A stretch of DNA of 58,026 bases from an uncultured Nitrospiraceae bacterium. Lineage in GTDB: Bacteria > Nitrospirota > UBA9217. The notes under the pieces are model-generated. The model was not told where the DNA came from. It saw nothing but the letters and a program-made list of their open reading frames with translations, and ran no database searches. Positions 1 to 58,026 of this stretch are shown piece after piece. The stretch spans positions 1 to 58,026 of the forward strand of contig CAYILT010000002.1 of assembly GCA_964364055.1 (NCBI GenBank), in the 5' to 3' direction. Made by a program: the position numbers and the translations under genes. Within the stretch, counting starts at the first letter, position 1, and each line of letters begins with the position of its first letter.

Positions 1-301
1 CCATGAGCCCAAGATGGTGCATGGACGCCTTCTGGGTAAGCCGCGCGGGAATGGCATCATTTTCAAGGGTGTCGATGTATCCCGGCTTTTGGCCGAAATT
101 GACGGCATCGACCATCAGGACCTTCTCTCTGCCCTCAATGAACGGGATCAGACCGAGTCCGGCAGCCCCGCCATCCACGATCTCCACATGCCCGGGGACC
201 GTGTATCGCCGCTCGAACTCGTTCACTGCGTGCACGCCGACCCCTTCATCGGTCATAAGTATGTTGCCAAGCCCTATGATCGAGACCGTTGGTTCCCGCA
301 T
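1..301 (-). CDS. hybD: [NiFe] hydrogenase maturation endopeptidase (HybD/HynC family), partial; 3' end runs off the window
   Basis: Absent from the ORF track because no stop lies in the window. My translation from the ATG at 301 gives MREPTVSIIGLGNILMTDEGVGVHAVNEFERRYTVPGHVEIVDGGAAGLGLIPFIEGREKVLMVDAVNFG..., a typical protease N-terminus, directly downstream of the large subunit. Confidence 0.8.
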   Translation of the reverse strand, partial: MREPTVSIIGLGNILMTDEGVGVHAVNEFERRYTVPGHVEIVDGGAAGLGLIPFIEGREKVLMVDAVNFGQKPGYIDTLENDAIPARLTQKASMHHLGLM

Positions 302-316
302 TCGTGTCTCCTGGAC

Positions 317-360
317 AAAAAAAAGCCCTCCGCCTCCGAAAGATGGGGCAAGAGGGCTTC
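317..360 (-). terminator. Terminator-like or attenuating hairpin between the large-subunit gene and hybD
   Basis: Minus-strand RNA is GAAGCCCUCUUGCCCCAUCUUUCGGAGGCGGAGGGCUUUUUUUUG: an 8-bp stem AAGCCCUC/GAGGGCUU followed by U8. Confidence 0.5.
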
Positions 361-381
361 ATGCATACTGTTACGGATATA

Positions 382-2082
382 TTACAGGGCCTTCACCGTG
401 ATGATATCTCTCCCTTTCGCGTCGACCATGTGAACGGCGCAGGCCAGACAGGGGTCGAAGGAATGCACGGTCCGGAGGACCTCCAGAGGCTTTTCCGGGT
501 CAGCCAGCGGCGTGCCAATGAGCGATGCTTCATACGGGCCTGGCTGATCGCTGCCGTTCCGCGGCGCCGCATTCCAGGTGGACGGGACGACGCACTGGTA
601 GTTCTTGATCTTCCCGCCGTCAATGACCGCCCAGTGCGACAGGATGCCTCGCGGCGCTTCGTGGAAACCCACGCCCCGTATTTCGCCGCTCGGGAACTTG
701 GGCGCATTGAAGGTCTTTACATCGCCCTTGCCGATGTTGGCGACCAGCGCGTTCCACTGGTTCGTGCACTCATCGTACAGCACCGCGCAGCGGACCGCCC
801 GTGCCCCGATGCGGCCGATGGTCGAGTGCAGCGCTGCCGGCCCGACCTTTGTCTTGGCGATCGCGCTGATGGCGTTCAGCATATCGGTGACATACTTCTT
901 TGTGCCGGCATGACCGGCGGCGTACATGCACAGCACGTTGGCCAGCGGACCAACCTGGGCGGGTTTGCCGTTGAACGTCGGCGCCTTGACCCAGGAATAT
1001 TTTCCATCGTACTGCATGCCCGTGTGATTCGGGTCCGTGGACCCTTCCCAGGGATGCTTGTTCCAGTCGCCCTTGTACCACGAATGTTTTACGCTCTCCT
1101 TAACGCCATTCTTGAAGAACTCGTCCTGGAAGCTCTTGATAGGCTTGAAGGTGCTGAGGTCAGCGTTCTCGATGTATCCGCCCGGAAGAGCGAAGGTCGT
1201 CCCCTTCGTGTCCATGGGCATGTCCGGCGCCGAGAGATAGTTCGTCACGCCGGCGCCGTATTTGGTCCAGTCGGCATACAAGGCCGCCACCGCCGCGACA
1301 TCAACCAGCATGGCGTTCATCACGAAACCGCCGACCTCGTCGATGAGCGTCTTGATGTAGTAGAGCCGCTCCATGTTGAGAGCCGACTGGTTGTCCAGAT
1401 TGATCGGATTCGAAACGCCGCCGACGGCCAGGTTCTGTATGTGGGGCGTTTTTGAGCCCAGGATCGCAACAACCTTGTTGATCCGACGCTGATAATCGAG
1501 TGCCTGCAGATAGTGGTGCGAGGCAAGCAGGTTGACCTCGGGCGAGAGCTTCATTGCCGGGTGGCCCCAGTAGCCGCTGCCGTAGATGCCGAGCTGACCG
1601 GACCCTACGAATGTCTTGAGCCGATCCTGAGACTGTTTAATATCCTGGTAGCTGTTATGCTTCCAGGATGACAGACTTTCGGCGAGCTGTGATGTCTTCC
1701 TGGGATCACCTTTGAGCGCTGATACGATGTCCACCCAGTCAAGCGCGGCAAGGTGATAAAAGTGCACGATGTGGTCATGCACGCCGTGAGCGGCCATGAT
1801 CAGGTTCCTGATATATTGTGCATTCAACGGGATCTCGAGCTGCAGCGCGTTCTCAACCGACCTCACCGAGGTCAGTGCGTGTACGGACGTTCAAACCCCG
1901 CAGATCCGTTGAGTGAAGAGCCAGACCTCCCGGGCATCCCTGCCCTTCACGATGTTCTCGATCCCGCGCCACATCTGGCCCGACGACCAAGCCTTGGTGA
2001 CCTTGCCGCCATCGATCTCGCAGTCTATTCTCAGATGGCCTTCGATCCTTGTTATCGGGTCTATCGTTATCCGTTTAGCCAT
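382..2082 (-). CDS. hybC: [NiFe] hydrogenase large subunit (group 1, Hyb-type operon context) with an in-frame TGA at 1891..1893, a candidate selenocysteine
   Basis: ORFs 1891..2082 (MAKRITIDPITRIEGHLRI...RICGV) and 382..1866 are in the same frame, separated only by the TGA. The joined read is RICGV-[TGA]-TSVHALTSVRSVENAL, which matches the RxCGxCxxxH motif. The C-terminus is DPCLACAVH (all Cys). Confidence 0.9.
1857..1875 (-). promoter_or_regulatory. Candidate bacterial SECIS hairpin
   Basis: mRNA reads UGA + 15 nt + CUGACCUC-GGU-GAGGUCGG: an 8-bp stem (7 Watson-Crick pairs plus 1 G-U) with an apical GGU whose first base lies 24 nt after the UGA. Confidence 0.55.
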
Positions 2083-2116
2083 AAATCCTCCTGTGGATAG
2101 TCATAGTCTCTATCAA

Positions 2117-2308
2117 CCCCGTTGTTGCATATCATGCTGCGTTTATCTGACTTTTATACGTGCCGACATTGTACAAAATACTTTTTTTTCGGAAATCCGC
2201 CGGAGTTCACTTTGAGTTAAATTTTGAATAACTCACATGACATTACCAAATCCCATACTGTGTGCAGCCTGCCGCTCTGCACTCAGGCGGATTTCTGCAA
2301 CAACGGGG
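2117..2308. mobile_element. MITE-like 192-bp element between hybB and the large-subunit gene
   Basis: Perfect 13-bp terminal inverted repeats: CCCCGTTGTTGCA (2117..2129) and TGCAACAACGGGG (2296..2308). Flanked by TCAA (2113..2116) and TCAA (2309..2312). Also an internal 10-bp inverted repeat, GAAATCCGCC (2192..2201) with GGCGGATTTC (2286..2295). Confidence 0.55.
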
Positions 2309-3448
2309 TCAATGCTGTGTTTCCGGGAACAAATCAAGGTACTTCGCACATACCTTGAAACCGAGGATCGCGAAGGCAACCATCGCCGCAGTTACCAGGA
2401 ACTCGATCACCGAGGGGAAATAGTCCGAACCCGCCCTGCTTGCGTATTCGGCGACACCGAAAATGGCCACGTTCAGGCGGTTGAGCAGGACGCCGAGTAT
2501 CACAAGGATGTTGACCGTCAAAATGCTGTTAAGGTCGGTCCTCCGGTCTTTCGAGGAGAGCAGGGCCAGCGGCAGGATCACCCCAATGATCATCTCGAGA
2601 AGCCACATGTTCGCGGCGAGACTGCCGTTGAATGCCGCGCCGATCCCTGCTTTGACCGCCATATCGATGATCTTGAAGATCAGGTAGATGCTGCCCACAA
2701 TGATCGACCCTCGCGCGAGACCAAACAGGACCTCCCGCGGCGCCGCATGCTTGAACGCCCTTGAACTGATGATGGTCTCGAAACTCACCATGTTAAGTCC
2801 CAAGAAGACCGCCGAGAGCAGGAACAGGGTCGGCAGATTGCTGCTGTACCACAACGGTGAAAGCTTGGAAGGGACGATCAGGTAGACAGCCCCGAGCGAT
2901 GACTGGTGGAGCGTGGAGAGAAGGACCCCGAACAGCACGATGGGAACCATGATCTTGTTCACGGTTTTCAGTGCCCGTTTCCACCCGAGTTTCTCGAATA
3001 TCATGGGGCTCGACTCAGTAGCAAGGGTGGACGTATAGAGCACAACGTGAATGGCCACGATGAACATGATGGAATTGATCTGCCACATGAACATCGGATG
3101 CCAGATCCGATAGGGCCGGCCGATGTCCAGGGTGATCGCTGTGGCGGCCAGCAGATAACCAAAGAAGGCGGTCAGGATCGCGGGCCGCACGATGACCTTG
3201 TATTTCTTCCAGTTCAGGATGTAGACCGCACCCGCTATGATGAATCCGCCCGCGGCCATGGCCACTCCGCCCAGAACATCGATGCCGATCCAGAAACCCC
3301 AGGGCCAGAGGTCGTTGAGGTTCGTTGCCGCGCCGAGGCCGAAGAAGATCCGGAATATTACAGCGATCCCGCCGATAACGAGAAGGACCAGGAGCACCTT
3401 GGTGAGTGGGGTCATGATTTTTATTTCGCTGTGATTCGCCATGGTCAT
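2309..3448 (-). CDS. hybB: Integral membrane NrfD/HybB-family hydrogenase subunit
   Basis: 379-aa polytopic membrane protein (…LWPWGFWIGIDVLGGVAMAAGGFIIAG…). Its start overlaps the hybA stop (ATGA). Position matches E. coli hybOABC. Confidence 0.8.
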   Translation of the reverse strand: MTMANHSEIKIMTPLTKVLLVLLVIGGIAVIFRIFFGLGAATNLNDLWPWGFWIGIDVLGGVAMAAGGFIIAGAVYILNWKKYKVIVRPAILTAFFGYLLAATAITLDIGRPYRIWHPMFMWQINSIMFIVAIHVVLYTSTLATESSPMIFEKLGWKRALKTVNKIMVPIVLFGVLLSTLHQSSLGAVYLIVPSKLSPLWYSSNLPTLFLLSAVFLGLNMVSFETIISSRAFKHAAPREVLFGLARGSIIVGSIYLIFKIIDMAVKAGIGAAFNGSLAANMWLLEMIIGVILPLALLSSKDRRTDLNSILTVNILVILGVLLNRLNVAIFGVAEYASRAGSDYFPSVIEFLVTAAMVAFAILGFKVCAKYLDLFPETQH

Positions 3449-4449
3449 TCCTCCTTATCCCCGTCTTTTCTGCGCGTGATCGCCCATGTTGCGGCCCCTC
3501 CCACGAGCACCAGTGCCATGACCGCCGGTATCTTCGATATGTATGCCCACGTAAGGTCGGAAAGATTGGCATCGGTGATATTCTTGTTGAATCCGAGCAG
3601 TTCAAAGGGAACGCCCGCCAGAAGCAGATACTGCGTGCCGCCGGCTTCCTTCAAACCGTACGCATGGTTCACATAGCGCGACACCTTACGGAGATGCTTT
3701 TCCGGCGAATTCACCGTCTGTACGGGAAAAGCATATTCCGATCCGGGTTTCATCGCCAGCCGTCTCTTGGCCTCCTCACGGAGATCGACGACCTTGCCGA
3801 AGATCGAGGCGCCGGTCGGGCAATACTCGCAGCAGGCCGAGTACTTCCCCTCTGCAAAGCGGTGACGGCAGAGCTGGCATTTTCGCACCTGGGGCAGTGC
3901 CCGGTCCCACTCATATCTCGGTATACTGAAGGGGCAGGCCAGCATGCAGTAGCGGCATCCGATGCAGCGGCCCTCGATATAATAGACAACGCCATTGACC
4001 GGATCTTTCTTGAGCGCGCCGACGGGGCAGGTCGAGACGCACGCTGGTGTTATGCAGTGCAGGCAGTGCTGTTTGAGGAACGAATATCCATTTTCAGACG
4101 AATCCTTGTTCACCCCGGTGCCGCTCCGGTACGCTTTGATGATATTAAGCGTCTTTCCGGAAAGGTCATTCGGCGCATCCCAGATCTTCTCCGGCAAAGC
4201 GCTCTCATAGGGCGGGGCCTTCATCTTCGTTGAATAGAGCGCGCCCTCGGGAACACTGTTGTGTATTTTGCAGTTGACCATGCAGGACTTGCAGCCGACG
4301 CAGAGCGTCGCGTCATAAAGGATCCCCACCGCCTCGGGAGGCAGTTCCGTCGGCATCGATGCTGACACCGGGGCCGCTCCCGATGAGAGGAGCAGTCCCC
4401 CGCCTGCGGCGGTGACGGTCTTCAGAAAATGTCTTCTGGTGAGCGTCAT
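3445..4449 (-). CDS. hybA: Tat-exported 4Fe-4S ferredoxin-type hydrogenase electron-transfer subunit (HybA-like)
   Basis: Start reassigned to the ATG at 4449 (MTLTRRHFLKTVTAAGGG, twin-arginine signal). Cys clusters CVGCKSCMVNC, CLHCITPACVSTCP, CIGCRYCMLACP. C-terminal TM helix. Confidence 0.85.
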   Translation of the reverse strand: MTLTRRHFLKTVTAAGGGLLLSSGAAPVSASMPTELPPEAVGILYDATLCVGCKSCMVNCKIHNSVPEGALYSTKMKAPPYESALPEKIWDAPNDLSGKTLNIIKAYRSGTGVNKDSSENGYSFLKQHCLHCITPACVSTCPVGALKKDPVNGVVYYIEGRCIGCRYCMLACPFSIPRYEWDRALPQVRKCQLCRHRFAEGKYSACCEYCPTGASIFGKVVDLREEAKRRLAMKPGSEYAFPVQTVNSPEKHLRKVSRYVNHAYGLKEAGGTQYLLLAGVPFELLGFNKNITDANLSDLTWAYISKIPAVMALVLVGGAATWAITRRKDGDKEE

Positions 4450-4451
4450 GG

Positions 4452-5591
4452 CTACTCCTCCTTTTTCTTGTCCGCGGTATCGTCCTTCTTTCCAAGGCCT
4501 GTCAGCATTGCCGCCCCCGCGGCGCCGACCACAAGGCCCGCAACACCGGCGGCAAGCGCCTTTACGCTGGAAGATGTGCCCGGCTCGCCCGGATAGGCTT
4601 CCGTGAAGAATGTCGGAGGAGTGAGATACGCGGGATTTGACAATGTATGGAGCGGCATGCTGAAACCGACCCCTTTTTCGGTGCATCCGAAGCAGGGGTG
4701 GCCCGTGCCGACCGGCCATGCTCCCGATCCTACGTCATTGAAAAGAATGACCGGACAGTTCGCATGGGTCTCGGGACCTTTGCAGCCGAGCTTATAGAGG
4801 CAGAACCCCTTGCGGTGGCCCTCATCACCAAACCGCAGCGAGAACCTTCCCGCATCAAAATGAGGACGGCGCTCACAGTTTTCATGGATGAGTCGCTCGT
4901 AAGCGAATTTCGGCCTTCCCTTATCATCCAGCGCGGGAAGTTTCTGGAATGTGACGTAATACAGGACCGTCGAAAGAAAATTGTAGGGATTGGGCGGACA
5001 TCCCGGTATGTTCACGACCGGCGTTGCTATCCCCTTGTTCTTCATCACCTCATGCGCCGGCGTTGCACCCGTGGGATTTGGATCTGCCGAAGGTACGCCT
5101 CCCCATGAAGCACATGATCCTATTGCGATGACCGCGGCAGCCTGAGACGACATCTCCTCGAGCAGTGACAGGGCCGTCTTCCCCCCGATCTTGCAATAAA
5201 TGCCGTTGTCCTTGACCGGGATGGATCCGTCTACAACGAGAATGTACTTTCCCTTGTTCTCCTTCATTGCCTTCTCGCGCCAGGCTTCCGCCTGGTGCCC
5301 TGATCCGACAAGCAGCGTTTCATGATATTCGAGGGATATGAGCTCCAGGATCAGCCTGTCGAGGGTCGGGTGGTTCGACCGCAGCAGGGTCTCCGTGCAC
5401 CCGGTACATTCCTGCGCGGAGAGCCAAATGACCGGTGGGCGTTTTGCCGCACCGGTGACCGCCTCGGCTATCTGCTCACCGGCGCCGAGAGGCAGCCCCA
5501 TTCCTGCGGCCACGATACTGCAAAACTTAAGGAACTCCCTGCGTGACACACCAAGATGCTTGCTGACCGATTCGATATCTTTGTTCTTCAT
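4452..5591 (-). CDS. hybO: [NiFe] hydrogenase small subunit, Tat signal
   Basis: SRREFLKF twin-arginine motif, ECTGCTES, GCPPNP, and a C-terminal hydrophobic anchor. Confidence 0.92.
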   Translation of the reverse strand: MKNKDIESVSKHLGVSRREFLKFCSIVAAGMGLPLGAGEQIAEAVTGAAKRPPVIWLSAQECTGCTETLLRSNHPTLDRLILELISLEYHETLLVGSGHQAEAWREKAMKENKGKYILVVDGSIPVKDNGIYCKIGGKTALSLLEEMSSQAAAVIAIGSCASWGGVPSADPNPTGATPAHEVMKNKGIATPVVNIPGCPPNPYNFLSTVLYYVTFQKLPALDDKGRPKFAYERLIHENCERRPHFDAGRFSLRFGDEGHRKGFCLYKLGCKGPETHANCPVILFNDVGSGAWPVGTGHPCFGCTEKGVGFSMPLHTLSNPAYLTPPTFFTEAYPGEPGTSSSVKALAAGVAGLVVGAAGAAMLTGLGKKDDTADKKKEE

Positions 5592-5792
5592 ACTTCCCCC
5601 TCAAAGAAAAGAATATTCAAATATCGTGCAGGCTTATTGAGTGGACAAGATGATGCTGGCGTTACCAGGATCCGGGAGTGAGTAGTTAAGAGAGATCTAA
5701 ACAATTTAAGCAACTATTATATTAATATCAGCACAAATCATGCCATAAACAACTAATTGAATTAACGAAACATGAAAGAGTAATTGAATTAA

Positions 5793-5813
5793 GAATGACA
5801 TATTATGTCATTC
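5793..5813. promoter_or_regulatory. Candidate operator palindrome in the AT-rich region upstream of the hydrogenase operon
   Basis: GAATGACATA-T-TATGTCATTC: perfect 10-bp arms, about 200 bp upstream of the hybO start. Next to direct repeats TAATTGAATTAA at 5754..5765 and 5781..5792. Confidence 0.35.
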
Positions 5814-5885
5814 TGTCGGTAACATTTTGTTACATTTATTAGAATAGTAATTCACTTGTTGCATCACTTATTAACAAGTTACGCG

Positions 5886-6221
5886 TCACTTCTTGAATTT
5901 CTTGAATATGTAATCTGCGACCTTTCGTGCATCCTTGTCGGATATTGACTTCATATCGAATGCCGTCATACCCGGACCGGGTTTTCTCATGATCTTGATG
6001 ACGTCTTCTGCAGTTTTAACATTATTTGCTACGAGGTCTTTTTTCAGGAGAGTTTTCTTAGGACTGATGATATTACCGCCTTCAGGGTGGCACATGGAAC
6101 AGTGCACTTTGAACAATTGTTCCCCTGTATTTTCAGCGGCTTCCATACTATTCATGCCGGTTGAACCAACTACGGCAATTGCTATGAGGAACAGGATTGC
6201 CATCAGGCCACATTTTTTCAT
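5886..6221 (-). CDS. Small class-I c-type cytochrome (c553-like), secreted
   Basis: Start moved to MKKCGLMAILFLIAIAVVG (signal peptide). Single CSMCH haem motif; 111 aa. Confidence 0.8.
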   Translation of the reverse strand: MKKCGLMAILFLIAIAVVGSTGMNSMEAAENTGEQLFKVHCSMCHPEGGNIISPKKTLLKKDLVANNVKTAEDVIKIMRKPGPGMTAFDMKSISDKDARKVADYIFKKFKK

Positions 6222-6412
6222 TTGAAAAGCACCTTTCTTTCGAGAAGTCTGTAATCTGGACTTGCCGTAAGACCATTGGAAAAAAGTATAGCATAAAAAA
6301 AGGCTCGAGACCTCGTGACGTAAACAATTTTCTGATCCGGACGGGCTTGGCAAAAAGGCGAAGGGCGAGGAGCATACGGATACAAGAGCGGCCGAAGGCG
6401 GGAAAAAGGATA

Positions 6413-7279
6413 TTAAACGCGATGCCGGTTTCCAGCCGATGCACGAACGACAAGATATCCGGAGAACAGAATGAGAAAACCGCCACAGATGGCCGTGGGC
6501 GGCGGAAGTTCTGACAAGAAGAGGAACGCAAGCGGCACGGCCGCCAGGGGTTCAATATATCCAAGGATCGCCGCGTGTTGCGCCATGACCTGGCGCAACG
6601 CGCTGAAATACAGCAGCGGCGCAATCGTTGAGTGCACCAGCCCGCCGGTCACCAGGAGGAGGACGGTCCGCATTGTCAGATGATGATCAAAGAGGAAGGC
6701 AGCCGGCGCAGTAACGGCGGCAGTGATCCAGAGCAGCACAACGACCGCCTTATGGTGCATCATCTTCTGGCTGAGCCTCCGGGATACGATGATCAGGAAC
6801 GCATAAGCTACGCCCGACGCGGTCCCGGCGATAATACCCCGCGTATGCTCCTCTCCCAGCTGGAGACCGTCTCCTGCCAGAACGATCAACACCATTCCGG
6901 CGGCCGCCAGAGGAAGCGATATCAGGGTTACCCTTTGGAGACGCTCTGCTATAAGAAACGGTGCAAGTACGGCAACGAAAACCGGCGCCGTATAATGCGT
7001 AAAGACGGCATTCGATACGGTCGTATGAGCAAGGGCATAGAAATAGGTAAGGTTATTGATGATCGAGGAAAAGGCGAGGGCACTGAACAGCGGCCACACA
7101 GCCGACACCCCTCCCAGCGAGAATTCCCCTCTCGCCTTCAGGACGAGCGGTACGGCTACACTTGCGATGAGTGCGGTATAGAACAGGACAACGACGGGAG
7201 GCAGGGAAAGCCACCGTATCATCATCCCCCAGGTGCTCCAGATAAGCATGGCCGCCACTATTTTAAGGTAGTTGTTCAT
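6413..7279 (-). CDS. EamA/DMT-family transporter
   Basis: 288 aa, about 10 TM segments, typical duplicated EamA architecture. Confidence 0.75.
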   Translation of the reverse strand: MNNYLKIVAAMLIWSTWGMMIRWLSLPPVVVLFYTALIASVAVPLVLKARGEFSLGGVSAVWPLFSALAFSSIINNLTYFYALAHTTVSNAVFTHYTAPVFVAVLAPFLIAERLQRVTLISLPLAAAGMVLIVLAGDGLQLGEEHTRGIIAGTASGVAYAFLIIVSRRLSQKMMHHKAVVVLLWITAAVTAPAAFLFDHHLTMRTVLLLVTGGLVHSTIAPLLYFSALRQVMAQHAAILGYIEPLAAVPLAFLFLSELPPPTAICGGFLILFSGYLVVRASAGNRHRV

Positions 7280-7298
7280 AGGATTGTGGTCTCAGAAA

Positions 7299-7352
7299 AG
7301 AAAAAAATGCGGAATGGGAAGCGTGCTCATACGCCATCCTTCATTCCGCATT
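7299..7352 (-). terminator. Rho-independent terminator after ahcY
   Basis: Minus-strand RNA has AAUGCGGAAUG...CCAUUCCGCAUU followed by UUUUUUC. Confidence 0.6.
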
Positions 7353-7378
7353 CAGAGCGATCAACGATCAGATAGTAA

Positions 7379-8644
<1,266 letters not shown>

Positions 8645-8790
8645 TTATGGAATATGGTCTTCACAATATTCAGGGCAGCCACAAAGGGCTGCCCCTGCAA
8701 GTTCATCACGTGTCAATGCGGCCTTATCTTCGGTTCTTACTCCGCACTCGTTCGACAGGCTCACGATGGTGAGCAAAGTCGAACCATCCG

Positions 8791-8810
8791 AATTCCGCAA
8801 TCCGCAATTC
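8791..8810. repeat. Heptamer-type tract (AATCCGC-like), intergenic, abutting the metK stop
   Basis: AATTCCGCAATCCGCAATTC. Confidence 0.5.
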
Positions 8811-9968
<1,158 letters not shown>

Positions 9969-10213
9969 CTGTTCTCCTCCCGGCCTGTGCAACACGTGTG
10001 ATAGGGAAAAAGCCCTGCATTTATAGCACAATCACGGTTTTTGTCAAGAGCAAATTACGCCTTAAGCACAAAATATGGTGGCTCTTTCGGGCCGCACCCC
10101 AACAGGCTTGAACCTGAAGCGATGGGGAGGAGTATGCGGATATAAACATCATGCTCCCAAGACCCTATTGAGCGCCAGTCGGTCCCTATAGCTCATTTCC
10201 AGCGCGAAAACAT

Positions 10214-10241
10214 GAAAAATAAATGCGGCATAACGCCGCAT
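10214..10241 (-). terminator. Rho-independent terminator after the zinc-ribbon gene
   Basis: Minus-strand RNA is AUGCGGCGUUAUGCCGCAU followed by UUAUUUUUC. Confidence 0.6.
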
Positions 10242-10295
10242 GAGGAGGGGATCGATCGACGCACTGTTCTTAAGCGGTACCCGTCACTTCCCTGG

Positions 10296-11696
10296 TTATT
10301 TTCCCTCACTCAGTGCAGCAGGGTCAAAGGCCCGAAGCATGGGCAGGAAACGCGCACTGCCCGCAGGCGGGTTCATGACCCGTACTTCAAAGTTCACGCT
10401 CCCCCGGGCCGATATCACCCCTTCCCGTATTGCGGTCATGTTCCGAATATCTTCTGCCTGCACGCCGCGCTTCGCCAATAGTTCCCGTTCCTTGTCCGTA
10501 TACAGCTGGATGCCGTTCATCATTTTCACCGTCGCCAGAACGATTTCCTTCGCGTCGCGCACCTCGGTCACCAGGTACCATCCCGTTTTCTGCTTATCCG
10601 ACGTGTTGTTGATCTTTCCGGTGATGACAAGATCTCCCCGTTCCGGATCCAGAAAAGCGACCGGATCCACGATCGAGAGGCCCTCCGGCGTGATCACTTG
10701 CCGGGCCGGTGCCGGTTGTGACTTCGGCTGCGGTTTCGACAGCGTCACCTGCCCGATCATTCCTCCCAGGAAGCCCATGTAGTAGAGCGCTGCGAGCCCC
10801 GCGACCAGTGTCAGGACGATCACCACGATGACGAGGGCACGCTTGCCCATAGACGACGCTTCGGCGCCTCGCGCTGCCGCGGCAGTCCTGGAATCAGCTT
10901 CGGCCTCTTTTTTCCCTGCTGTCTCCGGAGTCTTCGGCATCGCGAGGGCCGCCCCCAGGTCGATGTCCTCATCGGCGGGCGGCGCTGCCCCTGTACGCGC
11001 AGCGGACTTGTCAGGCGCGTTACGTTTCATCTGCGCCAGGAGATCAGGGGAGATCACCGGCCCCTTCGGCATCGCCGGCGCGGCTCCGAGATCGGGCGCC
11101 TGAACTGCCGGGGCCGGTTCGGCCTCCGGTGCCTGCTTTTCCGGTGACGGGGCCGAGAAGGCCGTTTTCCGCTTTGGCTCGGATATGAGGTCCACGGGGA
11201 AATCCAGCGCAGCCTCGGCTTCGGCCGCGGCTTCAGGCGAGATCTCGACCTCCGGTACTGCTTCCTTCTCTGGTTCTACATTGAAGCTGAAATCCTGGCC
11301 TCCAAAACCCTCTTCGGGATGAGCGGCTGCCGTGGCAGCCGCATGAGGCTCGCTGAAATCGAAATCACTCAGCGCTGCCGGGGGAATATCCTGTTCCCGC
11401 GGGGGCTGATATTCCCGCGCCTCGGGTTCGGGAGACGGTATTGGCTGCGTGGGGACAGGCTTGATCGACGGTCCAGGCGCGGCCGGGGGCGACGGCCTTG
11501 TTGCGGGTCCGGGCGGTTGTTGAGGGACCGGTTCCGTAGCTTCGTCCTCGCGGGCGAGCAGGTCCATCTCAAAGTCATCTTTGGTTATGGTGATGATCTC
11601 CGCGCACTTGGAGCATTTGAACCGAATGCCCTTGCCGGAGATCTTTTCATCGGCAACGCGGAAAAGCTTGCGGCAGCTTCCACAACGGATATCCAT
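10296..11696 (-). CDS. MJ0042-type zinc-ribbon protein with a Pro/Ala-rich linker, one TM helix and a DUF3426-like C-terminal domain
   Basis: Start moved to MDIRCGSCRKLFRVADEKISGKGIRFKCSKCAEIITI (CxxC...CxxC). Long low-complexity PAPE-rich region, then a TM helix. Confidence 0.6.
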   Translation of the reverse strand: MDIRCGSCRKLFRVADEKISGKGIRFKCSKCAEIITITKDDFEMDLLAREDEATEPVPQQPPGPATRPSPPAAPGPSIKPVPTQPIPSPEPEAREYQPPREQDIPPAALSDFDFSEPHAAATAAAHPEEGFGGQDFSFNVEPEKEAVPEVEISPEAAAEAEAALDFPVDLISEPKRKTAFSAPSPEKQAPEAEPAPAVQAPDLGAAPAMPKGPVISPDLLAQMKRNAPDKSAARTGAAPPADEDIDLGAALAMPKTPETAGKKEAEADSRTAAAARGAEASSMGKRALVIVVIVLTLVAGLAALYYMGFLGGMIGQVTLSKPQPKSQPAPARQVITPEGLSIVDPVAFLDPERGDLVITGKINNTSDKQKTGWYLVTEVRDAKEIVLATVKMMNGIQLYTDKERELLAKRGVQAEDIRNMTAIREGVISARGSVNFEVRVMNPPAGSARFLPMLRAFDPAALSEGK

Positions 11697-11811
11697 GCGG
11701 TATGGTCTCCTGATCGTCGCGCCGGCAATGGCCAGGCATGCGACAACGTCTCCGGCAAGAATCTCATCTTCAGTTATCAGCGGGCATTGTAATATATTTA
11801 CGGGAAAATTT

Positions 11812-12012
11812 CTACTGCAACCCGTCTTTTTTTTCGTCCCCTTCCCCTTCCTCGTATATCGACTTTTTCTCCCCTGCGATCCGGTATTCTTCCGACGCCC
11901 ACTTGCCAAGGTCTATCAAACGGCAGCGGCCGGAGCAGAACGGCCTGAAAGGATTGTGCATCCAGGTTATTTCTTTCTTACATACCGGGCATGGTACTTT
12001 TCGATCTTCCAT
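11812..12012 (-). CDS. yacG: DNA gyrase inhibitor YacG (zinc finger)
   Basis: [38 protein letters not shown] matches the YacG signature. Confidence 0.85.
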
Positions 12013-12028
12013 TCTGCGCTCCGCACTC

Positions 12029-12679
12029 TTACTTTAGAACATAGCTCATCGGGACCTCTACCCATCCGTTCACATAGGGCATGGGCGCTGCACGGTATAC
12101 CGTGCGGACCGACGCCGTGTCCAGGATATCCGAGCCGGAGCTTTTCATGATATCCACCTTCTCTATCTCGCCGGTCGGCAGGACCTTGAACCTGACAAGG
12201 ACAACCCCTTCGACGCCCCGCTCACGCGCCACCCGGGGATAGGTTTTCGCCTTTTCGAGCGCTGAATGGACAAGCTGCCATTGCTCAAGGGAAATCTCGC
12301 CTGTTTGTCCATGCCCTTCTCCGACAGGAGCCGGTGACCGCGGTCCCGCTCCCGCCGTTTCTTCTCCTTTTTCGCCGCCGCCGGCCGCGGGAGGGGCCTC
12401 GTGAGGGAGGTCGCCTTCTTTCGGGAGATCCTTTTTCAATTCCTGTTTCGGCGCTTCCGGAAAGGGAGCTGACACGCCTCGATTCTTATGTGCTTGCCGC
12501 ACGATTCCCGGCCGTCCCGGAACAGTGCTCCCGAGCAAGGACACGGCGATCGACCGCGTATCCCCGCTGAAAGAGGTCCCGCCATACCGGGCGAACGCAA
12601 TGGCGCTCCCCACGACCGCGACATGGACGATCACGGACAGGAGGAGCGCCTTGCTATAGGTCGTTCCGCACTGATGCAT
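12029..12679 (-). CDS. tonB: TonB-family energy transducer
   Basis: N-terminal TM helix, Pro/Glu-rich spacer, and a C-terminal TonB domain ([26 protein letters not shown]). Confidence 0.85.
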
Positions 12680-12706
12680 AGATCTTCCGCGCGGCGGACC
12701 TCGCAG

Positions 12707-14554
12707 TTAGAACGGGATCGTGATCCCGCCGCGGATCTCCTTGGGCGGCATCGGATAGCCCTGCACGGCCTCGTACTTCCGGTCAAAGATGTTGGTCATG
12801 GCGAAATAGATCTCGCCTTTCGCGTCAGCGCGGCGGCCGAACTTCTGCGCGAGTTTGGCGTCCACCACCGTGTAGCGCCATGCGGGTGCGCCCGGCAGCA
12901 CGTAATTTTCCACCATGCGCGCCTCGGTAAAGAGATGCACGTCCGTATCAAGGGCTATATCAAGGTGTCCCTTGACCTGATTTTTTGGATAGAGTGTGCT
13001 GTATATCTTGTCCCCGGTGATGACGTCGAGGGCCTTGAGATAGGTATAGTTCGCGCCCAGGCCCATGGTATCCGAGAGCCGGAACGCTGTTTCCGCCTCA
13101 ACGCCCTTGATGTCCGCTTTACCGATGTTCTCAGGCGACATGGGGAATACCATCCAATTCCAGTTGATAAGGTCCGTCACCTTCCGCCTGAATCCCGTGA
13201 CCTTGATCCGGTTTCCGGCCCCGAGTGGCTGCTCGATCCCGGCTTCATATTCTTTCGAGGTCTCCGGCTTCAGATCGGGATTTCCCACGGCATAAGGGTC
13301 CTTCCAGTACAGGTCATTGAACGTCGGGCCACGGAAACTCTTCCCATATGAGGCCCGTATGATCATCCCGGAACCCGCGACAAGATACCTTGCGCTCGTT
13401 CGTGGGCTGAACCGGTCGCCATACACCGAGTGTTTGTCCTTCCGTCCACCGACCACGACGATCAATGCGTCTCCCAGAGACAACTCGTCCTGCAGGAACC
13501 AGGCATCGTTGGTCGTCGCATGCTCCCCGGAGTCCGTGCTGGTCAGGTTGTCCTTACGCTGCTCATGGCCGAGAGAGAAAAGGTTCCACGAGCCTGCAAG
13601 CCAGTTGACCTGGGCCTCGCCCCCTTTGGAGGCACTCTTATGCAGACTGTCGATCGGAGGAGGTCCGAAGGCCGGCAAAGGATCCCGGTATCTCAGCTGG
13701 TCCTCGCTGCGGGACCCCGAGACCTTGAGGTCCAGCTCTTTACCGAGCCGCGTCCGAAACGATGCGCCGAGGACCAGCTCCCGCTCATGCTGTCGCGCGT
13801 ACGGGCTGGAATATTGCAAGGAACCGGGTGCGCCGTTCTCCTTGCCGATGTAGTTCGCCGTCAGGTCGATCGATGTGTCCTTCGAAACATCGTACCCCGC
13901 CCTTCCGTTCACGGTCCACTGCTCAAGGTCGCTGTTCAGCCGGTAACCGTCCGAAATCTCCCGGGTCCCTGTCACGGAGTAATATCCGGAGCCGTTGCGC
14001 GATGAAGTACTGAGCTGGAGGGAATCATACCCATGGCTGCCGGCGGCCCCGACTATCCGCGAGACCGTGCTCACCGGCTTCTTCGTAATGATGTTTACTA
14101 CGCCGCCAACGGCATCAGATCCGTACAGGGCCGACGACGGCCCCCGGACGATCTCGATCCGCTCAATGTCGTCAAGGGCCACCGGGAGGGCGGACAGGTC
14201 CACTCCGGCGTCGCGAGGCGAGTTCATCCGCACCCCGTCCAAGAGCACAAGGACCTGGGAATAGCTGGCGCCCCGTATGCTCAGCGTCGCGAGGCCGCCC
14301 CGCGTGCCCTGGTCCGTCAGAAATACACCGGTCACGGAACGCAGCGCCTCGGCCGCGGTCGTTGCGCCGGAGTTCTTCAGCTCCGCCGCGGTCACGACCG
14401 TCACCGACTGAGTCACATCCTTGAGTTCCTTCTCCGTCTTCGTGGCGGTCACCACTACTTCGTTCAATTTGACGTTTTTTTCCTGTGCTGAAACGATACT
14501 CCCGACACCTGAAATCAATACGGCTACTGCAACGACAGCGCTTGTTCTCTTCAT
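12707..14554 (-). CDS. btuB: TonB-dependent outer-membrane receptor, probable corrinoid receptor
   Basis: Signal peptide, TonB box and plug (VVVTATKTEKELKDV), C-terminal barrel ending in F. Preceded by a cobalamin riboswitch. Confidence 0.85.
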   Translation of the reverse strand: MKRTSAVVAVAVLISGVGSIVSAQEKNVKLNEVVVTATKTEKELKDVTQSVTVVTAAELKNSGATTAAEALRSVTGVFLTDQGTRGGLATLSIRGASYSQVLVLLDGVRMNSPRDAGVDLSALPVALDDIERIEIVRGPSSALYGSDAVGGVVNIITKKPVSTVSRIVGAAGSHGYDSLQLSTSSRNGSGYYSVTGTREISDGYRLNSDLEQWTVNGRAGYDVSKDTSIDLTANYIGKENGAPGSLQYSSPYARQHERELVLGASFRTRLGKELDLKVSGSRSEDQLRYRDPLPAFGPPPIDSLHKSASKGGEAQVNWLAGSWNLFSLGHEQRKDNLTSTDSGEHATTNDAWFLQDELSLGDALIVVVGGRKDKHSVYGDRFSPRTSARYLVAGSGMIIRASYGKSFRGPTFNDLYWKDPYAVGNPDLKPETSKEYEAGIEQPLGAGNRIKVTGFRRKVTDLINWNWMVFPMSPENIGKADIKGVEAETAFRLSDTMGLGANYTYLKALDVITGDKIYSTLYPKNQVKGHLDIALDTDVHLFTEARMVENYVLPGAPAWRYTVVDAKLAQKFGRRADAKGEIYFAMTNIFDRKYEAVQGYPMPPKEIRGGITIPF

Positions 14555-14582
14555 TCTATTCTTTCTCCTTCATCGAGGTTTT

Positions 14583-14763
14583 GGGAATGTGAGGTCTCCT
14601 GGCTTAGGACGGTTCGACATTGCTCACCGCCGTGAGCACATCGAACGGCTTCCTACTCGCCTGCCTTCCCATCCTTCAAAGGACAGTGGCCAGCCCGGCT
14701 TTCGTTTCCATCACAGTTGCGTGGCAGCGGGGGACTTGCACCCCCTTCCGCTTCATCATTCCC
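14583..14763 (-). promoter_or_regulatory. Cobalamin riboswitch (leader of btuB-tonB)
   Basis: Minus-strand RNA contains GGUGCAAGUCCCCCGCUGCC, GCCACUG, GGGAAGG and the B12 box AGCCAGGAGACCUC. P1 closes as GGAAUG.../...CAUUCC. Confidence 0.85.
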
Positions 14764-14959
14764 GTGTGTTTTTCCCATCAACAGCTCATTATGCTATTAA
14801 TATCCTCTCATGACGCCGCGATCACCTCCTTTATCAGAACCGGTCATGAACGATATAGGCGTTCCCGTTCTCCGAACGTTTCACCTCACTACCAGTCTGC
14901 ATACGCACACATAGCCTGAAATCGAACCCCTCAAGCGCTATCATCTCAAGACACGGCAT

Positions 14960-16228
14960 TTACAAACATTTCTCCGTCAATATCTGATAGAGCAAGTGAT
15001 CGATCTCGTCGATCAGCTCCTTGAAGACGCCGCCGTGGCTTTTCGATCGCGAGAAGAGTTCGTCCCGTAGCGAGACAATTTTCGGGTCTTGGCATTTTTC
15101 ATAGGTAATATGTTCATTCTGCATGGCAAAGCGTTCCCGCAAAAGCAATTCTCCGGCCTTATCAGTAAAAGGCTGTGCAAGGTTCCGGATCCGCTGGATG
15201 CGACTGGCCACGTCCGGCAATGTTGACAAGCCGTCCCTTCTCTCAAGAAGAACCACGACCTCATTCACCATGACCGATAGCGTGCAATACTCCAGGCCCC
15301 GTACGCCCCGTCGCCACTGCAGGAGCATGGGATTTCGCCAAAACCAGAGAAAATTTCGAAGACCGAGTCCGATCAGCCCATCAGTTGCCCGTCGTATATC
15401 GACCATACCGTTGTCCAACACGGGAACGGAGACGCTTCCGCGCTGCGGCCGAGGCTCGATTGCGTCCGGGGAGTTCCAGGCGCAGCCGAAATATCCCCAG
15501 ATGTTCCCCAGCACAGCAGTCCCGTTCGCGTCTCCCGGTGTGTCAAAGTGTACGAGCGACAGCAGCACCTTGCCCTTGCCGTACATTCCCTCGATGACGG
15601 CAGGCTCGCCGATCAAGCGCTTTGGATCAAGATTGATCTGATAGACCGCCTCCAGATCCTTCCAGCTGCCGGTCGACGTTCCGTCCCCGACATTGACGTC
15701 GGATGTAAAGGCATCGGGGAGCGCTTCGCCGTAGGTCGCGAGCACCTTTACGCTTTCATCTACCACGAACTGGGACGGCCACCATGCATGGTAGATCGGT
15801 TCATCGATTCCCTTCCAGAGGTCATGGTCCTGCGAAATGAGACGGATCCGCCCGCTGAAGCTCGGCACCCGCTCCTTCGTCGGCCTTCGCGTGACCGGTA
15901 CGAGGCCGATACCATCCTGGGTGGCGAGTCCCGCGCCTCCGCAGAAACCGATATAGTTTCCCCCCTGATCGACGAACTGCCGGATCGCGTCTATCCCGTC
16001 TTTCCCCAGGGCCTTTGCCTTGTTCGATGCCCATCCGCCGGGAACGAAGAGTGTCCTGTAGTCCGCGAGAACACCGCTCCTGATGTCCTCCGAGCGGACC
16101 AGCTCAAAGGGAAGACCAGCCGCCCGAAGGGCCTTGCAGGCCATCACGCCCCACAGGAAGGACTCATCCCAGAGAAAAGCTGCCCTGTTGTTATACTCCG
16201 AACTCCGCACTCCGCACTCCGCACTCAC
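14960..16228 (-). CDS. BPL_N / class-I glutamine-amidotransferase-like domain protein, function unknown
   Basis: FVPGGWASNKAKALGKDGIDAIRQFVDQGGNYIGFCGGAGLA resembles the biotin-protein-ligase N-terminal (GATase-like) fold. GTG start overlaps the cbiGH stop. Confidence 0.5.
   Translation of the reverse strand: MSAECGVRSSEYNNRAAFLWDESFLWGVMACKALRAAGLPFELVRSEDIRSGVLADYRTLFVPGGWASNKAKALGKDGIDAIRQFVDQGGNYIGFCGGAGLATQDGIGLVPVTRRPTKERVPSFSGRIRLISQDHDLWKGIDEPIYHAWWPSQFVVDESVKVLATYGEALPDAFTSDVNVGDGTSTGSWKDLEAVYQINLDPKRLIGEPAVIEGMYGKGKVLLSLVHFDTPGDANGTAVLGNIWGYFGCAWNSPDAIEPRPQRGSVSVPVLDNGMVDIRRATDGLIGLGLRNFLWFWRNPMLLQWRRGVRGLEYCTLSVMVNEVVVLLERRDGLSTLPDVASRIQRIRNLAQPFTDKAGELLLRERFAMQNEHITYEKCQDPKIVSLRDELFSRSKSHGGVFKELIDEIDHLLYQILTEKCL
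16195..16226. repeat. Heptanucleotide tract (ACTCCGC), about 4.5 units
   Basis: ACTCCGA ACTCCGC ACTCCGC ACTCCGC ACTC. Spans the cbiGH stop and the start of the BPL_N-like gene (MSAECGVRS). Confidence 0.85.
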
Positions 16229-18093
16229 ACGTCATATCCTCTCGGTGTTATCAACAGGTTGTTCCATACAAATGTTTTCGAGTTGCCGATGATCACGGTC
16301 GTCTGCATATCAACGTCAGTGTCCTGCATGCTCGCAAGATCCGTTACGATGACCATCTCCTGCTCCCGCATCGCGCCCTTCACGATGCCAACGGCCGTTT
16401 TCACGTTCCGATGCTTCAGGATGATCTCCCGAGCCCGGTTGAGATGGCCAGCCCGGCCTTTGCTCCGGGGATTGTACAGGACGATGACGAAGTCCGCTGC
16501 CGCGGCCGCCTCAAGACGCTTCTCGATCATTTCCCAGGGCGTCAGGCGGTCCGACAGGCTGATGCAGGCAAAATCATGCATCAGAGGAGCTCCGAGCCGC
16601 GAGGCAGCGGCATTCAGCGCGGAAATGCCGGGGATGACCTCGACTTCGGGACAGAGCGGAGTGCGGAGTGCGGAGTGCGGAGTGCTTTGATTCTCCGACT
16701 CCCGACTCCTGACCCCTGACTCCTGATTTCTCAGCAATTCAAACACCAGCCCCGCCATGGCATAAACGCCGGGGTCGCCGCCGCTGATCACGGAAACGGT
16801 CTTTCCAGCCTGCGCCAGTTCCACTGCTTTCCGGCACCGGTCGACCTCCTGCGTCATACCGGTCGAGACGACATCCTTGTCCTTGAGAAGCTCTTTGATG
16901 AGATCGAGATAAGTACCGTAGCCCACAATGACATCAGACCTTTTGATTGCGTCCCTGGCAGCGGGAGTGATATGCTCCAGGCTCCCCGGCCCGGTGCCCA
17001 CGATATGGATTTTGCCTTTTTGCTGTAGTTTTTTTTCTCCTTCACTCCACACTCCGCACTCCGCACTCCGCACTGTTTTGAAAGCCGCCGCCACGGTCAC
17101 GTTTCCTTTCTTTTGCTTCTGCACCAGCAGGCTGTCCGCCCCTGCAGCAAGGAGCGCTGCCGGTTCCGCGACGCCGAATGCGCCTGTAGCCCTGAATACG
17201 ACATCGGATCTTTCAATCCCTTCCACGCCGTTCAGCTCGCCACTCCTGAACACGTGCAGCGGGAAGTCATATTTCCGGGCAAACGCCCTGAGTCCCGGCT
17301 CGCTGCCTTTGATATCGATCGTGGCGATACAGCCGACGGACAGGAACGACAGATTGCGGCTGTCGAGCGTGCTCTGCACCGCATCCTCGATCTCCTCCTG
17401 CGACGTGCCGCTGTTGCACCCGATGCCGACAACCAGATTTCTGGGCCTGAGATACAGCTGTCCCTTCACCCGGCAATCGCACAGATCAATGTTTTTTTTA
17501 TTAGTAATCAGGATGTCGGCATATTTCGGGTCAGCTGTCCTTAAAAACTCGTCGGGAAGTTTAATTTCTGACCCCTGCCCCCCGACCCCTGACCCCTGCT
17601 CTTCATACACCCGCAGCGCGCCGTTGTTCACGAACCGCGTTCCGATCAGCGGGAGCATTCCCCGGTCCTCGATGACCAGATCATGCTCCCGCGCCCAGAG
17701 ATCGAGCGCAGGGAGCCCGTTCACGTCCGACGCAGTGGTGATGACCGCCTCGCCGCCCAGGAATGCCGCGATCTTGCGCGTCAGTTCGTTCGCGCCGCCG
17801 AGGTGGCCCCCCGCAAGGCTTATTGCATGCTTCCCCGCCTCATCGAGCACGACGACCGCGGGATCGGTCCGCTTGTCCTTGAGCAGCGGCGCGATGGTCC
17901 GCACAACGATGCCTGAGGCCATGATGAACACCAGGGCCTCGCTCCTCCGCCACAGGGCTTCGACAACAGCCGGAGCGTATTTCGCGATCTCCGCGTCTGG
18001 TGACCAGGACTTCAGCCGCTCCGCCACCCTGAGACCATTATCGGTAATATAGATGATCGCAGTTCGCTTCACTCCGCACTCCGCACTCGCCAC
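16225..18093 (-). CDS. cbiGH: CbiG-CbiH fusion (cobalt-precorrin-5A hydrolase / cobalt-factor III C17-methyltransferase)
   Basis: N-terminal half is CbiG-like. C-terminal half starts KGKIHIVGTGPGSLEHITPAARDAIKRSDVIVGYGTYLDLI (tetrapyrrole methylase). Carries several repeat-encoded inserts. Confidence 0.85.
   Translation of the reverse strand: MASAECGVKRTAIIYITDNGLRVAERLKSWSPDAEIAKYAPAVVEALWRRSEALVFIMASGIVVRTIAPLLKDKRTDPAVVVLDEAGKHAISLAGGHLGGANELTRKIAAFLGGEAVITTASDVNGLPALDLWAREHDLVIEDRGMLPLIGTRFVNNGALRVYEEQGSGVGGQGSEIKLPDEFLRTADPKYADILITNKKNIDLCDCRVKGQLYLRPRNLVVGIGCNSGTSQEEIEDAVQSTLDSRNLSFLSVGCIATIDIKGSEPGLRAFARKYDFPLHVFRSGELNGVEGIERSDVVFRATGAFGVAEPAALLAAGADSLLVQKQKKGNVTVAAAFKTVRSAECGVWSEGEKKLQQKGKIHIVGTGPGSLEHITPAARDAIKRSDVIVGYGTYLDLIKELLKDKDVVSTGMTQEVDRCRKAVELAQAGKTVSVISGGDPGVYAMAGLVFELLRNQESGVRSRESENQSTPHSALRTPLCPEVEVIPGISALNAAASRLGAPLMHDFACISLSDRLTPWEMIEKRLEAAAAADFVIVLYNPRSKGRAGHLNRAREIILKHRNVKTAVGIVKGAMREQEMVIVTDLASMQDTDVDMQTTVIIGNSKTFVWNNLLITPRGYDV
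16656..16726. repeat. Heptanucleotide tracts: (GCGGAGT)x4, then CTCC[C/T]GA-type units
   Basis: Read directly. Encodes ESGVRSRESENQSTPHSALRTP inside CbiH. Confidence 0.85.
17042..17073. repeat. Heptanucleotide tract (CACTCCG), about 4.5 units
   Basis: Encodes RSAECGVWSEG in the CbiG-CbiH linker. Confidence 0.85.
17568..17599. repeat. Heptanucleotide tract (GACCCCT-type)
   Basis: CTGACCCCTGCCCCCCGACCCCTGACCCCTGC. Encodes QGSGVGGQGS. Confidence 0.8.
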
Positions 18094-18101
18094 TCCGCAC
18101 T
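18070..18101. repeat. Heptanucleotide tract (CACTCCG-type) at the cbiGH 5' end
   Basis: Encodes the N-terminus MASAECGV and extends into the cbiF-cbiGH spacer. Confidence 0.8.
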
Positions 18102-18105
18102 TCTC

Positions 18106-18864
18106 CTACTTCCGGTACTCATGTTTAAAATCCTTATGGTAAAGTTTTGACTCTTTTCCCAGGGATATCTCGGACGCCCGGAGTGATTCCCCCACGTAGA
18201 TCAGCGCCGTCTTCCTGATGCCTGCGTCCTTCGCCAGAGAAGCGATGTCCGTCAGCGCGCCCCTGATAACCTTCTGGTCCGGCCACGACGCCTTCTCGAT
18301 GATCACCACAGGCGTATCCGGTGGATAGCCTTGCAGCAATTCGTCCCGCACCTTCTCGATCATGCCGACGCTTAAAAAGATCACCATGGTCGCGCGGTGC
18401 GAAGCCAGCGAACCCAGCCGCTCGGACGCAGGGACCGGGGTCCTGCCCTCCATCCGGGTTAAGATGACGGTCTGGCTTATCTCGGGGATGGTCAGCTCCT
18501 GCCCGAGGATCGCGGCGCCAGCCATGGCCGACGACACGCCCGGGATGACCTCATACAAAATATTCAGCTCACGGAGCCGTTCGATCTGCTCCGATATGGC
18601 GCTGTAGAACGACGTGTCCCCGGTGTGGAGCCTCGCCACAGACCTCTTGTTCTCCACGGCCTTTTTCATGACCGCGATGATCTCGTCAAGGTCCATGTTC
18701 GCGGAATCGAAGAGCTCGGCCTTGATGCCCGTGAGGAGTGCGGGGTTCACCAGACTTCCCGCATAGATCACCACGTCAGCGGCATCGAGTATCCTTCTGC
18801 CTTTCACGGTGATGAGCTCCGGGTCGCCCGGGCCCGCGCCTACAAACGTTATCATTGCGTTCAT
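18106..18864 (-). CDS. cbiF: Cobalt-precorrin-4 C11-methyltransferase
   Basis: ITFVGAGPGDPELITVKGRRILDAADVVIYAGSLV; 252 aa. Confidence 0.9.
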   Translation of the reverse strand: MNAMITFVGAGPGDPELITVKGRRILDAADVVIYAGSLVNPALLTGIKAELFDSANMDLDEIIAVMKKAVENKRSVARLHTGDTSFYSAISEQIERLRELNILYEVIPGVSSAMAGAAILGQELTIPEISQTVILTRMEGRTPVPASERLGSLASHRATMVIFLSVGMIEKVRDELLQGYPPDTPVVIIEKASWPDQKVIRGALTDIASLAKDAGIRKTALIYVGESLRASEISLGKESKLYHKDFKHEYRK

Positions 18865-19646
18865 CGTTTCCTCACGATCATGAGGGAGAAATAATTCAAT
18901 TCCTCCTCTTTCACCTGACTAATGTCTCTGTACACCCGTTCATCGTCCATGCCTGCCCGCACCACATAGATCGCCTGTGCCGCACGGTTCATCCTGTTCA
19001 GCATATCCCTGACCGTAGTGAATACCTTGCTGACCTTCATAAGCACCACGGTATCGAACTTCTCCAGCGTTTCCTCGAGGCTGTCCAGGTAATTCGCCGG
19101 CAAAATGGCGATCCGTTCATTGCCCAGTCCAAGATACAACCCGGCCCGTGCAGCAGCCGCGTTTATGGAAGATATGCCGGGAACGATCTCAATAACAAGA
19201 GCGGGCCTGAGCTCAAGCAGCCTGTCGTAGAGATAGAAGAACGTGCTGTAGATGCCGGGATCGCCGATCGTGATAAAGGCCGCGTCACGCCCTTGTTCAA
19301 GCACGGGAACGATAGCATGAACAGCTTCATTCCATTTGGCATTCAGATCATCTGCCTGCAATGCTTCCCTCTCCCCTCGCGGGAGAGTGCCGGCCTGCCC
19401 CGTTTGAGGCGGAGCCTCTTTCGGGGGGTGAGGGGCGGTTTTCATCATCGGGAAGTGCAGTTCCACGATTTTTTTGCCATCGAGATCGACAGCCCCACGC
19501 ATGATCGACAACGCAAGGCTCGTCCCTTCTTCGCGGCCTTTCGGCACAAAAATACACTGCGTCTCCTTCAGGATTCTGACCGACTTCAGCGTCAGAAGTT
19601 CAGGATCACCCGGCCCGACGCCGATAACATACAATTTTCCGGTCAT
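18861..19646 (-). CDS. cbiL: Cobalt-factor II C20-methyltransferase
   Basis: MTGKLYVIGVGPGDPELLTLKSVRILKETQCIFVP. Contains a repeat-encoded insert. Confidence 0.85.
   Translation of the reverse strand: MTGKLYVIGVGPGDPELLTLKSVRILKETQCIFVPKGREEGTSLALSIMRGAVDLDGKKIVELHFPMMKTAPHPPKEAPPQTGQAGTLPRGEREALQADDLNAKWNEAVHAIVPVLEQGRDAAFITIGDPGIYSTFFYLYDRLLELRPALVIEIVPGISSINAAAARAGLYLGLGNERIAILPANYLDSLEETLEKFDTVVLMKVSKVFTTVRDMLNRMNRAAQAIYVVRAGMDDERVYRDISQVKEEELNYFSLMIVRKR
19367..19438. repeat. G/C-rich palindromic element inside cbiL
   Basis: CCCTCTCCCCTCGCGGGAGAG...GGGGGGTGAGGGGCGG. Encodes KTAPHPPKEAPPQTGQAGTLPRGERE. Confidence 0.7.
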
Positions 19647-20116
19647 GTTCCTCCTCGTCGCGACCTCTTCGCGGCCCGCAAAAATAAATCTTCCCGTAGA
19701 TTATCGTTCTTGCCCGCGTGACGGACGACCATCTTCACAAGCTCGCCTTTTTCGAGACTGTCCAGGTATTTCTCCACGTCCTTCATGGTTATCTCGGCGC
19801 TCTTCGCCTTTCGGACCTTGCCGCCTTTTTCCTTTGCGCCTTTGCTGAGCCAGGTGAGACCGACAGCCACGCAATGCTTGCAGAAATCTCCGTCATCGCC
19901 CACCGGACAGGTGCAGGAATAATCCAGTTCACCGTCGTCGTCCCATAATCTGACTTTGTAGGTACGCGTTCCTTCCACCTTTGCCGTGATTTCACCCTCA
20001 CGCTCGGTCAACGGACCGACCACATCCATTTCGTAATATTCTTCACCGCGTTCGTATGACCTTGGGTCGGCCAGATTGCGGAGTGTAGTTCGAGTCAGTA
20101 TGTTTTTCATGATCAT
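19643..20116 (-). CDS. Short SWIM zinc-finger protein
   Basis: Start moved to MIMKNILTR. CTCPVGDDGDFCKHCVAVGL is a CxCx(n)CxH SWIM motif. Stop overlaps the cbiL start (ATGA). Confidence 0.7.
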   Translation of the reverse strand: MIMKNILTRTTLRNLADPRSYERGEEYYEMDVVGPLTEREGEITAKVEGTRTYKVRLWDDDGELDYSCTCPVGDDGDFCKHCVAVGLTWLSKGAKEKGGKVRKAKSAEITMKDVEKYLDSLEKGELVKMVVRHAGKNDNLREDLFLRAAKRSRRGGT

Positions 20117-20148
20117 AATGTACCCTTCGATTTGGTGCGGCGCGTTCG

Positions 20149-20195
20149 CCCCGTTAGAGGCCGCGATCGCTTGCCGCGAACTGCCTCTAACGGGG
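20149..20195. repeat. Perfect 13-bp inverted repeat (REP-like hairpin) between vapC and the SWIM gene
   Basis: CCCCGTTAGAGGC - 21 nt - GCCTCTAACGGGG. The loop contains GCGATCGC. Confidence 0.6.
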
Positions 20196-20210
20196 TTCGG
20201 GGAATGCGTT

Positions 20211-20609
20211 CTACAATTTTTTATCCCAGATGGTCTGAACCTTGTACTTCCTGATGAACGCGTCTGAAGTGATAATCGGAATCCCCTCCATGACTGCCTG
20301 GGCAATGAGGATTCTGTCAAAGGGGTCCCGGTGAAAAGAAGGCAGATGAAATACATGGAGAGCGTGGCTCGCCTCGACAGGCAACGTCTGGACGGCATTC
20401 AGCGCCATTTGTTCGACGATGAACGCATCCGGATGCGCGGGTAGCATAATCTTGCCGAGCCCCGCCTTGATCGCGATCTCCCAGCAACTCGCGGCGCTCA
20501 GAAACAATTCATTATCGTCGTCCGCGATTATCTCGCGCACACGCCGGGGCAGTTGCGGCGAGTCCATAATCCACCAGATAAATACGTGCGTATCGAGCAG
20601 CGCCCTCAT
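20211..20609 (-). CDS. vapC: PIN-domain toxin VapC
   Basis: MRALLDTHVFIWW...SAASCWEIAIK...; 132 aa; 4-bp overlap with the antitoxin gene. Confidence 0.85.
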   Translation of the reverse strand: MRALLDTHVFIWWIMDSPQLPRRVREIIADDDNELFLSAASCWEIAIKAGLGKIMLPAHPDAFIVEQMALNAVQTLPVEASHALHVFHLPSFHRDPFDRILIAQAVMEGIPIITSDAFIRKYKVQTIWDKKL

Positions 20610-20839
20610 TTCTCGAACTCATCGGCAAGCAACGACGGCAACGGTTCCGTAAAACCCTTTTTCAGAGTAATCCGTCCCTTCGCGCTCCCCGGCTCCCTTT
20701 TTTGCGTCTTCCCGATCAGCGGTAATAGACGTGCCACCGGTTTTCCGGCCTTGGCGATAACGATCTCTTCTCCGCCGGCCACCCTGCTCAAAAGTCTCGA
20801 AAAATGAGTCTTCGCCTCATGCACATTTACCATCGTCAT
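20606..20839 (-). CDS. Phd/YefM-type antitoxin
   Basis: MTMVNVHEAKTHFSRLLSRVAGGEEIVIAKAGKPVARLLP; 77 aa. Confidence 0.8.
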   Translation of the reverse strand: MTMVNVHEAKTHFSRLLSRVAGGEEIVIAKAGKPVARLLPLIGKTQKREPGSAKGRITLKKGFTEPLPSLLADEFEK

Positions 20840-20862
20840 AGCTATCGAGCCTCCTGAACATC

Positions 20863-20891
20863 ATATTAGACTAAGACATGGACTAAGTCAA
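20863..20891 (-). promoter_or_regulatory. Sigma-70-like promoter with a candidate operator for the toxin-antitoxin pair
   Basis: Minus strand reads TTGACT - 17 nt - TAATAT. The spacer holds the direct repeat TTAGTC..TTAGTC. Confidence 0.5.
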
Positions 20892-20959
20892 GGTAGAACA
20901 GCGCCTCATCGGGCATGCCTTCCATCTGTACCCGGAAATTTAAACCAACCCGCCATTCC

Positions 20960-21416
20960 TTAATCGCCCTGCCCGTGCGGCAGCATGACAAGTTCCTCCG
21001 CATCCGAGGTGTCCGCGAATATCGACTCGTTGATAATCCTCTCGGCAATAGCATCGAGATGCTTGGTAAGCTCTTTTTCGAGTTCCTGGTATTCAGGCCA
21101 CAGTGTCCTGTTCACAAAGCCCTTTGAAACCCGTGCCATGACGGTGGTATGCCGCTGGCGATAATAGCGATAGGGCTTAATGTCGTAACGCCGCAGTAAA
21201 GCAGTGAACAGCCGTCGGGACCATTGATTATTCATGGTGAACGTGTATTCAATCGGCGGATCAGCTTCGCCGAATTGGCGAATCTTGTCCTTGATTCGCT
21301 GGCGCGCATAATCAGCGGCGGAACGTTCGCCCTCCGTACCCGCCGCCGGCGTGCAAGGCTTCGATCAATTTTAGTTTTTCGATCAGTTTGTTTACGTCAT
21401 AATTTACTTCATTCAT
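20960..21416 (-). pseudogene. Frameshifted hypothetical gene
   Basis: ATG at 21416 reads MNEVNYDVNKLIEKLKLIEALHAGGGYGGRTFRR*. The adjacent frame is open from 21364 (..AAGTEGERSAAADYARQRIKDKIRQFGEADPPIEYTFT) and runs straight into the 91-aa ORF 20960..21235. The frames switch inside a GCCGGCGGCGGG run. Confidence 0.45.
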
Positions 21417-21499
21417 GGTGAGGTCCTTTTGGTACCGCGACACGCTAAAAACGAAACATATGTCATCGGTTCGGTCCGTTCGGGGAACGGACCCTACCT

Positions 21500-24400
21500 T
21501 TATATTTTCGATTTGTTGTCTGCCGGCTCCACCAGCAACTGCAGCAGCTCGTCCGGCGATATCCTGCCGCTCATGTCGCTGCCTTCGAGGAGGCTGTCCG
21601 CCAGGTCCCTTTTGTGCTGGTGCAGGTCAACGATCTTTTCTTCGATGGTCCCCTTTGTTATCAGGCGGTAAATGGTAACCGGGCGTTCCTGACCGATCCG
21701 GTAAGCGCGGTCCGACGCCTGGTCCTCAACGGCCGGGTTCCACCAGGGGTCCATGTGCATAACATAGTCCGCGGCGGTGAGGTTCAGCCCCAAACCGCCC
21801 GCCTTGAGACTGATAAGAAACACATCACCGTCGCCTGCCTGAAAGGCGTCCACGCTTCGCTTCCGTTCCCGGGGCGGCGTGCTTCCGTCGATATACTGGT
21901 AGGGTATCTTTTTCTCTTCCAGGAACTCCCGCATGATCTCGAGATGGCCCACGAACTGGCTGAAGATGAGCGCCTTATGCTTATTATCGAGAAGTTCCTC
22001 CAAAGTCTCCACAAAAAGCTCGAACTTGCTGCTTTTGGTCTTTGTATCGGGAACAACAAGCCGGGGATTGCAGCAAAGCCTTCGCAGTCTCATGATCTCC
22101 GCGAGGATCTGGATGCTCTTCCGCCCCATATTCCCCTCCACCCGGGCGATCCTGTCGAGAGACTGCCGTCTCATGGCCTCATACAGCGCCGTCTCTTCTT
22201 CCCCAAGTTCGACATGGAGGATGATCTCCGTTTTTTGCGGCAATTCAGTCAGCACCTGGGTTTTGAGCCTGCGCAGAATAAAGGGCTGGACCAGCCTTTT
22301 CAGCCTTGTGCGCGCATGATGGTCATTGCCCCGTTCTATTGGATTGGCGAACCTTCTGTTGAAAGCATCAAGAGATCCGAGCAGTCCCGGATTTATGAAC
22401 CGGAACAGGTTCCACAACTCGTCAAGATGATTTTCCACGGGAGTGCCCGTGGTAATGATCTTGAACCGGCCCTGCAGCTTCATGGCCGCCTGCGAACGCA
22501 TGGTAGCGGCGTTTTTGATCGCCTGGGCCTCATCGAGCACGATCGTCTCCCATTCAACGGAAGCCAGAAGTTCCTCTTCCTGCTGGAGCAGGCCATAACT
22601 GCAAACCATGAGATCGAAAGGCCGGAGCGAAGCCGCGGTTTCTTTGCGGTCACCGGCCCCGAATTGGAAAACATTCAAGGTGGGGGCGAAACGCTTTGCC
22701 TCCTCCATCCAGTTCATGCAAACCGAAGTAGGGGCCACTACGAACGCGGGACCGTTCGCCGCGCGGCTGATGATGAGCGCCAAAGCCTGGATCGTTTTGC
22801 CGAGCCCCATATCGTCGGCCAGACAAGCGCCCACTCCCCAGTGGGCCAGACGGGCAAGCCATGCATAACCCTCCGTCTGATAGTCCCGCAATTCGGCCTG
22901 AAGTGTGGAAGGGACCACGGGCTGCAGCGCCTGCGCGCTCTGAATGCGGGTCATCTGTTCTTTCCATTGACTGTCCGTTTCCAGGTCCGTGCCGGCGGTC
23001 AGCTCCTCGATTGCGGGGGCCGCAAGGGGATGAAAACGCACGCCCTTGGCATGGCGTTCCGAGAGCGAAGCCAGGTCATCAAGACGTTTCCTGAACTCCC
23101 TGGTCAGCGCGAGAAACTCGCCGTTCCCCAATGGAAGAAAACGGCCCGGCGTCGCGTCCAGAAGTTCCAGGAGCTGCCGGAGTTCCATTACCTTGTCTTC
23201 GTTCAACCGTATCTCGCCGTTCAGACTGAACCAGTCGTTCTCCCGTTTAATGGCCATACGAAAACCGTCGAACGATATCTGGCGCGTGATTTTGAACTTC
23301 GCCCCCTCGGGCCAGTCCACGCACACCTTATCACCCAGGCCCTGAAGCTCCGTAAGCAGCTCCAGACAGTCCTCGGGCTCGTCAATATGCCATTCGCCAT
23401 CGAGGTCCTCATACTGGTCCAGGACCGTACAAGCCTGAAGCGTTTCCTCGACCATTCTTCGTTCCATCTCCAGCGAACGTTTTGTCTGGAGCCGCTCGTT
23501 GTCAATTTCAGCAATGACGGTCTCGCCCCCCTTGCCGGGCGAATAGTATGGACCTTTGCCGGAAAAGGGCCTGACCAGCGCCTGGATCTTGAGTCCTTCC
23601 TGAAACGGCATCATCACGACATGCGGGGTCGGATCGGACGGCGCTTCCTTGATATTTTCCATGCTGCCGCCGATTTCCGACTGAATATGGACAAGAGAGG
23701 ATATCGCGGAAATTGCTTCGAGCACCTTCTCCGACGCCGACAAGGGAACGCGAACACCCTCGCCGATAATGCGCGAAAGGGCCTTATGCTTTTCCGTCAG
23801 CTCCACCAGCCGGAAGCGGGTGGGGGTTTCCCTGATCACGGTTACCTTCGCATCCGGTGAGCACACGGGATACAGCGTTATGAAGATATTTTTTTTATTT
23901 CGGGAAACAAAAACCTCGGGCTCGCCCTTTACGAGTTCCACCCTGACACCCGGCGCGTCTTTCAGGAAGACCAGCGGATGCCCCGCCAGTTCAGTCAAAG
24001 CCGCAAGGCCGAATTCGTTATAATGCCCCCAATAGGGATTGTCCTGCGCTAACCGGGCGGCAAGCCTCTTGTCCTGTTCAGTAAGATAAGATGATTTTTC
24101 CGAGTAGCGGTAAAGATCGTACATCGCAAGGGCCCTGCCTTTTGACCAGCCGCCCTTGGCGCTCATTTTCTGCTCCAGCGGATGCACCCGGCAGGTCCCC
24201 TTTTCGTTATATTCGAACAGCCATACCAGCCTTTTCTCGTTCACGACCGGGGACACAATGGCGCCTATGTTTTTCAAAGCGGCAAGAGAGCGCTCCCACG
24301 GCTCTTCCGGGACGATCAGGTCAAGAACACTCCGCATACCCGAGGCCTGACGAAACGCCGCGGCTTCAGCGCCGTATTCCTCGTTTTTTCCGTCCAGCCG

Positions 24401-25657
24401 GAAAAGAAGCTCTGACAGTTCCGCGGCGATGAGATGAAAGCCGTGGCTCTTTGCCTGGTTCAGGAACGCCTTCAGCCCTTCCGCCGCGCTTCGTATGGTT
24501 GACGGAGAAAGAGACAGCGAAATAAATACTCTGAAAAAATGCTTCATGGTGCAATGCTCGTCTAAAGGAAGTTCGGGCATCATGGGCTGGAGCTCGCCGC
24601 CGCGTTCAACAACCCAGTAGTGTTTCAGGTAGGAGAGAATATCATGGATATCGCCGTATTCCTCCCGCCGTTCCGCGTATCCGATATACTCCAGCGCCTG
24701 TTTTGCCCGGACAGGGTCCTTGCCCGCAAGCAGCAGGAGGGGGAAATAGACCCCGTAAACGCCCTTGAAATAAACCTTGCGTTTGTTCATTTCCTTCTTC
24801 AATTTCACGAGCGCCGACTCATACAGCGTTATCGCCTTGTCGTCTTCCGCGCGCAGGAAGGACAGCCACGCCCGCACTGCCTCCGCACCGGCTAAAGCAC
24901 CCGCTCCGTGCAGAAGCTGTTCAGCCTCTTCGACGTTTCCCTGAAAAATGAGGTAATGGGCAAGACCATAACTCAGATACTCGTTGCCGGACCCGCTTTT
25001 GCTCAGAAGAGCCCGGGCAAACAATACCGCGTCCCGCGCGGGCTCGAGCTTGAGCGTGGAGTGAATGAATATCCGCACGAGCGCGTCGGCCTGCACTTCC
25101 GGCGGCAGGGAAGCTGCCGTTTCCGCGTCAAAAGGGTTATTGTAGATGGTGAGAAACGGATGTTTCTCCTGAAAAGCGTCAGGGTAAAAACGCTCGATTT
25201 CCGACAGTATCTTGACAAGCTGGTCCCTGCCCTCGCCAAGATATGCGGCGATGCGCAGTTCCTTCATTTTTTTATCGAAGCTGGTGTCGAACGAGTAATG
25301 CTCGCGAGAGGACCTTACAACGCGCGCGAGCTCGCCGAAATGGTTCTTACGGACCGCATCGCGGGTCGCGTACTCGACAAGGAGGTCGGAACAACGATAA
25401 CCACCGAGCCGCTCATGATGCGCCAACAATCCCCGGGCGGACAATGCGTTCAGAATGGCGTCAAGGGCCTTGGGCCTGACGAGCCAACCCGGAACTACCG
25501 ACGCGGGGCATTCACGCAGCGCGGCAAGCAGTTTGCCTCTATCGACGAACTGATAAAATACCGACGCTGTTTGAATAACCGCCTTTTCATCCTGCGAGGC
25601 CGCTTCATAAGCCCGGATCAAATCGGCCCGCAAATGTTCTTTTTCGTCAAAGGTCAT
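21500..25657 (-). CDS. SNF2-family helicase/ATPase with an approximately 900-aa uncharacterised N-terminal region
   Basis: C-terminal third has LADDMGLGKT (motif I), DEAQAIKN (DExx box) and Helicase_C motifs (QASDRAYRIGQ). Confidence 0.85.
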   Translation of the reverse strand: MTFDEKEHLRADLIRAYEAASQDEKAVIQTASVFYQFVDRGKLLAALRECPASVVPGWLVRPKALDAILNALSARGLLAHHERLGGYRCSDLLVEYATRDAVRKNHFGELARVVRSSREHYSFDTSFDKKMKELRIAAYLGEGRDQLVKILSEIERFYPDAFQEKHPFLTIYNNPFDAETAASLPPEVQADALVRIFIHSTLKLEPARDAVLFARALLSKSGSGNEYLSYGLAHYLIFQGNVEEAEQLLHGAGALAGAEAVRAWLSFLRAEDDKAITLYESALVKLKKEMNKRKVYFKGVYGVYFPLLLLAGKDPVRAKQALEYIGYAERREEYGDIHDILSYLKHYWVVERGGELQPMMPELPLDEHCTMKHFFRVFISLSLSPSTIRSAAEGLKAFLNQAKSHGFHLIAAELSELLFRLDGKNEEYGAEAAAFRQASGMRSVLDLIVPEEPWERSLAALKNIGAIVSPVVNEKRLVWLFEYNEKGTCRVHPLEQKMSAKGGWSKGRALAMYDLYRYSEKSSYLTEQDKRLAARLAQDNPYWGHYNEFGLAALTELAGHPLVFLKDAPGVRVELVKGEPEVFVSRNKKNIFITLYPVCSPDAKVTVIRETPTRFRLVELTEKHKALSRIIGEGVRVPLSASEKVLEAISAISSLVHIQSEIGGSMENIKEAPSDPTPHVVMMPFQEGLKIQALVRPFSGKGPYYSPGKGGETVIAEIDNERLQTKRSLEMERRMVEETLQACTVLDQYEDLDGEWHIDEPEDCLELLTELQGLGDKVCVDWPEGAKFKITRQISFDGFRMAIKRENDWFSLNGEIRLNEDKVMELRQLLELLDATPGRFLPLGNGEFLALTREFRKRLDDLASLSERHAKGVRFHPLAAPAIEELTAGTDLETDSQWKEQMTRIQSAQALQPVVPSTLQAELRDYQTEGYAWLARLAHWGVGACLADDMGLGKTIQALALIISRAANGPAFVVAPTSVCMNWMEEAKRFAPTLNVFQFGAGDRKETAASLRPFDLMVCSYGLLQQEEELLASVEWETIVLDEAQAIKNAATMRSQAAMKLQGRFKIITTGTPVENHLDELWNLFRFINPGLLGSLDAFNRRFANPIERGNDHHARTRLKRLVQPFILRRLKTQVLTELPQKTEIILHVELGEEETALYEAMRRQSLDRIARVEGNMGRKSIQILAEIMRLRRLCCNPRLVVPDTKTKSSKFELFVETLEELLDNKHKALIFSQFVGHLEIMREFLEEKKIPYQYIDGSTPPRERKRSVDAFQAGDGDVFLISLKAGGLGLNLTAADYVMHMDPWWNPAVEDQASDRAYRIGQERPVTIYRLITKGTIEEKIVDLHQHKRDLADSLLEGSDMSGRISPDELLQLLVEPADNKSKI

Positions 25658-25738
25658 ATTGTTCCATCAGGATAAATATTGTATGCACATGAGAATATAA
25701 CCGTAGGGACCGGTCCCCGAATGGTCAGAACCTTATCA

Positions 25739-26281
25739 TCAGGTTCGATAAAAGGGCTCATTAAACATTGTAGCCTTCCTGTCACGCTCGGAGATGCAGC
25801 GCGTAGGACAACTGACGCACTTGCCTGTCAGGGAATCCCATGCCTTCGCGGCCGTCGTCAGCAGGCGGTTTACCAACTCGTCGCCGATATGCGGGAAGTA
25901 CGCCTCGATGCTTCTGTAACCGAACTCAATGCTCCCGATTTTACCCGATACACGCGCCAGAACTTGCTCGCTCATCTGTTTGGCATGCTGAATGCAGAAT
26001 ACCGCAATGGCCCGGCCGTCAACGCCTTTGCTACCCAGTCGTGCATGGAGCTTCTTGTCCCGATGAATATGAGCCTCATACTCGAGCGCATATTCGAAGA
26101 GAAACCAATTGAGCTTCGTCTTTTCCGTTTCCGAATTATGGAAAGCGTCTGGGGAAATAAAACGTTCTCTGGTCACTATATTTTTCCGATATAACATGAT
26201 CAGCCGCCTCGTCGGGTCCGGAATTTCATTGAACGCGCTGTGCTTCACCGGTCCGCAGAGGCCATAAGGAGGCGTCAACAA
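25739..26281 (-). CDS. Hypothetical protein (start uncertain; alternative ATG at 26197)
   Basis: Open frame with a Cys-rich C-terminus, GKCVSCPTRCISERD. No family recognised. Confidence 0.4.
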   Translation of the reverse strand: MLTPPYGLCGPVKHSAFNEIPDPTRRLIMLYRKNIVTRERFISPDAFHNSETEKTKLNWFLFEYALEYEAHIHRDKKLHARLGSKGVDGRAIAVFCIQHAKQMSEQVLARVSGKIGSIEFGYRSIEAYFPHIGDELVNRLLTTAAKAWDSLTGKCVSCPTRCISERDRKATMFNEPFYRT

Positions 26282-26326
26282 ATTAAGGTGTCATCCTGGA
26301 GCCTCTAGTAAAAGCATTCAGGGTGG

Positions 26327-26400
26327 TTCGACAAGCTCACCACGAACGGCAAATGGCCAATGCGCGCGATTCCATATCCGTTCGTCCTGAGCTTGTCGAA
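26327..26400. repeat. REP-like imperfect palindrome
   Basis: TTCGACAAGCTCACCACGAACGG ... CCGTTCGTCCTGAGCTTGTCGAA: 23-nt arms with 2 mismatches. Confidence 0.6.
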
Positions 26401-26459
26401 GGACAGTTGCTACCTTTATTTATTGACGCTGCCTAACACGTGAATCATCTGCGCACCCG

Positions 26460-26873
26460 CTAATCCAGATAACATGCGCCGATCTCGAACGCCTGTTCGG
26501 GCGTCCCGAACCATTCGCCGCCATGGTAACAGCAGGGTTCATACCGTTCATGGCTATAGGTGTAAAACGCGACGCTCCAGCTGTCTGCGCTGAAATGCCG
26601 CAGCCGGACGAGGTGCGTAGGCGTGTTTCGCAGGCGTTCGATAAACTCCTGCCGGGTTTCAGCGCCAATGGAACGAAAGCGTTTCGGCGCAAAAGGCTCT
26701 TTGTAAGCGTCGATATAGCAGAGAGCGCCCTTGAACCTTACGTCAATCCTGGTGAACTTCCCGGCGTAATGCTTTTCCGCATATGCAGAAATTCGTTTCC
26801 TCGTTGCTTCCTGCGTGGCAGGCGGTATCTTCACCCCACCCGCGTGGGGATTGAACATCCACACCTTGCTCAT
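26460..26873 (-). CDS. Hypothetical protein
   Basis: Probable start MSKVWMFNPHAGGVKIP. No family recognised. Confidence 0.4.
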   Translation of the reverse strand: MSKVWMFNPHAGGVKIPPATQEATRKRISAYAEKHYAGKFTRIDVRFKGALCYIDAYKEPFAPKRFRSIGAETRQEFIERLRNTPTHLVRLRHFSADSWSVAFYTYSHERYEPCCYHGGEWFGTPEQAFEIGACYLD

Positions 26874-26934
26874 AAGCTTGCCTCCTCCTCGCCTCATGCG
26901 CGTTGCCGCCGGTGCGCAAACAGGACCCGTTCGT

Positions 26935-27345
26935 TCACCAGTTCACATGCCACGTGGCAAAGTCATCGAGCAGTTGGTAATCCTTTCCCTTTTCCACCCT
27001 GGTGGTCAGCCACGACAAACCCATCTCAAAGCCCCTGCCGTCCGAAAGACGCTTTACCTTCGCGAGCAAATCGTCCTCTTCCATTACGCTCGCCGATATG
27101 TCCATGAGTTGAAACTCATCGGTATGCGCCGGTCGGGATTTCTTGAGGTTTTCGTATTCCTCCTTGTCGCCCGGGCCGAACACATAGAATTCTTCCCAGG
27201 GGAAATCCTCACGGCCAGTCAGAAGAGCCTTCCGATCAAGATGCTGTAAAAGGTATTCCCTGTACTTCAACAAGTTCTGTTCCGACACTTCCGGGACCTC
27301 ATCGGTACCGAATACTTTGGCTATTCGTTTTTCATATGCGTCCAT
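26935..27345 (-). CDS. Hypothetical acidic protein
   Basis: 136 aa, ...GFEMGLSWLTTRVEKGKDYQLLDDFATWHVNW. No family named with confidence. Confidence 0.4.
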   Translation of the reverse strand: MDAYEKRIAKVFGTDEVPEVSEQNLLKYREYLLQHLDRKALLTGREDFPWEEFYVFGPGDKEEYENLKKSRPAHTDEFQLMDISASVMEEDDLLAKVKRLSDGRGFEMGLSWLTTRVEKGKDYQLLDDFATWHVNW

Positions 27346-27423
27346 TACGCTTTCCCTTTCATACTTTTATGCATCCGCTAAAACTCCCGCGGACTTTTGG
27401 GCACATTGTCCCATTTATCCGTC

Positions 27424-27509
27424 ATTCCGGCACGGTTCAAGCCGGAATCCAGTGACTTTGATTTTTCATCAGGTTGATAAAATGGATTCCCGATTAAAGC
27501 GTTCGGGAA
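27424..27509. repeat. Pair of REP-like hairpins
   Basis: ATTCCGGC-9 nt-GCCGGAAT (27424..27449) and ATTCCCG-11 nt-CGGGAAT (27486..27509). Confidence 0.55.
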
Positions 27510-27562
27510 TAACGAAACTATGCGGTAGTGTTAAGTTAACAGCCCTCATTCGCTGTTCTTAC

Positions 27563-28042
27563 TTACAAAACGACAACCGTCTCATCCCCCGCGATGTTCC
27601 GCACCTTCATGCGCAAGGGCTTTTTGACTGCGGCGATTTTTGCGTTCCAGAATTCCTTCGTCTTTTTCCCGTCCCGGATGACATATCCGTTCTTGTCGAT
27701 CTTGAGTTCCGTATCGCTTATCCAGGCGCCGACGGCATTAGTGCAATCGAGGCTGACCAGCTCAATAAGCTCCAGCCCATGTTTGCTGATTTCAATCGGC
27801 TTAAAGGGCTTTTTCTTTCTTCCGTTGCCGTTTTCCCCGTCCTCATCGCCATTCGGAGCGCCGTTTTCAACCCCTACTTGCTCCCCCTTGTCAAGGGGGA
27901 GAGTAAGAGGGGGTGAGTCGCTCAACGACTTTTTCTGATTGTATGCGTCGATAGCCTGCATCAGCCGATCGCTGACAAAAGACTTAAATTCGATTTCATA
28001 GCCGGTTTTCCTTCGCGGGATATGCCAATACCTTACGTTCAT
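27563..28042 (-). CDS. Hypothetical protein carrying an embedded palindromic repeat
   Basis: 159 aa. The central low-complexity segment SPPLTLPLDKGEQVGVENG is encoded by the hairpin CTCCCCCTTGTCAAGGGGGAG. Confidence 0.35.
   Translation of the reverse strand: MNVRYWHIPRRKTGYEIEFKSFVSDRLMQAIDAYNQKKSLSDSPPLTLPLDKGEQVGVENGAPNGDEDGENGNGRKKKPFKPIEISKHGLELIELVSLDCTNAVGAWISDTELKIDKNGYVIRDGKKTKEFWNAKIAAVKKPLRMKVRNIAGDETVVVL
27881..27917. repeat. G/C-rich palindromic element inside the hypothetical ORF
   Basis: CTCCCCCTTGTCAAGGGGGAG followed by AGTAAGAGGGGGTGAG. Confidence 0.65.
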
Positions 28043-28231
28043 GCAAGTTGCATTCGACAGCCGGAAGTCTATTCATGTTCTCCTGCCAGGCTCGTATTAT
28101 AGCAGGCCGGAAATCCGCAATATCGGTGCATAGTCTTTCATGTTTAATCTAATCCGCCGAACGCGCCGCGGAGCGCCTTGCTTAAACTTCGCAGCGCTTA
28201 TTCCCGGCTTGGTGTTAGGTCCAGGTCTTTC

Positions 28232-28681
28232 TTATCTTCCCCAGATTTCTTCAGGGTCTTCTATATTGGGATCATCATATCTTTCCATTCTCCCAAGCCA
28301 TTCCGGCATGCCATCCTTTATTCTGCATTTAAGTTGCTCAAGGGCTTCACTGGTTATTTTATTTGTTTCAAGCATAAACTGGTAAAATTTCGTCAAACTC
28401 GCGGCATTTGCTTTGATAGCTGCTTTGCTCGCCCACATCGCTTTTCGTATGAACCAATAGCCCAGAAACATGCCTATGCTGCCGACGCCCTCAGCGGCCT
28501 CAATGGTATCTTCATTTAAAAGGAACTCATTAATATAAAAATCGACGTTTGAAACATGCTTTTTTACGGTCGTACTTGAAAGCTTGCTGTCTGATAGCCA
28601 TTTTTGAAAGTGCTTTAATAAGAGCATGTTTTTTCCTCTGATTCTATTGCATTCCTTCTCATATTGTTCGTACGAACTCAT
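28232..28681 (-). CDS. Hypothetical protein
   Basis: 149-aa open frame in an AT-richer context. No family recognised. Confidence 0.4.
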   Translation of the reverse strand: MSSYEQYEKECNRIRGKNMLLLKHFQKWLSDSKLSSTTVKKHVSNVDFYINEFLLNEDTIEAAEGVGSIGMFLGYWFIRKAMWASKAAIKANAASLTKFYQFMLETNKITSEALEQLKCRIKDGMPEWLGRMERYDDPNIEDPEEIWGR

Positions 28682-29350
28682 ATTTTCCTCTCCTTACCGG
28701 CATAACGCCGCCGTGGGGAGCGCGTTTCACAGCGACCCTCACGACGCGCTTGTTAAGAATATTGCTTCTCTGGATATGGTATGCCCAGGTCTTTTGCAAT
28801 CAACTCAAAGCCTTTTTCATCTCTATATTCTTCGATATCCAGGCCGCTAGTGCGAACTTTCTGCCATGAAGAGCTTTTATCGTGGTGTTGTTTTATGTTC
28901 GAGTTTTTTCACGGACTTCCCCGGCCATTCCGAAAGCGGACATCCAGTGTTTTCGAAGTACTCTTGATGTCGGCTCCGACCCGGCATGACGGGGGAAAAA
29001 TATTAAAATACAAACACTACTTACCTTGCTTGTTGCTGGTATACTCCATTGCTTTCCCCGAAAGCTCCTCAACGCTTAAATTTTCTCAGAGCCCTTTTCT
29101 CCACTCCGTATAATCAAAGCACGTTAAAATCGAAACATACATTAGCGGTTCGGCGCGCTTGGGAAACACACCCTACGACTTCAATAATATATCGTAGGGA
29201 TCGTTCCCTGAACGGTCCGCAACGCTTCGTGATGTTTTATATTTACCTTGTCGCGGTACTATCCCGTCAGACGTCTTGAATGAAGCAGTTTATCAGACAA
29301 AATACGCTCCTGTAAATAAAATTCATCAACATTCACCGCAGCGTGCGCCG

Positions 29351-30742
29351 TCATTTGCCCTTCTCGCCTCTCACGATGAATACGGGATTCAGGGCGTTCA
29401 TCAGTTTTTTCCCCGCTACCGGCTTCGAACGCGAAACGGACACCTCGCATACGTCGGTCGTGAAACCACGTTGTTCGAGTGCGGCAACGCCGTCCCGGAG
29501 GGTTTCGAGCGTCGCGGCGTTGATCACGATGATCCCTGAACGCATCATCCCGCTCGCCAGTTCCACGATTGCCGCCAGCCTGCCGCCGCTGCCGCCGATA
29601 AAAACACGGTCCGGCGCGGGCAGGCCGGTCAGTTCCTCGGGCGCCGTCGCTTTCACGACCTCGATGTTCTTCACGCTGAACCGCCGCATGTTGTTGTTGA
29701 TGTGATTGACCTGATCTTCGTCCTTTTCCACGGCAAAGATCCGAAGACCGGGGAAAAGCCTCGCTGCCTCGATCGAGACCGAGCCGGAGCCCGCGCCGAT
29801 GTCCCAGAGCACGCCGCTCTGAGGAAGCTTCAACTTATGCAGCGTCACCGCCCGCACCTCATCTTTCGTGATCAGCCCGCGCGCATGGGACAGTTCTTCC
29901 TCTTTCAAGCCGAAACAGACCTCTCCTGGTCCCTGGACCCTGGCCCCTGGCCCCTGCCGTTGAATGATCACCACGTTCGGCTCGGCAAAGGTCATGCCTG
30001 CGGCCTCGTTGATCGTTCCCGTCCATACGCGCTCGTCAGGATATCCGAGTCGTTCGCAAACATGCATTATCATGCCGCCGGCAATCCCCCCTTGCCCCCC
30101 TTTGTCAAAGGGGGGTTGGGGGGATTTTACGATGCAGTTCAATAACTCTCCGGCAATTGCCGTCGGATTATTCACCCTGTCCGTGAGAATCGCAAGTTTG
30201 CGGTATTTTTCGAGCAGCCGGGGAATATCACCCGCTTCATAGGGCAGCTTTCGCCGCCTCGCGATATCCGGTCCGCCGTGCACGCTGATGCAGAACGCGT
30301 CGTCCCAGGGTTCGTTGATCCGGGCAAAGGCCTCCTGCATGCTCGACAGGTCGGGAATGATCTCGATCCGCTCCTTCCCGAACTCCTCGATCATGCGCCT
30401 TCCGATGCCGAAGAAGAAGGGATCGCCTGAGGCCAGGAGAACGAGAGAAGGCAGCTCGGATTGCGGAGCCTTCGACCCGAGCTCAGGCCGAGGGTTGCGG
30501 ATTGCGGATTGGGAAAACCATTCTTTGATATACGCTACAGTCTCCGGCACTTTATTGATGACCGTGATGCGTTCCTTGACCGCCTCGTATTCCTCATACC
30601 GCTTGAAGACATCAAAAAGCCGTGACGAAGCGAGGACCACGTCCGCCTTACGGACGATCTCCCGCGCCCGCCCTCCGAGCGGCCGGTATCCGATCCCGAC
30701 AAGAGTGAGTTTATTCGCTTTCGGCAATGAGCTCTCCTTCAT
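29351..30742 (-). CDS. cbiET: CbiE-CbiT fusion (cobalt-precorrin-7 C5-methyltransferase / cobalt-precorrin-6B C15-methyltransferase, decarboxylating)
   Basis: Start moved to MKESSLPKANKLTLVGIGYRP. C-terminal half has ITKDEVRAVTLHKLKLPQSGVLWDIGAGSGSVSIEAA (CbiT). Confidence 0.85.
   Translation of the reverse strand: MKESSLPKANKLTLVGIGYRPLGGRAREIVRKADVVLASSRLFDVFKRYEEYEAVKERITVINKVPETVAYIKEWFSQSAIRNPRPELGSKAPQSELPSLVLLASGDPFFFGIGRRMIEEFGKERIEIIPDLSSMQEAFARINEPWDDAFCISVHGGPDIARRRKLPYEAGDIPRLLEKYRKLAILTDRVNNPTAIAGELLNCIVKSPQPPFDKGGQGGIAGGMIMHVCERLGYPDERVWTGTINEAAGMTFAEPNVVIIQRQGPGARVQGPGEVCFGLKEEELSHARGLITKDEVRAVTLHKLKLPQSGVLWDIGAGSGSVSIEAARLFPGLRIFAVEKDEDQVNHINNNMRRFSVKNIEVVKATAPEELTGLPAPDRVFIGGSGGRLAAIVELASGMMRSGIIVINAATLETLRDGVAALEQRGFTTDVCEVSVSRSKPVAGKKLMNALNPVFIVRGEKGK
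29923..29958. repeat. Heptanucleotide tract (CCCTGG[N]-type) inside cbiET
   Basis: CTCCTGGTCCCTGGACCCTGGCCCCTGGCCCCTGCC. Encodes QGPGARVQGPGE. Confidence 0.8.
30083..30126. repeat. Nested palindromic element inside cbiET
   Basis: AATCCCCCC-TTG-CCCCCCTTTG-T-CAAAGGGGGG-TTG-GGGGGATT. Encodes KSPQPPFDKGGQGGIA. Confidence 0.75.
30455..30513. repeat. Composite 60-bp element (heptamer arms plus GAGCTC-centred core), inverted orientation, inside cbiET
   Basis: CGGATTGCGGAGCCTTCGACCCGAGCTCAGGCCGAGGGTTGCGGATTGCGGATT. Encodes IRNPRPELGSKAPQSEL. Confidence 0.9.
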
Positions 30743-31940
30743 AGGACACAAGATGGACCGAGACGGCGGTCCCCTTCGCCTCCCGTTCACAGTAGCTCCG
30801 CGCCGCGGAACAGACCTTTTTCAATGCGGAGTCCGGAGCGGGGAACGTCGAGCGGATGAAATCAAATATCTCCCGCGACGTATTGTACGATGCGTCCCCC
30901 GGCAAACCGATCCCGAGCCCGATCAGGAAATCCCTCGCGGCCTCCGCCTCCAGCGCGCCGTGGCGCACATGGGTCTGGGGCGTGGCCATGGCGATCTTGA
31001 TCATTTTTGCCCACTGGGCGCAGAGGTGCACCTTGCTGAACCCGTGTTTCGCAGCGTCGCGCAGCGAGAATTCCGTGTAGTCGCCCATCATGGCATAGGC
31101 CTCCACGGGCAGGCCGTACTTCCGCTGATGGGCTTTCTCCGACGTCCTGCCGGTGGATATCACGGCCTCGGTCAGACCGAGCGCCTTCGCCACATCGAAA
31201 GACGCCGTAATGGTCGCCGTCCAGGCCGCCTCGGAAAGCGGCCTCACGATTCCGGTGGTGCCGAGGATCGATATGCCGCCGACGATGCCGAGCCGATGAT
31301 TCAGGGTCTTTTTCGCCAGCTCTTCTCCGGCAGGAACGGAGATGGTGACTTCCAATTGCGGATTGCGGATTGCGGATTGCGGATTTGCTAAACCGAACTC
31401 AGAAACCGCTTCGCGCACCGCATCAGTAATCATCCTCCTCGGCACAGGATTAATCGCCGGTTCTCCCACGGGGATCGCGAGGCCCGGTTTGGTCACGGTC
31501 CCAACACCCTTTCCGCCACGGATTATTATTTCGGATTGCGAATTTAAATCCGCAATCCGCAATCCGAAATCCGCAATCAGAGAGGCTTCCGCCCTTATCT
31601 CCGCACCGTTCGTGATGTCCGGATCATCGCCCGCGTCCTTGATCACGGACGCCGTTGAAATCAGTTCGGAGTGGTGAGTTCGGAGTTCGGAGTGATGAAC
31701 TTTGAACTGCACCCTGCTGCCGTCCGGAAATGGTATTTCTACACTTTGCAGGAAGACGGCCCCCTCACCTCGTTCCTCTCCCTCGCTGGGGAGAGGATGA
31801 AAAACTCCCTCGCCCCTTGCGGGAGAGGGCTGGGGTGAGGGGGAAATCCGCAATAGAAGGCTCGTTGCCGCCTTTGCAGCCGCTGCCGCGCACGCGCCGG
31901 TGGTGTATCCGGACCGGAGATTCTTACTTTTCGATTCCAC
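30711..31940 (-). CDS. cbiD: Cobalt-precorrin-5B C1-methyltransferase
   Basis: LRSGYTTGACAAAAAKAA N-terminus. Several repeat-encoded inserts. Confidence 0.88.
   Translation of the reverse strand: MESKSKNLRSGYTTGACAAAAAKAATSLLLRISPSPQPSPARGEGVFHPLPSEGEERGEGAVFLQSVEIPFPDGSRVQFKVHHSELRTHHSELISTASVIKDAGDDPDITNGAEIRAEASLIADFGLRIADLNSQSEIIIRGGKGVGTVTKPGLAIPVGEPAINPVPRRMITDAVREAVSEFGLANPQSAIRNPQLEVTISVPAGEELAKKTLNHRLGIVGGISILGTTGIVRPLSEAAWTATITASFDVAKALGLTEAVISTGRTSEKAHQRKYGLPVEAYAMMGDYTEFSLRDAAKHGFSKVHLCAQWAKMIKIAMATPQTHVRHGALEAEAARDFLIGLGIGLPGDASYNTSREIFDFIRSTFPAPDSALKKVCSAARSYCEREAKGTAVSVHLVSYEGELIAESE
31355..31388. repeat. Heptanucleotide tract (ATTGCGG)x4+ inside cbiD
   Basis: Encodes NPQSAIRNPQ. 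Confidence 0.85.
31531..31578. repeat. Inverted heptamer tracts forming a palindrome inside cbiD
   Basis: CGGATTGCGAATTT|AAATCCGCAATCCG (one mismatch), then AATCCGAAATCCGCAATC. Encodes IADFGLRIADLNSQSE. Confidence 0.8.
31664..31698. repeat. Heptamer-type tract (GTTCGGA) inside cbiD
   Basis: Encodes HHSELRTHHSEL. Confidence 0.7.
31761..31842. repeat. Compound G/C-rich palindromic element inside cbiD
   Basis: Outer arms CCCCTCACC / GGTGAGGGG enclose two hairpins, CCTCTCCC..GGGGAGAGG and CTCCCTCGCC..GCGGGAGAG. Encodes SPSPQPSPARGEGVFHPLPSEGEERGEG. Confidence 0.75.
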
Positions 31941-32442
31941 GCCGGGCCTGCACTCCCTGTTTGCTGTAATGTTTGATCTCCCGCATCTCCGTTACGAGGT
32001 CGGCCGCGTCGATCACCTTCTTGTCCGCGTACCGGCCCGTGATCACCAGCTCGACCCCTATCGGCTTGCTTTCGATCAGGCCCAGCAGGTTCTGGACCAG
32101 GACCAGTCCATGGTGAGCCGCCACGTTCGCCTCATCGAGGATCACCAGATCATATTCCCCGGAGAGAATCGCCTTTCGGGCGCTCTCGATCCCCTTTTGC
32201 GCCGCCTTGACATCCACCGCGGAAGGCTTTCTTCCCAGGATAAGGCCATTGCCAAACTGCCGGATCGTTATTATGCCGCCGAACGCCTCGAGGGCCGCAT
32301 GCTCGCCGCCTTTTCTCTTTTTGATGAACTGCGCGATGAACACACTGAGCCCTGCGCCTGCGGCACGGACCGCGAGCCCCAGCGCCGCCGTGGTCTTGCC
32401 CTTCCCATTTCCGGTATAAACCTGGATATATCCTCTATGCAT
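31924..32442 (-). CDS. cobO: Cob(I)yrinic acid a,c-diamide adenosyltransferase
   Basis: GYIQVYTGNGKGKTTAALGLAVRAAG; 172 aa. Confidence 0.9.
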   Translation of the reverse strand: MHRGYIQVYTGNGKGKTTAALGLAVRAAGAGLSVFIAQFIKKRKGGEHAALEAFGGIITIRQFGNGLILGRKPSAVDVKAAQKGIESARKAILSGEYDLVILDEANVAAHHGLVLVQNLLGLIESKPIGVELVITGRYADKKVIDAADLVTEMREIKHYSKQGVQARRGIEK

Positions 32443-33331
32443 GAGTGTCCTTCATTGTCTTAATGATCTCCCGCCGTGCCTCCCCGACGGTGAGCGGAAT
32501 CTTCTCAAAAGGCACCCCGTCCTCGTTCTTGAGCCGGTAGATCAGCTCCGCGATGTGGGGAAGTCTGAGCTTCACCTGCGCCATCTCCTCGGGCGCCGTG
32601 AACACCTCCGCCGGAGGACCGCTGCGCACGATCCGCCCCTTGCTCAAGATGTAAAGACGGTCGAGGAACAAGGGGACGAGGTCAACGCTATGGGTCGCCA
32701 TGACAATAGTCACCCCCTGCTCCCTGTTCAGTTTTGTCAGCAGGTCCATCATCTTGTATTCGCCCATGGGGTCCAGGCCCGCTGTCGGCTCATCAAGCAA
32801 CAGGATCTCATGCCCCATGGCCAGGAGCCCGGCAATGCAGATCCGTTTCTTCTGGCCGAAGCTGAGATGATGGATGGACTTCCTGGCGAAACCGTCCATG
32901 TCCACGGCATGGAGTGCACTGGCCACACGACGGGCAACCTCATCCTTTCCAAAGCCCATGTTCAGAGGGCCGAAAGCAACATCTTCAGACACCGTTGGAG
33001 CAAAGAGCTGGTCGTCAGGGTTCTGGAACACGAGACCGACCTTTTGATAGATCTGCTTTGGCGAGAGTTTTCGCACGTCCGCCCCATCAAGAAGGACCAT
33101 GCCTTTGTATTCTTTCATCAGTCCGTCCATGACCTTGAGGAGGGTAGTCTTGCCCGAACCATTCGATCCCAGAATGCCGGCGAACTCTCCTTTTCGCACC
33201 TCGAGCGCAATGCTGCCAAGCGCCTGAGTCCCGTCGGTGTAGGCAAAGGTGTCGATGGCAACCGACAAGCGAATATCCTCGCCCTTCTGACTTCTTACTT
33301 CTGGCTTCTGGCCTCTCTTTAGATCTTCCAT
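32435..33331 (-). CDS. cbiO: Cobalt ECF-transporter ATPase
   Basis: Walker A GSNGSGKTT, signature LSFGQKKR, Walker B LLLDEP. Sits within the cbiMNQO order. Confidence 0.88.
   Translation of the reverse strand: MEDLKRGQKPEVRSQKGEDIRLSVAIDTFAYTDGTQALGSIALEVRKGEFAGILGSNGSGKTTLLKVMDGLMKEYKGMVLLDGADVRKLSPKQIYQKVGLVFQNPDDQLFAPTVSEDVAFGPLNMGFGKDEVARRVASALHAVDMDGFARKSIHHLSFGQKKRICIAGLLAMGHEILLLDEPTAGLDPMGEYKMMDLLTKLNREQGVTIVMATHSVDLVPLFLDRLYILSKGRIVRSGPPAEVFTAPEEMAQVKLRLPHIAELIYRLKNEDGVPFEKIPLTVGEARREIIKTMKDTHA
33285..33316. repeat. Heptanucleotide tract (CTTCTG[R]) at the cbiO 5' end
   Basis: Encodes RGQKPEVRSQKGE. Confidence 0.8.
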
Positions 33332-34071
33332 AACACTCCCATGACCAGGAGCAAAAGCGCTGAAGCGAAGAGCTCCGATGATTTAAACGCCTTGTGCATG
33401 CGCATCGGCATGGCGCCGTCGTACCCCCGTTGGACCATGGCAACGGTGGTGCTCTGGCTGTTGTCAAAGGCCCTGATCGTCAGGGATCCCGCCAGCGTAC
33501 CGAACGAGCTCAACCCCCGCCCGATGGTGGAATAGCCGAGGCGGTTTTTCTGCGCCTGATAGATGACCTGCGCATCCTCAAAAAGCACAAAAATATTCCG
33601 GTAGGCGAACATCAAAATCTCGATAAAGCCCTTCGGGACCCTGAACCAGGAAAGGCCCGCCATGAATTCGGTAAAGGGCGTGGAGAAGCCCAGCACGGCA
33701 ACGATGGATACGGCGCCGATGATCCTGGTTCCGATGATCAGTCCTTCGCGAAGGCCGTCCCGGTGTCCGACGATCTCCGCGCCGAAGAGGTTCAGGGAAA
33801 AGAGCGCATCCTGCCCGGAGAAGAAGAATTTTAAGAGAAGTATGACGGCGGCAATGAACAGGGGCTCGTAAAATCTCAGAACAAGAGCGCGGAATGGTAT
33901 CCGCATCCTGATGAAGAGGAAAAGACAGAAGAGCGTTATCAGCATCGGAAAGGCGAACCCTGTATAGCTCAATACCATGATAAGCATAGTCAGGGCCGCA
34001 AGGAGCTTTACCCTCGCATCAACATTTGTGAGTATATGCTCGTGTTTTATATATTCGGTAAAAACATGCAT
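33319..34071 (-). CDS. cbiQ: Cobalt ECF-transporter T component
   Basis: 250-aa membrane protein in the cbiMNQO context. Confidence 0.85.
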   Translation of the reverse strand: MHVFTEYIKHEHILTNVDARVKLLAALTMLIMVLSYTGFAFPMLITLFCLFLFIRMRIPFRALVLRFYEPLFIAAVILLLKFFFSGQDALFSLNLFGAEIVGHRDGLREGLIIGTRIIGAVSIVAVLGFSTPFTEFMAGLSWFRVPKGFIEILMFAYRNIFVLFEDAQVIYQAQKNRLGYSTIGRGLSSFGTLAGSLTIRAFDNSQSTTVAMVQRGYDGAMPMRMHKAFKSSELFASALLLLVMGVLWKI

Positions 34072-34095
34072 TCAATTTTCCTTCTATTGTAAAAT

Positions 34096-34139
34096 GGTGG
34101 ATGCGCGAGCTGCCGGGAAAAGCAGGCCGCGCATCCACC
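34096..34139 (-). other. Intercistronic 12-bp perfect hairpin between cbiN and cbiQ
   Basis: GGTGGATGCGCG - 20 nt - CGCGCATCCACC. Confidence 0.6.
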
Positions 34140-34145
34140 GGCTCG

Positions 34146-34457
34146 TCAGGCGGTTGTTTTTCTTTCTCTTGTGGCTGCAGGCGCTTGTTCATGCATCAGT
34201 ATCCGCCAGTAATATCCAGCAACAAATCCCCCGGCCGCTCCCGCAATGAGAAATACGAAGAGCAGGAGATCGCCCTGGTCCGTATTGATCAATGGCTCGT
34301 GCGCTTCCCGGCCATGCTCTTTTGCGTATTTTTCAACGACCGACTCGTCGACACCCGGCCATTTTTCCGCCGCAGCGACGAGCGACGAGTGACTAACAAC
34401 AATAAATAATAGTATCAAGCAAATCCGCAATCCGCAATCCGCAATCCGCAATCTCAT
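34146..34457 (-). CDS. cbiN: Cobalt transport protein CbiN
   Basis: EKWPGVDESVVEKYAKEHGREAHEPLINTDQGDLLLFVFLIAGAAGGFVAGYYW. The N-terminus MRLRIADCGLRI is encoded by a heptamer tract. Confidence 0.85.
   Translation of the reverse strand: MRLRIADCGLRICLILLFIVVSHSSLVAAAEKWPGVDESVVEKYAKEHGREAHEPLINTDQGDLLLFVFLIAGAAGGFVAGYYWRILMHEQAPAATRERKTTA
34422..34453. repeat. Heptanucleotide tract (AATCCGC)x4.5 immediately after the cbiN start codon
   Basis: Encodes RLRIADCGLRI. Confidence 0.85.
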
Positions 34458-35221
34458 AGCGCCTCCTCTGCCTTGATGACCCTCATCTTGACAAGAAGAT
34501 CCGGCCTCTTCTTGTACAGCAGAACAACCATGCCCGCTGTCATTGCCCCTTCGAGAATTCCCAGCGGCAATTGCGTCGGTATAAAAGCAATAAGTATCTT
34601 ATAGAAAAGCGGCGGAAAAGAGGATTCGCCCCTTATACCTGAAGCAAGTTCCGCAGAGGTGGCGAGGTATGTCGCCCAGTCGGCAAAAAGCCCGGCCATG
34701 AAGCCTGCGACCGCCATGTTGACCTTTATTGAGCGCAATGCCCTGAACGTTAAATATCCTGCAAAGGAGCCCACAATACCCATGGATACGATGTTTGCCC
34801 CCCATGTACTTAAGCCCCCATGCGAGAGAAAAAGCGCCTGAATGAGGAGAGCCACCGCGGCAATCAGTATGCTGATGGCGGGTCCAAGCAGAATGCCTGA
34901 AATACCGGTCCCGCATGGATGCGAGCAAGTGCCCGCGGTCGGCACCGGGATGGGCATGCAGGATATTATGAACACCACCGCCGCCATCAGACCGACAAGC
35001 GGCTTAAAGGACAGGTCATCCTTTGATAGTTTTTTTAACCGATATAAACCGAATGCCACAAATGGTATGGCAACAGCAAACCAGAGCGTCGCCCACTTGA
35101 AAGGCAGTATCCCCTCTGTTATGTGCATTGCATAAGCGTTGCCTGCTGACAGCAAGTAACCCATGAACACAAGAACCAAAGATTGAATTGTTGTTTTTAA
35201 TTTTTTGTTTACTGTTAACAT
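34454..35221 (-). CDS. cbiM: Cobalt ECF-transporter S component CbiM
   Basis: Start moved to MLTVNKK. Signal peptide followed by the mature N-terminus MHITEGILP. Confidence 0.88.
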   Translation of the reverse strand: MLTVNKKLKTTIQSLVLVFMGYLLSAGNAYAMHITEGILPFKWATLWFAVAIPFVAFGLYRLKKLSKDDLSFKPLVGLMAAVVFIISCMPIPVPTAGTCSHPCGTGISGILLGPAISILIAAVALLIQALFLSHGGLSTWGANIVSMGIVGSFAGYLTFRALRSIKVNMAVAGFMAGLFADWATYLATSAELASGIRGESSFPPLFYKILIAFIPTQLPLGILEGAMTAGMVVLLYKKRPDLLVKMRVIKAEEAL

Positions 35222-35247
35222 TTTTTCTCCTTCTATCGAGGTTTTTT

Positions 35248-35398
35248 GGAATGAACGGTATTCCGGCTCAGGGCTCAAACCTACTTGCCCGTCTTCCCAT
35301 CATGATGGCACTCATGACAGTGACTTCGTATGGGCTTTCGTTCCCTTTACGGCTGCGGGACAGCATGGGGATTTCACCCATTTCCTCTCTTTCATTCC
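35248..35398 (-). promoter_or_regulatory. Cobalt-transport leader cobalamin riboswitch (cbiMNQO leader)
   Basis: Minus-strand RNA has GGUGAAAUCCCCAUGCUGUCCCGCAGCCGUAAAGGGAACG, GUCACUG, GGGAAGA and the B12 box AGCCGGAAUACCGU. Confidence 0.8.
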
Positions 35399-35515
35399 TT
35401 TCATGAACGTTCTCACATCAAAGACCTGATGATACATGATTACTATTGTGTTTTTTTATCCGCCACCTCCTTTTCCCTCCCCTGATAATGTGTCGTGTAT
35501 TCATTCGGCATCCCG

Positions 35516-36286
35516 CTAAAATCTGAACGCCGCTCCCGCCAGCAGGGATAGATCGGTCTCGGACGAGGTCAGGCCATACTTGACGCCGGCATCGAGATCA
35601 ATATTCCCGGTGACCGAATAGATAACACCGCCGATAAGAAAAGCGGGGTCATTGTCAGCGGTCTTGTCCGGGTTTTTCTCCATGCCGATGTTCCCGACGA
35701 GCTTCAGGTCTTTGATGACCTCATAGGTCGTTGCCAAAGAGACATGCCGGAGGTTCTTCTCCTCATCAAACTTGTTCTCGTTCCTGATGTATCCGAGGTT
35801 CGCATGAAAGGCCCACGGAGCAGCCTCTTTCGAGCCGATCAAAAAAACGTGGTAGCCGCTTTTCCCGGCGCCGAGTCCCTTTTCATCATTGCCGGTCGGC
35901 AAACTGACGCCGGGTTTCAGACCGAAACTGAGCCCGTCCTTTTCGAAGAACCGCCACTTGACCTCGAATGAAATGTCCGAAAATCCTTTTTCGTCATACA
36001 CGGAAACTCCATCTTCCGTGACCTTGCCCCACACATAGGGCAGGTTAAGAACCAGGTCGGCATTTTCGATGACGCCATAGGACAGTGTTGCTCCAGCCTG
36101 TCCGCCCGTCGACTTTATGGGCGCGCCGTTGACCGTCTCCTTGTCGGAATCATACTGGTCGTTCACCTCAAGTTGAAACTTTCCCTTCCCCTGCGTACCG
36201 GTGTCATCGGTAATCAAGGGATGGGCGGCAAATGCAAGCCCGTACCACAAAACCATAACAACCACTGCAATGATTTTACTGAACAT
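35516..36286 (-). CDS. Outer-membrane beta-barrel protein (MetA/phenol-degradation-type 'transporter' family)
   Basis: Signal peptide, HPLITDDTGTQGKGKFQLE start of barrel, C-terminal ...AGAAFRF. Has its own cobalamin riboswitch. Confidence 0.65.
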   Translation of the reverse strand: MFSKIIAVVVMVLWYGLAFAAHPLITDDTGTQGKGKFQLEVNDQYDSDKETVNGAPIKSTGGQAGATLSYGVIENADLVLNLPYVWGKVTEDGVSVYDEKGFSDISFEVKWRFFEKDGLSFGLKPGVSLPTGNDEKGLGAGKSGYHVFLIGSKEAAPWAFHANLGYIRNENKFDEEKNLRHVSLATTYEVIKDLKLVGNIGMEKNPDKTADNDPAFLIGGVIYSVTGNIDLDAGVKYGLTSSETDLSLLAGAAFRF

Positions 36287-36311
36287 AGTATTCTCCTTTA
36301 TTCGAGGTTTT

Positions 36312-36450
36312 GGGAATGAGAGGTCTTCCGGCTCAGGGCTGCCTACTCACCCGCCTTCCCATCATGGGACTCCATGACAGTGGCTTTTGCATCGGGTTTT
36401 CGTTCCCTTCACGGCTGCGTGACAGCAGGGGAGTTGCACCCCTTTCCGCT
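36312..36450 (-). promoter_or_regulatory. Cobalamin riboswitch (leader of the outer-membrane barrel gene)
   Basis: GGUGCAACUCCCCUGCUGUCACGCAGCCGUGAAGGGAACG, GCCACUG, GGGAAGG and the B12 box AGCCGGAAGACCUC. Confidence 0.8.
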
Positions 36451-36512
36451 TCATCCTTCCCGGTTTTTATTACACAACAACCTTATGCCGCAAAATCCAC
36501 TGTTGCACTATA

Positions 36513-37520
36513 TCATTTGTCATCCCCTCCTTTTGCTATCTTGAGCAGCGCGTTCACGATCGCCACCGCCACGGGCGTGCCGCCTTTCCTCCCTGCCGCA
36601 GTGATAAAGGGGAATTGCCGGGAAGCAAGCAGCGCCTTTGATTCAACGGCCTTCACAAACCCCACGGGCACGCCGACCACCAGGGGCAGCTGCCGACCGG
36701 CAAAGGCTGGTAAGCTGAACAGCTCGATCACCTTCAGCAGGGCGGTGGGAGCGTTCCCGATGGCAATGATGCCGATACTGTTGTTTTCCCGCAACGCGGA
36801 CTCCATCCCGATCTCGGCCTTAGTCAGGACACCTGACTCCTGGCTCCTGGCCTCCGCCTCCTGTATCTTGCAGACGACCTTTCCGCCCCAGCGGCTCAGG
36901 AGCTTTTTGTTGATGCCGGTTCGCACCATTTCTACGTCCGTCAGAATGTCCTTTCCCGCCTTGATCGCGGCAAGCCCCGTCGCGACCGCGTCAGGGTGGA
37001 ACATCAGCGTGTCTTTGAAATCGAAATCCGCCGTGGCATGGATGACGCGCTGCACAATGGGCAGGCGGTCAACGGGGATGCCGCTCAGGTCGGCCTCTGC
37101 GGAAAGGATGTCGAAGCTTCTCTTTTCTATGGCGGCGGGCGCCAGGACCTCCGCGGCGCTGATCCGCTCCATCACAATGTGGGCCAATTTTTCGTGGATG
37201 CCGAGCGGCTCGGTATAGATGAAGGTCACTCCGGGATACAGCCCCCGCGCCTCATCGATCATTTCCGGGATGTCCCTGGTCACGTGCATCCCCGAGCTCA
37301 GGAAAAAGGGATGGAGAATGATCTTCTTCGCGCCCTTTTCCACGCGGTCCTTGATGGTGTCCATGATGCCCGGCTCTGCAAACTGGAGGTAGGCAACCTT
37401 GACGCAGTTCTCTCTGCATCCGGCATGCAGCATGTTGTGCAGCATCTCTGCCACGCGTTCCAGGTTATTTGCGCCTTGTTTCGGACTGCCATGGCCGAGC
37501 AGCAGTATGCTTTCCTTCAT
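36513..37520 (-). CDS. CbiX (small sirohydrochlorin cobaltochelatase) - CbiC (cobalt-precorrin-8 methylmutase) fusion
   Basis: N-terminus ILLLGHGSPKQGAN...ILHPFFLSSGMHVTRDIPE (CbiX). C-terminus RVIHATADFDF and IAIGNAPTAL (CbiC). Confidence 0.8.
   Translation of the reverse strand: MKESILLLGHGSPKQGANNLERVAEMLHNMLHAGCRENCVKVAYLQFAEPGIMDTIKDRVEKGAKKIILHPFFLSSGMHVTRDIPEMIDEARGLYPGVTFIYTEPLGIHEKLAHIVMERISAAEVLAPAAIEKRSFDILSAEADLSGIPVDRLPIVQRVIHATADFDFKDTLMFHPDAVATGLAAIKAGKDILTDVEMVRTGINKKLLSRWGGKVVCKIQEAEARSQESGVLTKAEIGMESALRENNSIGIIAIGNAPTALLKVIELFSLPAFAGRQLPLVVGVPVGFVKAVESKALLASRQFPFITAAGRKGGTPVAVAIVNALLKIAKGGDDK
36832..36863. repeat. Heptanucleotide tract (CTCCTGG-type) inside the cbiX-cbiC fusion
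   Basis: Encodes QEAEARSQESGV. Confidence 0.75.
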
Positions 37521-37587
37521 GCGCTTCTTTCTCCTTTAAATCCGCGTGTTGAACGCCGTTGCAGATAGCCTGCCAAACAGGACCGTC

Positions 37588-38181
37588 TCATTTTCCTTGC
37601 TTTAAGCTCACCTGAGATAAGATATTTCTGTAGAAGACTATAAGTCTTTTATTGATTGGCGAGAAAAATTCTTTCAATACGAAAACTATCGCGGTGGAAA
37701 TGAGACTAACCACGATAGATCCTGCCACATCAAAGGGGAAGTGTACACCCGCAAATACTCTCGTTAGGCCGCCAATTAATGCAAGTAACGCTAATATAAT
37801 TCCGGTTTTTCCGGATACATTAAAGGCAATGAACGCAAAGGCGATAGAGAACATAAATGTCGTATGATCAGAAGGGAAAGACGTTTCAGGAGCGTGTGCA
37901 ACAAGCTGCCTTCCCAGATGCATCATAAAAGGCCGGGGATAAAAATAAAAAAGGGTTATTAAAAGATTGATGAGCAAGGCAAGAAGCGTACTGTAACCAA
38001 CCAGCAAGATGCCTGTTTTGGAAGCGTCATCCTTTTTGAAAAACCAATAATACATCATCACCGGAATAAAAATAAAAGGTAAGTATTCTGCAATCAACTT
38101 TGCGGTTGTATCAATGCAGGTATTATATCCCGCAAATTTATTGATACTGTGAAATAGCGAATAATTCATTTTCTGCAGCAT
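37588..38181 (-). CDS. PAP2-family phosphatase (undecaprenyl-diphosphatase-like)
   Basis: SFPSDHT...GVHFPFD acid-phosphatase motifs; membrane protein; visibly AT-rich DNA. Confidence 0.7.
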   Translation of the reverse strand: MLQKMNYSLFHSINKFAGYNTCIDTTAKLIAEYLPFIFIPVMMYYWFFKKDDASKTGILLVGYSTLLALLINLLITLFYFYPRPFMMHLGRQLVAHAPETSFPSDHTTFMFSIAFAFIAFNVSGKTGIILALLALIGGLTRVFAGVHFPFDVAGSIVVSLISTAIVFVLKEFFSPINKRLIVFYRNILSQVSLKQGK

Positions 38182-39522
38182 TTATGTCTCCGCTCTCTTG
38201 GAAACAATTGTATTCACCATGACAATGCTGAATACGAGCCATGCAAACCCCGCGGCATATCCACCGAGAACATCCGTCAGCCAGTGGACATTCAGGTAGA
38301 CGCGGCTTAACCCGACAAGGAAAATCAGGAAAATCGACACAAACAAGAGCATCAGCTTCGCTATCCTGAGTTGACCCATTCCCCATATCAGATACATGAA
38401 AAAACCATAAATCATCATGGCTGAAAATGCATGGCCGCTTGGAAAACTATAGCCGTATGCCATAACAAGCTGCGGCATTGGCCGTGGCCGGTGAAAAAGG
38501 AGCTTTAAAAGAAGCAAAATAGCTCCTCCTCCACCAGTCGCCAGGAAGAGGGTAAAAAGCCTCCGCCAGTGCCTTTTATACAAAAGATAGAGAGCCATCA
38601 CAACAGCCATAGTCACGGTAAAAAAGACACCGCCAAGATTGGTTATTTTTACCATGAACCTTGTTACATCAGGGCTTATTATTCCTTCTATAAACCTCTG
38701 TATCTTGAAGTCAAGGTAAAATAGCGTCTCCCTGTCTATCAAATCCTCAACTATCTCGCCAAAAGAAAAAAGGGCAAGGGCGAGAAAGAGAATGCCCGTT
38801 GTAAGATTCCATCCATACCAGCTGCCTGTACTGAAACGACCTTTCACAAAGTCCCATGTTTTCGGTATTTGAGAGTATAGCTTCCTGTCCATCCAGCCGA
38901 TCTTTTCCTTAATCGTTCGTTTCTTTCTGGTAAGAAGAAAATAAGAATATACGATGATAATTCCGCATAGGAACGCAAAAACACCCATGCGCCCGAGATA
39001 TACCGCTAGTATGTCCCAACTATTGCCGACAAAATAGCCTGTCAATGAGAACGTTGTCGCCCACAATACGCCGCCAGCCACATTGAAAAAAAGAAATTTC
39101 GCGTAAGGCATTTTCAATATGCCTGCAACAACCGGTGCAAAGGCCCTGAGCCATGCCATAAAACGGCCAAAGAACACGGCCTTTCCACCGTGTTTATCAA
39201 AGAATCCTTTAGCCTCATCAAGATATTCCTTTTTAAAAAAGAAGTATTTACCGTATTTCAGAAAAAATACTTCTCCAAACCTCTTGCCGATAAAGTATCC
39301 CGCCGTGTCACCCATTATTGCGCCAAGTGAGGCAACCCAGATTATATCGCCTATTTCAAGCACCCCTCTTGACGCCAAGAGCCCGGCTATAACCACCATA
39401 CTTTCACCGGGTACAAGAAAGCCGACAAACGCCGAGGTCTCAAGAAAAGTCATCAGAAGCAAAGCATAATATCCCCAGTGATTAAGATGAGGGAGAAGTA
39501 ATTCTGTGATTTTAGACTCCAT
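38182..39522 (-). CDS. DedA/VTT-domain - PAP2 phosphatase fusion membrane protein
   Basis: N-terminal DedA-like segment (FLETSAFVGFLVPGE). C-terminal PAP2 motifs SFPSGHA...RVYLNVHWLTDV. Confidence 0.7.
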   Translation of the reverse strand: MESKITELLLPHLNHWGYYALLLMTFLETSAFVGFLVPGESMVVIAGLLASRGVLEIGDIIWVASLGAIMGDTAGYFIGKRFGEVFFLKYGKYFFFKKEYLDEAKGFFDKHGGKAVFFGRFMAWLRAFAPVVAGILKMPYAKFLFFNVAGGVLWATTFSLTGYFVGNSWDILAVYLGRMGVFAFLCGIIIVYSYFLLTRKKRTIKEKIGWMDRKLYSQIPKTWDFVKGRFSTGSWYGWNLTTGILFLALALFSFGEIVEDLIDRETLFYLDFKIQRFIEGIISPDVTRFMVKITNLGGVFFTVTMAVVMALYLLYKRHWRRLFTLFLATGGGGAILLLLKLLFHRPRPMPQLVMAYGYSFPSGHAFSAMMIYGFFMYLIWGMGQLRIAKLMLLFVSIFLIFLVGLSRVYLNVHWLTDVLGGYAAGFAWLVFSIVMVNTIVSKRAET

Positions 39523-39530
39523 TATCTACC

Positions 39531-40937
39531 TTATCTACCTTCGCTTATAAAGGCTGCGAAATTGGCCGCGATACGCCGGTTGCTGCCGAAGTGCACATGG
39601 ATGTAGCTCGCAAGGGTGCCTTTATATTTGAACCCCTCATCTGACAGATGGTTGCCCGACGCGTTCGTTACGGAATAGACATTCCCCTGCCCCCCGACCC
39701 CTGACCCCTGACCCCTGCCTTCCAGTATTTCCGAATAATGGAACTCATGGCCCCGGTACTTCTCACCCTTGCTCCCCAGGATACAGTGTTCGTTCAAGAC
39801 GATTTCCCGGTAGCCCAGGCGCGGTTTCCTCATCATCCGCGTTTCGAAGGGGAACACTCCTGCCATGCCAAAGAGCGTGTTGTCAAAGTCGCGAATGCCT
39901 CTCGAAAGATACATCAATCCGCCGCATTCCGCGTACAACGGTTTGCCTGCATCGACCCATGCGCGCACGGACTCACGCATGGAGCTATTGCCCGATAGCG
40001 CGGCTGCATGAAGCTCGGGATACCCGCCTCCGATATAAACACCGTCCGCTGCGCCGGGGATGGCCGGATCGACAAGAGGACTGAACCGGATGATCTCGGC
40101 GCCTGCATCGCGAAGCAGGTCCAGGTTGTCCTCATAGTAGAAACTGAATGCCCGGTCATAGGCTACGGCAATGCGAATTGCGGATTTCGGATTGCGGATT
40201 GCGGATTGCTTTTTTGCCTGCCTGTCCCATCCCCCGGTATCCAGCGTGGCCGATTCATAGACCATATCGATGTCGATGTGCTTCAGGATCGTGTCAGCAA
40301 GCCTATCTATATTCGCCTTGGTGAGGGGGTCCTCCTCTGCGATCATAAGCCCGAGATGCCGGTGCGGGATTTCAAGGTCCATCTCTCGCGGGAGATACCC
40401 CAGAACAGGCACCGTACGAACGCTGTCTCTCAGGCGTGCAAAATGGCTCTCCGAAGCAACGCGATTGAAAATGACGCCGGCGAACTTCAATCCGCAATCC
40501 GCAACCCTCGGCCTGAGCTCGGGTCGAAGGCTCCGCACTCCGAACTCGGTAAACCCCTTCACCATTGCCCCTGCGCTCTCTGCCATGCCGTAGGCATCGA
40601 CAACAAGCACAACAGGCGCCTGCAGAAGCACCGCCAGCGACGCCGTGCTTCGGTCGCCATCGTACATCCCCATGACGCCTTCGATCACCGCAAGATCGGC
40701 ATCTGCGGCATGCCTCCTGAAGCACCGGCGCACATAGTCCTGGCCGCACATCCACAGGTCCAGATTTCTGGACGGCCTGTCCACGACAAGCCGATGCAGG
40801 CCAGCATCGATGAAGTCCGGTCCTGCTTTGAAGGGCTGGACCACAAGCCCCTTCTTCCGCAGGGCCGCCATGATGCCGAGTGACACCGTTGTCTTGCCGC
40901 ACCCGCTGTGAGTCCCCGCGATGACTATCCCGCGCAT
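39531..40937 (-). CDS. cbiA: Cobyrinic acid a,c-diamide synthase
   Basis: MRGIVIAGTHSGCGKTTVSLGIMAAL; GATase part YAECGGLMYL. Three repeat-encoded inserts. Confidence 0.88.
   Translation of the reverse strand: MRGIVIAGTHSGCGKTTVSLGIMAALRKKGLVVQPFKAGPDFIDAGLHRLVVDRPSRNLDLWMCGQDYVRRCFRRHAADADLAVIEGVMGMYDGDRSTASLAVLLQAPVVLVVDAYGMAESAGAMVKGFTEFGVRSLRPELRPRVADCGLKFAGVIFNRVASESHFARLRDSVRTVPVLGYLPREMDLEIPHRHLGLMIAEEDPLTKANIDRLADTILKHIDIDMVYESATLDTGGWDRQAKKQSAIRNPKSAIRIAVAYDRAFSFYYEDNLDLLRDAGAEIIRFSPLVDPAIPGAADGVYIGGGYPELHAAALSGNSSMRESVRAWVDAGKPLYAECGGLMYLSRGIRDFDNTLFGMAGVFPFETRMMRKPRLGYREIVLNEHCILGSKGEKYRGHEFHYSEILEGRGQGSGVGGQGNVYSVTNASGNHLSDEGFKYKGTLASYIHVHFGSNRRIAANFAAFISEGR
39684..39719. repeat. 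Heptanucleotide tract (GACCCCT-type) inside cbiA
   Basis: Encodes GRGQGSGVGGQG. Confidence 0.8.
40171..40208. repeat. Heptanucleotide tract (ATTGCGG-type) inside cbiA
   Basis: Encodes KQSAIRNPKSAIRIA. Confidence 0.85.
40488..40549. repeat. Composite 60-bp element inside cbiA
   Basis: The core GCAACCCTCGGCCTGAGCTCGGGTCGAAGGCTCCGCACTCC is identical to both cobQ copies. Encodes RSLRPELRPRVADCGL. Confidence 0.9.
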
Positions 40938-41983
40938 AGTTCCCCCAGCTCCTTCACCAGCCGGCTGTTCTCATGCCGCGACCGAACAGCAACGCGCACA
41001 TAGGAGTTATCGAGGCCTGCGAAGTTCGAGCAGTCCCTCACCAGGACCCCCTTCTTCCTGAGCGCTGATACGACCTCGTTCCCGCAGGAGTGCCTGAGCA
41101 GATAGTAATTCGCCGACGAAGGAAAGAACTCGATGCCGAGGTCCCGGAAGCCCTGTTCGAGGTATCCCTTCTCCGCGGAGATCACCGCCGTCGTCCTCTC
41201 CTGGTATGACCGGTCCCGGATCGCCGTCGCAGCGGCCATCTGCGCCAGCGTGTTGACGGTCCAGGGTTCCTTGTGGCCCCTGACCCGCTGAACGACCTGG
41301 TCCGGGAAAATGCCGTATCCGATCCGGAGGCCCGAGAGCGCATAGAACTTCGTGAGCGACCGCAGCACGATCAGGTGGGAATTTCCCTCCACGCCTCTCG
41401 CCAGCGACTGGTCCGGCGTGAAATCAATGAACGCCTCGTCCACCACAAGGAGGCAGTCTGCGCGCTTCGCCGCCCGGGCAAGGTCGAGCACAGCCTCCCG
41501 TTCCATCAGCCTGCCGGTGGGATTGTTCGGGTTGCACAGGAATGCCATGTTGCATCCCGCCATGGCCGCGATGAACTGTCCGAGATCGATCGCGAAACCG
41601 TCCTGCGAAGACAGGTCGTAGCGGGTGCAGAACGCGCCCTCGTTCAGGACACAGGCACGCTCATATTCCGAGAAGGTGGGCGCGGGGATCATTACGCGCC
41701 CCGGCCGAAGAGCCCGAACGAGGAGATAGATCAGCTCCGTGCTGCCGTTGCCGCAGACGAGGCTTCGCGCAGGCACCCCCAGGTGCTGCGACAGGTCCCG
41801 GCTGATGCCGTCGGCAAAGGGGTCCGGATAATGGACCAGCAGCCCGATGTTCTCCCGGATCGTCCTTGCGACGGAGTCCGGCACGCCGAGCGGATTGATC
41901 GACGCGCTGAAGTCCAGCAGCTCGCTCACCGGGATGCCGGTCTCTAACGATGCCTGGAAGACGTTGCCGCCATGTCCCGTCAT
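40925..41983 (-). CDS. cobD: Threonine-phosphate decarboxylase
   Basis: Start moved to MTGHGGNVFQASLETGIPVSELLDFSASINPLGVP. PLP aminotransferase class I/II fold. Confidence 0.85.
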   Translation of the reverse strand: MTGHGGNVFQASLETGIPVSELLDFSASINPLGVPDSVARTIRENIGLLVHYPDPFADGISRDLSQHLGVPARSLVCGNGSTELIYLLVRALRPGRVMIPAPTFSEYERACVLNEGAFCTRYDLSSQDGFAIDLGQFIAAMAGCNMAFLCNPNNPTGRLMEREAVLDLARAAKRADCLLVVDEAFIDFTPDQSLARGVEGNSHLIVLRSLTKFYALSGLRIGYGIFPDQVVQRVRGHKEPWTVNTLAQMAAATAIRDRSYQERTTAVISAEKGYLEQGFRDLGIEFFPSSANYYLLRHSCGNEVVSALRKKGVLVRDCSNFAGLDNSYVRVAVRSRHENSRLVKELGELCAG

Positions 41984-42978
41984 GACATTCCCCGCGCAGC
42001 AATTGCCGCCCCGGCCAGGGCAGCCGCGATTATTGCGGAGACCTTCACCAGCGCCATGGCCTCGTCCGACGCTGGAAGATAATCTTCCCGGCAGGGATCG
42101 CCGATTACGGGTTTGTTGATCAACACGCCGCTGTACACGTTGGGACCGCCGAGCGTCACGCCGATCGCTCCGGCCATGGACGCCTCGGGTACGCCGCTGT
42201 TCGGACTGGGGTGTTTCCTGCCGTCGCGCGCCATGATCGCAAGCGACCTGCGCAAAGCCGCAACGCCCTTCGCCGCGTCCTTCACGCACGCGCTCAGGAA
42301 TGCGGCCACCGCGATGATCAGGCCCGTGAGCCGCGCAGGCAGGTAGTTCGCGGCATCATCGACCCGCGCCGCGGCCCAGCCGAAATAGCGATACCGGTCG
42401 CTCTTGTACCCCACCATGGAGTCGAGCGTGTTGATGGCTTTGTAGGCCATGGCAAGAGGAAGCCCCCCGAGGGCAAGATAGAAGAGCGGCGCGACAATCC
42501 CGTCGGAAAGGTTCTCGGCCAGCGTCTCGATCGTTGCCCTGAGCACGCCCTGCTCCGAAAGTTCGCCGGTGTCTCGGCCCACGATCATGCTCACGTGCTT
42601 CCGCGCCGACTCCAGACTTCCCTCTCTGATCGAAGATATCACGAGACCGGCCGACCGAAGGAGACCATGCGTGGCGATCGTTGTTGCCGTGAGCACGACC
42701 AGCGCCGCGGTCCCGGCAAGGACGGACACCTGCTCCGAAAGACGGTTCAGCAACAGCACGATGACGCCGGTAAGGAAATAGACCGGCGCCACGATCACAA
42801 TAACCAGCACGAAGCCGGCAGTCCGCTCAGCCGCGGGAGAAGCGACTGCGCTCCGGAGTACCCTCTCCATCGTGCTGATGGCGCTGCCGATGAACCTGAC
42901 CGGATGGGGCAGCCAGCGGGGATCTCCGATCAGGAGATCGAGCACGAACGCCAGCAGCAGGACCGTCGCGCTGATCAT
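41980..42978 (-). CDS. cbiB: Adenosylcobinamide-phosphate synthase
   Basis: LLIGDPRWLPHPVRFIGSAIS; polytopic membrane protein. Confidence 0.88.
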   Translation of the reverse strand: MISATVLLLAFVLDLLIGDPRWLPHPVRFIGSAISTMERVLRSAVASPAAERTAGFVLVIVIVAPVYFLTGVIVLLLNRLSEQVSVLAGTAALVVLTATTIATHGLLRSAGLVISSIREGSLESARKHVSMIVGRDTGELSEQGVLRATIETLAENLSDGIVAPLFYLALGGLPLAMAYKAINTLDSMVGYKSDRYRYFGWAAARVDDAANYLPARLTGLIIAVAAFLSACVKDAAKGVAALRRSLAIMARDGRKHPSPNSGVPEASMAGAIGVTLGGPNVYSGVLINKPVIGDPCREDYLPASDEAMALVKVSAIIAAALAGAAIAARGMS

Positions 42979-44642
42979 AGTTTCAGCATCTCCCGGACAA
43001 AATCCATATTCACATGCTCCCGTACGACCCTGGCCAGCCGGTCCAGGGCCTGCTCCTGGAACTCGCTGTACCGTAGCCCGCTCTTGCCGGGAGGAATCCC
43101 CTTCTTTTTTCTGACGTGATCGATGATGCCCCGTCGGAACAGATCGTTGTCGAAGATCCCGTGGAGATAGGTGCCCCAGCAGTTTTTGTTCATCGAGCCG
43201 TCAAGAACAAATGCGGAGTGCGGGTAGACATGACCCTCACCCCTGCCCCTCTCCCCTGGAGGGAGAGGGAAAAAGGGAGAGGGGGCTTTTTCAACGCGGA
43301 ATGCGGAATCAACAGCCGATCTTCTCACTCTGAACAAACCAATATCTCCGGTGCTTGCACCCATGTGAATTTCGTATCCTTTTAAAATATCCTCGCTCTT
43401 CCACTCCACACTCCGCAACCCTCGGCCTGAGCTCGGGTCGAAGGCTCCGCACTCCGCACTTCCCACGATCTCCGCCTCAACGCGGCAGGTCTTCTTTTCA
43501 CTCCCGAAAAGGGTGTCGATATTCAGGAGCCCGATGCCTTCGACGCTCCGATGAACGCTCTCGGTTCCCTGCGGATCGTCGATCCGTCTGCCGAGCATCT
43601 GATAACCGCCGCAGATGCCGATGATCTCCGTTCCCCGGTCATAGGCCCTCCGGATGCAATCAACGAGCCCCTTCTCCTTCAGGAGGAGCAGATCGGTGAC
43701 CGTGTTCTTCGATCCCGGCAGGATGACCAGGTCCGCGCTCTCGATCTCCGAAGGACTGTCTGAATACACAACCTCCGTATCCGGTTCGAGCGCAAGCGGA
43801 TCAAAATCAGTAAAGTTCGAAATATACTTCAGCCTCACGATGACGATTTTTACAGTCTTTCCCTCCGCACTCCGCACTCCGCAACCCTCGGCCTGAGCTC
43901 GGGTCGAAGGCTCCGCACTCCGTGCAAGCGCCAAACCATCCTCCTCCGGAAGCCCCAGGTCCGTGATATAAGGCAGCACGCCGATCACGGGCCTGCCCGC
44001 TTTCTTCCTGATCATGTCGAGGCCGGGATCAAGGATGGTCTTGTCGCCCCGGAACTTGTTGATGATGAATGCCTTGATATGCCTGCTGTCCCGGCCGAGC
44101 AGTTTGACCGTGCCGTAGAGCGACGCGAACACGCCGCCCTTATCGATGTCCGCCACGAGCAGGACCGGCGCCTTCGCGTGCTTCGCCATGGCCATGTTCA
44201 CGATGTCCACATCCAGGAGGTTGATCTCCGCGGGGCTGCCCGCGCCTTCAAGAACGATCAGGTCATGCTGTTCCGCGAGCCGGGCGTAGGACGCGGTCAC
44301 CGCCTTCCATGCGTGGTCGCGGAACGCATAGTATTCCCGCGCCTTCATCGTGGCATGGACCTTGCCGTGGATAATGACCTGTGACCCGCCGTTGCCGGAC
44401 ACCTTGAGCAGCACGGGATTCATGTCGTTCAGAGAATCTACCCGGGCCGCCCGCGCCTGGAGCGCCTGCGCCCTGCCGATCTCTCCGCCCTCGGCGGTGA
44501 TGGAGGAGTTCAGCGCCATGTTCTGCGCCTTGAACGGCGCGACGCTGATCCCCTGATCGCTGAAAATACGACAAAGCGCCGCGACGACCAGGCTCTTGCC
44601 CGCGCCGGACCCCGTGCCCTGTATCATTAACGCCTTAGCCAC
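42975..44642 (-). CDS. cobQ: Cobyric acid synthase
   Basis: Probable GTG start giving (M)AKALMIQGTGSGAGKS. GATase part ICGGYQML. Three repeat-encoded inserts. Confidence 0.88.
   Translation of the reverse strand: MAKALMIQGTGSGAGKSLVVAALCRIFSDQGISVAPFKAQNMALNSSITAEGGEIGRAQALQARAARVDSLNDMNPVLLKVSGNGGSQVIIHGKVHATMKAREYYAFRDHAWKAVTASYARLAEQHDLIVLEGAGSPAEINLLDVDIVNMAMAKHAKAPVLLVADIDKGGVFASLYGTVKLLGRDSRHIKAFIINKFRGDKTILDPGLDMIRKKAGRPVIGVLPYITDLGLPEEDGLALARSAEPSTRAQAEGCGVRSAEGKTVKIVIVRLKYISNFTDFDPLALEPDTEVVYSDSPSEIESADLVILPGSKNTVTDLLLLKEKGLVDCIRRAYDRGTEIIGICGGYQMLGRRIDDPQGTESVHRSVEGIGLLNIDTLFGSEKKTCRVEAEIVGSAECGAFDPSSGRGLRSVEWKSEDILKGYEIHMGASTGDIGLFRVRRSAVDSAFRVEKAPSPFFPLPPGERGRGEGHVYPHSAFVLDGSMNKNCWGTYLHGIFDNDLFRRGIIDHVRKKKGIPPGKSGLRYSEFQEQALDRLARVVREHVNMDFVREMLKL
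43234..43285. repeat. G/C-rich palindromic element inside cobQ
   Basis: CCCTCACCCCTGCCCCTCTCCCCTGGAGGGAGAGGG...GGGAGAGGGGG. Encodes PSPFFPLPPGERGRGEGH. Confidence 0.7.
43402..43460. repeat. Composite 60-bp element inside cobQ (copy 2)
   Basis: Same 41-nt core. Encodes ECGAFDPSSGRGLRSVEW. Confidence 0.9.
43863..43922. repeat. Composite 60-bp element inside cobQ (copy 1)
   Basis: Same 41-nt core. Encodes SAEPSTRAQAEGCGVRSAE. Confidence 0.9.
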
Positions 44643-44730
44643 TCGACCCCCTGAGCGGAGACAACGGCACGGCAATCCCGTCCCCCGTGAATCGTCCGCA
44701 TGGTTTCGCACAGTTGATGCTGATTCACCA

Positions 44731-45831
44731 TCAGGCATCCTTCTCCGATACCCCTGCCTCGCCGAAGGTGGCCATCTCGCGGTATATCTTGACTCCCGCC
44801 TCGATCATCTGCATTGCCAGCGCCGCGCCGGTACCCTCGCCGAGCCGGAGCGAGAAATCGAGGATCGGCACCAGCCCCATCTTCCCGAGCATGGCCCGCT
44901 GCCCCTGTTCGACCGAATAATGGGCCGAGAACATATAATCCACCGTCGCAGGTTCGATCTCATAAGCGATCATGGCCCCGGCTGTGGAAATGAACCCGTC
45001 CACGATCACGGGGATCCGCTCCGCCGCCGCGCCCAGGATGAGGCCCGCAATGCCGCCGATCTCCGCTCCGCCCACCTTGGCGAGCACGTCAATAGGGTCC
45101 TTCGCATCAGGCCGGTTCAGCGCGATGCTCTCCTCAATGACCGCGACCTTCCGCTGGAGGCCTGCGTCGTCGATCCCCGTGCCCCTGCCCGTCACGTTAT
45201 TCACCGGCGCGCCGGTCAGCACCGATGCGATGGCGCTCGACGGCGTGGTGTTGCCGATGCCCATGTCGCCGGTGCCGAAAATGCGGTAGCCCTTCTGTGC
45301 GTATTCCCGGGCGAGGTCGATCCCGACTTGGAGGCACTGCTCCGCCTCGGCCCGCGTCATGGCGGGACCAATGCGCATGTTCTTCGTGCCGCGCACGACC
45401 TTTCGCGACATCAACCCGGGCGTCTCGCCGAAATCGTGATCCACACCGATGTCCACCACCACGACCTCGGCCCCGGCGTGGCGCGCCAGCACATTGATCC
45501 CCGCGCCGCCGCGCAGGAAGTTGAACACCATCTGCGGCGTGACCTCCTTGGGGAACGCTGAGACGCCGTCCGCGGTGACGCCGTGGTCTCCCACAAACGT
45601 GAAAACGACCTTTTTGTCCAGCGTCGGCATCGTGTCCCCGGTGATCGCCACGATCCTGCGCGCAAACTCCTCGAGCCTGCCGAGGCTTCCCAGCGGCTTG
45701 GTCAGGTTGTCCAGCCGCTTCTGCGCAATCTCGTAGAGCGATGATTGCACGGGTTGTATCCTGCCGCGAATGTCGCTGAACGCCTGCGCCCCGGAAGCGG
45801 TTTCTTTACCAGCTGTTCTTTCCTTATTCAT
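44731..45831 (-). CDS. cobT: Nicotinate-nucleotide:dimethylbenzimidazole phosphoribosyltransferase
   Basis: [18 protein letters not shown]...GDMGIGNTT. Confidence 0.9.
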
Positions 45832-46057
45832 GGTCTGTTCCCCTTTAGTCAGTTATAAATGAAATTCTTGCCAAAATGGCGGAATTTTTGGTAACGTCTT
45901 ATGGTTACGAAGCCCGTATCGTCAAACGTCTTTCGGGTAACGGTAATGCAAAAAGACCGAATGACGTAACCGCTGGACGAAACGGGCGTCGTCACCGTTA
46001 CCGTAACTTTTTGGTTCCGCCTTGTCCAGGTTAGGAATATGATATAGCTTATCTGCT

Positions 46058-47368
46058 TTATGCCTTTCCGCTCAATTGCAGGTCTTCGGAAAAAAGCTTT
46101 GCAGCTCCTTTCGCGGCGCAGAAGCTCCCGCACATGGTGCAGGAATCTTCATGCTCGGGCATGCGGCTTGCGCGGACCGCCTTCGCCTCTTCCGGATAGA
46201 GCGCGAGCTTGAACTGCTTTTCCCAATTGAGGTCCCGGCGCGCTTTGCTGATCTCCATGTCGCGCTGTCTTCCCTTCTCCGGATATTTGTTCATGTCGCC
46301 GATATAGGCGGCGATCTTGGCCGCCTGCACGCCCTGTCGCACATCGTCCTCATTCGGCAGAGCGAGATGTTCCGCAGGCGTGATATAGCATATCAGGTCA
46401 GCGCCGAAGCGGCTCGACTGCGCCGCGCCGATGGCCGCGGTGATATGGTCGAACCCCGGCGCAACGTCCGTGGTTATGGGGCCGAGCATGTAGTAGGGTG
46501 CGCCGCCACTCATCCGTTTCTGGAGCTGGATGTTTCCCTTGATCTCGTCCAGGGGCACGTGTCCCGGCCCCTCGACCAGCATCTGGCATCCCATTTCCCT
46601 GCCGATCTCGGCCAGTTCGCAATTGATTATCAGCTCCTGGATCTGCGCCCGGTCCGAGGAATCGTGGATCGCCCCTGCCCTGAGGCCGTTGCCGAGCGAC
46701 AGGACCACATCGTATTTTTTCAGGATCGAGACGACGCGGTCGAATTTCTCGTATAAAGGATTCTCCCGATTATTGGCAAGCATCCAGGCGACCATGCTCA
46801 CCCCGCCCTTGCTCACCAGGCCGCCGTAGCGGTATCCCTGCTTTCTTAAGCGTTCAATGGTATAGAGGTTGATGCCGCAGTGAATTGCCATGAAGGCGAT
46901 TCCGTCTACGCACTGCTGTTCGATCAGGTCGAAAAGCATTTCTTCATCGAGCTTGTTCGGGTCACCGTACTTCCGGCCGGCCTCACAAAAGGCCTGGTAC
47001 AGGGGGACGTTCCCGACGGGAAGTTCCACGGCCGCGATCACTTCGCGCCGCACCCGGTCCAGGTCGCCGCCCACCGAGAGTTCCATGAGTGTGTCAGCGC
47101 CCGCGGCTTCGGCAATTTTCGCTTTCCTTACCTCCGCGGCGTAGTCGACAATGTCCGACGACGTGCCGATCGAAGCATTCACCTTCGTTCGCAGCCCTTT
47201 GCCGACGCCGACCGCTTTCGGCTGCCTAATCGTGTTTCCGGGAATAACGATTTTCCCCTCTGCTACCATGGTTCGTACATACTCAGTTGATACATCCTCC
47301 GCAGCAGCGACTGTCTCCATCTGCGGTGTAACAAACCCTTTTCGGGCATGCTCTATTTGTGTTGTCAT
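46058..47368 (-). CDS. bzaF: ThiC-family radical SAM enzyme, probable 5-hydroxybenzimidazole synthase
   Basis: 436-aa ThiC homologue with a C-terminal CTMCGSFC. Preceded by cobalamin (not TPP) riboswitches and followed by cobT. Confidence 0.7.
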   Translation of the reverse strand: MTTQIEHARKGFVTPQMETVAAAEDVSTEYVRTMVAEGKIVIPGNTIRQPKAVGVGKGLRTKVNASIGTSSDIVDYAAEVRKAKIAEAAGADTLMELSVGGDLDRVRREVIAAVELPVGNVPLYQAFCEAGRKYGDPNKLDEEMLFDLIEQQCVDGIAFMAIHCGINLYTIERLRKQGYRYGGLVSKGGVSMVAWMLANNRENPLYEKFDRVVSILKKYDVVLSLGNGLRAGAIHDSSDRAQIQELIINCELAEIGREMGCQMLVEGPGHVPLDEIKGNIQLQKRMSGGAPYYMLGPITTDVAPGFDHITAAIGAAQSSRFGADLICYITPAEHLALPNEDDVRQGVQAAKIAAYIGDMNKYPEKGRQRDMEISKARRDLNWEKQFKLALYPEEAKAVRASRMPEHEDSCTMCGSFCAAKGAAKLFSEDLQLSGKA

Positions 47369-47483
47369 AGATAAGCTCCTTATGATTGTGCAATATTGTA
47401 ACCGCTACGCCTTCAAAACTGCGACCTATGACAAAACCGATATTTTTTTCTTTACCATGTTTTTTCTCCTTCCGCGTGCATAT

Positions 47484-47626
47484 GGGAATAAGACGTCTCC
47501 TGGCTTAGGACAACCTACTCGCCGGCCTTCCCACCCCGATCAGGGCAGTGGCACTCGATCAGCTTTCGTTTCCATCACAGTTGCGCGACAGCAGGGGAGT
47601 CGCACCCCTTTCCGCTTTCTTATTCC
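47484..47626 (-). promoter_or_regulatory. Cobalamin riboswitch, proximal member of a tandem pair (bzaF leader)
   Basis: GGAAUAAGAAAGCGGAAAGGGGUGCGACUCCCCUGCUGUCGCGCAACUGU, GCCACUG, GGGAAGG and the B12 box AGCCAGGAGACGUC. Confidence 0.8.
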
Positions 47627-47640
47627 ACCGTACTATAAAA

Positions 47641-47680
47641 TAAATAAATCCCCGGTCTTCTACTCAAGACCGAGGATTAA
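47641..47680 (-). terminator. Intrinsic terminator (expression platform of the distal riboswitch)
   Basis: AAUCCUCGGUCUU-GAGUAG-AAGACCGGGGAUU: a 13-bp stem followed by UAUUUAUUUUAU. Confidence 0.65.
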
Positions 47681-47691
47681 AGAAACGCCTT

Positions 47692-47893
47692 AACCCACAC
47701 ATGATCTTAACGCCGAAGAATGTGCGAAATTGTTCAAGCAGGTCTTCTGGCTCTCCCCCCCCTTTACCGGCCTTCCCAGCCAGAACACCGGCCAGTGGCG
47801 CAATTTGTAGTAAAGAGTTCGACCCCATAGTGCAGGGTCAGGATTACAGCGGCGGGTCCGCTCCCGATTTTAACGGGATTCCCTTAGCTTGAA
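47692..47893 (-). promoter_or_regulatory. Cobalamin riboswitch, distal member of the tandem pair
   Basis: AAGGGAAUCCCGUUAAAAUCGGGAGCGGACCCGCCGCUGUAA, GCCACUGG, GGGAAGG and the B12 box AGCCAGAAGACCUGC. Its 3' part is near-identical to the btuF riboswitch. Confidence 0.8.
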
Positions 47894-47980
47894 TGTGAAA
47901 CTGTTATATATGCTTTTTTTATACCACGTGCGTCATGCAAAGTCAATTCACTTTCTTTGGGGGCCTCATAGGTATAATTA

Positions 47981-49486
47981 TCAGGATTTATAAAATATTC
48001 CATCTATCTCGTTTTCCGTTTCTCGAACCAGAGAGGCTATTCGCTCCTTGTCAAATCGCCCTCCTCCTTCTAGAGCTGTCAGGCCATCCTCAAAGACCTT
48101 TACGATTAAATGGTTCACCTTTACATATCTTTCCAGCATACCGGGTGGCTCAATATCCTTACCGCTCCAGGTTCCGTCCATTCTCCCAAAGAGGATATTG
48201 GTAATCCGCCTCATGATATCGGCAAGGTCGGCGACTTCAGGTTTTTTAAAATAGGCTGTCCCTTCATAGGAAGAAGAACGTTGAAGTTCAAGACGTTTTT
48301 CTTTTTTGAGATTATGATATGCCTGTGTTCCTTCCAGAACAATCTGGTGGTGGTAAAGCACGTTTGCGGTAACAGGGAGATTTTTCAGCAGAGCATTCCT
48401 CTTCAGGAATTCAAAATTAATGCGCACATCCCCCAGCGAGGAATCCGGCTCGAACATGATGAACCCGACATTCGGCTCCACGCCATGTTTTCGGAGGATA
48501 GTGAGCGCCCTCTCATTCTGTGCCACCGTGGTCATTTTATTCATCCGTTTGAGCGACTCGTCTTTCCCGCTTTCTAACCCGATGAGAATGTGGCGGAGAC
48601 CGGCATCCACCAGAACGCCAATGGTTCCCTCATGGATATCATTGACCCTTCCTTCGATGCCGAACCGGATGCTTCTGGGCTTCAGAAGTGATGCAATTCG
48701 AAGGGCCCTGTCCTGGCCTTCCTGACCGGGACCGAAAAAGTTGGGGTCAGTAAAATAGAAATCCCTCAAACCTTTTTTCGAAATGATTGCGTCAATTTCC
48801 TCGGCGATATTCTCAGGGCTCCTCCCTCGCCAGGGGCTCCCGGGCCCATAAAAAGAATTAACGTAACAGAAGGTGCATCTCCCGTAGCATCCGCGGCTTC
48901 CCAGCAGATTCACCTCGGGCAGCCGGTACATCGCCTCAGTGCGGACAGGAAAAGGAAGGCAATCGAGGTTCTCGACGGGTTTCTGTTTTATATACTTGAT
49001 GCCGCCAGCTCCGTCTCTTCGCGCAAAACCGGGGACGCAAGGCGTGTCATGCCCGAATGACGCGGACCCGGCAAGGTCTGCAAACGGCCCTTCAGGCTCT
49101 CCGATAATGACCGAATTGATGGCGTGGCAGCTTGTCAGGATATCTTCAAAAGAAATCGTGGCATAAAAACCGTATGCAATTATAAAAGAGGCTTGCTCTT
49201 TTCTCTTCACCCCTTCGAGAAAATCGAAGAGAGCGAGATCCTTCCGCCAGTGGTAGACGATATGCACTCCGAGAATATCCGGCTTCACGGCATTCACCCT
49301 GTCCGCGAGCTCACTATAGGAAAGTCTGTCCAGATAACCTTCCACGATCTCGACCTCATGTCCTTTTCCTTTCAGCATTCCGGCCGCATAACCGCTCAGA
49401 AGACATGAGGAGAGGGGGGTGTTCGCAATATCATTGCACCGTTCAGGAGTAACGCTGCGCGGATGTTCCAGTAGCAGTATCTTCAT
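47981..49486 (-). CDS. bzaE: B12-binding radical SAM methyltransferase (BzaE-like by position)
   Basis: Start moved to MKILLLEH. N-terminal cobalamin-binding domain and CYGRCTFC radical SAM motif. ATGA overlap with the upstream gene. Confidence 0.6.
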   Translation of the reverse strand: MKILLLEHPRSVTPERCNDIANTPLSSCLLSGYAAGMLKGKGHEVEIVEGYLDRLSYSELADRVNAVKPDILGVHIVYHWRKDLALFDFLEGVKRKEQASFIIAYGFYATISFEDILTSCHAINSVIIGEPEGPFADLAGSASFGHDTPCVPGFARRDGAGGIKYIKQKPVENLDCLPFPVRTEAMYRLPEVNLLGSRGCYGRCTFCYVNSFYGPGSPWRGRSPENIAEEIDAIISKKGLRDFYFTDPNFFGPGQEGQDRALRIASLLKPRSIRFGIEGRVNDIHEGTIGVLVDAGLRHILIGLESGKDESLKRMNKMTTVAQNERALTILRKHGVEPNVGFIMFEPDSSLGDVRINFEFLKRNALLKNLPVTANVLYHHQIVLEGTQAYHNLKKEKRLELQRSSSYEGTAYFKKPEVADLADIMRRITNILFGRMDGTWSGKDIEPPGMLERYVKVNHLIVKVFEDGLTALEGGGRFDKERIASLVRETENEIDGIFYKS

Positions 49487-50823
49487 GTGGCTGCCCCGAC
49501 TTCCTGCCACATGAACACGTTTTTGGAGAGATGCAGAGCTTCCAGGCGGTACCTGAAGGCATCGAACGGTCTCGGGTTATAGTAGGTCGGATAAAGAAGA
49601 TCGGTATCCGGCCCTATGATTCCACCCGCTCTGGCCAGCGCTTCCATGCGTGTTCCCGGCAAAATTCTTATATTATTCAACACGACGGTACCGAGATTTT
49701 TCTTCCTGCTATGCTGATCATAGATCTTCTCTAGAAAGCGAAATCCCTTATCGCAGGTTTTTTCCGTTTCACCCGGAGCATTCACCATGAAGTGGTAAAC
49801 GCTCATGACGTCGGTTCTTGCGGCGAGTTCGGCGGCTTTCAGAATATCGCTTTCATTGAGCCTTTTGTCGAGCACATCAAGGGCTTCCTGGCACAGACCG
49901 TCAGGAGAAAATGAGAAACACTCACATCCCGCTTTTTCAAAGAGGGCTGCGTTTTTTTCGTTAAAATGATCTTCCCTCATAAAGCCATCCCATTTGAGCT
50001 TCAGTTTTCTCCGGAGGATTTCATGACAGATATTTTCAAGGTGGTCACTGGGGAAATTCACGATCGGATCGGTAAAGTGAAAACGTTCAATGCCGTATTC
50101 CTTATGCAAGGACTCCAGCTCATCCACGGCGTCACGCGGCGGCCGGCAGCGTAGCTGCCTCCCCTGTAAGGCGGGATAAACGCAGTACGCGCAATGAAAA
50201 GGACAGCCGCGCTTTGTTTCGATCCCCAGGGAAGGCACATAATTATTTATCTTTAAGTAGCGGGTAGGGTCCAGCAGGTTCCTGCTCGGTCGCGCGTAAT
50301 GAACCATATCAACGCATTCAGCGGGAGCGTCGATCGTCACTCCATTCCTCGTGCGCCTGCACAGCCCTTTTATGAGAGGCGGGTTTTCAAGAGAAGCGAT
50401 GAGTAGCGGCAAGGATGTTTCCGCTTCTCCTATAATGCCGTAATGAAGCTCAGGCGCCTCGCGCATCAACCGTTCGGGAAAAAGAGAAAAAGCCGTGCCG
50501 CCGGCGATAATCCATGATTTCGGCATGACAGCGGCAACAAGTCTGGCGGTAACCAGGAACGGGGGAATGAGTGAACTGGTCTTGTTTGCAAGGGGATCTA
50601 TGTTCCGCAATGATAACCCCACGACATCCGGTCTGAAGATAAGAAGCCTGTTCTTCACGGCGCCGAAGGGATCCGGCTCGATATTCATATCGATGATTTC
50701 GACCTCATAGCCGCGGTCCTGAAGGGAACCGGCCAGGATGACGATCCCAATGGGGTAGACTCTTTCTTGCGATACCCCCTCTACGGAAAGTGTCTGTATG
50801 AATAGGACCCGCATGCTGTTCAC
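49483..50823 (-). CDS. bzaD: B12-binding radical SAM methyltransferase (BzaD-like by position)
   Basis: N-terminal B12-binding domain, CPFHCAYC motif. 4-bp overlaps on both sides. Confidence 0.6.
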   Translation of the reverse strand: MNSMRVLFIQTLSVEGVSQERVYPIGIVILAGSLQDRGYEVEIIDMNIEPDPFGAVKNRLLIFRPDVVGLSLRNIDPLANKTSSLIPPFLVTARLVAAVMPKSWIIAGGTAFSLFPERLMREAPELHYGIIGEAETSLPLLIASLENPPLIKGLCRRTRNGVTIDAPAECVDMVHYARPSRNLLDPTRYLKINNYVPSLGIETKRGCPFHCAYCVYPALQGRQLRCRPPRDAVDELESLHKEYGIERFHFTDPIVNFPSDHLENICHEILRRKLKLKWDGFMREDHFNEKNAALFEKAGCECFSFSPDGLCQEALDVLDKRLNESDILKAAELAARTDVMSVYHFMVNAPGETEKTCDKGFRFLEKIYDQHSRKKNLGTVVLNNIRILPGTRMEALARAGGIIGPDTDLLYPTYYNPRPFDAFRYRLEALHLSKNVFMWQEVGAAT

Positions 50824-52373
50824 TCCAGCAGTATCAAGGCAAAGTATTTTACAAAATCATCTTTATTGTTCAGGGTTCTCAAAGTTGCTCCTGCATGCCG
50901 AGCGGTCTCAAAAACGTCGATGCCCGCACCTTCCATGGAAGGCCTGGAATTCACGGTGTTCGTGCATGGTCCGTTTTTTGCGCAGGGCTCGCAGAGGGAA
51001 CACGGACCCGCCCAGTAAGAAAAGGCTTTATGAAAACCCGCCTTGAAGGCCGCGCGCTCAGCCTGCAAGACTCGTAACTGAAAAGTCCTCGTCGGAGGTT
51101 CCCCCTCCAGGAGCAATGCCTGCTTGAAGTCTTTCACCGTCTCCCTGGTCTTCTTCGGTGAAGGGCTGTTGGGAGGACAGTGGGGGTTGCCGTATCTGTC
51201 ACATCCAAACCGGCATCGGAGCTCCGTCCAGTCCGCGATTTGGATGTCCTCTGTCTTTATACGATACACTTTTTTAAAACCCTGAGCATGAATTTTTGAA
51301 ACCAGAAGGTCTGTCGTATTAAGATGCAGAGACCCGATGGCGGCCTTATCCTTTGAGGCGAAGAGAACAGCCGTATCGGTCTTCAACCGGACCAGGTCCG
51401 TACAGGAAAGCCCCAGATGAAGCAGCTGTTCCTGAACAGACTTCCCTGAAAAAACTCCGCCGTTGAACGTGTTGATGAACATGTTCAGATCGCTCAGCGC
51501 CGCCTTTCCCGGGCAGTGCTCCAAAAAAAAATCATGGATCAGCAGAAGGCCGTGGTTCCCGAGACAATCAGCGGCGGAGAGAAGGATATGCGGCAGCTCT
51601 TTCTCGGAATAGGCATGAAGAATGTTCGAGAGAATAACAAGGTCAAAACCTTGTTTTTTAACCGGCCAGGGCTCCAGGATGTTTGCCGGGCAGTACTGCA
51701 GCCTGCTGTCGAGCCCCCGATCCGACAACAACTCCCGGGTTTGCTCAAGGACTTCCGGCAGGTCGATGACGGTCGCATGCGTGAGAGGAAAATGTTCAAG
51801 AAAGGCCGCGGCAATGGCGCCCGAGCCGGCGCCGACATCGAGTATCTCTCCCTTCTCTGAACGAGCCCCGAAGAATGCGACAATTTCACGCGCCTTTATT
51901 TTTGCAATGCCATCCATGGCGCGGATATATTTTTGTATACGTTTAACTCTCTCCGAAGAGCTGTCATGGCTGTTGTAATCCACCCTTCCGCCTTCCTTAA
52001 GGCAGTCTTTCAGACCGTTCCAGCCCGAACACAGGTATTTCCGCCAGAGAATGGAATCACCCTGATACTGATCCTTGCCACGCACCAGATAGTTGCTCGA
52101 TAGTTTTGTGTTGAAATACCGCTGGCCCTCGTTCGTTACCAGCCCCATTGCGCCAAGAGCCCGCAGAAACCGTTCGATCCCATGGAGCTTTGCATCAAGC
52201 GCTCTGGATAGTTCTTCAATGGTTGCCCCCTCCGTCCCGACAAGGGAAAAGAGGTCCATTTCAACGGCCGTAAAGAGAACCTCCGAGAACCAGTACCCGG
52301 TAGCGAGATCTTCGAGATACTGTGGTCCTGTATCCTGTGCATCGTAGCTCTGAAATGGCAAGGTCTTGTTCAT
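50820..52373 (-). CDS. bzaC: SAM-dependent O-methyltransferase (BzaC-like) fused to a Cys-rich DUF2284-like domain
   Basis: Dimerisation/winged-helix N-terminus, SAM motif ILDVGAGSGAIAAAF. C-terminal about 170 aa has CRFGCDRYGNPHCPP...CSLCEPC. Confidence 0.6.
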   Translation of the reverse strand: MNKTLPFQSYDAQDTGPQYLEDLATGYWFSEVLFTAVEMDLFSLVGTEGATIEELSRALDAKLHGIERFLRALGAMGLVTNEGQRYFNTKLSSNYLVRGKDQYQGDSILWRKYLCSGWNGLKDCLKEGGRVDYNSHDSSSERVKRIQKYIRAMDGIAKIKAREIVAFFGARSEKGEILDVGAGSGAIAAAFLEHFPLTHATVIDLPEVLEQTRELLSDRGLDSRLQYCPANILEPWPVKKQGFDLVILSNILHAYSEKELPHILLSAADCLGNHGLLLIHDFFLEHCPGKAALSDLNMFINTFNGGVFSGKSVQEQLLHLGLSCTDLVRLKTDTAVLFASKDKAAIGSLHLNTTDLLVSKIHAQGFKKVYRIKTEDIQIADWTELRCRFGCDRYGNPHCPPNSPSPKKTRETVKDFKQALLLEGEPPTRTFQLRVLQAERAAFKAGFHKAFSYWAGPCSLCEPCAKNGPCTNTVNSRPSMEGAGIDVFETARHAGATLRTLNNKDDFVKYFALILLE

Positions 52374-52384
52374 AAAATAAAAAT

Positions 52385-52423
52385 CCAGCAGGGGATTCGC
52401 ACCCCTTTCCGCTTTCTTATTCC
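52385..52423 (-). repeat. Truncated 5' fragment of a cobalamin riboswitch
   Basis: CCAGCAGGGGATTCGCACCCCTTTCCGCTTTCTTATTCC matches 47589..47626 (the 5' end of the bzaF-proximal riboswitch) at 37 of 38 positions. It ends 11 nt before the bzaC start codon. Confidence 0.7.
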
Positions 52424-52476
52424 TCCAGCCTCATTTTTTTGGAAACGACATTTCCTGTTGGATTTCCGCTCCCCGT

Positions 52477-53253
52477 TCAGACGTGGTCCTCAAAGCTCAC
52501 ATAGGTATTACCGGATACCGTTCGCTTCACCTCGATATCCACATCGAAGGTTTCCTTCAGCGCCCCGCCGGTCAACACGTCGGCCGGCTTTCCCATCCCG
52601 TGGACCCGTCCGTCCTTGATCAGCATCACCTTCTCGAACTGAAGCGCCAGGTTGATGTCATGAAGCGCCATGATAACGGAGAGCCCACGGCTCTCCCGAA
52701 GCTGTTTGAGAAGCCGCAAAAAATCGATCTGATACTTGATGTCCAGGTTCGCGAGCGGCTCGTCCAGAAGCAGGATGCCGGCGCCCTGGATCAGGGTCAT
52801 GGCAAGGAACACCCGCCGCCGTTCCCCTCCGCTGAGGTTCGTTACGAACGCATCGGCCTTGTCCGCCACGCCGACCATATTCATGGCATCGTCCACGGTC
52901 ATCGTCGGCGGTATCTCGTAGGGATAGAGACCCATGCCCACGATCTCCCGGACCGTAAACGGCACATGCACGTCAAGATGCTGGGGAAAATAGCACAGGA
53001 GCTTGGCCCGGTCCCTGTTCCGATAGCCGCTGAGCGGCTTGTTCCAGAGAATGACCTCCCCCTGAGAGGGCCGCAGCATGCCGGCCGCGATCTTGAGGAT
53101 CGTGGACTTGCCCGAGCCGTTCGCGCCGAGCAGGCCGATGATCTCCCGCTCATGGACCGAACAGGAAAGGTCGTGCACGATCCGGCCGTTGCCCGGGTAG
53201 TTGAACGAGATGTTCGCCATTTCGAGGATGGGACCGTCAAATACTGAGGACAT
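52477..53253 (-). CDS. btuD: ABC importer ATPase (vitamin B12 / iron-complex type)
   Basis: Walker A GANGSGKST, LSGGERRR, LLLDEP. Confidence 0.85.
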   Translation of the reverse strand: MSSVFDGPILEMANISFNYPGNGRIVHDLSCSVHEREIIGLLGANGSGKSTILKIAAGMLRPSQGEVILWNKPLSGYRNRDRAKLLCYFPQHLDVHVPFTVREIVGMGLYPYEIPPTMTVDDAMNMVGVADKADAFVTNLSGGERRRVFLAMTLIQGAGILLLDEPLANLDIKYQIDFLRLLKQLRESRGLSVIMALHDINLALQFEKVMLIKDGRVHGMGKPADVLTGGALKETFDVDIEVKRTVSGNTYVSFEDHV

Positions 53254-54202
53254 CTTTCCTCCTCAGGAGATAGAGAAAATAGGGCGCTCCGAAGACCGCG
53301 GTCACCGTTCCTGACGGCAGTTCCATCGGCGGCATTATCGATCTCCCCACAAGGTCCGCGAAGCAGAGGAACGCACCGCCCGCGACGGCCGAGGCCGGTA
53401 CGAGCAGACGGCTGTCCCCGCCGAGCAGGAACCGGACGATATGCGGCATGAGCAGGCCGATGAACCCTATCGTACCGCCCAGCGATACGGACGCCGACGT
53501 CATCAGCGCCATGGCGGCGAACAGGATGAGCCGTTCCCGCTGCACCGCGAAGCCGAGGCTGTGGGCGAACTCGTCTCCCAGGATCATCGCGTTCAGGGCC
53601 TTGGACCGCGACAGGACCAGCCCCATCCCGAGCAGGATAAAGACCGAGGCCGAAGGAATGAGCGACCAGTCCGCCATGGACAGATCGCCGAACATCCAGA
53701 GCACAGCACGGCGGAGACCTTCGTCCGACGAGACGCTCATGAGCAGCATCAGCACCGCGCTGAACAGAAAGTTCAGGCCGATCCCGGCGAGCAGCAGCCG
53801 CTCGGGCCACAACCCTCCCCGTTTCCACCCGAAAGCCCCGACCAGCACGCTGACGAGGGACGCGCCGATGAACGCGGTCAGCGGTACGCTCATGCTTCCG
53901 AAAAAATAGAACCCCGAGAGCAGCCCCAGCGCGGCGCTCAGCGAAGCGCCGCTCGATATGCCGAGAATGTAGGGATCGGCAAGAGGGTTGCGCAGGACAC
54001 CTTGCAAAATCGCGCCCGAAGCTCCCAGGGCCATGCCCATGAGCATTGCCACAACCACCCGCGGCATGCGGATCGAATAGAGGATCTCCCGGTCCATGGT
54101 GGTGAGGCTGAAGGGGTTGATCATGCGCGGTCCTGCGAACAGGGCGAGCAGCAGAATGCCCAGCACGACGGCGCTGAATAGGATCATCCTTAGCGGACGC
54201 AT
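53237..54202 (-). CDS. btuC: FecCD-family permease
   Basis: 321-aa polytopic protein ending ...VTAVFGAPYFLYLLRR. Confidence 0.85.
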   Translation of the reverse strand: MRPLRMILFSAVVLGILLLALFAGPRMINPFSLTTMDREILYSIRMPRVVVAMLMGMALGASGAILQGVLRNPLADPYILGISSGASLSAALGLLSGFYFFGSMSVPLTAFIGASLVSVLVGAFGWKRGGLWPERLLLAGIGLNFLFSAVLMLLMSVSSDEGLRRAVLWMFGDLSMADWSLIPSASVFILLGMGLVLSRSKALNAMILGDEFAHSLGFAVQRERLILFAAMALMTSASVSLGGTIGFIGLLMPHIVRFLLGGDSRLLVPASAVAGGAFLCFADLVGRSIMPPMELPSGTVTAVFGAPYFLYLLRRKDVLSI

Positions 54203-55023
54203 GCTGCCAGCTCCTCTATTCCTTGAATGATGCGCGGCGCCAGGCGGTACAAGTTGTCGCTCACATAACAGACCTTTCCGTTCTTTACCGCCGGAACGGT
54301 CGCGAGCTTCTTGAGTATGCCCTGCGAGACGGTCCGGATGTCCATCCCCGCGCCCTTGCCTATGATCAGCGCGTCAGGCGACGCGCGGATGAGTTCTTCG
54401 ATGGAATAGCGGGGATAGGATGACGGTGCATGGCCAGCGACATTCACCAGGCCCAGCAGCGTAATGGCGTCGTGGATCGCCGTGCCCGGCCCCGCAACGA
54501 GCAGCGGCTCCGGCCAGACGATGTACACAACCTTTTTCTGGCTTCTGTCTTCTGACTTCTGGCTTCTGTATTTATTAATTCCCTCTTCCATCTCTCTCGC
54601 CAGCTTCTCGCCGCTTTCCTTTACTCCCATCGCAACAGCCAGTTCGCGGATCGCCGCGGGCAGTTCAGCAAGCGTCCGTGCGGTCCAGACATAGGTCTTG
54701 AGCGACATGCCCCGGAGCCGGTCATCGACCTCCCGGGGGTTCCCGTCGGTCGTCATGACGACGATGTCGGGCTTGAGCCCGACGATCGCCTCGAGCGATG
54801 GGTTCGACATCCCGCCGATCTTCGCCTTTTTCTTCGCTTCAGGAGGATGGTCGCAGAAGCTCGTCACCCCGGCGATCCGGTCGCCGAGCCCGAGCGCGAA
54901 CAGGATCTCCGTCGTTGCCGGGGAAAGAGAGATGATCCGCGTCGGAACGGGGACCGGTTCAGCGGCAAATGCACGTAGAGAAAACGCTATGAGGAAAAAA
55001 AGAATAATGAATGTTCTTTGCAT
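54190..55023 (-). CDS. btuF: Periplasmic corrinoid-binding protein
   Basis: Start moved to MQRTFIILFFLIAFSLRAFA. RIISLSPATTEILFALGLGDRIAGVT. Preceded by a riboswitch. Confidence 0.82.
   Translation of the reverse strand: MQRTFIILFFLIAFSLRAFAAEPVPVPTRIISLSPATTEILFALGLGDRIAGVTSFCDHPPEAKKKAKIGGMSNPSLEAIVGLKPDIVVMTTDGNPREVDDRLRGMSLKTYVWTARTLAELPAAIRELAVAMGVKESGEKLAREMEEGINKYRSQKSEDRSQKKVVYIVWPEPLLVAGPGTAIHDAITLLGLVNVAGHAPSSYPRYSIEELIRASPDALIIGKGAGMDIRTVSQGILKKLATVPAVKNGKVCYVSDNLYRLAPRIIQGIEELAACVR
54536..54568. repeat. Heptanucleotide tract (CTTCTG[R]) inside btuF
   Basis: Encodes RSQKSEDRSQKK. Confidence 0.8.
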
Positions 55024-55093
55024 TTTTCGATCGGTATCCATCATATCCATACCAGACAGTGGTCTTGACATCCTCTGCGGTGAAGAAGGTCCA

Positions 55094-55134
55094 ATAAAAA
55101 ATCCCCAGCCTTCACGGGAAGACTGGGGATTAAG
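55094..55134 (-). terminator. Intrinsic terminator (expression platform of the btuF riboswitch)
   Basis: AAUCCCCAGUC...GGCUGGGGAUU followed by UUUUUAUU. Confidence 0.6.
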
Positions 55135-55142
55135 GGACACAT

Positions 55143-55350
55143 TAACCCACACATGATCTTAACGCCGAAGACTGTGCGAGAAACATCCGGGTAGGTTTTC
55201 TGGCTCTCCCTCATCTGCCGTCCTTCCCATCCCGATGGTTCGGGACAGTGGATACTGGCTGGCAGATGCGTTGACCCTGCTTCCTGCAGGGCCGGGATCA
55301 CAGCGGCGGGTCCGCTCCCGATTTACACGGGATTCCCTTCGCCTGGATGT
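55143..55350 (-). promoter_or_regulatory. Cobalamin riboswitch (btuFCD leader)
   Basis: AAGGGAAUCCCGUGUAAAUCGGGAGCGGACCCGCCGCUGUGA, CCACUGU, GGGAAGG and the B12 box AGCCAGAAAACCUAC. Confidence 0.85.
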
Positions 55351-55461
55351 GTTCGGTATGTAGTTGTGCCTGCTTTATACCACGCCGCGTAGATAAAGTC
55401 AAAAACTATCCGCACGGGATACTGTCGCCTCAATGGATTCGCCTGTCCCCTTGTCAGCAGT

Positions 55462-55887
55462 CTACGATCCGACCTTCCCGTATTCCTGATAATCCGAAAA
55501 GTACAAGATGATCTTCTTTCCCTTGATGACGGCAGGAAAGTACAACTGGTAATGACCCTTCTTTGAAGAAAATCTATAGTTCTTCTCATCGCCTGAGAAC
55601 ACCTTTTCCAGGAACATGCGCTCTTCGCGCGTTGCCGAATAGATGAACATCGACCTCTCAACGGGCTTTTTTTCATCCCAGCCTGAGTACCCACCGAAGC
55701 CTAAAAATACCTTTTTGTTCTCGATCGAGTCAGGGTGGATCACTATCACCTCGGGCAGGTTTTTGTCTATCTTTTTGATGACGCCCAGCGTTTTCTCTGT
55801 TCGTTTCACATAGTCCTTCGAAAACTGGTAGTCGGCAAGGACAGCAAAGGCAGCCTGATTTTCCGAGTATAGCGGCCCCGGTTTTCT
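55462..55887 (-). CDS. Hypothetical protein, 5' end interrupted by the IS
   Basis: The ORF-track start (55920) and the first 11 codons lie inside the IS inverted repeat. The native frame stays open across the junction. Confidence 0.4.
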   Translation of the reverse strand, partial: RKPGPLYSENQAAFAVLADYQFSKDYVKRTEKTLGVIKKIDKNLPEVIVIHPDSIENKKVFLGFGGYSGWDEKKPVERSMFIYSATREERMFLEKVFSGDEKNYRFSSKKGHYQLYFPAVIKGKKIILYFSDYQEYGKVGS

Positions 55888-55932
55888 TGGACACGATTTT
55901 ATGTTAAAACATATGTCCAAGGAGGCCGTTAA

Positions 55933-56262
55933 ATGGGAAAAGATGTTAAGCCGTTCGATTCACCTGAAGTTCTCCGCTGGACCGTCAGCCGCAAGAAAGA
56001 AGTCGTCCTTCGGTTGATGCGCGGCGAACCAATCGATGCTCTCTCACGGGAGTTGGGCATCGAAGTCTACCGCCTGGAGAAATGGCACCGAAAGGCCCTC
56101 CAGGGGATAGAAACCGCACTCAAGGCCCGTGATGGTGATCCTTTGGCAGCGGAGCTGGATGCCGCCATGCGCCGTCTCGGCGAGATCACCATGGAGAACG
56201 AGCTGCTCCGGTACAAAGTGAGTAAAGCCCGCCCTTTGGCACCGGAGAGATCGAAGAAATGA
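55933..56262 (+). CDS. IS3-family transposase OrfA (HTH)
   Basis: 109 aa with a leucine-zipper-like C-terminus. TGA overlaps the orfB ATG. Confidence 0.8.
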   Translation: MGKDVKPFDSPEVLRWTVSRKKEVVLRLMRGEPIDALSRELGIEVYRLEKWHRKALQGIETALKARDGDPLAAELDAAMRRLGEITMENELLRYKVSKARPLAPERSKK

Positions 56263-57149
56263 GCACTGCGATCTCTACGACTACCGGCAAGCTCTATGGC
56301 ATCCAGCGCGTCTGCGATGCCTGGGAAGAACCCCGATCCTCCTTTTATGGAAGAAAGGAGCGGCTTGCCAAACCCGCGGTAGCACGCAAGCGGGGACCAA
56401 AGACCCTGCTTTCCGATGATGAGTTGCTCACGCTCATTCGTACCGATCTGGCGACTTCCCGCTTCGTCGGAGAGGGTCATCGCAAGGTTTGGTATCGTCT
56501 GCGGTTCGTCAAAGGGCACAAGATCGGCCGCAAGCGGGTCTTACGCATCATGCGCGAACATCATCTGCTCTCTCCGCACCGGGTTGTCCAAGGGCCGCCC
56601 ATAGAGCACAAGGGAAAGATCATTACGGCTGCTCCCAATGTCCTGTGGGGCACGGATGGGACGAAGATCTTCACCCTGGACGACGGATGGTGCTGGCTCT
56701 TTACCGCCGTCGAACATTGGAACGCAGAGTGCCTCGGATGGCATGTGGCCAAGACCGGAGACCGATTTGCGGCTCTCCAGCCGCTATCTATGGCGCTGAT
56801 GACACGCTTTGAATCGGTCGACGCCGATGTTGCCCGCGGGTTGGCGCTCCGGATGGATAACGGCACCCAGTATCTTTCTGATCACTTCCAGAATCAGATC
56901 AAGTACTGGGGTATTGCGCCAAGCTTCGCGTTCGTGGCGGAGCCGGAGACTAACGGCGTTGTGGAGCGATTCAATCGAACTCTCAAAGAACAGGTGATCT
57001 ATGGCCGCCATTACCAAAACATCGGGGAACTTAGAATCGCGATTTCGGACTTCATGGATCGATACAATACGTACTGGCTCGTAGAAAAACTTGGCTTTAA
57101 AAGTCCACGTCAGGCCTTCGACGAGTTTCAACTGAAGGCAGCTGCATAA
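56259..57149 (+). CDS. IS3-family transposase OrfB (DDE integrase core)
   Basis: WGTDGT..., LRMDNGTQY..., PETNGVVERFNRTLK give a D,D(35)E triad. Confidence 0.85.
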   Translation: MSTAISTTTGKLYGIQRVCDAWEEPRSSFYGRKERLAKPAVARKRGPKTLLSDDELLTLIRTDLATSRFVGEGHRKVWYRLRFVKGHKIGRKRVLRIMREHHLLSPHRVVQGPPIEHKGKIITAAPNVLWGTDGTKIFTLDDGWCWLFTAVEHWNAECLGWHVAKTGDRFAALQPLSMALMTRFESVDADVARGLALRMDNGTQYLSDHFQNQIKYWGIAPSFAFVAEPETNGVVERFNRTLKEQVIYGRHYQNIGELRIAISDFMDRYNTYWLVEKLGFKSPRQAFDEFQLKAAA

Positions 57150-57180
57150 GTATTATCTTGTGTCCAGGGTACCGGGTGCG

Positions 57181-57594
57181 CTACACCTGATTTTCCGAGA
57201 TAAGAGATCGCGCGGACGAGATCAGCATATTCTTCTTGTTCGCTGCAGACAGGTGGTTGCCGGCAAAAAGAACGGCGCAGATCAGGGGAAAGGACAAGGC
57301 TATTGCAGTGATCAGGAGTTTTGACGGCTTTGTGCTCGAACCGACGTTGCCCCGTTCCTGCGACAGCACCGTTGAGATCTTCGACAGGTTGGACATGACG
57401 TTCAGAACGATCGCGCCGCCCAGGATCGCAAAGATCCCGAGAATGCTCAGGTAGAATATGTCGGTCATGTGCTCTTTGAATATTTTCAGGTCGAACGCAG
57501 TGATTATGAGAAAGATAAAGACCCAGTAGAACAGGGCAACTGTTGCGTACAGGGCGACTTTATTGGTGCCTTTGATCAACTGATCATGATCCAT
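57181..57594 (-). CDS. Hypothetical membrane protein
   Basis: 137 aa with three or four predicted TM helices. Confidence 0.45.
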   Translation of the reverse strand: MDHDQLIKGTNKVALYATVALFYWVFIFLIITAFDLKIFKEHMTDIFYLSILGIFAILGGAIVLNVMSNLSKISTVLSQERGNVGSSTKPSKLLITAIALSFPLICAVLFAGNHLSAANKKNMLISSARSLISENQV

Positions 57595-57717
57595 GCTTTC
57601 CTCCTGGTGCGACTAGTTGCGGAAATCATCAAAGCCTAACATTAAAGACCAAATTCCATCAATTCGAGATAGGTGAATAGAGCAGCGGTTTCCTAAACCG
57701 CGTGCCGGGTGTTCGAA

Positions 57718-58026
57718 TCAACGCGCCGGGCGGGCGGCCCGCAGGGCCAGGGCGGTCCAGACAGCAGCCAGCAGGTCGATGACGCCGAAGAGTATAAGGA
57801 CCGGCGGCGCCAGGTCCAAAAACACAAAAGCACTAAAAAAGACGATGATCAAAGAACGGGGATAGACCGACCATCTGAAAAAGTCTGTCCATTCCGTTCG
57901 CACCGCCTGGAAGCAATAGAACGCGAGAAAGAGCACCAGCATGCCGACCACGCGAATCCATACCTCGTGCGTTTCAGGATAACCAAAGAGACGGATGAGG
58001 GTGTTTGGTATCAGCAGGAGGACCAG
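57718..58026 (-). CDS. Hypothetical membrane protein, partial (5' end off window)
   Basis: The frame remains open from the listed start (57951) up to the window edge (…LVLLLIPNTLIRLFGYPETHEVWIRV…). Confidence 0.4.
   Translation of the reverse strand: MVLLLIPNTLIRLFGYPETHEVWIRVVGMLVLFLAFYCFQAVRTEWTDFFRWSVYPRSLIIVFFSAFVFLDLAPPVLILFGVIDLLAAVWTALALRAARPAR

Follow-up and report, generated by a model that had tools for sequence, protein, structure and literature searches.

In the canonical [NiFeSe] hydrogenases, namely the group 1a HysAB enzymes of Desulfovibrio and Desulfomicrobium and the Vhu and Fru enzymes of Methanococcus, selenocysteine (Sec) takes the place of the first cysteine of the C-terminal DPCxxC motif, where it serves as a terminal ligand and lies on the proton path. 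To our knowledge, the biochemical and structural work on natural [NiFeSe] hydrogenases has dealt throughout with Sec at this terminal, proton-relay position. Sec has also been reported at other positions. Zhang and Gladyshev (2007, PMC1976440) described a hydrogenase large subunit, labelled FrhA, that carries CxxU and not the known UxxC in one of the two metal-binding motifs, and its source is the deltaproteobacterial symbiont of an Olavius worm. The work of Baltazar et al. (2011) is described differently by the papers that cite it. According to one, it listed two group 1 and one group 3 sequences with an N-terminal CXXU in which Sec was predicted to bridge Ni and Fe (PMC13582414); according to the other, it contained 'purported examples' in which a bridging C-terminal residue, Cys579, was substituted (Evans et al. 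2021, PMC8020662). The two citing papers thus disagree on the position of Sec in these sequences. Takano et al. (2026) catalogued group 4 enzymes of the CXXU, UXXU and UXXC types. In 47 of them Sec is confined to the N-terminal motif, and 27 of these 47 have CXXU; the catalogue also counts 16 UXXU enzymes. The second motif residue of the CXXU hydrogenases was likewise described as bridging Ni and Fe (PMC13582414).

Sec has also been introduced into the hydrogenases of E. coli by engineering. The C79U variant of Hyd-1 had 13% of the native activity, which was the best of four variants; its apparent KM for H2 was lower, and it was nearly inactive at 10% O2 (Evans et al. 2021, PMC8020662). Sec variants of Hyd-2 were made at positions 61, 64, 546 and 549, and all four were active (Evans et al. 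2024, PMC11212049).

We analyzed a stretch of 58,026 nucleotides from an uncultured Nitrospirota bacterium, called the window below, which carries a hydrogenase operon with an in-frame UGA at codon 64 of the large-subunit gene. From comparison of the sequence with its relatives, this UGA is very probably read as selenocysteine in the large subunit of an uptake [NiFe] hydrogenase of the Hyd-2 type (group 1c), a membrane-anchored enzyme of the periplasm. The features of the operon in the window were as follows.

382..2082, minus strand: hybC-like [NiFe] hydrogenase large-subunit gene, 566 sense codons plus terminal stop, with one UGA read through
1891..1893, minus strand: in-frame UGA, codon 64, aligned to HybC Cys64; predicted Sec in a position that bridges Ni and Fe
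1879..1908, minus strand: N-terminal Ni-binding motif RICGV-U-TSVH (translated as RICGV*TSVH)
430..456, minus strand: C-terminal Ni-binding motif DPCLACAVH, all Cys in translation
4452..5591, minus strand: hybO-like small subunit with Tat signal; best match hydrogenase 2 small subunit, TIGR00391 above its cut-off
3445..4437, minus strand: hybA-like 4Fe-4S ferredoxin-type subunit; HybA equivalog model at 353.5 bits (cut-off 263)
2309..3448, minus strand: hybB-like NrfD-family integral membrane subunit, by profile match
2..301, minus strand: hybD-like maturation endopeptidase, cut by the end of the window, by profile match

Translation of the large-subunit gene gave a single internal stop, the TGA of codon 64, and no frameshifts. 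The '63-aa' ORF (1891..2082) and the '494-aa' ORF (382..1866) are halves of one frame separated by this TGA, as the original prediction had stated. The eight codons between the TGA and the GTG start chosen by the ORF finder, encoding TSVHALTS, are open and conserved, and a Shine-Dalgarno-like AGGAGG precedes the ATG of the gene. The original prediction had further placed the UGA at the second of the two Cys in the N-terminal RxCGxC motif and had read the C-terminal motif as all Cys, and both readings held: the large subunit contains the RxCGxCxxxH and DPCxxCxxH motifs, with U for the second N-terminal Cys only. Alignment to mature HybC chains revealed an extension of 15 residues after DPCLACAVH that resembles the piece cut from E. 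coli HybC at maturation. TGA was the most frequent ordinary stop, ending 18 of the window's 39 ORFs, indicating that the genetic code is not generally reassigned. A scan of the window for further selenoprotein candidates with in-frame TGA returned spurious off-frame ORFs only.

The large subunit shared 59% identity with E. coli HybC (E = 8e-239) in a collinear alignment of residues 1-566 with 1-567. Since there was no gap before residue 64, the UGA corresponds to HybC Cys64. This codon is equivalent to Cys79 of Hyd-1 and Cys68 of the D. gigas enzyme. The residue is the latter of the two Cys in the N-terminal motif and one of the two ligands that bridge Ni and Fe. The best PDB matches were all large chains of E. 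coli and Citrobacter Hyd-2. The best NCBIfam match was NF007778, 'hydrogenase 2 large subunit', with 889.7 bits, which falls short of its equivalog cut-off (969). Hyd-2 models were likewise the best matches for HybB, HybO and HybD, yet under their equivalog cut-offs. The likely start of hybA is at MTLTRRHFLK; a longer ORF reaching position 4719 would overlap hybO. The genes lie in the order hybO-hybA-hybB-hybC-hybD, which is that of a Hyd-2-type operon. Besides the 59% identity, this locus has in common with E. coli Hyd-2 the residue numbering up to codon 64, the hybO-A-B-C-D order and the C-terminal processing extension. The large subunit belongs to the Hyd-2 type; its placement in group 1c is taken over from E. 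coli Hyd-2, which is a member of that group (PMC8020662). The neighbors of the hydrogenase operon in the window were cobalamin genes, according to a Pfam scan that covered about 40 of its ORFs.

The large subunit did not belong to the HysA family, with 342.9 bits for NF045518 (cut-off 780) and 460.9 bits for NF033181 (cut-off 600). The [NiFeSe] chains in the PDB aligned to residues 177-561 only, with E values of about 1e-74 to 1e-77. This is not a canonical [NiFeSe] enzyme, because the HysA models remained far under their cut-offs and the residue that is Sec in the canonical enzymes is Cys in this one. Both would be [NiFe] large subunits in which one UGA-encoded Sec is a Ni ligand, but they differ in which ligand it is. 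Membership of group 4 was not found either: the best matches were all group 1 periplasmic enzymes, and a small subunit with a Tat signal and a hyb operon were present.

The orthologous codon was compared in relatives from 80 loci of species-representative genomes and 80 loci of metagenome contigs. The genomes nearest to the window's locus were Nitrospirota MAGs. In the 160 tabulated loci, the codon was TGA in 73, TGC in 74 and TGT in 13. One further locus, L093, had TGA together with Leu in place of the motif Arg, bringing the totals to 74 of 161 with TGA and 87 of 161 with TGC or TGT. The alternation of TGA and Cys codons among orthologues, which had been anticipated for a true Sec site, was thus clearly present. 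Chance cannot account for a TGA that falls exactly on the Cys codon at 74 of the 161 orthologous loci. All 160 read-through ORFs were full length. Inside the Sec clades the proteins were 85-88% identical across the full alignment, to which the 63 codons before the UGA also belong. A UGA that pairs with Cys in homologues and is flanked by coding sequence is the classical Sec/Cys-pair signature by which a selenoprotein gene is predicted.

In a neighbor-joining tree (BLOSUM62, midpoint-rooted) the TGA-type sequences formed three clades interleaved with Cys-type sequences. Clade A, which contains the window's gene, had 21 members in the tree, all of Nitrospirota, and its sister was the Cys-type sequence L006. 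Clade B, also of Nitrospirota, had seven members and the motif RFCGVU. Clade C had 45 members, mostly of Desulfobacterales, and one nested Cys-type sequence, L035. Fitch parsimony gave at least four Cys/Sec changes from a Cys root, a rough count because the tree was built without bootstrap; its independent support consists only of the between-group identities and the differing hairpins. The nearest Cys-type sequences of the Sec clades had identities of 78%, 76% and 82%, against 72-74% to the other Sec clades. The different hairpins described below agree with separate histories of the Sec clades. Among residues co-varying with Sec, T157, Y167 and I425 were common to the three Sec clades. We make no claim for them, as phylogeny was uncontrolled and the Cys-type E. 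coli HybC also has Ile at the position aligned with residue 425.

A hairpin downstream of the UGA had been proposed as a SECIS element, and it could be drawn just as described, with a stem that begins 15 nt past the UGA and a GGU loop at a UGA-to-loop spacing of 23 nt. Two forms were predicted.

1857..1875, minus strand: predicted SECIS hairpin, 8-bp form, CUGACCUC-GGU-GAGGUCGG, -10.5 kcal/mol
1856..1876, minus strand: predicted SECIS hairpin, 9-bp form with an extra A-U pair, ACUGACCUC-GGU-GAGGUCGGU, -12.2 kcal/mol

Published criteria for bacterial SECIS elements (bSECIS) comprise a loop of 3-9 nt, a stem of 4-16 bp, a G in the first two loop positions, a distance of 16-37 nt from the UGA and an energy of -7.5 kcal/mol or lower (PMC13188914). 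Hairpins that agree with these criteria were found in all three clades.

Clade A: CUGACCUC-GGU-GAGGUCGG, spacing 23 nt, -10.5 kcal/mol
Clade B: ACGCACUG-GCUU-CAGUGCGU, spacing 18 nt, -11.9 kcal/mol
Clade C: CUCGGUC-CGGGC-GAUCGAG, spacing 27 nt, -7.6 kcal/mol

A bSECIS-type hairpin was present in 48 of the 55 distinct Sec-type sequences compared to 19 of the 80 Cys-type sequences (Fisher p = 9e-14). The seven Sec-type sequences without one were near-misses, and 24% of the Cys-type sequences had one anyway. The proposal that the hairpin serves as a SECIS element and tracks the TGA was therefore supported by the comparison. Synonymous diversity in the seven codons immediately 3' of the UGA was among the lowest of the gene in every Sec clade, ranking 2-3 of 283 in clade A, 1 of 377 in clade B and 1 of 180 in clade C. 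In Cys-type genes the same codons were ordinary, with a synonymous diversity of 0.436 compared to a gene mean of 0.478. All eight stem pairs were kept in clade A (100% of stem cells in 17 distinct sequences). The changes in this stem were one-sided (U-G/U-A and A-U/G-U), apart from a double compensatory change of C-G to U-A in L091. The covariation score of clade A was reached by 27 of 500 shuffles, a statistic that is weak because the clade is shallow and holds few events.

Folding energy was less informative. The 62-nt region folded no better than its shuffles (MFE z = +0.78), and the Sec-type regions were not more stable than the GC-richer Cys-type regions (-15.8 vs -19.4 kcal/mol). Folding energy was consequently dropped as evidence, and structure-specific and comparative tests were used. 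When the window sequence was shuffled with its dinucleotides preserved, 7.5% of the shuffles passed the bSECIS criteria and 2.1% reached -10.5 kcal/mol or better. The hairpin alone is thus modestly unusual, and its significance rests on the comparative evidence. An Rfam scan of the window detected six cobalamin riboswitches only and no SECIS family. Taken together, the comparative tests show selection at the RNA level on a SECIS-type hairpin, tied to the presence of the UGA.

A lone in-frame stop in a single sequence would usually point to a pseudogene or to a sequencing error, and public annotations do split this gene, giving 494-aa products such as P0005 that lack the N-terminus. That the large-subunit gene is decaying, or that a TGC was turned into TGA by faulty sequencing or assembly, is nevertheless extremely improbable. 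This TGA is found in 74 independent assemblies, the frames are intact and free of frameshifts and extra stops, and the synonymous sites beside the UGA are under selection. As the TGA recurs across loci and every tabulated read-through ORF is full length, we exclude a pseudogene and a sequencing error, and the suspicion of decay raised beforehand was not confirmed. Equally hard to credit is a real stop at the UGA with a restart at GTG 1866, which would make the 63-residue peptide and the 494-residue protein the two parts of a split large subunit. The ORF finder does place a GTG 25 nt downstream of the UGA, and split large subunits have a precedent in the Vhu hydrogenase of Methanococcus voltae (VhuA/VhuU). 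A restart at this GTG, however, would lose the conserved TSVHALTS including the invariant His of the motif. The GTG itself encodes the conserved Val of SVR, and no Shine-Dalgarno sequence was seen before it. Because the stop lies exactly on the codon of a metal ligand, the split enzyme would be one bridging ligand short.

A third explanation accepts the recoding of UGA but not the identity of the inserted residue. A tRNA(Sec)-like tRNA, tRNA-ReC, would be charged by CysRS and delivered by SelB to the same SECIS element, so that the product would be an ordinary all-Cys Hyd-2. Takano et al. (2026) named Cys insertion by tRNA-ReC as a limit that applies to every in-silico Sec call (PMC13582414), and the UGA/Cys pairing and the constraint on the SECIS element would look identical under it. 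We consider this explanation improbable, though less so than a pseudogene or a split enzyme. It needs an extra tRNA in all three clades, and no tRNA of this type was seen in the 58-kb window or the 160 loci. Moreover, a costly UGA and SECIS element would be maintained at 74 loci to obtain Cys, with no obvious gain over TGC, which close relatives use freely.

Insertion of selenocysteine at codon 64 is thus the reading that we prefer. ARAGORN detected no tRNA-Sec in the 58-kb window or the 160 loci, and no sel genes were found in the window (Pfam, about 40 ORFs) or the regions flanking these loci. Nitrospirae have been reported with selB and selC (PMC13188914). Presumably, Sec and not Cys is inserted and selABCD are encoded in the source genome. 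In the proposed mechanism, the hairpin located 15-33 nt downstream of the UGA, inside the coding sequence, would recruit SelB with Sec-tRNA(Sec), and the UGA of codon 64 would be recoded to selenocysteine. Ni and Fe of the mature enzyme would then be bridged by a selenolate and a thiolate in place of two thiolates, while the remaining ligands, Cys61, Cys545 and Cys548, would stay sulfur.

The original prediction had regarded a bridging selenolate as a different and undescribed kind of active site. This has to be withdrawn in view of the CxxU reports of 2007, 2011 and 2026 and of the engineered Cys64-to-Sec variant. Bridging-Sec hydrogenases are already reported and engineered, and the gene in the window adds a natural case of the Hyd-2 type. 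The natural CxxU hydrogenase of 2007 and those of 2011, as Takano et al. describe them, share the motif type with it. We know of no biochemical characterization of those enzymes, nor of any natural bridging-Sec enzyme of the Hyd-2 type. The engineered HybC Cys64-to-Sec variant, which is active, has Sec at the same position (PMC11212049). Its Sec is artificial and was inserted at UAG via EF-Tu, whereas the gene of the uncultured Nitrospirota host has a natural UGA and a predicted in-frame SECIS element of its own. The group 4 enzymes of Takano et al. (PMC13582414) resemble the predicted enzyme in having Sec in the N-terminal motif, a SECIS element within the coding sequence and a conserved G in the apical loop. 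In both groups Sec appears to have arisen sporadically and repeatedly from Cys ancestors, and Cys-type relatives have degenerate SECIS-like hairpins. The group 4 enzymes, however, are energy-converting membrane-bound complexes, whereas the enzyme of the window would be a periplasmic uptake-type hydrogenase of group 1c, a group left out of that survey by design. We found no literature survey of group 1 Sec hydrogenases.

It seems likely that bridging-Sec hydrogenases of the Hyd-2 type (group 1c) may be a large uncatalogued natural class, in which case selection would have repeatedly favored bridging Se in uptake hydrogenases. This view is based on the TGA in 74 of the 161 closest homologues, distributed over two Nitrospirota clades and one mainly of Desulfobacterales, with different SECIS elements in the same coding stretch. 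The scale far exceeds the 'two sequences' of group 1 listed earlier. In public annotation these genes appear as a 63-aa stub and a 494-aa 'hydrogenase', as in cluster P0005, and surveys of called proteins would therefore miss or misclassify such enzymes. The class, if true, would supply natural counterparts to the engineered Cys64-to-Sec HybC. The effect of a bridging selenolate is known solely from engineered E. coli variants, and a natural enzyme in which selection has retained Sec would reveal whether its protein surroundings make the substitution advantageous. For such experiments many natural Sec/Cys sister pairs are at hand: the relatives number in the dozens, and L006 and L035 are examples of matched sisters of the Cys type.

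In public gene calls, members of the window's clade (clade A, Nitrospirota) appear as 'hydrogenase large subunits' of 485-495 aa that are N-terminally truncated, with query coverage of 86-87%. Such truncated calls were found in the public protein clusters P0005, P0011, P0025, P0027, P0031, P0049, P0073, P0080, P0092 and P0096, the first of which by itself holds 136 member sequences. Since the public calls of this clade lack their N-terminus, the selenocysteine form of the enzyme is systematically mis-annotated.

Among the loci compared with the window, L006 is the Cys-type sister of the window's clade; the hairpin's GAGG arm (CUGGCCUCGGUGAGGGCGG) is still present there and may be a remnant or a precursor of the SECIS element. 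L035 is a Cys-type gene nested within Sec clade C and is probably a reversion. The TGA-type gene of L093 (982-2679, clade A) reads QLICGV-U-TSVH: the Arg of RxCGxC, invariant in the other sequences, is replaced by Leu, which may be a genuine variant or a mistake in the assembly.

Elsewhere in the large subunit, most sequences of each of the three Sec clades have Thr157, Tyr167 and Ile425, residues that are rare among the 87 Cys-type sequences, a pattern that could reflect either shared ancestry or co-adaptation. A direct link of Ile425 to selenocysteine is argued against, because the aligned residue of E. coli HybC is Ile as well. Clade A showed another trough in synonymous diversity, the lowest of the gene, at -29 codons from the UGA (codons 35-41, about 1960..1980, the SGQMWRGIEN region), where few codons can be scored.

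Within the same operon, the longest ORF of the HybA-like gene (3445..4719) begins at 4719, so that about 270 nt of it lie within the small-subunit gene. More probably, translation begins with the ATG at 4437, which gives MTLTRRHFLK, a Tat motif, and aligns with the HybA model from model position 4 onward.

Pfam and Rfam scans identified a large minus-strand cluster for anaerobic cobalamin biosynthesis and transport, under the control of six cobalamin riboswitches (Rfam scan of the window). It encodes CbiG/CbiD/CbiC-CbiX, several tetrapyrrole methylases, CobQ/CbiA-type amidotransferases, CobD and a CobT-like DBI_PRT, together with CbiMQO, BtuR and a TonB-dependent receptor.

Features of the cobalamin cluster
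12707..55361, minus strand, whole cluster
14594-14749, cobalamin riboswitch
19643..25657, 1385-aa SNF2-family helicase and adjoining SWIM zinc-finger protein, which break up the cluster
35238-35430, cobalamin riboswitch
36301-36502, cobalamin riboswitch
46058-47368, ThiC-family radical SAM gene, adjoining the CobT-like gene
47477-47660, cobalamin riboswitch, first of a tandem pair
47720-47907, cobalamin riboswitch, second of the pair
47981-52373, run of three genes, for a radical SAM protein, a B12-binding radical SAM protein and an O-methyltransferase+DUF2284 protein
55173-55361, cobalamin riboswitch

Three ORFs beside the helicase/SWIM pair (25739-27916) had no Pfam match. The riboswitch at 14594-14749 precedes the TonB-dependent receptor (12707-14554) and a TonB gene (12029-12679); only positions 47-167 of the 189 in the model were matched, yet no sequence end cuts the match. 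The tandem riboswitches (47477..47907) are flanked by the ThiC-family gene on one side and by the three-gene run on the other, and this gene set (46058..52373) resembles a bza operon, which would serve the anaerobic synthesis of the benzimidazole lower ligand.

Follow-up and report, generated by a model that had tools for sequence, protein, structure and literature searches.

Heptanucleotide tracts in a Nitrospirota cobalamin gene cluster behave as length-stable insertions and landing sites for small mobile elements rather than as on/off switches

Introduction

The cobalamin gene cbiGH of an uncultured Nitrospiraceae bacterium (NCBI assembly GCA_964364055.1) is interrupted and bordered by short tandem heptanucleotides, which raises the question of what such repeats do in the coding DNA of a biosynthetic enzyme. 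The window analysed here is the whole 58,026-nucleotide stretch of contig CAYILT010000002.1. An initial annotation had suggested that the tracts could be slippage-prone contingency sites, or else scars or targets of a composite element. We find that they behave as old insertions of stable length, which also serve as landing pads for still smaller mobile elements, and that they do not act as on/off switches.

Results

Tandem Repeats Finder located the five sites that had been reported between positions 16195 and 18101 and resolved them into six tracts (Table 1). Heptamer arrays are thus present where expected, but their copy number is 4.3 to 5.0 instead of the 3 to 5 units given initially. With our own scorer 13 strong period-7 tracts were detected in the window and none with a period of 4, 5, 6 or 8 to 12; in 200 first-order Markov simulations the chance expectation for period-7 tracts was 0.01 on average and 1 at most. 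Altogether 22 period-7 arrays are found, which shows that they are not confined to cbiGH. The pooled length histogram over 371 kb has a sharp peak at 29–34 nt and falls steeply above 34 nt, while the same histogram for 932 kb of control DNA contains almost nothing longer than 21 nt. A typical cassette consists of about 4 to 4.7 tandem heptanucleotides (27–33 nt).

The proposed arithmetic is correct: 7 and 3 are coprime, a tract encodes one cyclic heptapeptide (AECGVRS for GCGGAGT, TPHSALR for ACTCCGC), and the frame is kept only by changes of three units. Absence of stop codons, which had also been claimed, holds for the strand being read, but CTCCTGA and ACCCCTG contain TGA on the plus (non-coding) strand. 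As 76% of random heptamers of matching base composition lack stops on a given strand, this property reflects survivorship and is not a signal.

The cbiGH product has 4581 homologues, the closest of which come from Nitrospirota metagenome-assembled genomes. Tracts had been assigned to the N-terminus, the linker, CbiH and the stop/start junction; all four are found, and the loop between CbiG_N and CbiG_C, left unnamed before, has to be added. In the CbiH inter-subdomain loop two inverted arms make up a module (residues 456–480) that represents an insertion when compared with the solved CbiH/CobJ chain 3nut_A and folds into a hairpin of -36.2 kcal/mol (z = -3.9). Segments with an AlphaFold pLDDT below 50 (residues 1–7, 168–174, 342–357 and 462–478) coincide with the four translated tract segments of cbiGH, and by this model the tracts encode predicted disordered segments at the N-terminus, in the CbiG loop, in the CbiG–CbiH linker and in the CbiH inter-subdomain loop. 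At these four sites, comparison with cbiGH orthologues, as had been suggested, revealed either other heptad peptides (RSQESGV, RSQKSEV, NADCGLR, QGSGV and others) or no such peptide.

Table 1. Repeat tracts, small cores and the cbiGH gene in the window.
Feature	Position	Strand	Details
cbiGH fusion gene	16225..18093	-	Cobalt-precorrin-5A hydrolase / precorrin-3B C17-methyltransferase; Pfam CbiG_N, CbiG_C, TP_methylase
Tract, cbiGH stop (16225-16227) / next ORF start	16195..16226	-	Sense GTGCGGA x4.6 (ACTCCGC x4.6)
CbiH module, reverse arm	16656..16685	-	Sense ACTCCGC x4.3 (GCGGAGT x4.3, perfect); encodes TPHSALRTP
CbiH module (two-armed, inverted; inter-subdomain loop), forward arm	16693..16726	-	Sense TCAGGAG x5 (CTCCTGA x5.0)
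Tract, CbiG-CbiH fusion linker	17043..17074	-	Sense GTGCGGA x4.6; encodes VRSAECGVWSE, residues 340-351
Tract, loop between CbiG_N and CbiG_C	17568..17599	-	Sense CAGGGGT type (Tandem Repeats Finder: CTGACCC x4.4); irregular unit order; encodes QGSGVGGQGS, residues 166-176
Tract, cbiF stop / cbiGH start	18070..18101	-	Sense GCGGAGT x4.6
In-frame tract in CbiET	29925..29956	-	RQGPGARVQGPGE
Core A (27 nt), copy 1, CbiET tract centre	30469..30495	+	CCTTCGACCCGAGCTCAGGCCGAGGGT
In-frame tract in CbiD	31355..31385	-	Sense AATCCGC x4.4
In-frame tract, CbiO-like ATPase N-terminus	33284..33310	-	Encodes QKPEVRSQK
Tract, cbiM stop / cbiN start	34422..34453	-	Perfect GCGGATT x4.6
In-frame tract near CbiA C-terminus	39684..39717	-	GQGSGVGGQGN; paralogous copy of the 17568 cassette
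Core A, copy 2, CbiA tract	40504..40530	-	Perfect copy
Core C, 70-nt hairpin element in CobQ tract	43224..43293	+	GTAGACATGACCCTCACCCC...CTTTTTCA
Core A, copy 3, CobQ tract	43418..43444	-	Perfect copy
Core A, copy 4, CobQ tract	43884..43910	-	Perfect copy

At the cbiF/cbiGH junction the tract offers GGAG plus GTG every 7 nt. Its GTGs cycle through the frames, those at 18093 and 18072 being in frame. In the orthologue P0002 the start is the last GTG of its own tract, and the starts of orthologues line up with the last GTG. At both gene junctions the sense GCGGAGT tract would provide a Shine-Dalgarno-like GGAG followed by GTG about 6 nt later in every frame, and for this reason the 'N-terminal' tract probably functions as a spacer for ribosome binding and as the start site and not as translated sequence.

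Tracts occur at the same cbiGH sites in related Nitrospirota (class UBA9217/Thermodesulfovibrionia) with different units. They are abundant only in some Nitrospirota cbiGH loci and in one cyanobacterium, and some 50 loci from other phyla have practically no period-7 tracts. All five cbiGH sites are common to species at 71–81% nucleotide identity, and near-perfect periodicity is kept at orthologous sites in species with saturated synonymous sites. Units and encoded peptides vary freely, both orientations are found, and from one species to the next the unit type changes in concert. The linker tract, for example, is orthologous in six of six species with its units switched in concert; at the cbiGH stop an orthologous tract of the same length and register consists of ATTCAAA units in loci L083 to L085; and at the cbiM/cbiN junction the unit type differs in L083 and among strains of the L084 species. 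Allelic recombination between strains accounts for part of this concerted change, as shown in two strain pairs, and we infer that intra-tract or ectopic conversion accounts for another part.

The tracts are inherited vertically and hold their length. At the five cbiGH sites no difference of ±7 nt was found in six species; the tract at the cbiGH start, for instance, is equally long in L081 and L082, and at the 17568 site length and irregularity are kept in four relatives. Likewise, four strains of a sister species of the window's (L084, L088, L089 and L090; 97–99.9% identity) showed no change in unit number in about 13 tracts, so that the polymorphism which the initial annotation had proposed to look for in related strains did not appear. 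Length changes that did occur are deletions of whole tracts or of three units in frame. At the CbiD and CbiO-like sites (31355 and 33284) L081 is shorter by exactly 21 nt each, the tract being retained in the outgroup L084; other deletions at the 17568 site amount to 27 nt in L081 and 15 nt in L085. The frame arithmetic is borne out in part, because the two exact 21-nt deletions in L081 are the sole unit-wise length changes found.

These data bear directly on the idea that polymerase slippage, by gaining or losing one 7-nt unit at a time, turns cbiGH and the neighbouring genes on or off. Such phase variation has points in its favour: a single-unit change does shift the frame, heptanucleotide repeats have been suggested to promote such slippage (Mrazek 2007, in the passages of PMC4692102 and PMC4679880 that cite it), and the concerted change between species implies some unit turnover. 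Moreover, B12 uptake genes adjoin, and loss of synthesis might therefore be tolerated. However, single-unit differences are lacking throughout the comparisons just described, the tracts comprise only 4–5 units, and their length distribution is peaked instead of geometric. Frameshifts in L083 turned out to be random 1-nt indels of assembly type located away from tracts, and length differences within 90% protein clusters were traced to start-codon calls or imported recombination segments. Nearly every gene of a housekeeping pathway, B12 synthesis, carries tracts, and these encode disordered spacers. We regard contingency loci as the least probable of the explanations considered.

Several arrays appear to be copies of one another. 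The irregular unit order at 17568–17599 recurs at 39680–39711, in the paralogous copy in CbiA, and in locus L005 a two-armed module of about 90 nt is nearly identical at two cbiGH sites. Inverted pairs of this kind are frequent, the palindromic module measuring about 80–90 nt; those of the L005 type form long hairpins (z -7 to -9). As the arms are made of tandem heptamers, each yields one cyclic heptapeptide whatever the frame. Ordinary microsatellites that grew in place by slippage, without dispersal and with selection on loop size fixing their length, would be in line with the reported over-representation of long heptanucleotide simple sequence repeats in many bacteria (PMC4692102, PMC4679880), with the existence of three-unit deletions and with three homogenised units in one L084 tract. 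They fail to account for an identical irregular order at two unlinked sites, for the duplication of entire 90-nt modules and for inverted arm pairs, which slippage leaves unexplained. In addition, the length peak is also seen for junction tracts, and growth from 1.6 to 4.6 units within an open reading frame would need two out-of-frame intermediates. Growth in place is therefore improbable in our view.

Three small mobile cores, two of 27 nt and one of about 70 nt, integrate preferentially into tracts and do so without target duplication. Core A is present in four identical copies in the window, all in tract centres, and no copy was found in 85 other loci; its copy in CbiET interrupts, as an exact 27-nt insertion with no duplicated target, a tract that is intact in L081. 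Core B (27 nt) has half-tracts on both flanks in eight of nine copies and is insertion-polymorphic within a sister species, again with an intact tract and without target duplication. Core C, which starts with GTAG, resides in tracts of different loci in two species, namely in CobQ in the window and in the cbiGH linker tract of L081, where a hairpin element of about 70 nt occupies the centre. In L082 a core element is inserted in the tract at the cbiGH stop. Cores almost always lie at the tract centre with 2–3 units on either side; cores A and B alone form weak hairpins (z about 0). No Y1 transposase was found in the window, nor was an enzyme for the mobility of cassettes or cores identified.

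These insertions substantiate the suggestion that the tracts serve as targets. The accompanying suggestion, that they are scars, formed as footprints or target duplications when cores repeatedly inserted and excised, might seem attractive in view of the central position of the cores between 2–3 units per side. Yet the empty sites hold the full tract, and target duplication is absent. Tracts are also much older than cores (six of six species have the tracts, only this genome has core A in four identical copies), the same tracts are used by three unrelated cores, and their units are unlike the core termini. A scar origin is thus quite improbable, marginally more so than growth by slippage.

Discussion

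We consider it probable, though not certain, that the tracts belong to a family of tiny, selfish-looking repeat cassettes, dispersed and specific to this lineage, that sit in frame in genes and resemble the short tandemly repeated repetitive sequences (STRR) and small dispersed repeats (SDR) of cyanobacteria and the palindromic elements (RPE) of Rickettsia. The cassettes may have entered cobalamin genes in an ancestor of these Nitrospirota, where survival in coding DNA would require a length that is a multiple of three, a stop-free read strand and tolerance of about ten extra disordered residues. The cbiGH tracts would fit such permissive places, namely both gene junctions, the CbiG_N/CbiG_C loop, the fusion linker and the CbiH inter-subdomain loop. 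A clean 'birth' of a tract was not found in our alignments.

Three observations are left unexplained by a purely neutral or selfish model: the concentration of tracts in cobalamin genes, the lasting near-perfect periodicity at orthologous sites with saturated synonymous positions, and the narrow length distribution. Over 20 loci, cobalamin genes carry 90 tracts in 156 kb, against 8 in 201 kb for the DNA that flanks them on the same contigs, a 14-fold higher density (p ~8e-24); these counts are not independent across species because the sites are orthologous. Selected functional elements of the pathway (frame-independent modules of Shine-Dalgarno sequence plus start, hairpins in the operon mRNA, or flexible linkers and tags made of heptad peptides) would accommodate this enrichment, the occupation of the same sites with periodicity intact across deep divergence, the presence of GGAG plus GTG in every frame at junctions, the significant hairpins, and the unit types common to many enzymes of one genome. 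Against such a role, close relatives have clean tract deletions with the gene retained, mobile cores interrupt tracts, and units and peptides differ freely in both orientations. Furthermore, the tracts lie in low-confidence loops and not in conserved structure, and some reside in unrelated genes such as LeuRS. We consider selected function unlikely, and continue with dispersed cassettes as the preferred interpretation.

Several known systems share features with these cassettes. Cyanobacterial STRR are reportedly short tandemly repeated repetitive heptanucleotides, a description attributed to Mazel et al. 1990. They are like the window tracts in being tandem heptanucleotides with many dispersed copies, lineage-specific and represented by several unit families per genome; the window tracts differ in phylum and in their units. 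The heptamer tracts of our cyanobacterial control locus L032 are intergenic, contain stops and extend up to 121 nt, whereas those of the window lie nearly all in open reading frames or junctions, have a narrow length of 29–34 nt and often form inverted pairs.

SDR4 to SDR6 of Nostoc punctiforme are said to be mobile, non-coding sequences of 21–27 nt nested in small repeats (attributed to Elhai et al. 2008, Genome Res 18:1484, a paper cited in PMC3116915). Like them, cores A and B are very small, encode no protein and are nested in repeats. At 27 nt, inside heptamer tracts and insertion-polymorphic, they are nevertheless unrelated in sequence, come from another phylum and fold weakly.

In L082 and L084 a Y1 (RAYT-like) transposase gene is located between GTAG-tagged REP hairpins within the cob cluster. 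HUH/Y1 elements (IS200/IS605) insert without target duplication. The absence of target duplication and the GTAG at the start of core C are features that the cores have in common with REP/RAYT systems (REPtrons). Unlike these, the window has no Y1 gene, tracts alone form no hairpin and the GTAG tag is missing from cores A and B; the data show no link between RAYT and heptamer tracts.

Rickettsia palindromic elements and intragenic REPs are in-frame selfish palindromes in protein-coding genes (PMC3733652 and references therein). The two-armed modules resemble RPE as in-frame palindromes at permissive positions which add a peptide to proteins whose genes still function. They differ in having arms of tandem heptamers, in being shorter and in their concentration in one pathway. 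With simple-sequence contingency loci of host-adapted pathogens the tracts share the property of being tandem repeats in coding sequence with a unit length not divisible by three; unlike those, the window tracts are short, lie in housekeeping genes and showed no variation in unit number.

Finally, the TAACTGA repeats of marine Beggiatoaceae (PMC4679880) and the GGGAATC repeats of Xanthomonas and Nostoc (PMC4692102, which also mentions Calothrix heptanucleotides) are lineage-specific arrays of 2–6 units. They are often located just 5' of start codons, the rare intragenic copies being found at the ends of proteins, and have been suggested to play a part in translation (PMC4679880, PMC4692102); in one of its two orientations TAACTGA has stops in all frames. 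While these arrays are mainly intergenic, the tracts of the window lie mostly within genes and contain no stop codon on the strand being read.

Period-7 tracts within and around cbiGH

Arrays of heptanucleotides are visible between 15900 and 18400 at the sites named in the initial annotation, and TRF reports 4.3 to 5.0 copies at all six tracts, which occupy five sites in and around this CbiG-CbiH fusion gene (see table). In the window, a match/mismatch scorer found 13 strong tracts of period 7 and none of periods 4-6 or 8-12, while the mean number of strong period-7 tracts expected by chance is 0.01 (200 Markov-chain simulations of the window). Translation of the units gives the cyclic peptides AECGVRS and TPHSALR, as had been stated. 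The accompanying claim that the tracts are free of stop codons is correct for the strand that is read but not for the plus strand, where TGA occurs in CTCCTGA and ACCCCTG. Since 76% of random heptamers with the window's base content lack a stop on a given strand (58.5% on both), this property of the tracts amounts to survivorship. The insertions are in frame and leave the gene intact: the 622-aa CbiGH ORF keeps all three of its Pfam domains.

Heptamer tracts are not peculiar to cbiGH. The 58-kb window holds 22 period-7 arrays (TRF), almost all of them inside long minus-strand ORFs of the cobalamin cluster or at stop/start junctions. They are found in the genes for CbiET, CbiD, a CbiO-like ATPase, CbiX/C, CbiA, CobQ and a BtuF-like binding protein, as well as at the cbiM/cbiN junction, and their units (GCGGAGT, GCGGATT, TCGGAGT, TCAGGAG, CAGGGGT, CAGAAGT) form a network of one-step neighbours.

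Window coordinates of tracts, cbiGH and adjacent genes, nested elements and riboswitches
Feature	Coordinates	Strand	Description
Tract	16195-16226		plus-strand unit ACTCCGC; 4.6 copies (TRF)
Tract	16656-16685		plus-strand unit GCGGAGT, perfect; 4.3 copies (TRF)
Tract	16693-16726		plus-strand unit CTCCTGA; 5.0 copies (TRF)
Tract	17043-17074		plus-strand unit CACTCCG; 4.6 copies (TRF)
Tract	17568-17598		plus-strand unit CTGACCC; 4.4 copies (TRF)
Tract	18070-18101		plus-strand unit CACTCCG; 4.6 copies (TRF)
Conserved ORF	14960-16228	-	weak BPL_N match; after cbiGH
cbiGH	16225-18093	-	CbiG_N + CbiG_C + TP_methylase fusion
CbiF-like methylase gene	18106-18864	-	precedes cbiGH
Core A (CCTTCGACCCGAGCTCAGGCCGAGGGT)	30469-30495	+	27 nt
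Core A	40504-40530	-	27 nt
Core A	43418-43444	-	27 nt
Core A	43884-43910	-	27 nt
Core C	43224-43293	+	70 nt; good hairpin; GTAG start; in tract of CobQ gene
CCCCCC/GGGGGG hairpin	30084-30128	-	45 nt; in frame in CbiET; encodes PPFDKGGQGGI
Cobalamin riboswitch	14594-14749	-	RF00174
Cobalamin riboswitch	35238-35430	-	RF00174
Cobalamin riboswitch	36301-36502	-	RF00174
Cobalamin riboswitch	47477-47660	-	RF00174
Cobalamin riboswitch	47720-47907	-	RF00174
Cobalamin riboswitch	55173-55361	-	RF00174

Structural setting and gene junctions

An AlphaFold2 model of CbiGH (33-sequence alignment; mean pLDDT 73.5) has pLDDT values below 50 at residues 1-7, 168-174, 342-357 and 462-478, which match the tract-encoded residues 1-8, 166-176, 340-351 and 456-480. 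Low-confidence segments also occur elsewhere (95-101, 118-126, 495-506), and the predicted overlap is a positional coincidence, short of proof of disorder. When compared with solved chains, the CbiH tract segment corresponds to a gap in 3nut_A, relative to which it is inserted, and to a long loop of different sequence in 2zvb_A. Based on the pLDDT segments and these alignments, the tracts are placed at termini, in an inter-domain loop, in the fusion linker and in an inter-subdomain loop; the same low-confidence tract segments are indel-variable in orthologues, as expected for permissive sites.

On the sense strand of tract 18070-18101, GTG recurs every 7 nt through all three frames. In-frame GTG codons are located at 18093 and 18072, each with GGAG about 6 nt upstream. 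Orthologues start at the position of the last GTG (M-K/R-K/R-T-A-I...), and gene callers disagree only in their choice of the in-frame start inside the N-terminal tract. Judged from its sequence, the supposedly N-terminal tract would be mostly an intergenic ribosome-binding spacer, and a tract of the GCGGAGT type may offer a Shine-Dalgarno sequence together with a start codon, whichever frame is used. This may also hold for the junction tract 16195-16226, where the sole in-frame start codons preceding the conserved AFLWDE motif lie within the tract.

Conservation of the tracts among related species

The homologues of CbiGH are encoded in Nitrospirota MAGs, one of which is labelled class UBA9217, and the nearest are 79-85% identical. 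A comparison with orthologues had been proposed in the initial annotation; four of the CbiGH sites hold other heptad-cyclic peptides in some of them (RSQESGV, RSQKSEV, SAECGMRN, NADCGLR, KVRGWED and QGSGV occur in the alignment) and nothing in others.

For five orthologues (P0002, P0003, P0004, P0006, P0007) the loci L081-L085, with 71-81% nucleotide identity to the window, were aligned with it at the DNA level. All five tract sites of cbiGH are orthologous in this six-way alignment. The cbiF/cbiGH junction tract is of equal length in the window, L081 and L082; it falls 9 nt short of this in L084, and in L083 a core element takes the place of part of it. The CbiG-loop tract is identical in length and internal irregularity in four species, with deletions of 15 nt in L085 and 27 nt in L081. 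The linker tract is present in all six species at equal length, with a hairpin element of about 70 nt in the middle of the L081 tract, and the CbiH double tract is likewise common to all six. At the junction of cbiGH with the next ORF, length and register are constant, and the species are divided equally between the units GTGCGGA and ATTCAAA (three each). Unit sequences switch in concert between species. In the linker the unit is GTGCGGA in the window and L084, GTTCGGA in L081 and L085, and GTCAGGA in L082; in the CbiH forward arm it is TCAGGAG in the window, L081 and L085, and TGCGGAA in L083.

Length differences of ±7 nt were absent from the five cbiGH tract sites of the six species. In an 8-kb operon alignment of four species, nearly all of the 20 indel blocks of at least 9 nt are tracts or elements within tracts. 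The sole unit-wise change found consists of two exact 21-nt (three-unit) deletions private to L081, one at the CbiO N-terminal tract and one at the CbiD tract; the outgroup L084 keeps the tract at both sites. The rule that three units can be gained or lost without a frameshift, as predicted initially, is thus borne out, but only in the form of rare deletions.

Many 1-nt indels are scattered throughout L083. Those that break its cob (cobalamin-biosynthesis) genes lie away from the tracts; tract slippage was therefore rejected as their cause, and they are most likely assembly errors. Long-read errors and repeat-induced gaps also affect annotation of these MAGs.

Variation within species

The protein cluster of the window's CbiGH has a single member in the protein collection, with no same-species relative. 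Variation within a species was therefore followed in the sister species represented by L084, using L088-L090, contigs from other samples that are 97-99.9% identical. All four stem from Hainich groundwater MAGs. Unit-number changes were absent from about 13 tracts compared among L084, L088, L089 and L090, which represent the sister species rather than the window's own population. The proposal that the tracts are slippage-prone contingency loci is supported neither by these four strains nor by the six species. The differences that do exist are of another kind. The 27-nt core B is present in the CbiL N-terminus of L084, where the other three strains have an intact tract; the net gain is 27 nt, with one 7-nt unit replaced. 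A second, tandem copy of core B in CbiX/C is also polymorphic among the four strains. The CbiN N-terminal tract reads AAATGCA x4.6 in some strains and degenerate GAAGTCA in others, and since it lies inside a SNP-dense segment we attribute this difference to an allele imported by recombination.

Short SNP-dense segments with alternative tract alleles were seen between L086 and L087 (alignment columns ~1900-2420), which are otherwise near-identical, and between L084 and L088 (~2000-3500 and ~8500-9000). Near-identical strains thus differ by SNP-dense, tract-bearing segments, which argues that homologous recombination shuffles tract variants in the cob operon.

Three further observations had other causes than first suspected. 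The loop "type switch" between P0140 and P0094, otherwise 99% identical, is not an in-situ conversion but the result of allelic recombination, which brought in a SNP-dense stretch of about 500 nt. Length differences of 7 aa within 90% clusters are not three-unit polymorphisms but alternative start calls within the N-terminal tract. The split CbiD genes of L088 and L090 (~5430-5690) contain runs of N at a core/tract site and hence are assembly gaps.

Cassettes, two-armed modules and hairpins

The order of irregular units is identical in tracts 17568-17599 and 39680-39711, the latter in CbiA, and because of this shared irregularity we regard the two as copies of one cassette rather than independent microsatellites. 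A larger unit of dispersal is found in L005, where a module of about 90 nt, composed of two inverted heptamer arms and a spacer, occurs at three sites; the copies in the CbiH loop and at the C-terminal junction are near-identical, and the linker holds a further version. Dispersal is therefore evident both for the cassette at 17568 and 39680 and for the duplicated L005 module. The latter consists of a forward arm of GTAACAA/GTAACGA, a spacer with GAGTCGGGAGTC and a reverse arm of ACTCGTC x4.4, and the spacer motif is shared with the CbiH module of the window.

The L005 modules are strong hairpins (z -7.4 to -9.2), one of them being weak in the sense orientation (z = -2.5). At 11312-11402 and 11822-11918 of L005 the antisense strand folds far better than the sense strand (-43.6 and -50.4 kcal/mol, z ~-9), since only there are the differences between the arms compatible with G.U pairing; the strand preference of the window's module is opposite and weaker. 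The window module at 16650-16732 folds with -36.2 kcal/mol and z = -3.9 on the mRNA strand when trimmed to the module itself, as against a z of only -1.7 for the wider region 16640-16745. The four single tracts of cbiGH have no partner arm and fold no better than shuffled sequences, and several single tracts look as if they might be modules that lack one arm. At gathering thresholds, tracts and cores had no match in Rfam, the only matches being cobalamin riboswitches. CsrA-type binding to GGA and G-quadruplex formation were dropped as explanations, since GGA or G-runs are missing from many unit families and the tracts occur in both orientations.

Small elements nested in the tracts

Each of the four copies of core A is perfect, lies in the middle of a tract inside an ORF and has no coding capacity; in 85 other loci no copy was detected. 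Core A thus looks like a recently active, protein-less mini-element. The copy at 30469-30495 is an exact 27-nt insertion relative to an intact tract in L081, without target duplication. Core B (CCCCCGATnGAGnCATTCGAGGGCAGG) is present in L082, L083 and L084, where eight of nine copies are flanked by half-tracts, and is polymorphic within one species. Empty sites are thus documented for both elements, between the window and L081 for core A and between L084 and L088-L090 for core B. Alone, both fold weakly and no better than shuffled sequences; they are called mobile because of copy identity and empty sites, structure aside.

Core C was also found in the cbiGH linker tract of L081 (~11049-11118), and so resides in different genes in the two species. 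The 45-nt hairpin in CbiET (DNA fold z = -3.9) occupies a site at which L083 and L084 have an intact tract. An 84-nt in-frame hairpin insert at 31760-31843 (minus strand) in the N-terminal region of CbiD encodes SPSPQPSPARGEGV...EGEERGEGA, and relatives have a heptamer tract there.

Because tracts are intact in relatives where cores sit, they must be older than the cores and serve as their targets. The suggestion that the tracts are targets of a composite element is therefore supported, whereas the alternative that they are scars of such an element does not agree with the presence of a full tract before core insertion.

Lineage distribution and concentration in cobalamin genes

Across 80 cbiGH loci (one genome per species), frequent period-7 tracts were confined to a subset of Nitrospirota/Thermodesulfovibrionia loci (up to 15 per 22 kb) and one Planktothrix locus, and they were essentially missing from about 50 loci of Desulfobulbales, Clostridia, Actinobacteria and others. 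The Planktothrix arrays are intergenic, contain stop codons and reach 121 nt, whereas those of Nitrospirota lie within long ORFs. The tract lengths of 19 Nitrospirota loci (371 kb in all) cluster mainly at 29-34 nt (mode 31-33), with a minor peak at 17-19 nt and a steep fall beyond 34 nt; in 932 kb of control loci there are almost no tracts longer than 21 nt. This spectrum is unlike the geometric one expected of free slippage.

Cob DNA was marked by tblastn with the window's 16 cob proteins in 20 Nitrospirota loci (L001-L025, L043, L081-L085). It contains 90 tracts in 156 kb as compared with 8 in 201 kb of flanks (0.58 versus 0.04 per kb), a 14-fold contrast with a binomial p of ~8e-24, in which species are non-independent as the sites are orthologous. 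What stands is the contrast with each genome's own flanks. In the window, 20 of the 22 arrays are in 19.2 kb of cbi/cob genes within 14960-45831, and of the remaining two, one belongs to a BtuF-like gene under riboswitch control. Tracts outside cob genes do exist, for example in the LeuRS gene of L018. Enzyme tolerance, spread within the operon, operon exchange between lineages, or function could each contribute to this bias.

We consider it probable that the tracts are repeat cassettes of a selfish or neutral nature, on which selection for frame, strand and structural tolerance has acted as a filter. It appears unlikely that the cassettes are instead maintained in cob operons by an active process and/or a pathway function. 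A templated "rewriting" or conversion of cassettes of about 32 nt is one candidate for the process, and the service to the pathway may lie in frame-independent Shine-Dalgarno/start modules, in hairpins of the operon mRNA or in shared disordered heptad tags that unite B12 enzymes. Such maintenance would be in line with the 14-fold enrichment in cob genes, the sharply fixed tract length, a periodicity at orthologous sites that outlasts synonymous saturation, and concerted unit switching. It is the concentration in cobalamin operons that could lead to something new.

Several aspects are of wider use. Many enzymes of one pathway carry about 10 additional residues from the tracts without being broken, which gives a natural map of insertion tolerance in B12 synthesis. 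With a unit of 7 nt, a DNA repeat has a simple means of encoding one peptide whichever frame is read. Insertion-polymorphic elements as small as the nested 27-nt cores are among the smallest that can be documented, and as the target of the cores is defined, movement of protein-less mini-elements becomes directly testable. The tracts also explain why start-codon calls are inconsistent and assemblies have gaps in these MAGs.

Genomic surroundings

All six cobalamin riboswitch aptamers of the window (65-79 bits) are on the minus strand, with a tandem pair at 47477-47907, and riboswitches precede a btuB-like receptor gene, cbiM, an outer-membrane protein gene, a ThiC-like gene and the BtuF-like gene. 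The tandem pair is followed at 46058-52373 (minus strand) by a ThiC-like radical SAM gene, two radical SAM/B12-binding genes and a methyltransferase-DUF2284 fusion, presumably resembling an anaerobic benzimidazole (bza-type) lower-ligand operon; this region has no heptamer tracts. Tracts are likewise absent from an insertion of about 10 kb (19643-29350) that separates cbiL from cbiET in the cob cluster and carries a SWIM zinc-finger ORF and a gene for an SNF2-family helicase of 1385 aa. This insertion also holds, at 21473, 25707 and 29198, degenerate copies of a REP with a GTAG tag (GGACCGTTCGGGGAACGGTCC). Two membrane-protein genes (PAP2; VTT + PAP2) at 37588-39522 (minus strand) lie between cbiX/C and cbiA and are lacking at that position in L081 and L083. 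An ORF for a transposase of the rve family (integrase core) at 56259-57149 is among the few plus-strand genes of the window.

Relation to known repeat systems

The tracts resemble STRRs in their tandem 7-nt units, their many dispersed copies (22 arrays in 58 kb) and their lineage specificity. They differ in host, Nitrospirota as opposed to cyanobacteria, and in location, since STRRs are mainly intergenic whereas nearly all tracts lie in ORFs or at stop/start junctions; the units found here (GCGGAGT, GCGGATT, TCAGGAG, CAGGGGT) do not match the canonical STRR units. Very small mobile repeats were reportedly described in Nostoc by Elhai in 2008, and core A is similar to SDRs in being 27 nt long, non-coding and present in multiple identical copies; cores A and B are both like SDRs in being polymorphic for insertion with an empty site.

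SSR contingency loci are long arrays of variable unit number, typically in surface, host-interaction or restriction-modification genes. By contrast, the tracts have 4-5 units, reside in corrin-biosynthesis genes and showed no ±7-nt change at the five cbiGH sites of six species and no unit-number change in about 13 tracts of the four sister-species strains. Long heptanucleotide SSRs are over-represented in many bacteria, and a tendency to slippage has been suggested for them, according to Mrazek 2007 as cited in PMC4692102 and PMC4679880. Lineage-specific heptamer arrays, mostly intergenic, occur in Calothrix/Nostoc, Xanthomonas and Beggiatoaceae (PMC4692102, PMC4679880).

In-frame palindromic repeats within genes are known from Rickettsia and as intragenic REPs (PMC3733652). 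The tracts share with RPEs and intragenic REPs the in-frame location in an intact gene, permissive variable positions and dispersed copies; as for palindromy, the double tract of the window and the L005 modules fold as hairpins, and the single cbiGH tracts do not. The GTAG/CTAC tag of REP/RAYT systems is missing from the tracts and from cores A and B, GTAG being found at the start of core C alone. REPs of the classical GTAG type do occur but differ from the tracts in sequence, and the 58-kb window lacks a Y1 (RAYT) transposase. A RAYT-like Y1 (HUH) transposase gene with inverted GTAG REP hairpins (REPtron) was observed in the cob clusters of L082 (7804-8301) and L084 (~7759-8273), that of L084 being apparently frameshifted; no link to the tracts was drawn, as the flanking REP is different and GTAG-tagged.

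A literature search for heptanucleotide or heptamer repeats in Nitrospirota/Thermodesulfovibrio retrieved no description. The combination encountered here is that of fixed-size, heptamer-armed palindromic modules that are mainly intragenic, in frame and concentrated in B12 genes, and that are old, conserved in position, subject to concerted unit change and targeted by 27-nt cores.

Follow-up and report, generated by a model that had tools for sequence, protein, structure and literature searches.

A 27-nucleotide palindromic insert in heptamer arrays of cobalamin genes: a probable very small mobile repeat in an uncultured Nitrospirota bacterium

The window considered here, a stretch of 58,026 nt from an uncultured Nitrospiraceae bacterium, holds a B12 gene cluster in which three enzymes, a CbiE-CbiT fusion, a cobyrinate a,c-diamide synthase and a cobyric acid synthase, are interrupted by the same short sequence (Table 1). 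A string of 38 nt, which reads GCGGAGCCTTCGACCCGAGCTCAGGCCGAGGGTTGCGG on the plus strand at cbiET, occurs in the window in four exact copies and in none with one to three mismatches, and dinucleotide shuffles of the window returned no 38-nt copy at all. The host genes all lie on the minus strand; the cbiET copy alone is antisense to its gene, the other three being sense. The preliminary description of this locus had recognised the cbiET copy as inverted with respect to three other exact copies and as flanked by GCGGATT heptamers (left GGATTGCGGA, right TTGCGGATTGCGGATT), and exact matching bears this out with one correction of wording: the string it quoted as the shared core is the plus strand here, and it is the other copies that carry the reverse complement. 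Its statement that the host gene is read through the element from the opposite strand also holds, in that the minus-strand ORF stays open across the insert, where it reads ...FSQSAIRNPRPELGSKAPQSELPSLVLLASGDP... (also given as ...SQSAIRNPRPELGSKAPQSELPS... and ...AIRNPRPELGSKAPQSELPS), with NPRPELGSKAPQ as the peptide across the insertion. The likely start of cbiET lies at 30727 and gives a product of 458 aa, the length also of P0001, and homologues align on either side of the insert.

Table 1. Repeat copies, array halves, host genes and other mapped elements of the window.
Feature	Position	Strand	Remarks
38-nt string, copy 1	30463-30500	+	inside cbiET, antisense to the gene
38-nt string, copy 2 (exact)	40499-40536	-	CbiA/CobB gene, sense, read as SLRPELRPRVA
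38-nt string, copy 3 (exact)	43413-43450	-	CobQ gene, sense, read as GAFDPSSGRGL
38-nt string, copy 4 (exact)	43879-43916	-	CobQ gene, sense, read as AEPSTRAQAEGC
Putative inserted 27-nt unit CCTTCGACCCGAGCTCAGGCCGAGGGT	30469-30495	+	antisense to cbiET, would encode PRPELGSKA
Register GCC...GGG of the 27-nt unit	30468-30494	+	cbiET site
Left half of host heptamer array (GCGGATT units; gene sense AATCCGC)	30455-30468	+	homologues without core read SQSAIRNPQSA
Right half of host heptamer array (TGCGGATTGCGGATTGGG)	30496-30513	+	period 7, 100% match
cbiET host ORF	29351-30790	-	Pfam TP_methylase and Methyltransf_4: CbiE-CbiT fusion, precorrin-6Y methyltransferase/decarboxylase
Cobyrinate a,c-diamide synthase (CbiA/CobB-type amidotransferase)	39531-40937	-	Pfam; carries copy 2
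Cobyric acid synthase CobQ	42975-44738	-	Pfam; carries copies 3 and 4
Heptamer arrays, examples	16656-16726, 17043-17074, 17568-17598, 29925-29956, 31355-31385, 31547-31578, 39684-39717, 54536-54568
Cobalamin riboswitches (six)	14594-14749, 35238-35430, 36301-36502, 47477-47660, 47720-47907, 55173-55361	-	Rfam

The stretch that is identical in all four window copies, at 38 nt, is longer than the piece that appears to have been inserted. In an excision test, 27 nt were removed at seven alternative registers from 11 heptamer-embedded copies of the genome collection, and the register CCTTCGACCCGAGCTCAGGCCGAGGGT (CCTTCG...GGGT) restored the 7-nt periodicity of the surrounding array best in 8.5 of the 11. 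Repeated on 15 independent copies from JGI metagenomes, the test found the same register outright best in ten and tied for best in two more, with one copy scoring 21/21. As judged from these comparisons, the true unit is the 27-nt CCTTCGACCCGAGCTCAGGCCGAGGGT, or nine codons, rather than the 38-nt string, and some of the array flank may have been copied along with it in the window. The 27-mer is an imperfect palindrome centred on GAGCTC, with 20 of 26 positions self-complementary. Of the 11 genome copies, ten have AG^T as their insertion junction and one has AG^C, the units of the surrounding arrays varying lineage by lineage (GCGGAGT, CAAAGTT, ACCAGTT, AAAAGTC, CAAGCTA), and the 27-mer sits near the middle of arrays of standard length. 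The orientation of the core relative to the array strand is constant. Read in the sense of the gene, the array is AATCCGC (SAIRNPQ) in cbiET, as against GCGGAGT (SAECGVRS) in CobQ; the cbiET copy is inverted because, relative to the gene, its array is flipped with respect to those of CobQ and CbiA, and the inversion is, to go by these array strands, a property of the landing site and not of the core.

Relatives of the window hold the same sites in both empty and filled form. An alignment of CbiET from the window with 34 Nitrospirota homologues contains three states at this position: some homologues, P0010 and P0013 among them, have no repeat; most have a stretch derived from heptamers, SQSAIRNP/QSALPS; and in the window and P0003 that stretch is interrupted at the slash by exactly nine residues, RPELGSKAP. 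In DNA, the locus L120, labelled p_Nitrospirota c_UBA9217, reads CCGCAA/TCCGCAA at the cbiET site, exactly 27 nt fewer than the window, with its AATCCGC array continuous; L122 is without the array, L121 carries the core, and L117 carries it as far as the fetched sequence reaches. The cbiET genes of the window and L121 share all 27 nt of the core (27/27) and have 72% identity in the remainder; the L120 gene, which has no core, stands at 75%. L117 and L118 are syntenic with the window at 85-87% identity over 5.2 kb. Both lack exactly 27 nt at the second CobQ site, where the GCGGAGT array is continuous; at the first, L118 again lacks exactly 27 nt from an uninterrupted GCGGAGT array, and the homologue P0123 reads ARSAEC-GVRS. 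The protein gaps at empty sites are exactly nine residues, and the relatives with empty cbiET or CobQ sites have 75-87% nucleotide identity to the window. The number of heptamer units around filled and empty sites is the same in the window and its relatives, and no target duplication beyond the array period was detected on comparing them. In CobQ a degenerate form of the array can still be made out in homologues whose identity falls to 63-75%, with the core in the window alone; the array is therefore old and the core recent. In this way four insertions have entered three enzymes of one B12 gene cluster, at least three of the four after the split from relatives that are 85-87% identical. The CbiA site (40485-40540) shows three fillings among three close relatives: a heptamer array with the core in the window, a heptamer array only in L117, and an element of the PLxKGG type with inverted heptamers in L118.

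In the enzyme, the cbiET insert would amount to nine extra amino acids in a loop, the intact frame suggesting that it is translated. An AlphaFold model of CbiET (mean pLDDT 80) places it in coil between a helix (60-77) and a strand (95-100), at a pLDDT of about 55, and in the same model the values also fall below 50 at the other two places in the protein that are filled by repeats (residues 203-214 and 260-267); sequence searches of the PDB gave no coverage of the insert regions. Each of the four window copies is read in a frame of its own, as PRPELGSKA (cbiET, antisense), LRPELRPR (CbiA), AFDPSSGRG (CobQ) and PSTRAQAEG (CobQ), so that it is the nucleotides and not the peptide that are conserved. 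Across loci, all five open frames of the 27-mer are used. Since the four window copies give four unrelated peptides, the inserted peptide can probably be regarded as a neutral passenger.

Beyond the window, the inner 21-mer of the core was found, among the matches listed, in more than 115 stretches of a species-representative genome set, the phyla among the matches listed being Nitrospirota, Thermodesulfobacteriota, Bdellovibrionota, Methylomirabilota, Verrucomicrobiota, Chloroflexota and Planctomycetota, together with lineages of the candidate phyla radiation (CPR). The part common to the phyla is the 27-mer, of which the fetched loci hold 111 exact copies, and its flanks are lineage-specific, being either heptamer arrays or larger nested palindromes. 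Heptamer-embedded copies lie mainly in genes (11 of 15 in the JGI set), and other copies are nested in intergenic palindromes. Pfam confirmed aconitase, GlmU, DNA polymerase I (CPR), GltX (Dehalococcoidia), a SpoU methylase (CPR) and NifEN as hosts. Variants of the core at position 9 occur in only two stretches of a 596-Gb genome collection, against more than 115 that are canonical, and degenerate copies are rare in the fetched loci, a sample that exact-match searching biases in favour of undiverged copies. The 38-mer was absent from JGI metagenome contigs and the 27-mer from IMG/VR viral contigs, and a plasmid search returned only a diverged copy, on pAQ6 of Picosynechococcus. That copy (L116; Picosynechococcus sp. 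PCC 7002 plasmid pAQ6, 65112-65139), with three mismatches in 27, is nested in a larger palindrome between two convergent genes and, of the matches found, it alone comes from a cultured and fully annotated replicon. Related cores have the form CCTTCGAC...GCTCAGG..CGA. That the 27-mer should be identical from phylum to phylum and so very seldom decayed calls for explanation: either the copies are young, with fast turnover and frequent horizontal spread, or only the exact sequence is propagated or kept, as by a trans-acting factor that accepts no other.

We consider it probable that the feature in cbiET is one copy of a very small mobile insertion repeat which entered a heptamer array that was there before it. 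By comparison with the homologues, the AATCCGC/GCGGATT array already occupied a disordered surface loop in the CbiE half of the protein, where most Nitrospirota homologues have it and some have none. The 27-nt unit was added inside the array at AG^T, with no detectable target duplication and in an orientation fixed to the array strand; with the cbiET array running opposite in the sense of the gene, the core is read there from the other strand. The enzyme would gain PRPELGSKA in its loop because 27 nt make nine codons and the frame used has no stop, and copies landing in the single TGA frame or in intolerant places would presumably be lost. As to how the unit moves, our guess is that some enzyme whose gene lies elsewhere may copy it in trans, recognising in single-stranded DNA both the hairpin and AG^T, for which an HUH/Y1-type enzyme would be the closest precedent; the precise gain of 27 nt, the AG^T junction, the fixed orientation, the lack of duplication and the nesting recall, by analogy only, the hairpin elements that HUH/Y1 enzymes move as single strands.

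The search for such an enzyme gave no transposase among the ORFs scanned in the window, and no mobilising gene for the 27-mer emerged when all ORFs near 130 cores were clustered in a guilt-by-association analysis. ABC transporters and response regulators turned up among the clusters, as did an IS91-type Y2 transposase, at six loci of which two Bdellovibrionota MAGs contribute at least four, and a Y1_Tnp family, at three loci. The Y1_Tnp (IS200-like) loci, L137 6352-7163, L015 1433-2741 and L006 4675-6316, belong to three lineages, and in all three a core lies 200-650 nt upstream of the gene in the same relative orientation. The family was nevertheless rejected as evidence for such an enzyme: each gene has its own, different flanking terminal inverted repeats, and among the 80 best relatives only the query locus itself has a core within 3 kb, the other 79 having none. 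A bolder claim, which we hold to be possible and yet doubtful, is that the 27-nt sequence is an actively spreading mobile element, among the smallest known, moving between at least eight phyla including CPR and inserting in fixed orientation at AG^T in heptanucleotide arrays, which would be either safe landing pads in essential genes or the footprints of its own earlier visits. If true, transposition would have a route for which no enzyme is known, and proteins would have a general source of insertions in their loops.

The alternative that fares best, though an unlikely one, is that no dedicated enzyme is involved and the core passes from one heptamer array to another by gene conversion or template switching, or, in a variant, that the arrays are themselves 7-bp target duplications built up by repeated insertion and excision. 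The 38 identical nucleotides of the four window copies, which include GCGGA and TTGCGG even where the array is GCGGAGT and not GCGGATT, are what exchange between arrays would leave, and conversion could explain that identity within the window; the position of the core near the middle of standard-length arrays suits both versions. However, the same 27-mer is found in arrays of unrelated units, inside non-heptamer palindromes and, where there is no array, directly in GltX, so that homology of the flanks is not the general route. Equal numbers of heptamer units at filled and empty sites, moreover, fit the footprint variant only if the core was lost precisely in every relative.

Slightly less probable again is that the 27-mer is a functional signal under purifying selection, such as a binding site for a protein on DNA or an RNA hairpin affecting translation or mRNA decay, which has been recruited repeatedly. 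Its identity across many phyla, the very small number of degenerate copies and its complete preservation at the cbiET site of L121, within a gene that has diverged around it, would all be expected of such a signal. Against this, close relatives do without the 27-mer at the same sites with nothing else changed, and the copies keep no consistent position relative to the starts or ends of genes and occur in either sense and in any frame. The evidence from structure points the same way: a hairpin of the 27-mer does appear in the folds, but its stability is not higher than that of shuffled sequence in three of four folds (z-scores -0.4 to -2.1), a covariation scan at one stem position found two variants only, neither of them compensated, and an Rfam scan of the core produced chance-level matches only and no structured RNA family.

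It is improbable, to a further degree, that selection has moulded the element for life in coding regions by keeping both its strands free of stops, as the preliminary description had proposed in judging its openness unlikely by chance and a sign of selection for coding neutrality. The observation behind that proposal is correct: five of the six frames are stop-free in the 27-mer, the 38-mer and the 59-nt composite alike, the sole stop in each being a TGA in one antisense frame; moreover, the length is divisible by three, and real genes use every one of the five open frames. Yet, tested on this single family, the idea finds no support: for the composite, five or more frames are open in 26% of mononucleotide shuffles, in 68% of dinucleotide ones and in 26% of 59-nt segments drawn at random from the window, and 92-94% of random cases have an open frame on each strand; for a G+C-rich sequence such as this, openness on both strands is the chance expectation. 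Divisibility by three has a prior of one in three. Nor was enrichment within genes seen, most genome copies lying outside long ORFs (about a quarter of 122 copies are in ORFs of at least 200 codons), the heptamer arrays of the window falling inside ORFs at the rate of ORF coverage (18 of 21, against 84%), and the identical 27-mer being present in lineages where it is mainly intergenic. Window arrays with a stop on one strand are found only in genes on the opposite strand. The pattern of arrays and copies in genes is one of filtering and not of enrichment, and the copies we observe would be open because of such filtering rather than through adaptation of the element; copies survive in genes because the unit is 27 nt, or nine codons, and its target array already lies in a tolerant loop. 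Finally, that the copies are artefacts of assembly or binning, the repeat having been wrongly joined into genes, accords with the many copies at contig ends, as expected of repeats that break assemblies, but is scarcely credible for an insert that is in frame, has homologous protein on both sides, measures exactly 27 nt against empty sites and recurs at one and the same position of cbiET in three assemblies made independently, namely the window, L117 (ENA) and L121 (NCBI).

Taken as a mobile insertion, the 27-mer most resembles the small dispersed repeats (SDR) of cyanobacteria and the palindromic elements of Rickettsia. The SDR of Nostoc punctiforme and other cyanobacteria are reportedly nearly identical, dispersed sequences of 21-27 nt, some of them hairpin-forming, and are said to lie typically inside tandem heptanucleotide repeats or nested in one another and to be present or absent at matching sites in relatives. 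We know of no transposase for them. The 27-nt unit, with four exact copies in the window and 111 in the fetched loci, matches this account as a dispersed, near-identical sequence of 21-27 nt; it too lies inside heptamer arrays, whose 7-nt periodicity its excision restores, or nested in larger palindromes, and it too is present or absent at orthologous sites in relatives. It differs in that its host is a Nitrospirota bacterium and not a cyanobacterium and that the same 27-mer is found in many phyla, the comparison being with the described traits of SDR, and in that heptamer-embedded 27-mers lie mostly in protein-coding genes, which are apparently read through. SDR of Nostoc are cited in a paper on REP sequences (PMC3116915). 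The Rickettsia palindromic elements (RPE) are likewise found in frame in unrelated housekeeping genes, the added peptide being tolerated by the fold, and are about 100-150 bp long, confined to Rickettsia and marked by one conserved peptide per family (PMC10969869). The 27-mer shares with them its insertion in frame in unrelated protein genes; in contrast, its unit is 27 nt, is read in five frames and gives four peptides from four window copies, and it targets heptamer arrays and crosses phyla.

Other short repeats are less alike. REP sequences (REPIN-RAYT) are highly repeated, short imperfect palindromes without terminal inverted repeats or target duplications, presumed to be moved as single-stranded hairpins by RAYT (Y1 HUH) transposases; they are extragenic and species-specific, usually form inverted doublets and flank a RAYT gene (PMC3116915). 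The 27-mer is a short imperfect palindrome of similar size, whereas its four window copies are all single and intragenic, and it flanks no Y1 (RAYT) gene, the test for Y1 linkage having been negative. Measured against MITEs, which have terminal inverted repeats and target-site duplications, span 50-500 bp and derive from IS, the unit of 27 nt is too short and shows no duplication in excess of the array period, nor did any parent IS for it come to light. As for the arrays, in many bacteria the long simple repeats are most commonly heptamers (PMC4679880), and in Geobacter metallireducens arrays of four or five heptamers (GGACCGG; MTYCTGA) occupy 49 and 16 sites within and between genes, where they have been treated as possible regulatory sites and no inserted core was reported (PMC2700814); the CTTCTGA and CCCCTGA arrays of the window are of the same size. 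The combination of an SDR-like anatomy with RPE-like translation and spread across phyla appears to be new, no report of it having been found and the core strings being absent from the literature searched.

These insertions suggest that a protein-coding gene can absorb a selfish or semi-selfish repeat of 27 nt harmlessly if a tolerant repeat tract already exists in a loop, and that such tracts turn over rapidly between close relatives. Inserts of this kind inflate and vary protein lengths, break metagenome assemblies and create low-complexity peptides that recur in databases (SAIRNPQ, PRPELGSK, AFDPSSGRG).

The window has further repeats and features of its own. Heptamer arrays occur at 21 sites and are of near-constant size, about 31-33 nt or 4.4-4.6 units, with unit types AATCCGC, ACTCCGC, CCCCTGA, CTTCTGA and CCTGGCC and with both orientations represented within CbiD; the array at 39697-39720 is a gain of 24 nt relative to L117 and L118. 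The segment directly downstream of cbiET (28200-29350) has few ORFs and a G+C content of 0.43-0.46, against 0.56, and contained no tRNA and no Rfam match. Genes for a ThiC-like radical SAM protein, a radical SAM protein, a B12-binding radical SAM protein and an O-methyltransferase-DUF2284 fusion adjoin CobT at 46058-52373, a group that presumably corresponds to an anaerobic benzimidazole (bza-type) lower-ligand cluster, and two of the six cobalamin riboswitches stand in tandem upstream of the ThiC-like gene. A second small nested family, of C-run/G-run palindromes, lies at 43224-43292 (CobQ), 31755-31844 (CbiD) and 30074-30127 (CbiET) and is read as PSPFFPLPPGERGRGEG, SPSPQPSPARGEG...EERGEG and PPFDKGGQGG; its 69-nt CobQ copy sits inside a heptamer array and is shared by the window with L117, L118 being without it.

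Follow-up and report, generated by a model that had tools for sequence, protein, structure and literature searches.

A 27-bp palindromic repeat at the centre of heptamer arrays in cobalamin genes of a Nitrospirota bacterium, with an identical core in distant phyla

The small dispersed repeats SDR4, SDR5 and SDR6 of Nostoc punctiforme and its relatives are reportedly 21-27 nt long, dispersed, sporadic at orthologous sites, able to form hairpins and found inside genes; they are said to lie within tandem heptamer repeats and at the centres of short palindromes, to nest in each other, and to have been described, with their mechanism unknown, by Elhai et al. in 2008 (Genome Res 18:1484). SDR5 inserts within HIP1 (PMC4390886), and no SDR has been found outside the Nostocaceae (PMC5861425). 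The Rickettsia palindromic elements (RPEs; Ogata et al. 2000, summarised in PMC3733652) are palindromic repeats carried in frame at tolerated positions of proteins. REP and REPIN sequences are imperfect palindromes of 20-40 nt that are present in many copies, are mostly extragenic and are mobilised by RAYTs (PMC3116915, PMC3733652), and a REP is recognised by a GTAG or CGTC tag that is left unpaired at one end of its stem-loop (PMC3733652). Dispersed arrays of four or five heptamers, lying both within and between genes, have been reported from Geobacter metallireducens (PMC2700814).

The 58,026-nt stretch of an uncultured Nitrospiraceae bacterium that we analysed (hereafter the window; contig CAYILT010000002.1 of assembly GCA_964364055.1) is a cobalamin locus and has six riboswitches of the cobalamin class. 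It contains an element that behaves like the Nostoc SDRs and the in-frame palindromes of Rickettsia, the new features being its spread across phyla and an insertion rule that is exact to the base. Like the SDRs, the element is small and dispersed (27 bp, with four exact copies in 58 kb and at least 115 loci elsewhere), is present only sporadically at the orthologous cbiA, cobQ and cbiE/T sites (among the 120 closest CbiA homologues there is a single filled site), and has its core within heptamer arrays or at palindrome centres, where it is nested. Unlike the SDRs, which have been reported only from the Nostocaceae, the core is found in groundwater Nitrospirota and eight other phyla, and a diverged relative of it occurs in a unicellular cyanobacterium (Picosynechococcus). 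The likeness to the RPEs is one of behaviour only, in that the core is likewise an in-frame palindromic insert that adds a peptide at tolerated positions; RPEs are ~100-150 bp long, occur in Rickettsia alone and are not tied to heptamer arrays, whereas the core is part of a 27-bp unit and spans nine phyla. The GC-clusters of yeast mitochondria are also very short, GC-rich mobile palindromes that can sit in coding sequence, but they are organellar, have AT-rich targets, belong to a different sequence family and make a short target duplication.

Heptamer repeats are also known from heterocystous cyanobacteria, where they are called STRRs. The window resembles both these and Geobacter in having arrays of four or five heptamers scattered through genes and intergenic DNA, and one Geobacter consensus, MTYCTGA (PMC2700814), matches the window arrays CTTCTGA and CTCCTGA. 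Those reports, however, treat the arrays as possible regulator sites and describe no inserted hairpin, whereas here the arrays serve as landing pads.

The 27-bp unit and its host genes

The inserted unit in cbiA (Table 1) comprises an A followed by a palindrome of 13 + 13 bases. Three positions of the palindrome are non-complementary, all of them transitions, and the strand as written has two G-U pairs and one C-A mismatch. The sequence from 40488 to 40549 reads CAATCCGCAATCCGCA-ACCCTCGGCCTGAGCTCGGGTCGAAGG-CTCCGCACTCCGAACTCGG, the ends of the element in direct reading are ACCC... and ...AAGGC, and the C at 40531, the next base after the unit, is likewise near-invariant. Folded as RNA, the written (+) strand gave a hairpin energy of -14.7 kcal/mol versus -11.4 kcal/mol for the other strand, and the core with its arms on the cbiA mRNA strand gave a more stable fold than shuffled sequences (z = -2.6). 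Folded as DNA, neither strand of the palindrome was better than shuffled sequence. The unit is free of stop codons in five of the six frames (the sixth has a TGA), is too small to encode anything, and is a non-coding, non-autonomous dispersed repeat.

An earlier note, made from the sequence alone, had described the cbiA insert as the third copy of an element that also occurs twice in cobQ. A search for the exact 32-nt core recovered all three of these copies together with a fourth, in the cbiE/T-like methylase gene, which that finding did not mention, and the total is therefore four rather than three; none of 100 dinucleotide-preserving shuffles of the window gave a match. All four copies lie within B12 genes (cbiA and cbiE/T have one each and cobQ has two, the cbiE/T copy being inverted with respect to its gene) and are identical across 40 contiguous bases (TCCGCA + 27 + CTCCGCA), which agrees to within one base with the 41-nt core that had been claimed for the cbiA and cobQ copies. 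The gene-strand reading given for the cbiA copy, ...EFGVRSLRPELRPRVADCGLKF..., is correct, as is the claim that this copy is in the third frame and that the cbiA and cobQ copies between them use all three frames of that orientation. Together the four copies occupy four of the five open reading frames. It is also true that a single core can be flanked by a left arm of the AATCCGC type and a right arm of the ACTCCGC/ACTCCGA type.

We ruled out an assembly artefact or adapter, based on the fact that the copies are in frame in conserved genes and that the same cbiA insertion recurs, with one difference in 5407 bases, in an independent assembly from Hainich groundwater (ENA ERZ1292616, Hain_H52; L122). 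Further support comes from the many independent assemblies that contain the core, among them a SAG as well as a MAG that was deposited as a complete chromosome.

In an alignment of CbiA homologues the insertion site is one of three hypervariable regions. In an AlphaFold2 model of the protein (mean pLDDT 82), the three repeat-coded segments, residues 134-147, 238-251 and 408-415, coincide exactly with loops of low confidence; a fourth low-confidence segment, 191-203, is without a repeat. The cbiA insertion thus falls in a variable region that is modelled as a low-confidence, putatively disordered loop. Because of its 27-bp length and its open frames, the insert would be carried as a loop insertion and would be bearable wherever a protein tolerates one; no benefit to the host is implied. 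An ancestral feature of CbiA can be excluded from the homologue alignment, as the core peptide is missing from 119 of the 120 closest homologues and is present only in the window's own protein. The right arm encodes EFGVRS on the gene strand, and this peptide is common to most close CbiA homologues.

Table 1. Coordinates of the repeat copies, their arms and their host genes in the window. L116 and L117 are syntenic B12 clusters of related Nitrospirota.
Feature	Position	Strand	Description
cbiE/T-like methylase gene	29351-30790	-	Host of the fourth copy
cbiE/T copy	30469..30495	-	Orientation opposite relative to gene; peptide PRPELGSKA; empty array in L117; 32-nt core at 30463-30494(-)
cbiA, cobyrinate a,c-diamide synthase, 468 aa	39531..40937	-	Pfam CbiA + GATase_3; hosts insertion
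Further heptamer arrays in cbiA	39684-39717 and 40172-40209
Left arm, cbiA copy	40488..40503	+	CAATCCG heptamers (AATCCGC type), 2.3 units; one half of the older array; units also in core-less L116
Inserted unit, cbiA copy	40504..40530	+	A + 26-bp imperfect palindrome CCCTCGGCCTGAG/CTCGGGTCGAAGG; exact repeat, four copies; phase 2; peptide LRPELRPRV on minus (gene) strand; 32-nt core at 40505-40536(+)
Right arm, cbiA copy	40531..40549	+	CTCCGCA CTCCGAA CTCGG (ACTCCGC type); other half of the array
cobQ	42975-44738	-	Host of two copies
cobQ site 1 copy	43418..43444	+	Phase 1; peptide AFDPSSGRG; orthologous array in L117 empty, four equal units, +27 bp difference; 32-nt core at 43419-43450(+)
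cobQ site 2 copy	43884..43910	+	Phase 0; peptide PSTRAQAEG; 32-nt core at 43885-43916(+)

Heptamer arrays with and without the insert

The window contains ~21 arrays of four or five heptamers, 17 of them within genes; arrays built from the heptamer [A/C]TCCGCA occupy more than 14 separate sites of the 58 kb. The two heptamer families that had been distinguished differ at one position only and interconvert at orthologous arrays; in one array compared between the window and L117 there was a concerted A/C change in three of the five units. In cbiA the core is placed exactly in the middle of an array of about four [A/C]TCCGCA heptamers.

Syntenic B12 clusters of Nitrospirota, including those of class UBA9217, which are closest to the window, were used for comparison. 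An array without the core was present in some relative at three of the four window sites (cbiA in L116; cobQ and cbiE/T in L117), and the orthologous cbiE/T site was filled in a sister MAG (L055). In the orientation of the element, the empty cbiA site of L116 reads CAATCCGCAATCCGCA/ATCCGAAATCCGAA, and the cbiE/T site reads CAATCCGCAATCCGCA/ATCCGCAATCCG in L117 versus CA-A[26]C-TCCGCAATCCG in the window. At cobQ site 1, L117 has four units of the CTCCGCA type and the window has those four units plus 27 bp. At each compared site the filled and empty forms differ by exactly 27 bp (nine codons) and have equal numbers of heptamers, and no target duplication was found at the compared cbiA, cobQ and cbiE/T sites. 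The junctions are ...CA-A-[26]-C-TCCG... when filled and ...CA-N-TCCG... when empty, where N is A or C; that is, A-[26]-C takes the place of a single nucleotide (A or C) at the centre of the heptamer array.

The core was not found, even at five mismatches, in the syntenic B12 clusters L116, L117, L120 and L121, all of which are rich in heptamer arrays (0.4-1.6 arrays per kb). Since arrays without the core occur at orthologous sites, the arrays are a landing pad and not part of the element. This largely answers the question, left by the earlier note, of whether the arms belong to the element or are a preferred target: they are pre-existing targets. On this evidence the heptamer arrays are the older feature, and the core is a later and recent arrival on top of them. 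In each of the four copies, the heptamers adjoining the core on both sides are perfect [A/C]TCCGCA units and the outer ones are degenerate, from which it follows that a short stretch of flank may travel, or be converted, together with the core. We saw no polymorphism within the population, and current activity has not been shown.

Other small inserts, mostly hairpins and unrelated to the core, interrupt the same arrays in the relatives and in one array of the window. L116 has an 18-nt hairpin in the same heptamer phase (AA^TCCG), L117 an insert that includes the hairpin TCCCGATTAGATCGGGA, L120 and L121 have inserts of ~33 nt, and the CobQ of the window has one of ~60 nt with a hairpin. Arrays of this kind thus appear, from the sequences compared, to be a general landing pad for small inserts.

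Distribution of the core outside the window

We conducted a census by scanning one genome per species for an exact 24-mer of the core, which gave at least 115 loci in 56 assemblies and, among the matches listed, nine phyla: Thermodesulfobacteriota/'delta proteobacterium', Bdellovibrionota, Nitrospirota, Methylomirabilota, Verrucomicrobiota, Chloroflexota, Planctomycetota, Pseudomonadota and CPR/Patescibacteria. All of the listed assemblies that carry the core are labelled as MAGs or SAGs, that is, as uncultured. The invariance of the core across phyla is partly by construction because the scan required an exact 24-mer, and the lack of decayed copies was dropped as a sign of constraint for the same reason, the loci having been chosen by exact match.

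There were at least 82 distinct contexts of the core, and these were of two kinds. In the first, the core lies between the units of heptamer arrays whose sequence varies by genome (CTTTCAA, CTGTGAA, CTTTAAA, CTGGTAG, CTGTCAA, CAAACAA) and into which the core is always set in the same phase. In the second, it lies at the apex of related but diverged palindromes, and the nested composites that result are repeated in their turn; among the matches listed, these nested copies are without 7-bp direct repeats. The base after the core is C in 80 of the 82 distinct contexts and the base before it is A (49) or C (29).

Copies borne by arrays were found in frame in housekeeping genes, namely those for Pol I (Jacksonbacteria), a Glu/Gln-tRNA synthetase (GltX/GlnS; Dehalococcoidia), aconitase, fumarase and a GlmU-like product (Nitrospirota), and TsaD (a gammaproteobacterium and a patescibacterium). 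Overall, coding sequence is avoided, with 25% of 118 copies lying in a spanning ORF of at least 600 nt versus 75% of random positions; the remaining ~75% are outside ORFs of that length, while every copy in the window is intragenic. Some MAGs have high copy numbers, and among the matches listed the copies are often at contig ends.

A diverged relative with four differences is present on the Picosynechococcus plasmid pAQ6 in the same kind of nest, and the only other plasmid matches were chance 19-mers in Streptomyces. Neither viral contigs nor phage records contained an exact match to the core. A metagenome scan with the left arm plus core, a narrow 33-mer pattern, returned one match, a cobQ fragment, and this single match indicates that the composite with TCCGCA arms is restricted to its lineage. 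Rfam searches, run at the gathering threshold on the window and 16 loci and in E-value mode on the element and a nested composite, gave nothing but riboswitches, tRNAs and sub-threshold noise, with no family for the element. The core sequence was not found in the literature searched.

Explanations for the insertion

On balance, and with some reservation, we favour the explanation that the element is a small mobile repeat, carried in frame where this is tolerated, for which a trans-acting and structure-directed insertion is inferred and the enzyme is unknown. The A-[26]-C module would be copied to the symmetry centre of a short (~30 bp) repeat module, either the middle of a heptamer array or the loop of a hairpin, by machinery that acts in trans and that would choose its target by structure and not by sequence. 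Within one genome, the heptamer arms that are common to many arrays probably aid copying from array to array, which would explain why the flanking unit is perfect and why the orientation relative to the heptamers is fixed. No transposase or other mobilising enzyme was identified in the 58-kb window, and no recurrent gene family adjoined the copies in ~0.7 Mb of loci, where clustering of ORFs of at least 120 aa gave general families only. Similarly, ~0.8 Mb contained no IS-like master with separated half-sites flanking an ORF. An IS91-type transposase gene (Y2_Tnp, Bdellovibrionota) was considered as a possible partner and rejected, as the element does not flank this gene but interrupts it, which makes the gene a target.

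The lack of a transposase in the window and the loci is also what would be expected if no dedicated enzyme were involved, and the heptamers had simply served as short homology arms for gene conversion or template switching during replication. Such homology-assisted copying alone remains possible, although we consider it the less probable account. It is consistent with the absence of replication-strand bias (62 copies against 59 when orientation is scored by the sign of local GC skew), with the net gain of 27 bp at an equal number of heptamers and without target duplication, with the perfect [A/C]TCCGCA units that touch the core on both sides between degenerate outer units, and with the orientation of the core, which is tied to that of the heptamers in all five independent sites of the window lineage. 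Supporting it further, three other Nitrospirota genomes have the core followed by the same CTTTGAA unit and preceded by the same unit ending in TGAA, within surrounding arrays that are different. The fixed orientation, the perfect flanking unit and the constant number of units fit this process at least as well as a dedicated enzyme. However, the core lies between at least eight unrelated heptamer sequences, as well as at hairpin apices, in nine phyla, with no flanking homology to guide it, and the A-[26]-C junction is constant in all contexts. The window arrays of the CCCCTGA type would also speak against homology alone, as none of seven bears the core versus four of 15, but counts this low do not permit a test. 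Trans-acting, structure-directed insertion by an unknown enzyme is the most likely inference for jumps into unrelated targets, and it cannot be separated from homology-assisted copying on the present data.

We regard it as unlikely that the element is a single-stranded DNA hairpin of the REP/RAYT or IS200/IS605 kind, mobilised by an HUH (Y1) transposase whose gene lies elsewhere in the genome. The core does resemble the REPs in being an imperfect palindrome of 26 nt, one strand of which folds better than the other as RNA, in its high copy number in some MAGs, often at contig ends, in lying mostly outside long ORFs and in making no target duplication, and intragenic REPs are known (PMC3733652). 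Yet neither a GTAG nor a CGTC tag is present, the copies are all singlets without inverted doublets, and a REP family is as a rule limited to one species or genus, whereas the core crosses phyla. Nor was a RAYT (Y1 HUH) gene found in the window or a recurrent Y1 family in the loci, none of which cover a whole genome; the only HUH genes there are the IS91-family Y2_Tnp genes that the element interrupts. The lagging-strand bias that serves as a criterion for IS200/IS605-type elements was not met, given the even division of copies by GC-skew sign. A MITE, which would have TIRs, a target-site duplication, a length of 70-300 bp and a parent IS, was ruled out by the lack of a duplication, the length of 27 bp and the absence of a half-site master in the ~0.8 Mb.

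The possibility that the arrays were themselves made by the element, through repeated cycles of a 7-bp target duplication and clean excision that would leave the empty arrays as scars, seems to us very improbable. Such cycles could account for the position of the core, which is always in phase, flanked by whole units and close to the middle of the array, for the variation in heptamer sequence between genomes and for the fact that core-less arrays far outnumber core-bearing ones. It would be unexpected, however, for one heptamer ([A/C]TCCGCA) to recur at so many sites in 58 kb if the units came from the local target, and the narrow array size of four to five units, as in Geobacter (PMC2700814), the existence of array-rich relatives without any core and the lack of 7-bp direct repeats around nested copies are further evidence against it. 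Selection by the host for an mRNA hairpin (pausing or stability) or for a nine-residue peptide of benefit to B12 enzymes is the poorest of these explanations, since the location of all four window copies in B12 genes and the stable fold on the cbiA mRNA strand are outweighed by four copies encoding four different peptides in both orientations relative to transcription, by the near-complete absence of the core from close CbiA homologues, by the same core occurring in unrelated genes and intergenic DNA of other phyla, and by the lack of an Rfam family match.

Very small mobile repeats, described so far essentially only in the Nostocaceae, are extended here to Nitrospirota and many other phyla, and the clean pairs of empty and filled sites fix the insertion of the present element to the base. 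Essential enzymes (CbiA and CobQ; elsewhere Pol I, a tRNA synthetase and TsaD) carry the inserts in frame, a fact of consequence when genes are called, proteins are aligned or low-complexity loops in MAG proteomes are interpreted. A 24-26-mer that is nearly invariant in distant phyla and has neither a known vehicle nor a known enzyme is also a handle on an unknown DNA insertion activity. As a speculation that we think more likely wrong than right, the hairpin may be one module of an undescribed insertion system, shared horizontally by at least nine phyla including the CPR/Patescibacteria and distinct from known transposition, which would write short modules into the centres of earlier modules without target duplication, in a templated or structure-directed manner. 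If this were true, the heptamer arrays of cyanobacteria (STRRs), Geobacter and Nitrospirota and the Nostoc SDRs would all be products of one process. The modules that could be assigned to such a system, seen in both genic and intergenic DNA, are hairpins and arrays of four to five units and range from 18 to ~60 nt, with the core and the arrays at ~27-33 nt.

Heptamer arrays in the window and its relatives

The window contains approximately 21 heptamer arrays, of which 17 are intragenic (see examples in the table below), and the low-complexity stretches that they encode include SAIRNPQ, AECGVRS and GQGSGVG. Because the arrays fall within a narrow size range, each being composed of four or five heptamers, these data suggest that they are modules rather than the products of open-ended slippage. 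At cbiA site 2 (window 40172-40209) there is a five-unit array, (CAATCCG)n, while most units of the orthologous array in the Nitrospirota relative L117 are CACTCCG, three of the five having changed in concert. A mini-hairpin of 18 nt, TGGTCACAGACCACGATG, interrupts the orthologous array of a second relative, L116, at the same heptamer phase.

A different palindromic insert, CCCTCTCCCTCCAGGGGAGAGGG, is located in cobQ (window 43215-43290, minus strand). It is about 60 nt long, lies midway along an ATTCCGC heptamer array, and encodes the peptide KAPSPFFPLPPGERGRGEG; CobQ of L116 and CobQ of L117 both lack it. The longest cobQ ORF (window 42975-44738, minus strand) begins 37 codons 5' of the start of its homologs, and translation probably begins at the Met of codon 38.

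Locations of example heptamer arrays, cobalamin riboswitches and TsaD genes carrying the 26-mer core
Feature	Location	Strand	Remark
Heptamer arrays	window 16195, 16656, 17043, 17568, 29925, 31355		example positions
Heptamer arrays	window 31547, 33284, 34422, 36832, 39684, 54536		further example positions
Cobalamin riboswitch	window 14594-14749
Cobalamin riboswitch	window 35238-35430
Cobalamin riboswitch	window 36301-36502
Cobalamin riboswitch	window 47477-47660	-	one of tandem pair
Cobalamin riboswitch	window 47720-47907	-	one of tandem pair
Cobalamin riboswitch	window 55173-55361
TsaD gene with 26-mer	L097 2253-3452	-	gammaproteobacterial MAG
TsaD gene with 26-mer	L114 437-1507	+	patescibacterial MAG

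The core and its relatives in other phyla

The two TsaD genes have an identical 26-mer near one Pfam profile position (~104-108), in opposite orientations and flanked by unlike heptamers (CTGGTAG in L097 and CAAACAA in L114, in the order listed). In Bdellovibrionota MAGs (L001, L107, and L112), a nested 53-nt composite, consisting of an outer hairpin and the core, is situated inside IS91-family (Y2_Tnp) transposase genes, and in L001 (6620-7700) it brings a stop codon into the gene. Related hairpins are also nested in an intergenic region of plasmid pAQ6 of Picosynechococcus sp. PCC 7002 (65080-65180). There are four mismatches between the core and the inner unit of this nest, CTCTCGGCCTGAGCTCGAGTCAAAGG, which is a cyanobacterial relative of the core's family, found in a cultured strain.

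Riboswitches and B12-related genes

Six cobalamin riboswitches are distributed across the 58-kb window. The tandem pair is upstream of a ThiC-like (BzaF-like) gene (window 46058-47368), which adjoins genes for CobT and for radical-SAM, B12-radical-SAM, and methyltransferase proteins (47981-52373). These neighbors of the ThiC-like gene look like an anaerobic benzimidazole (bza-like) set.
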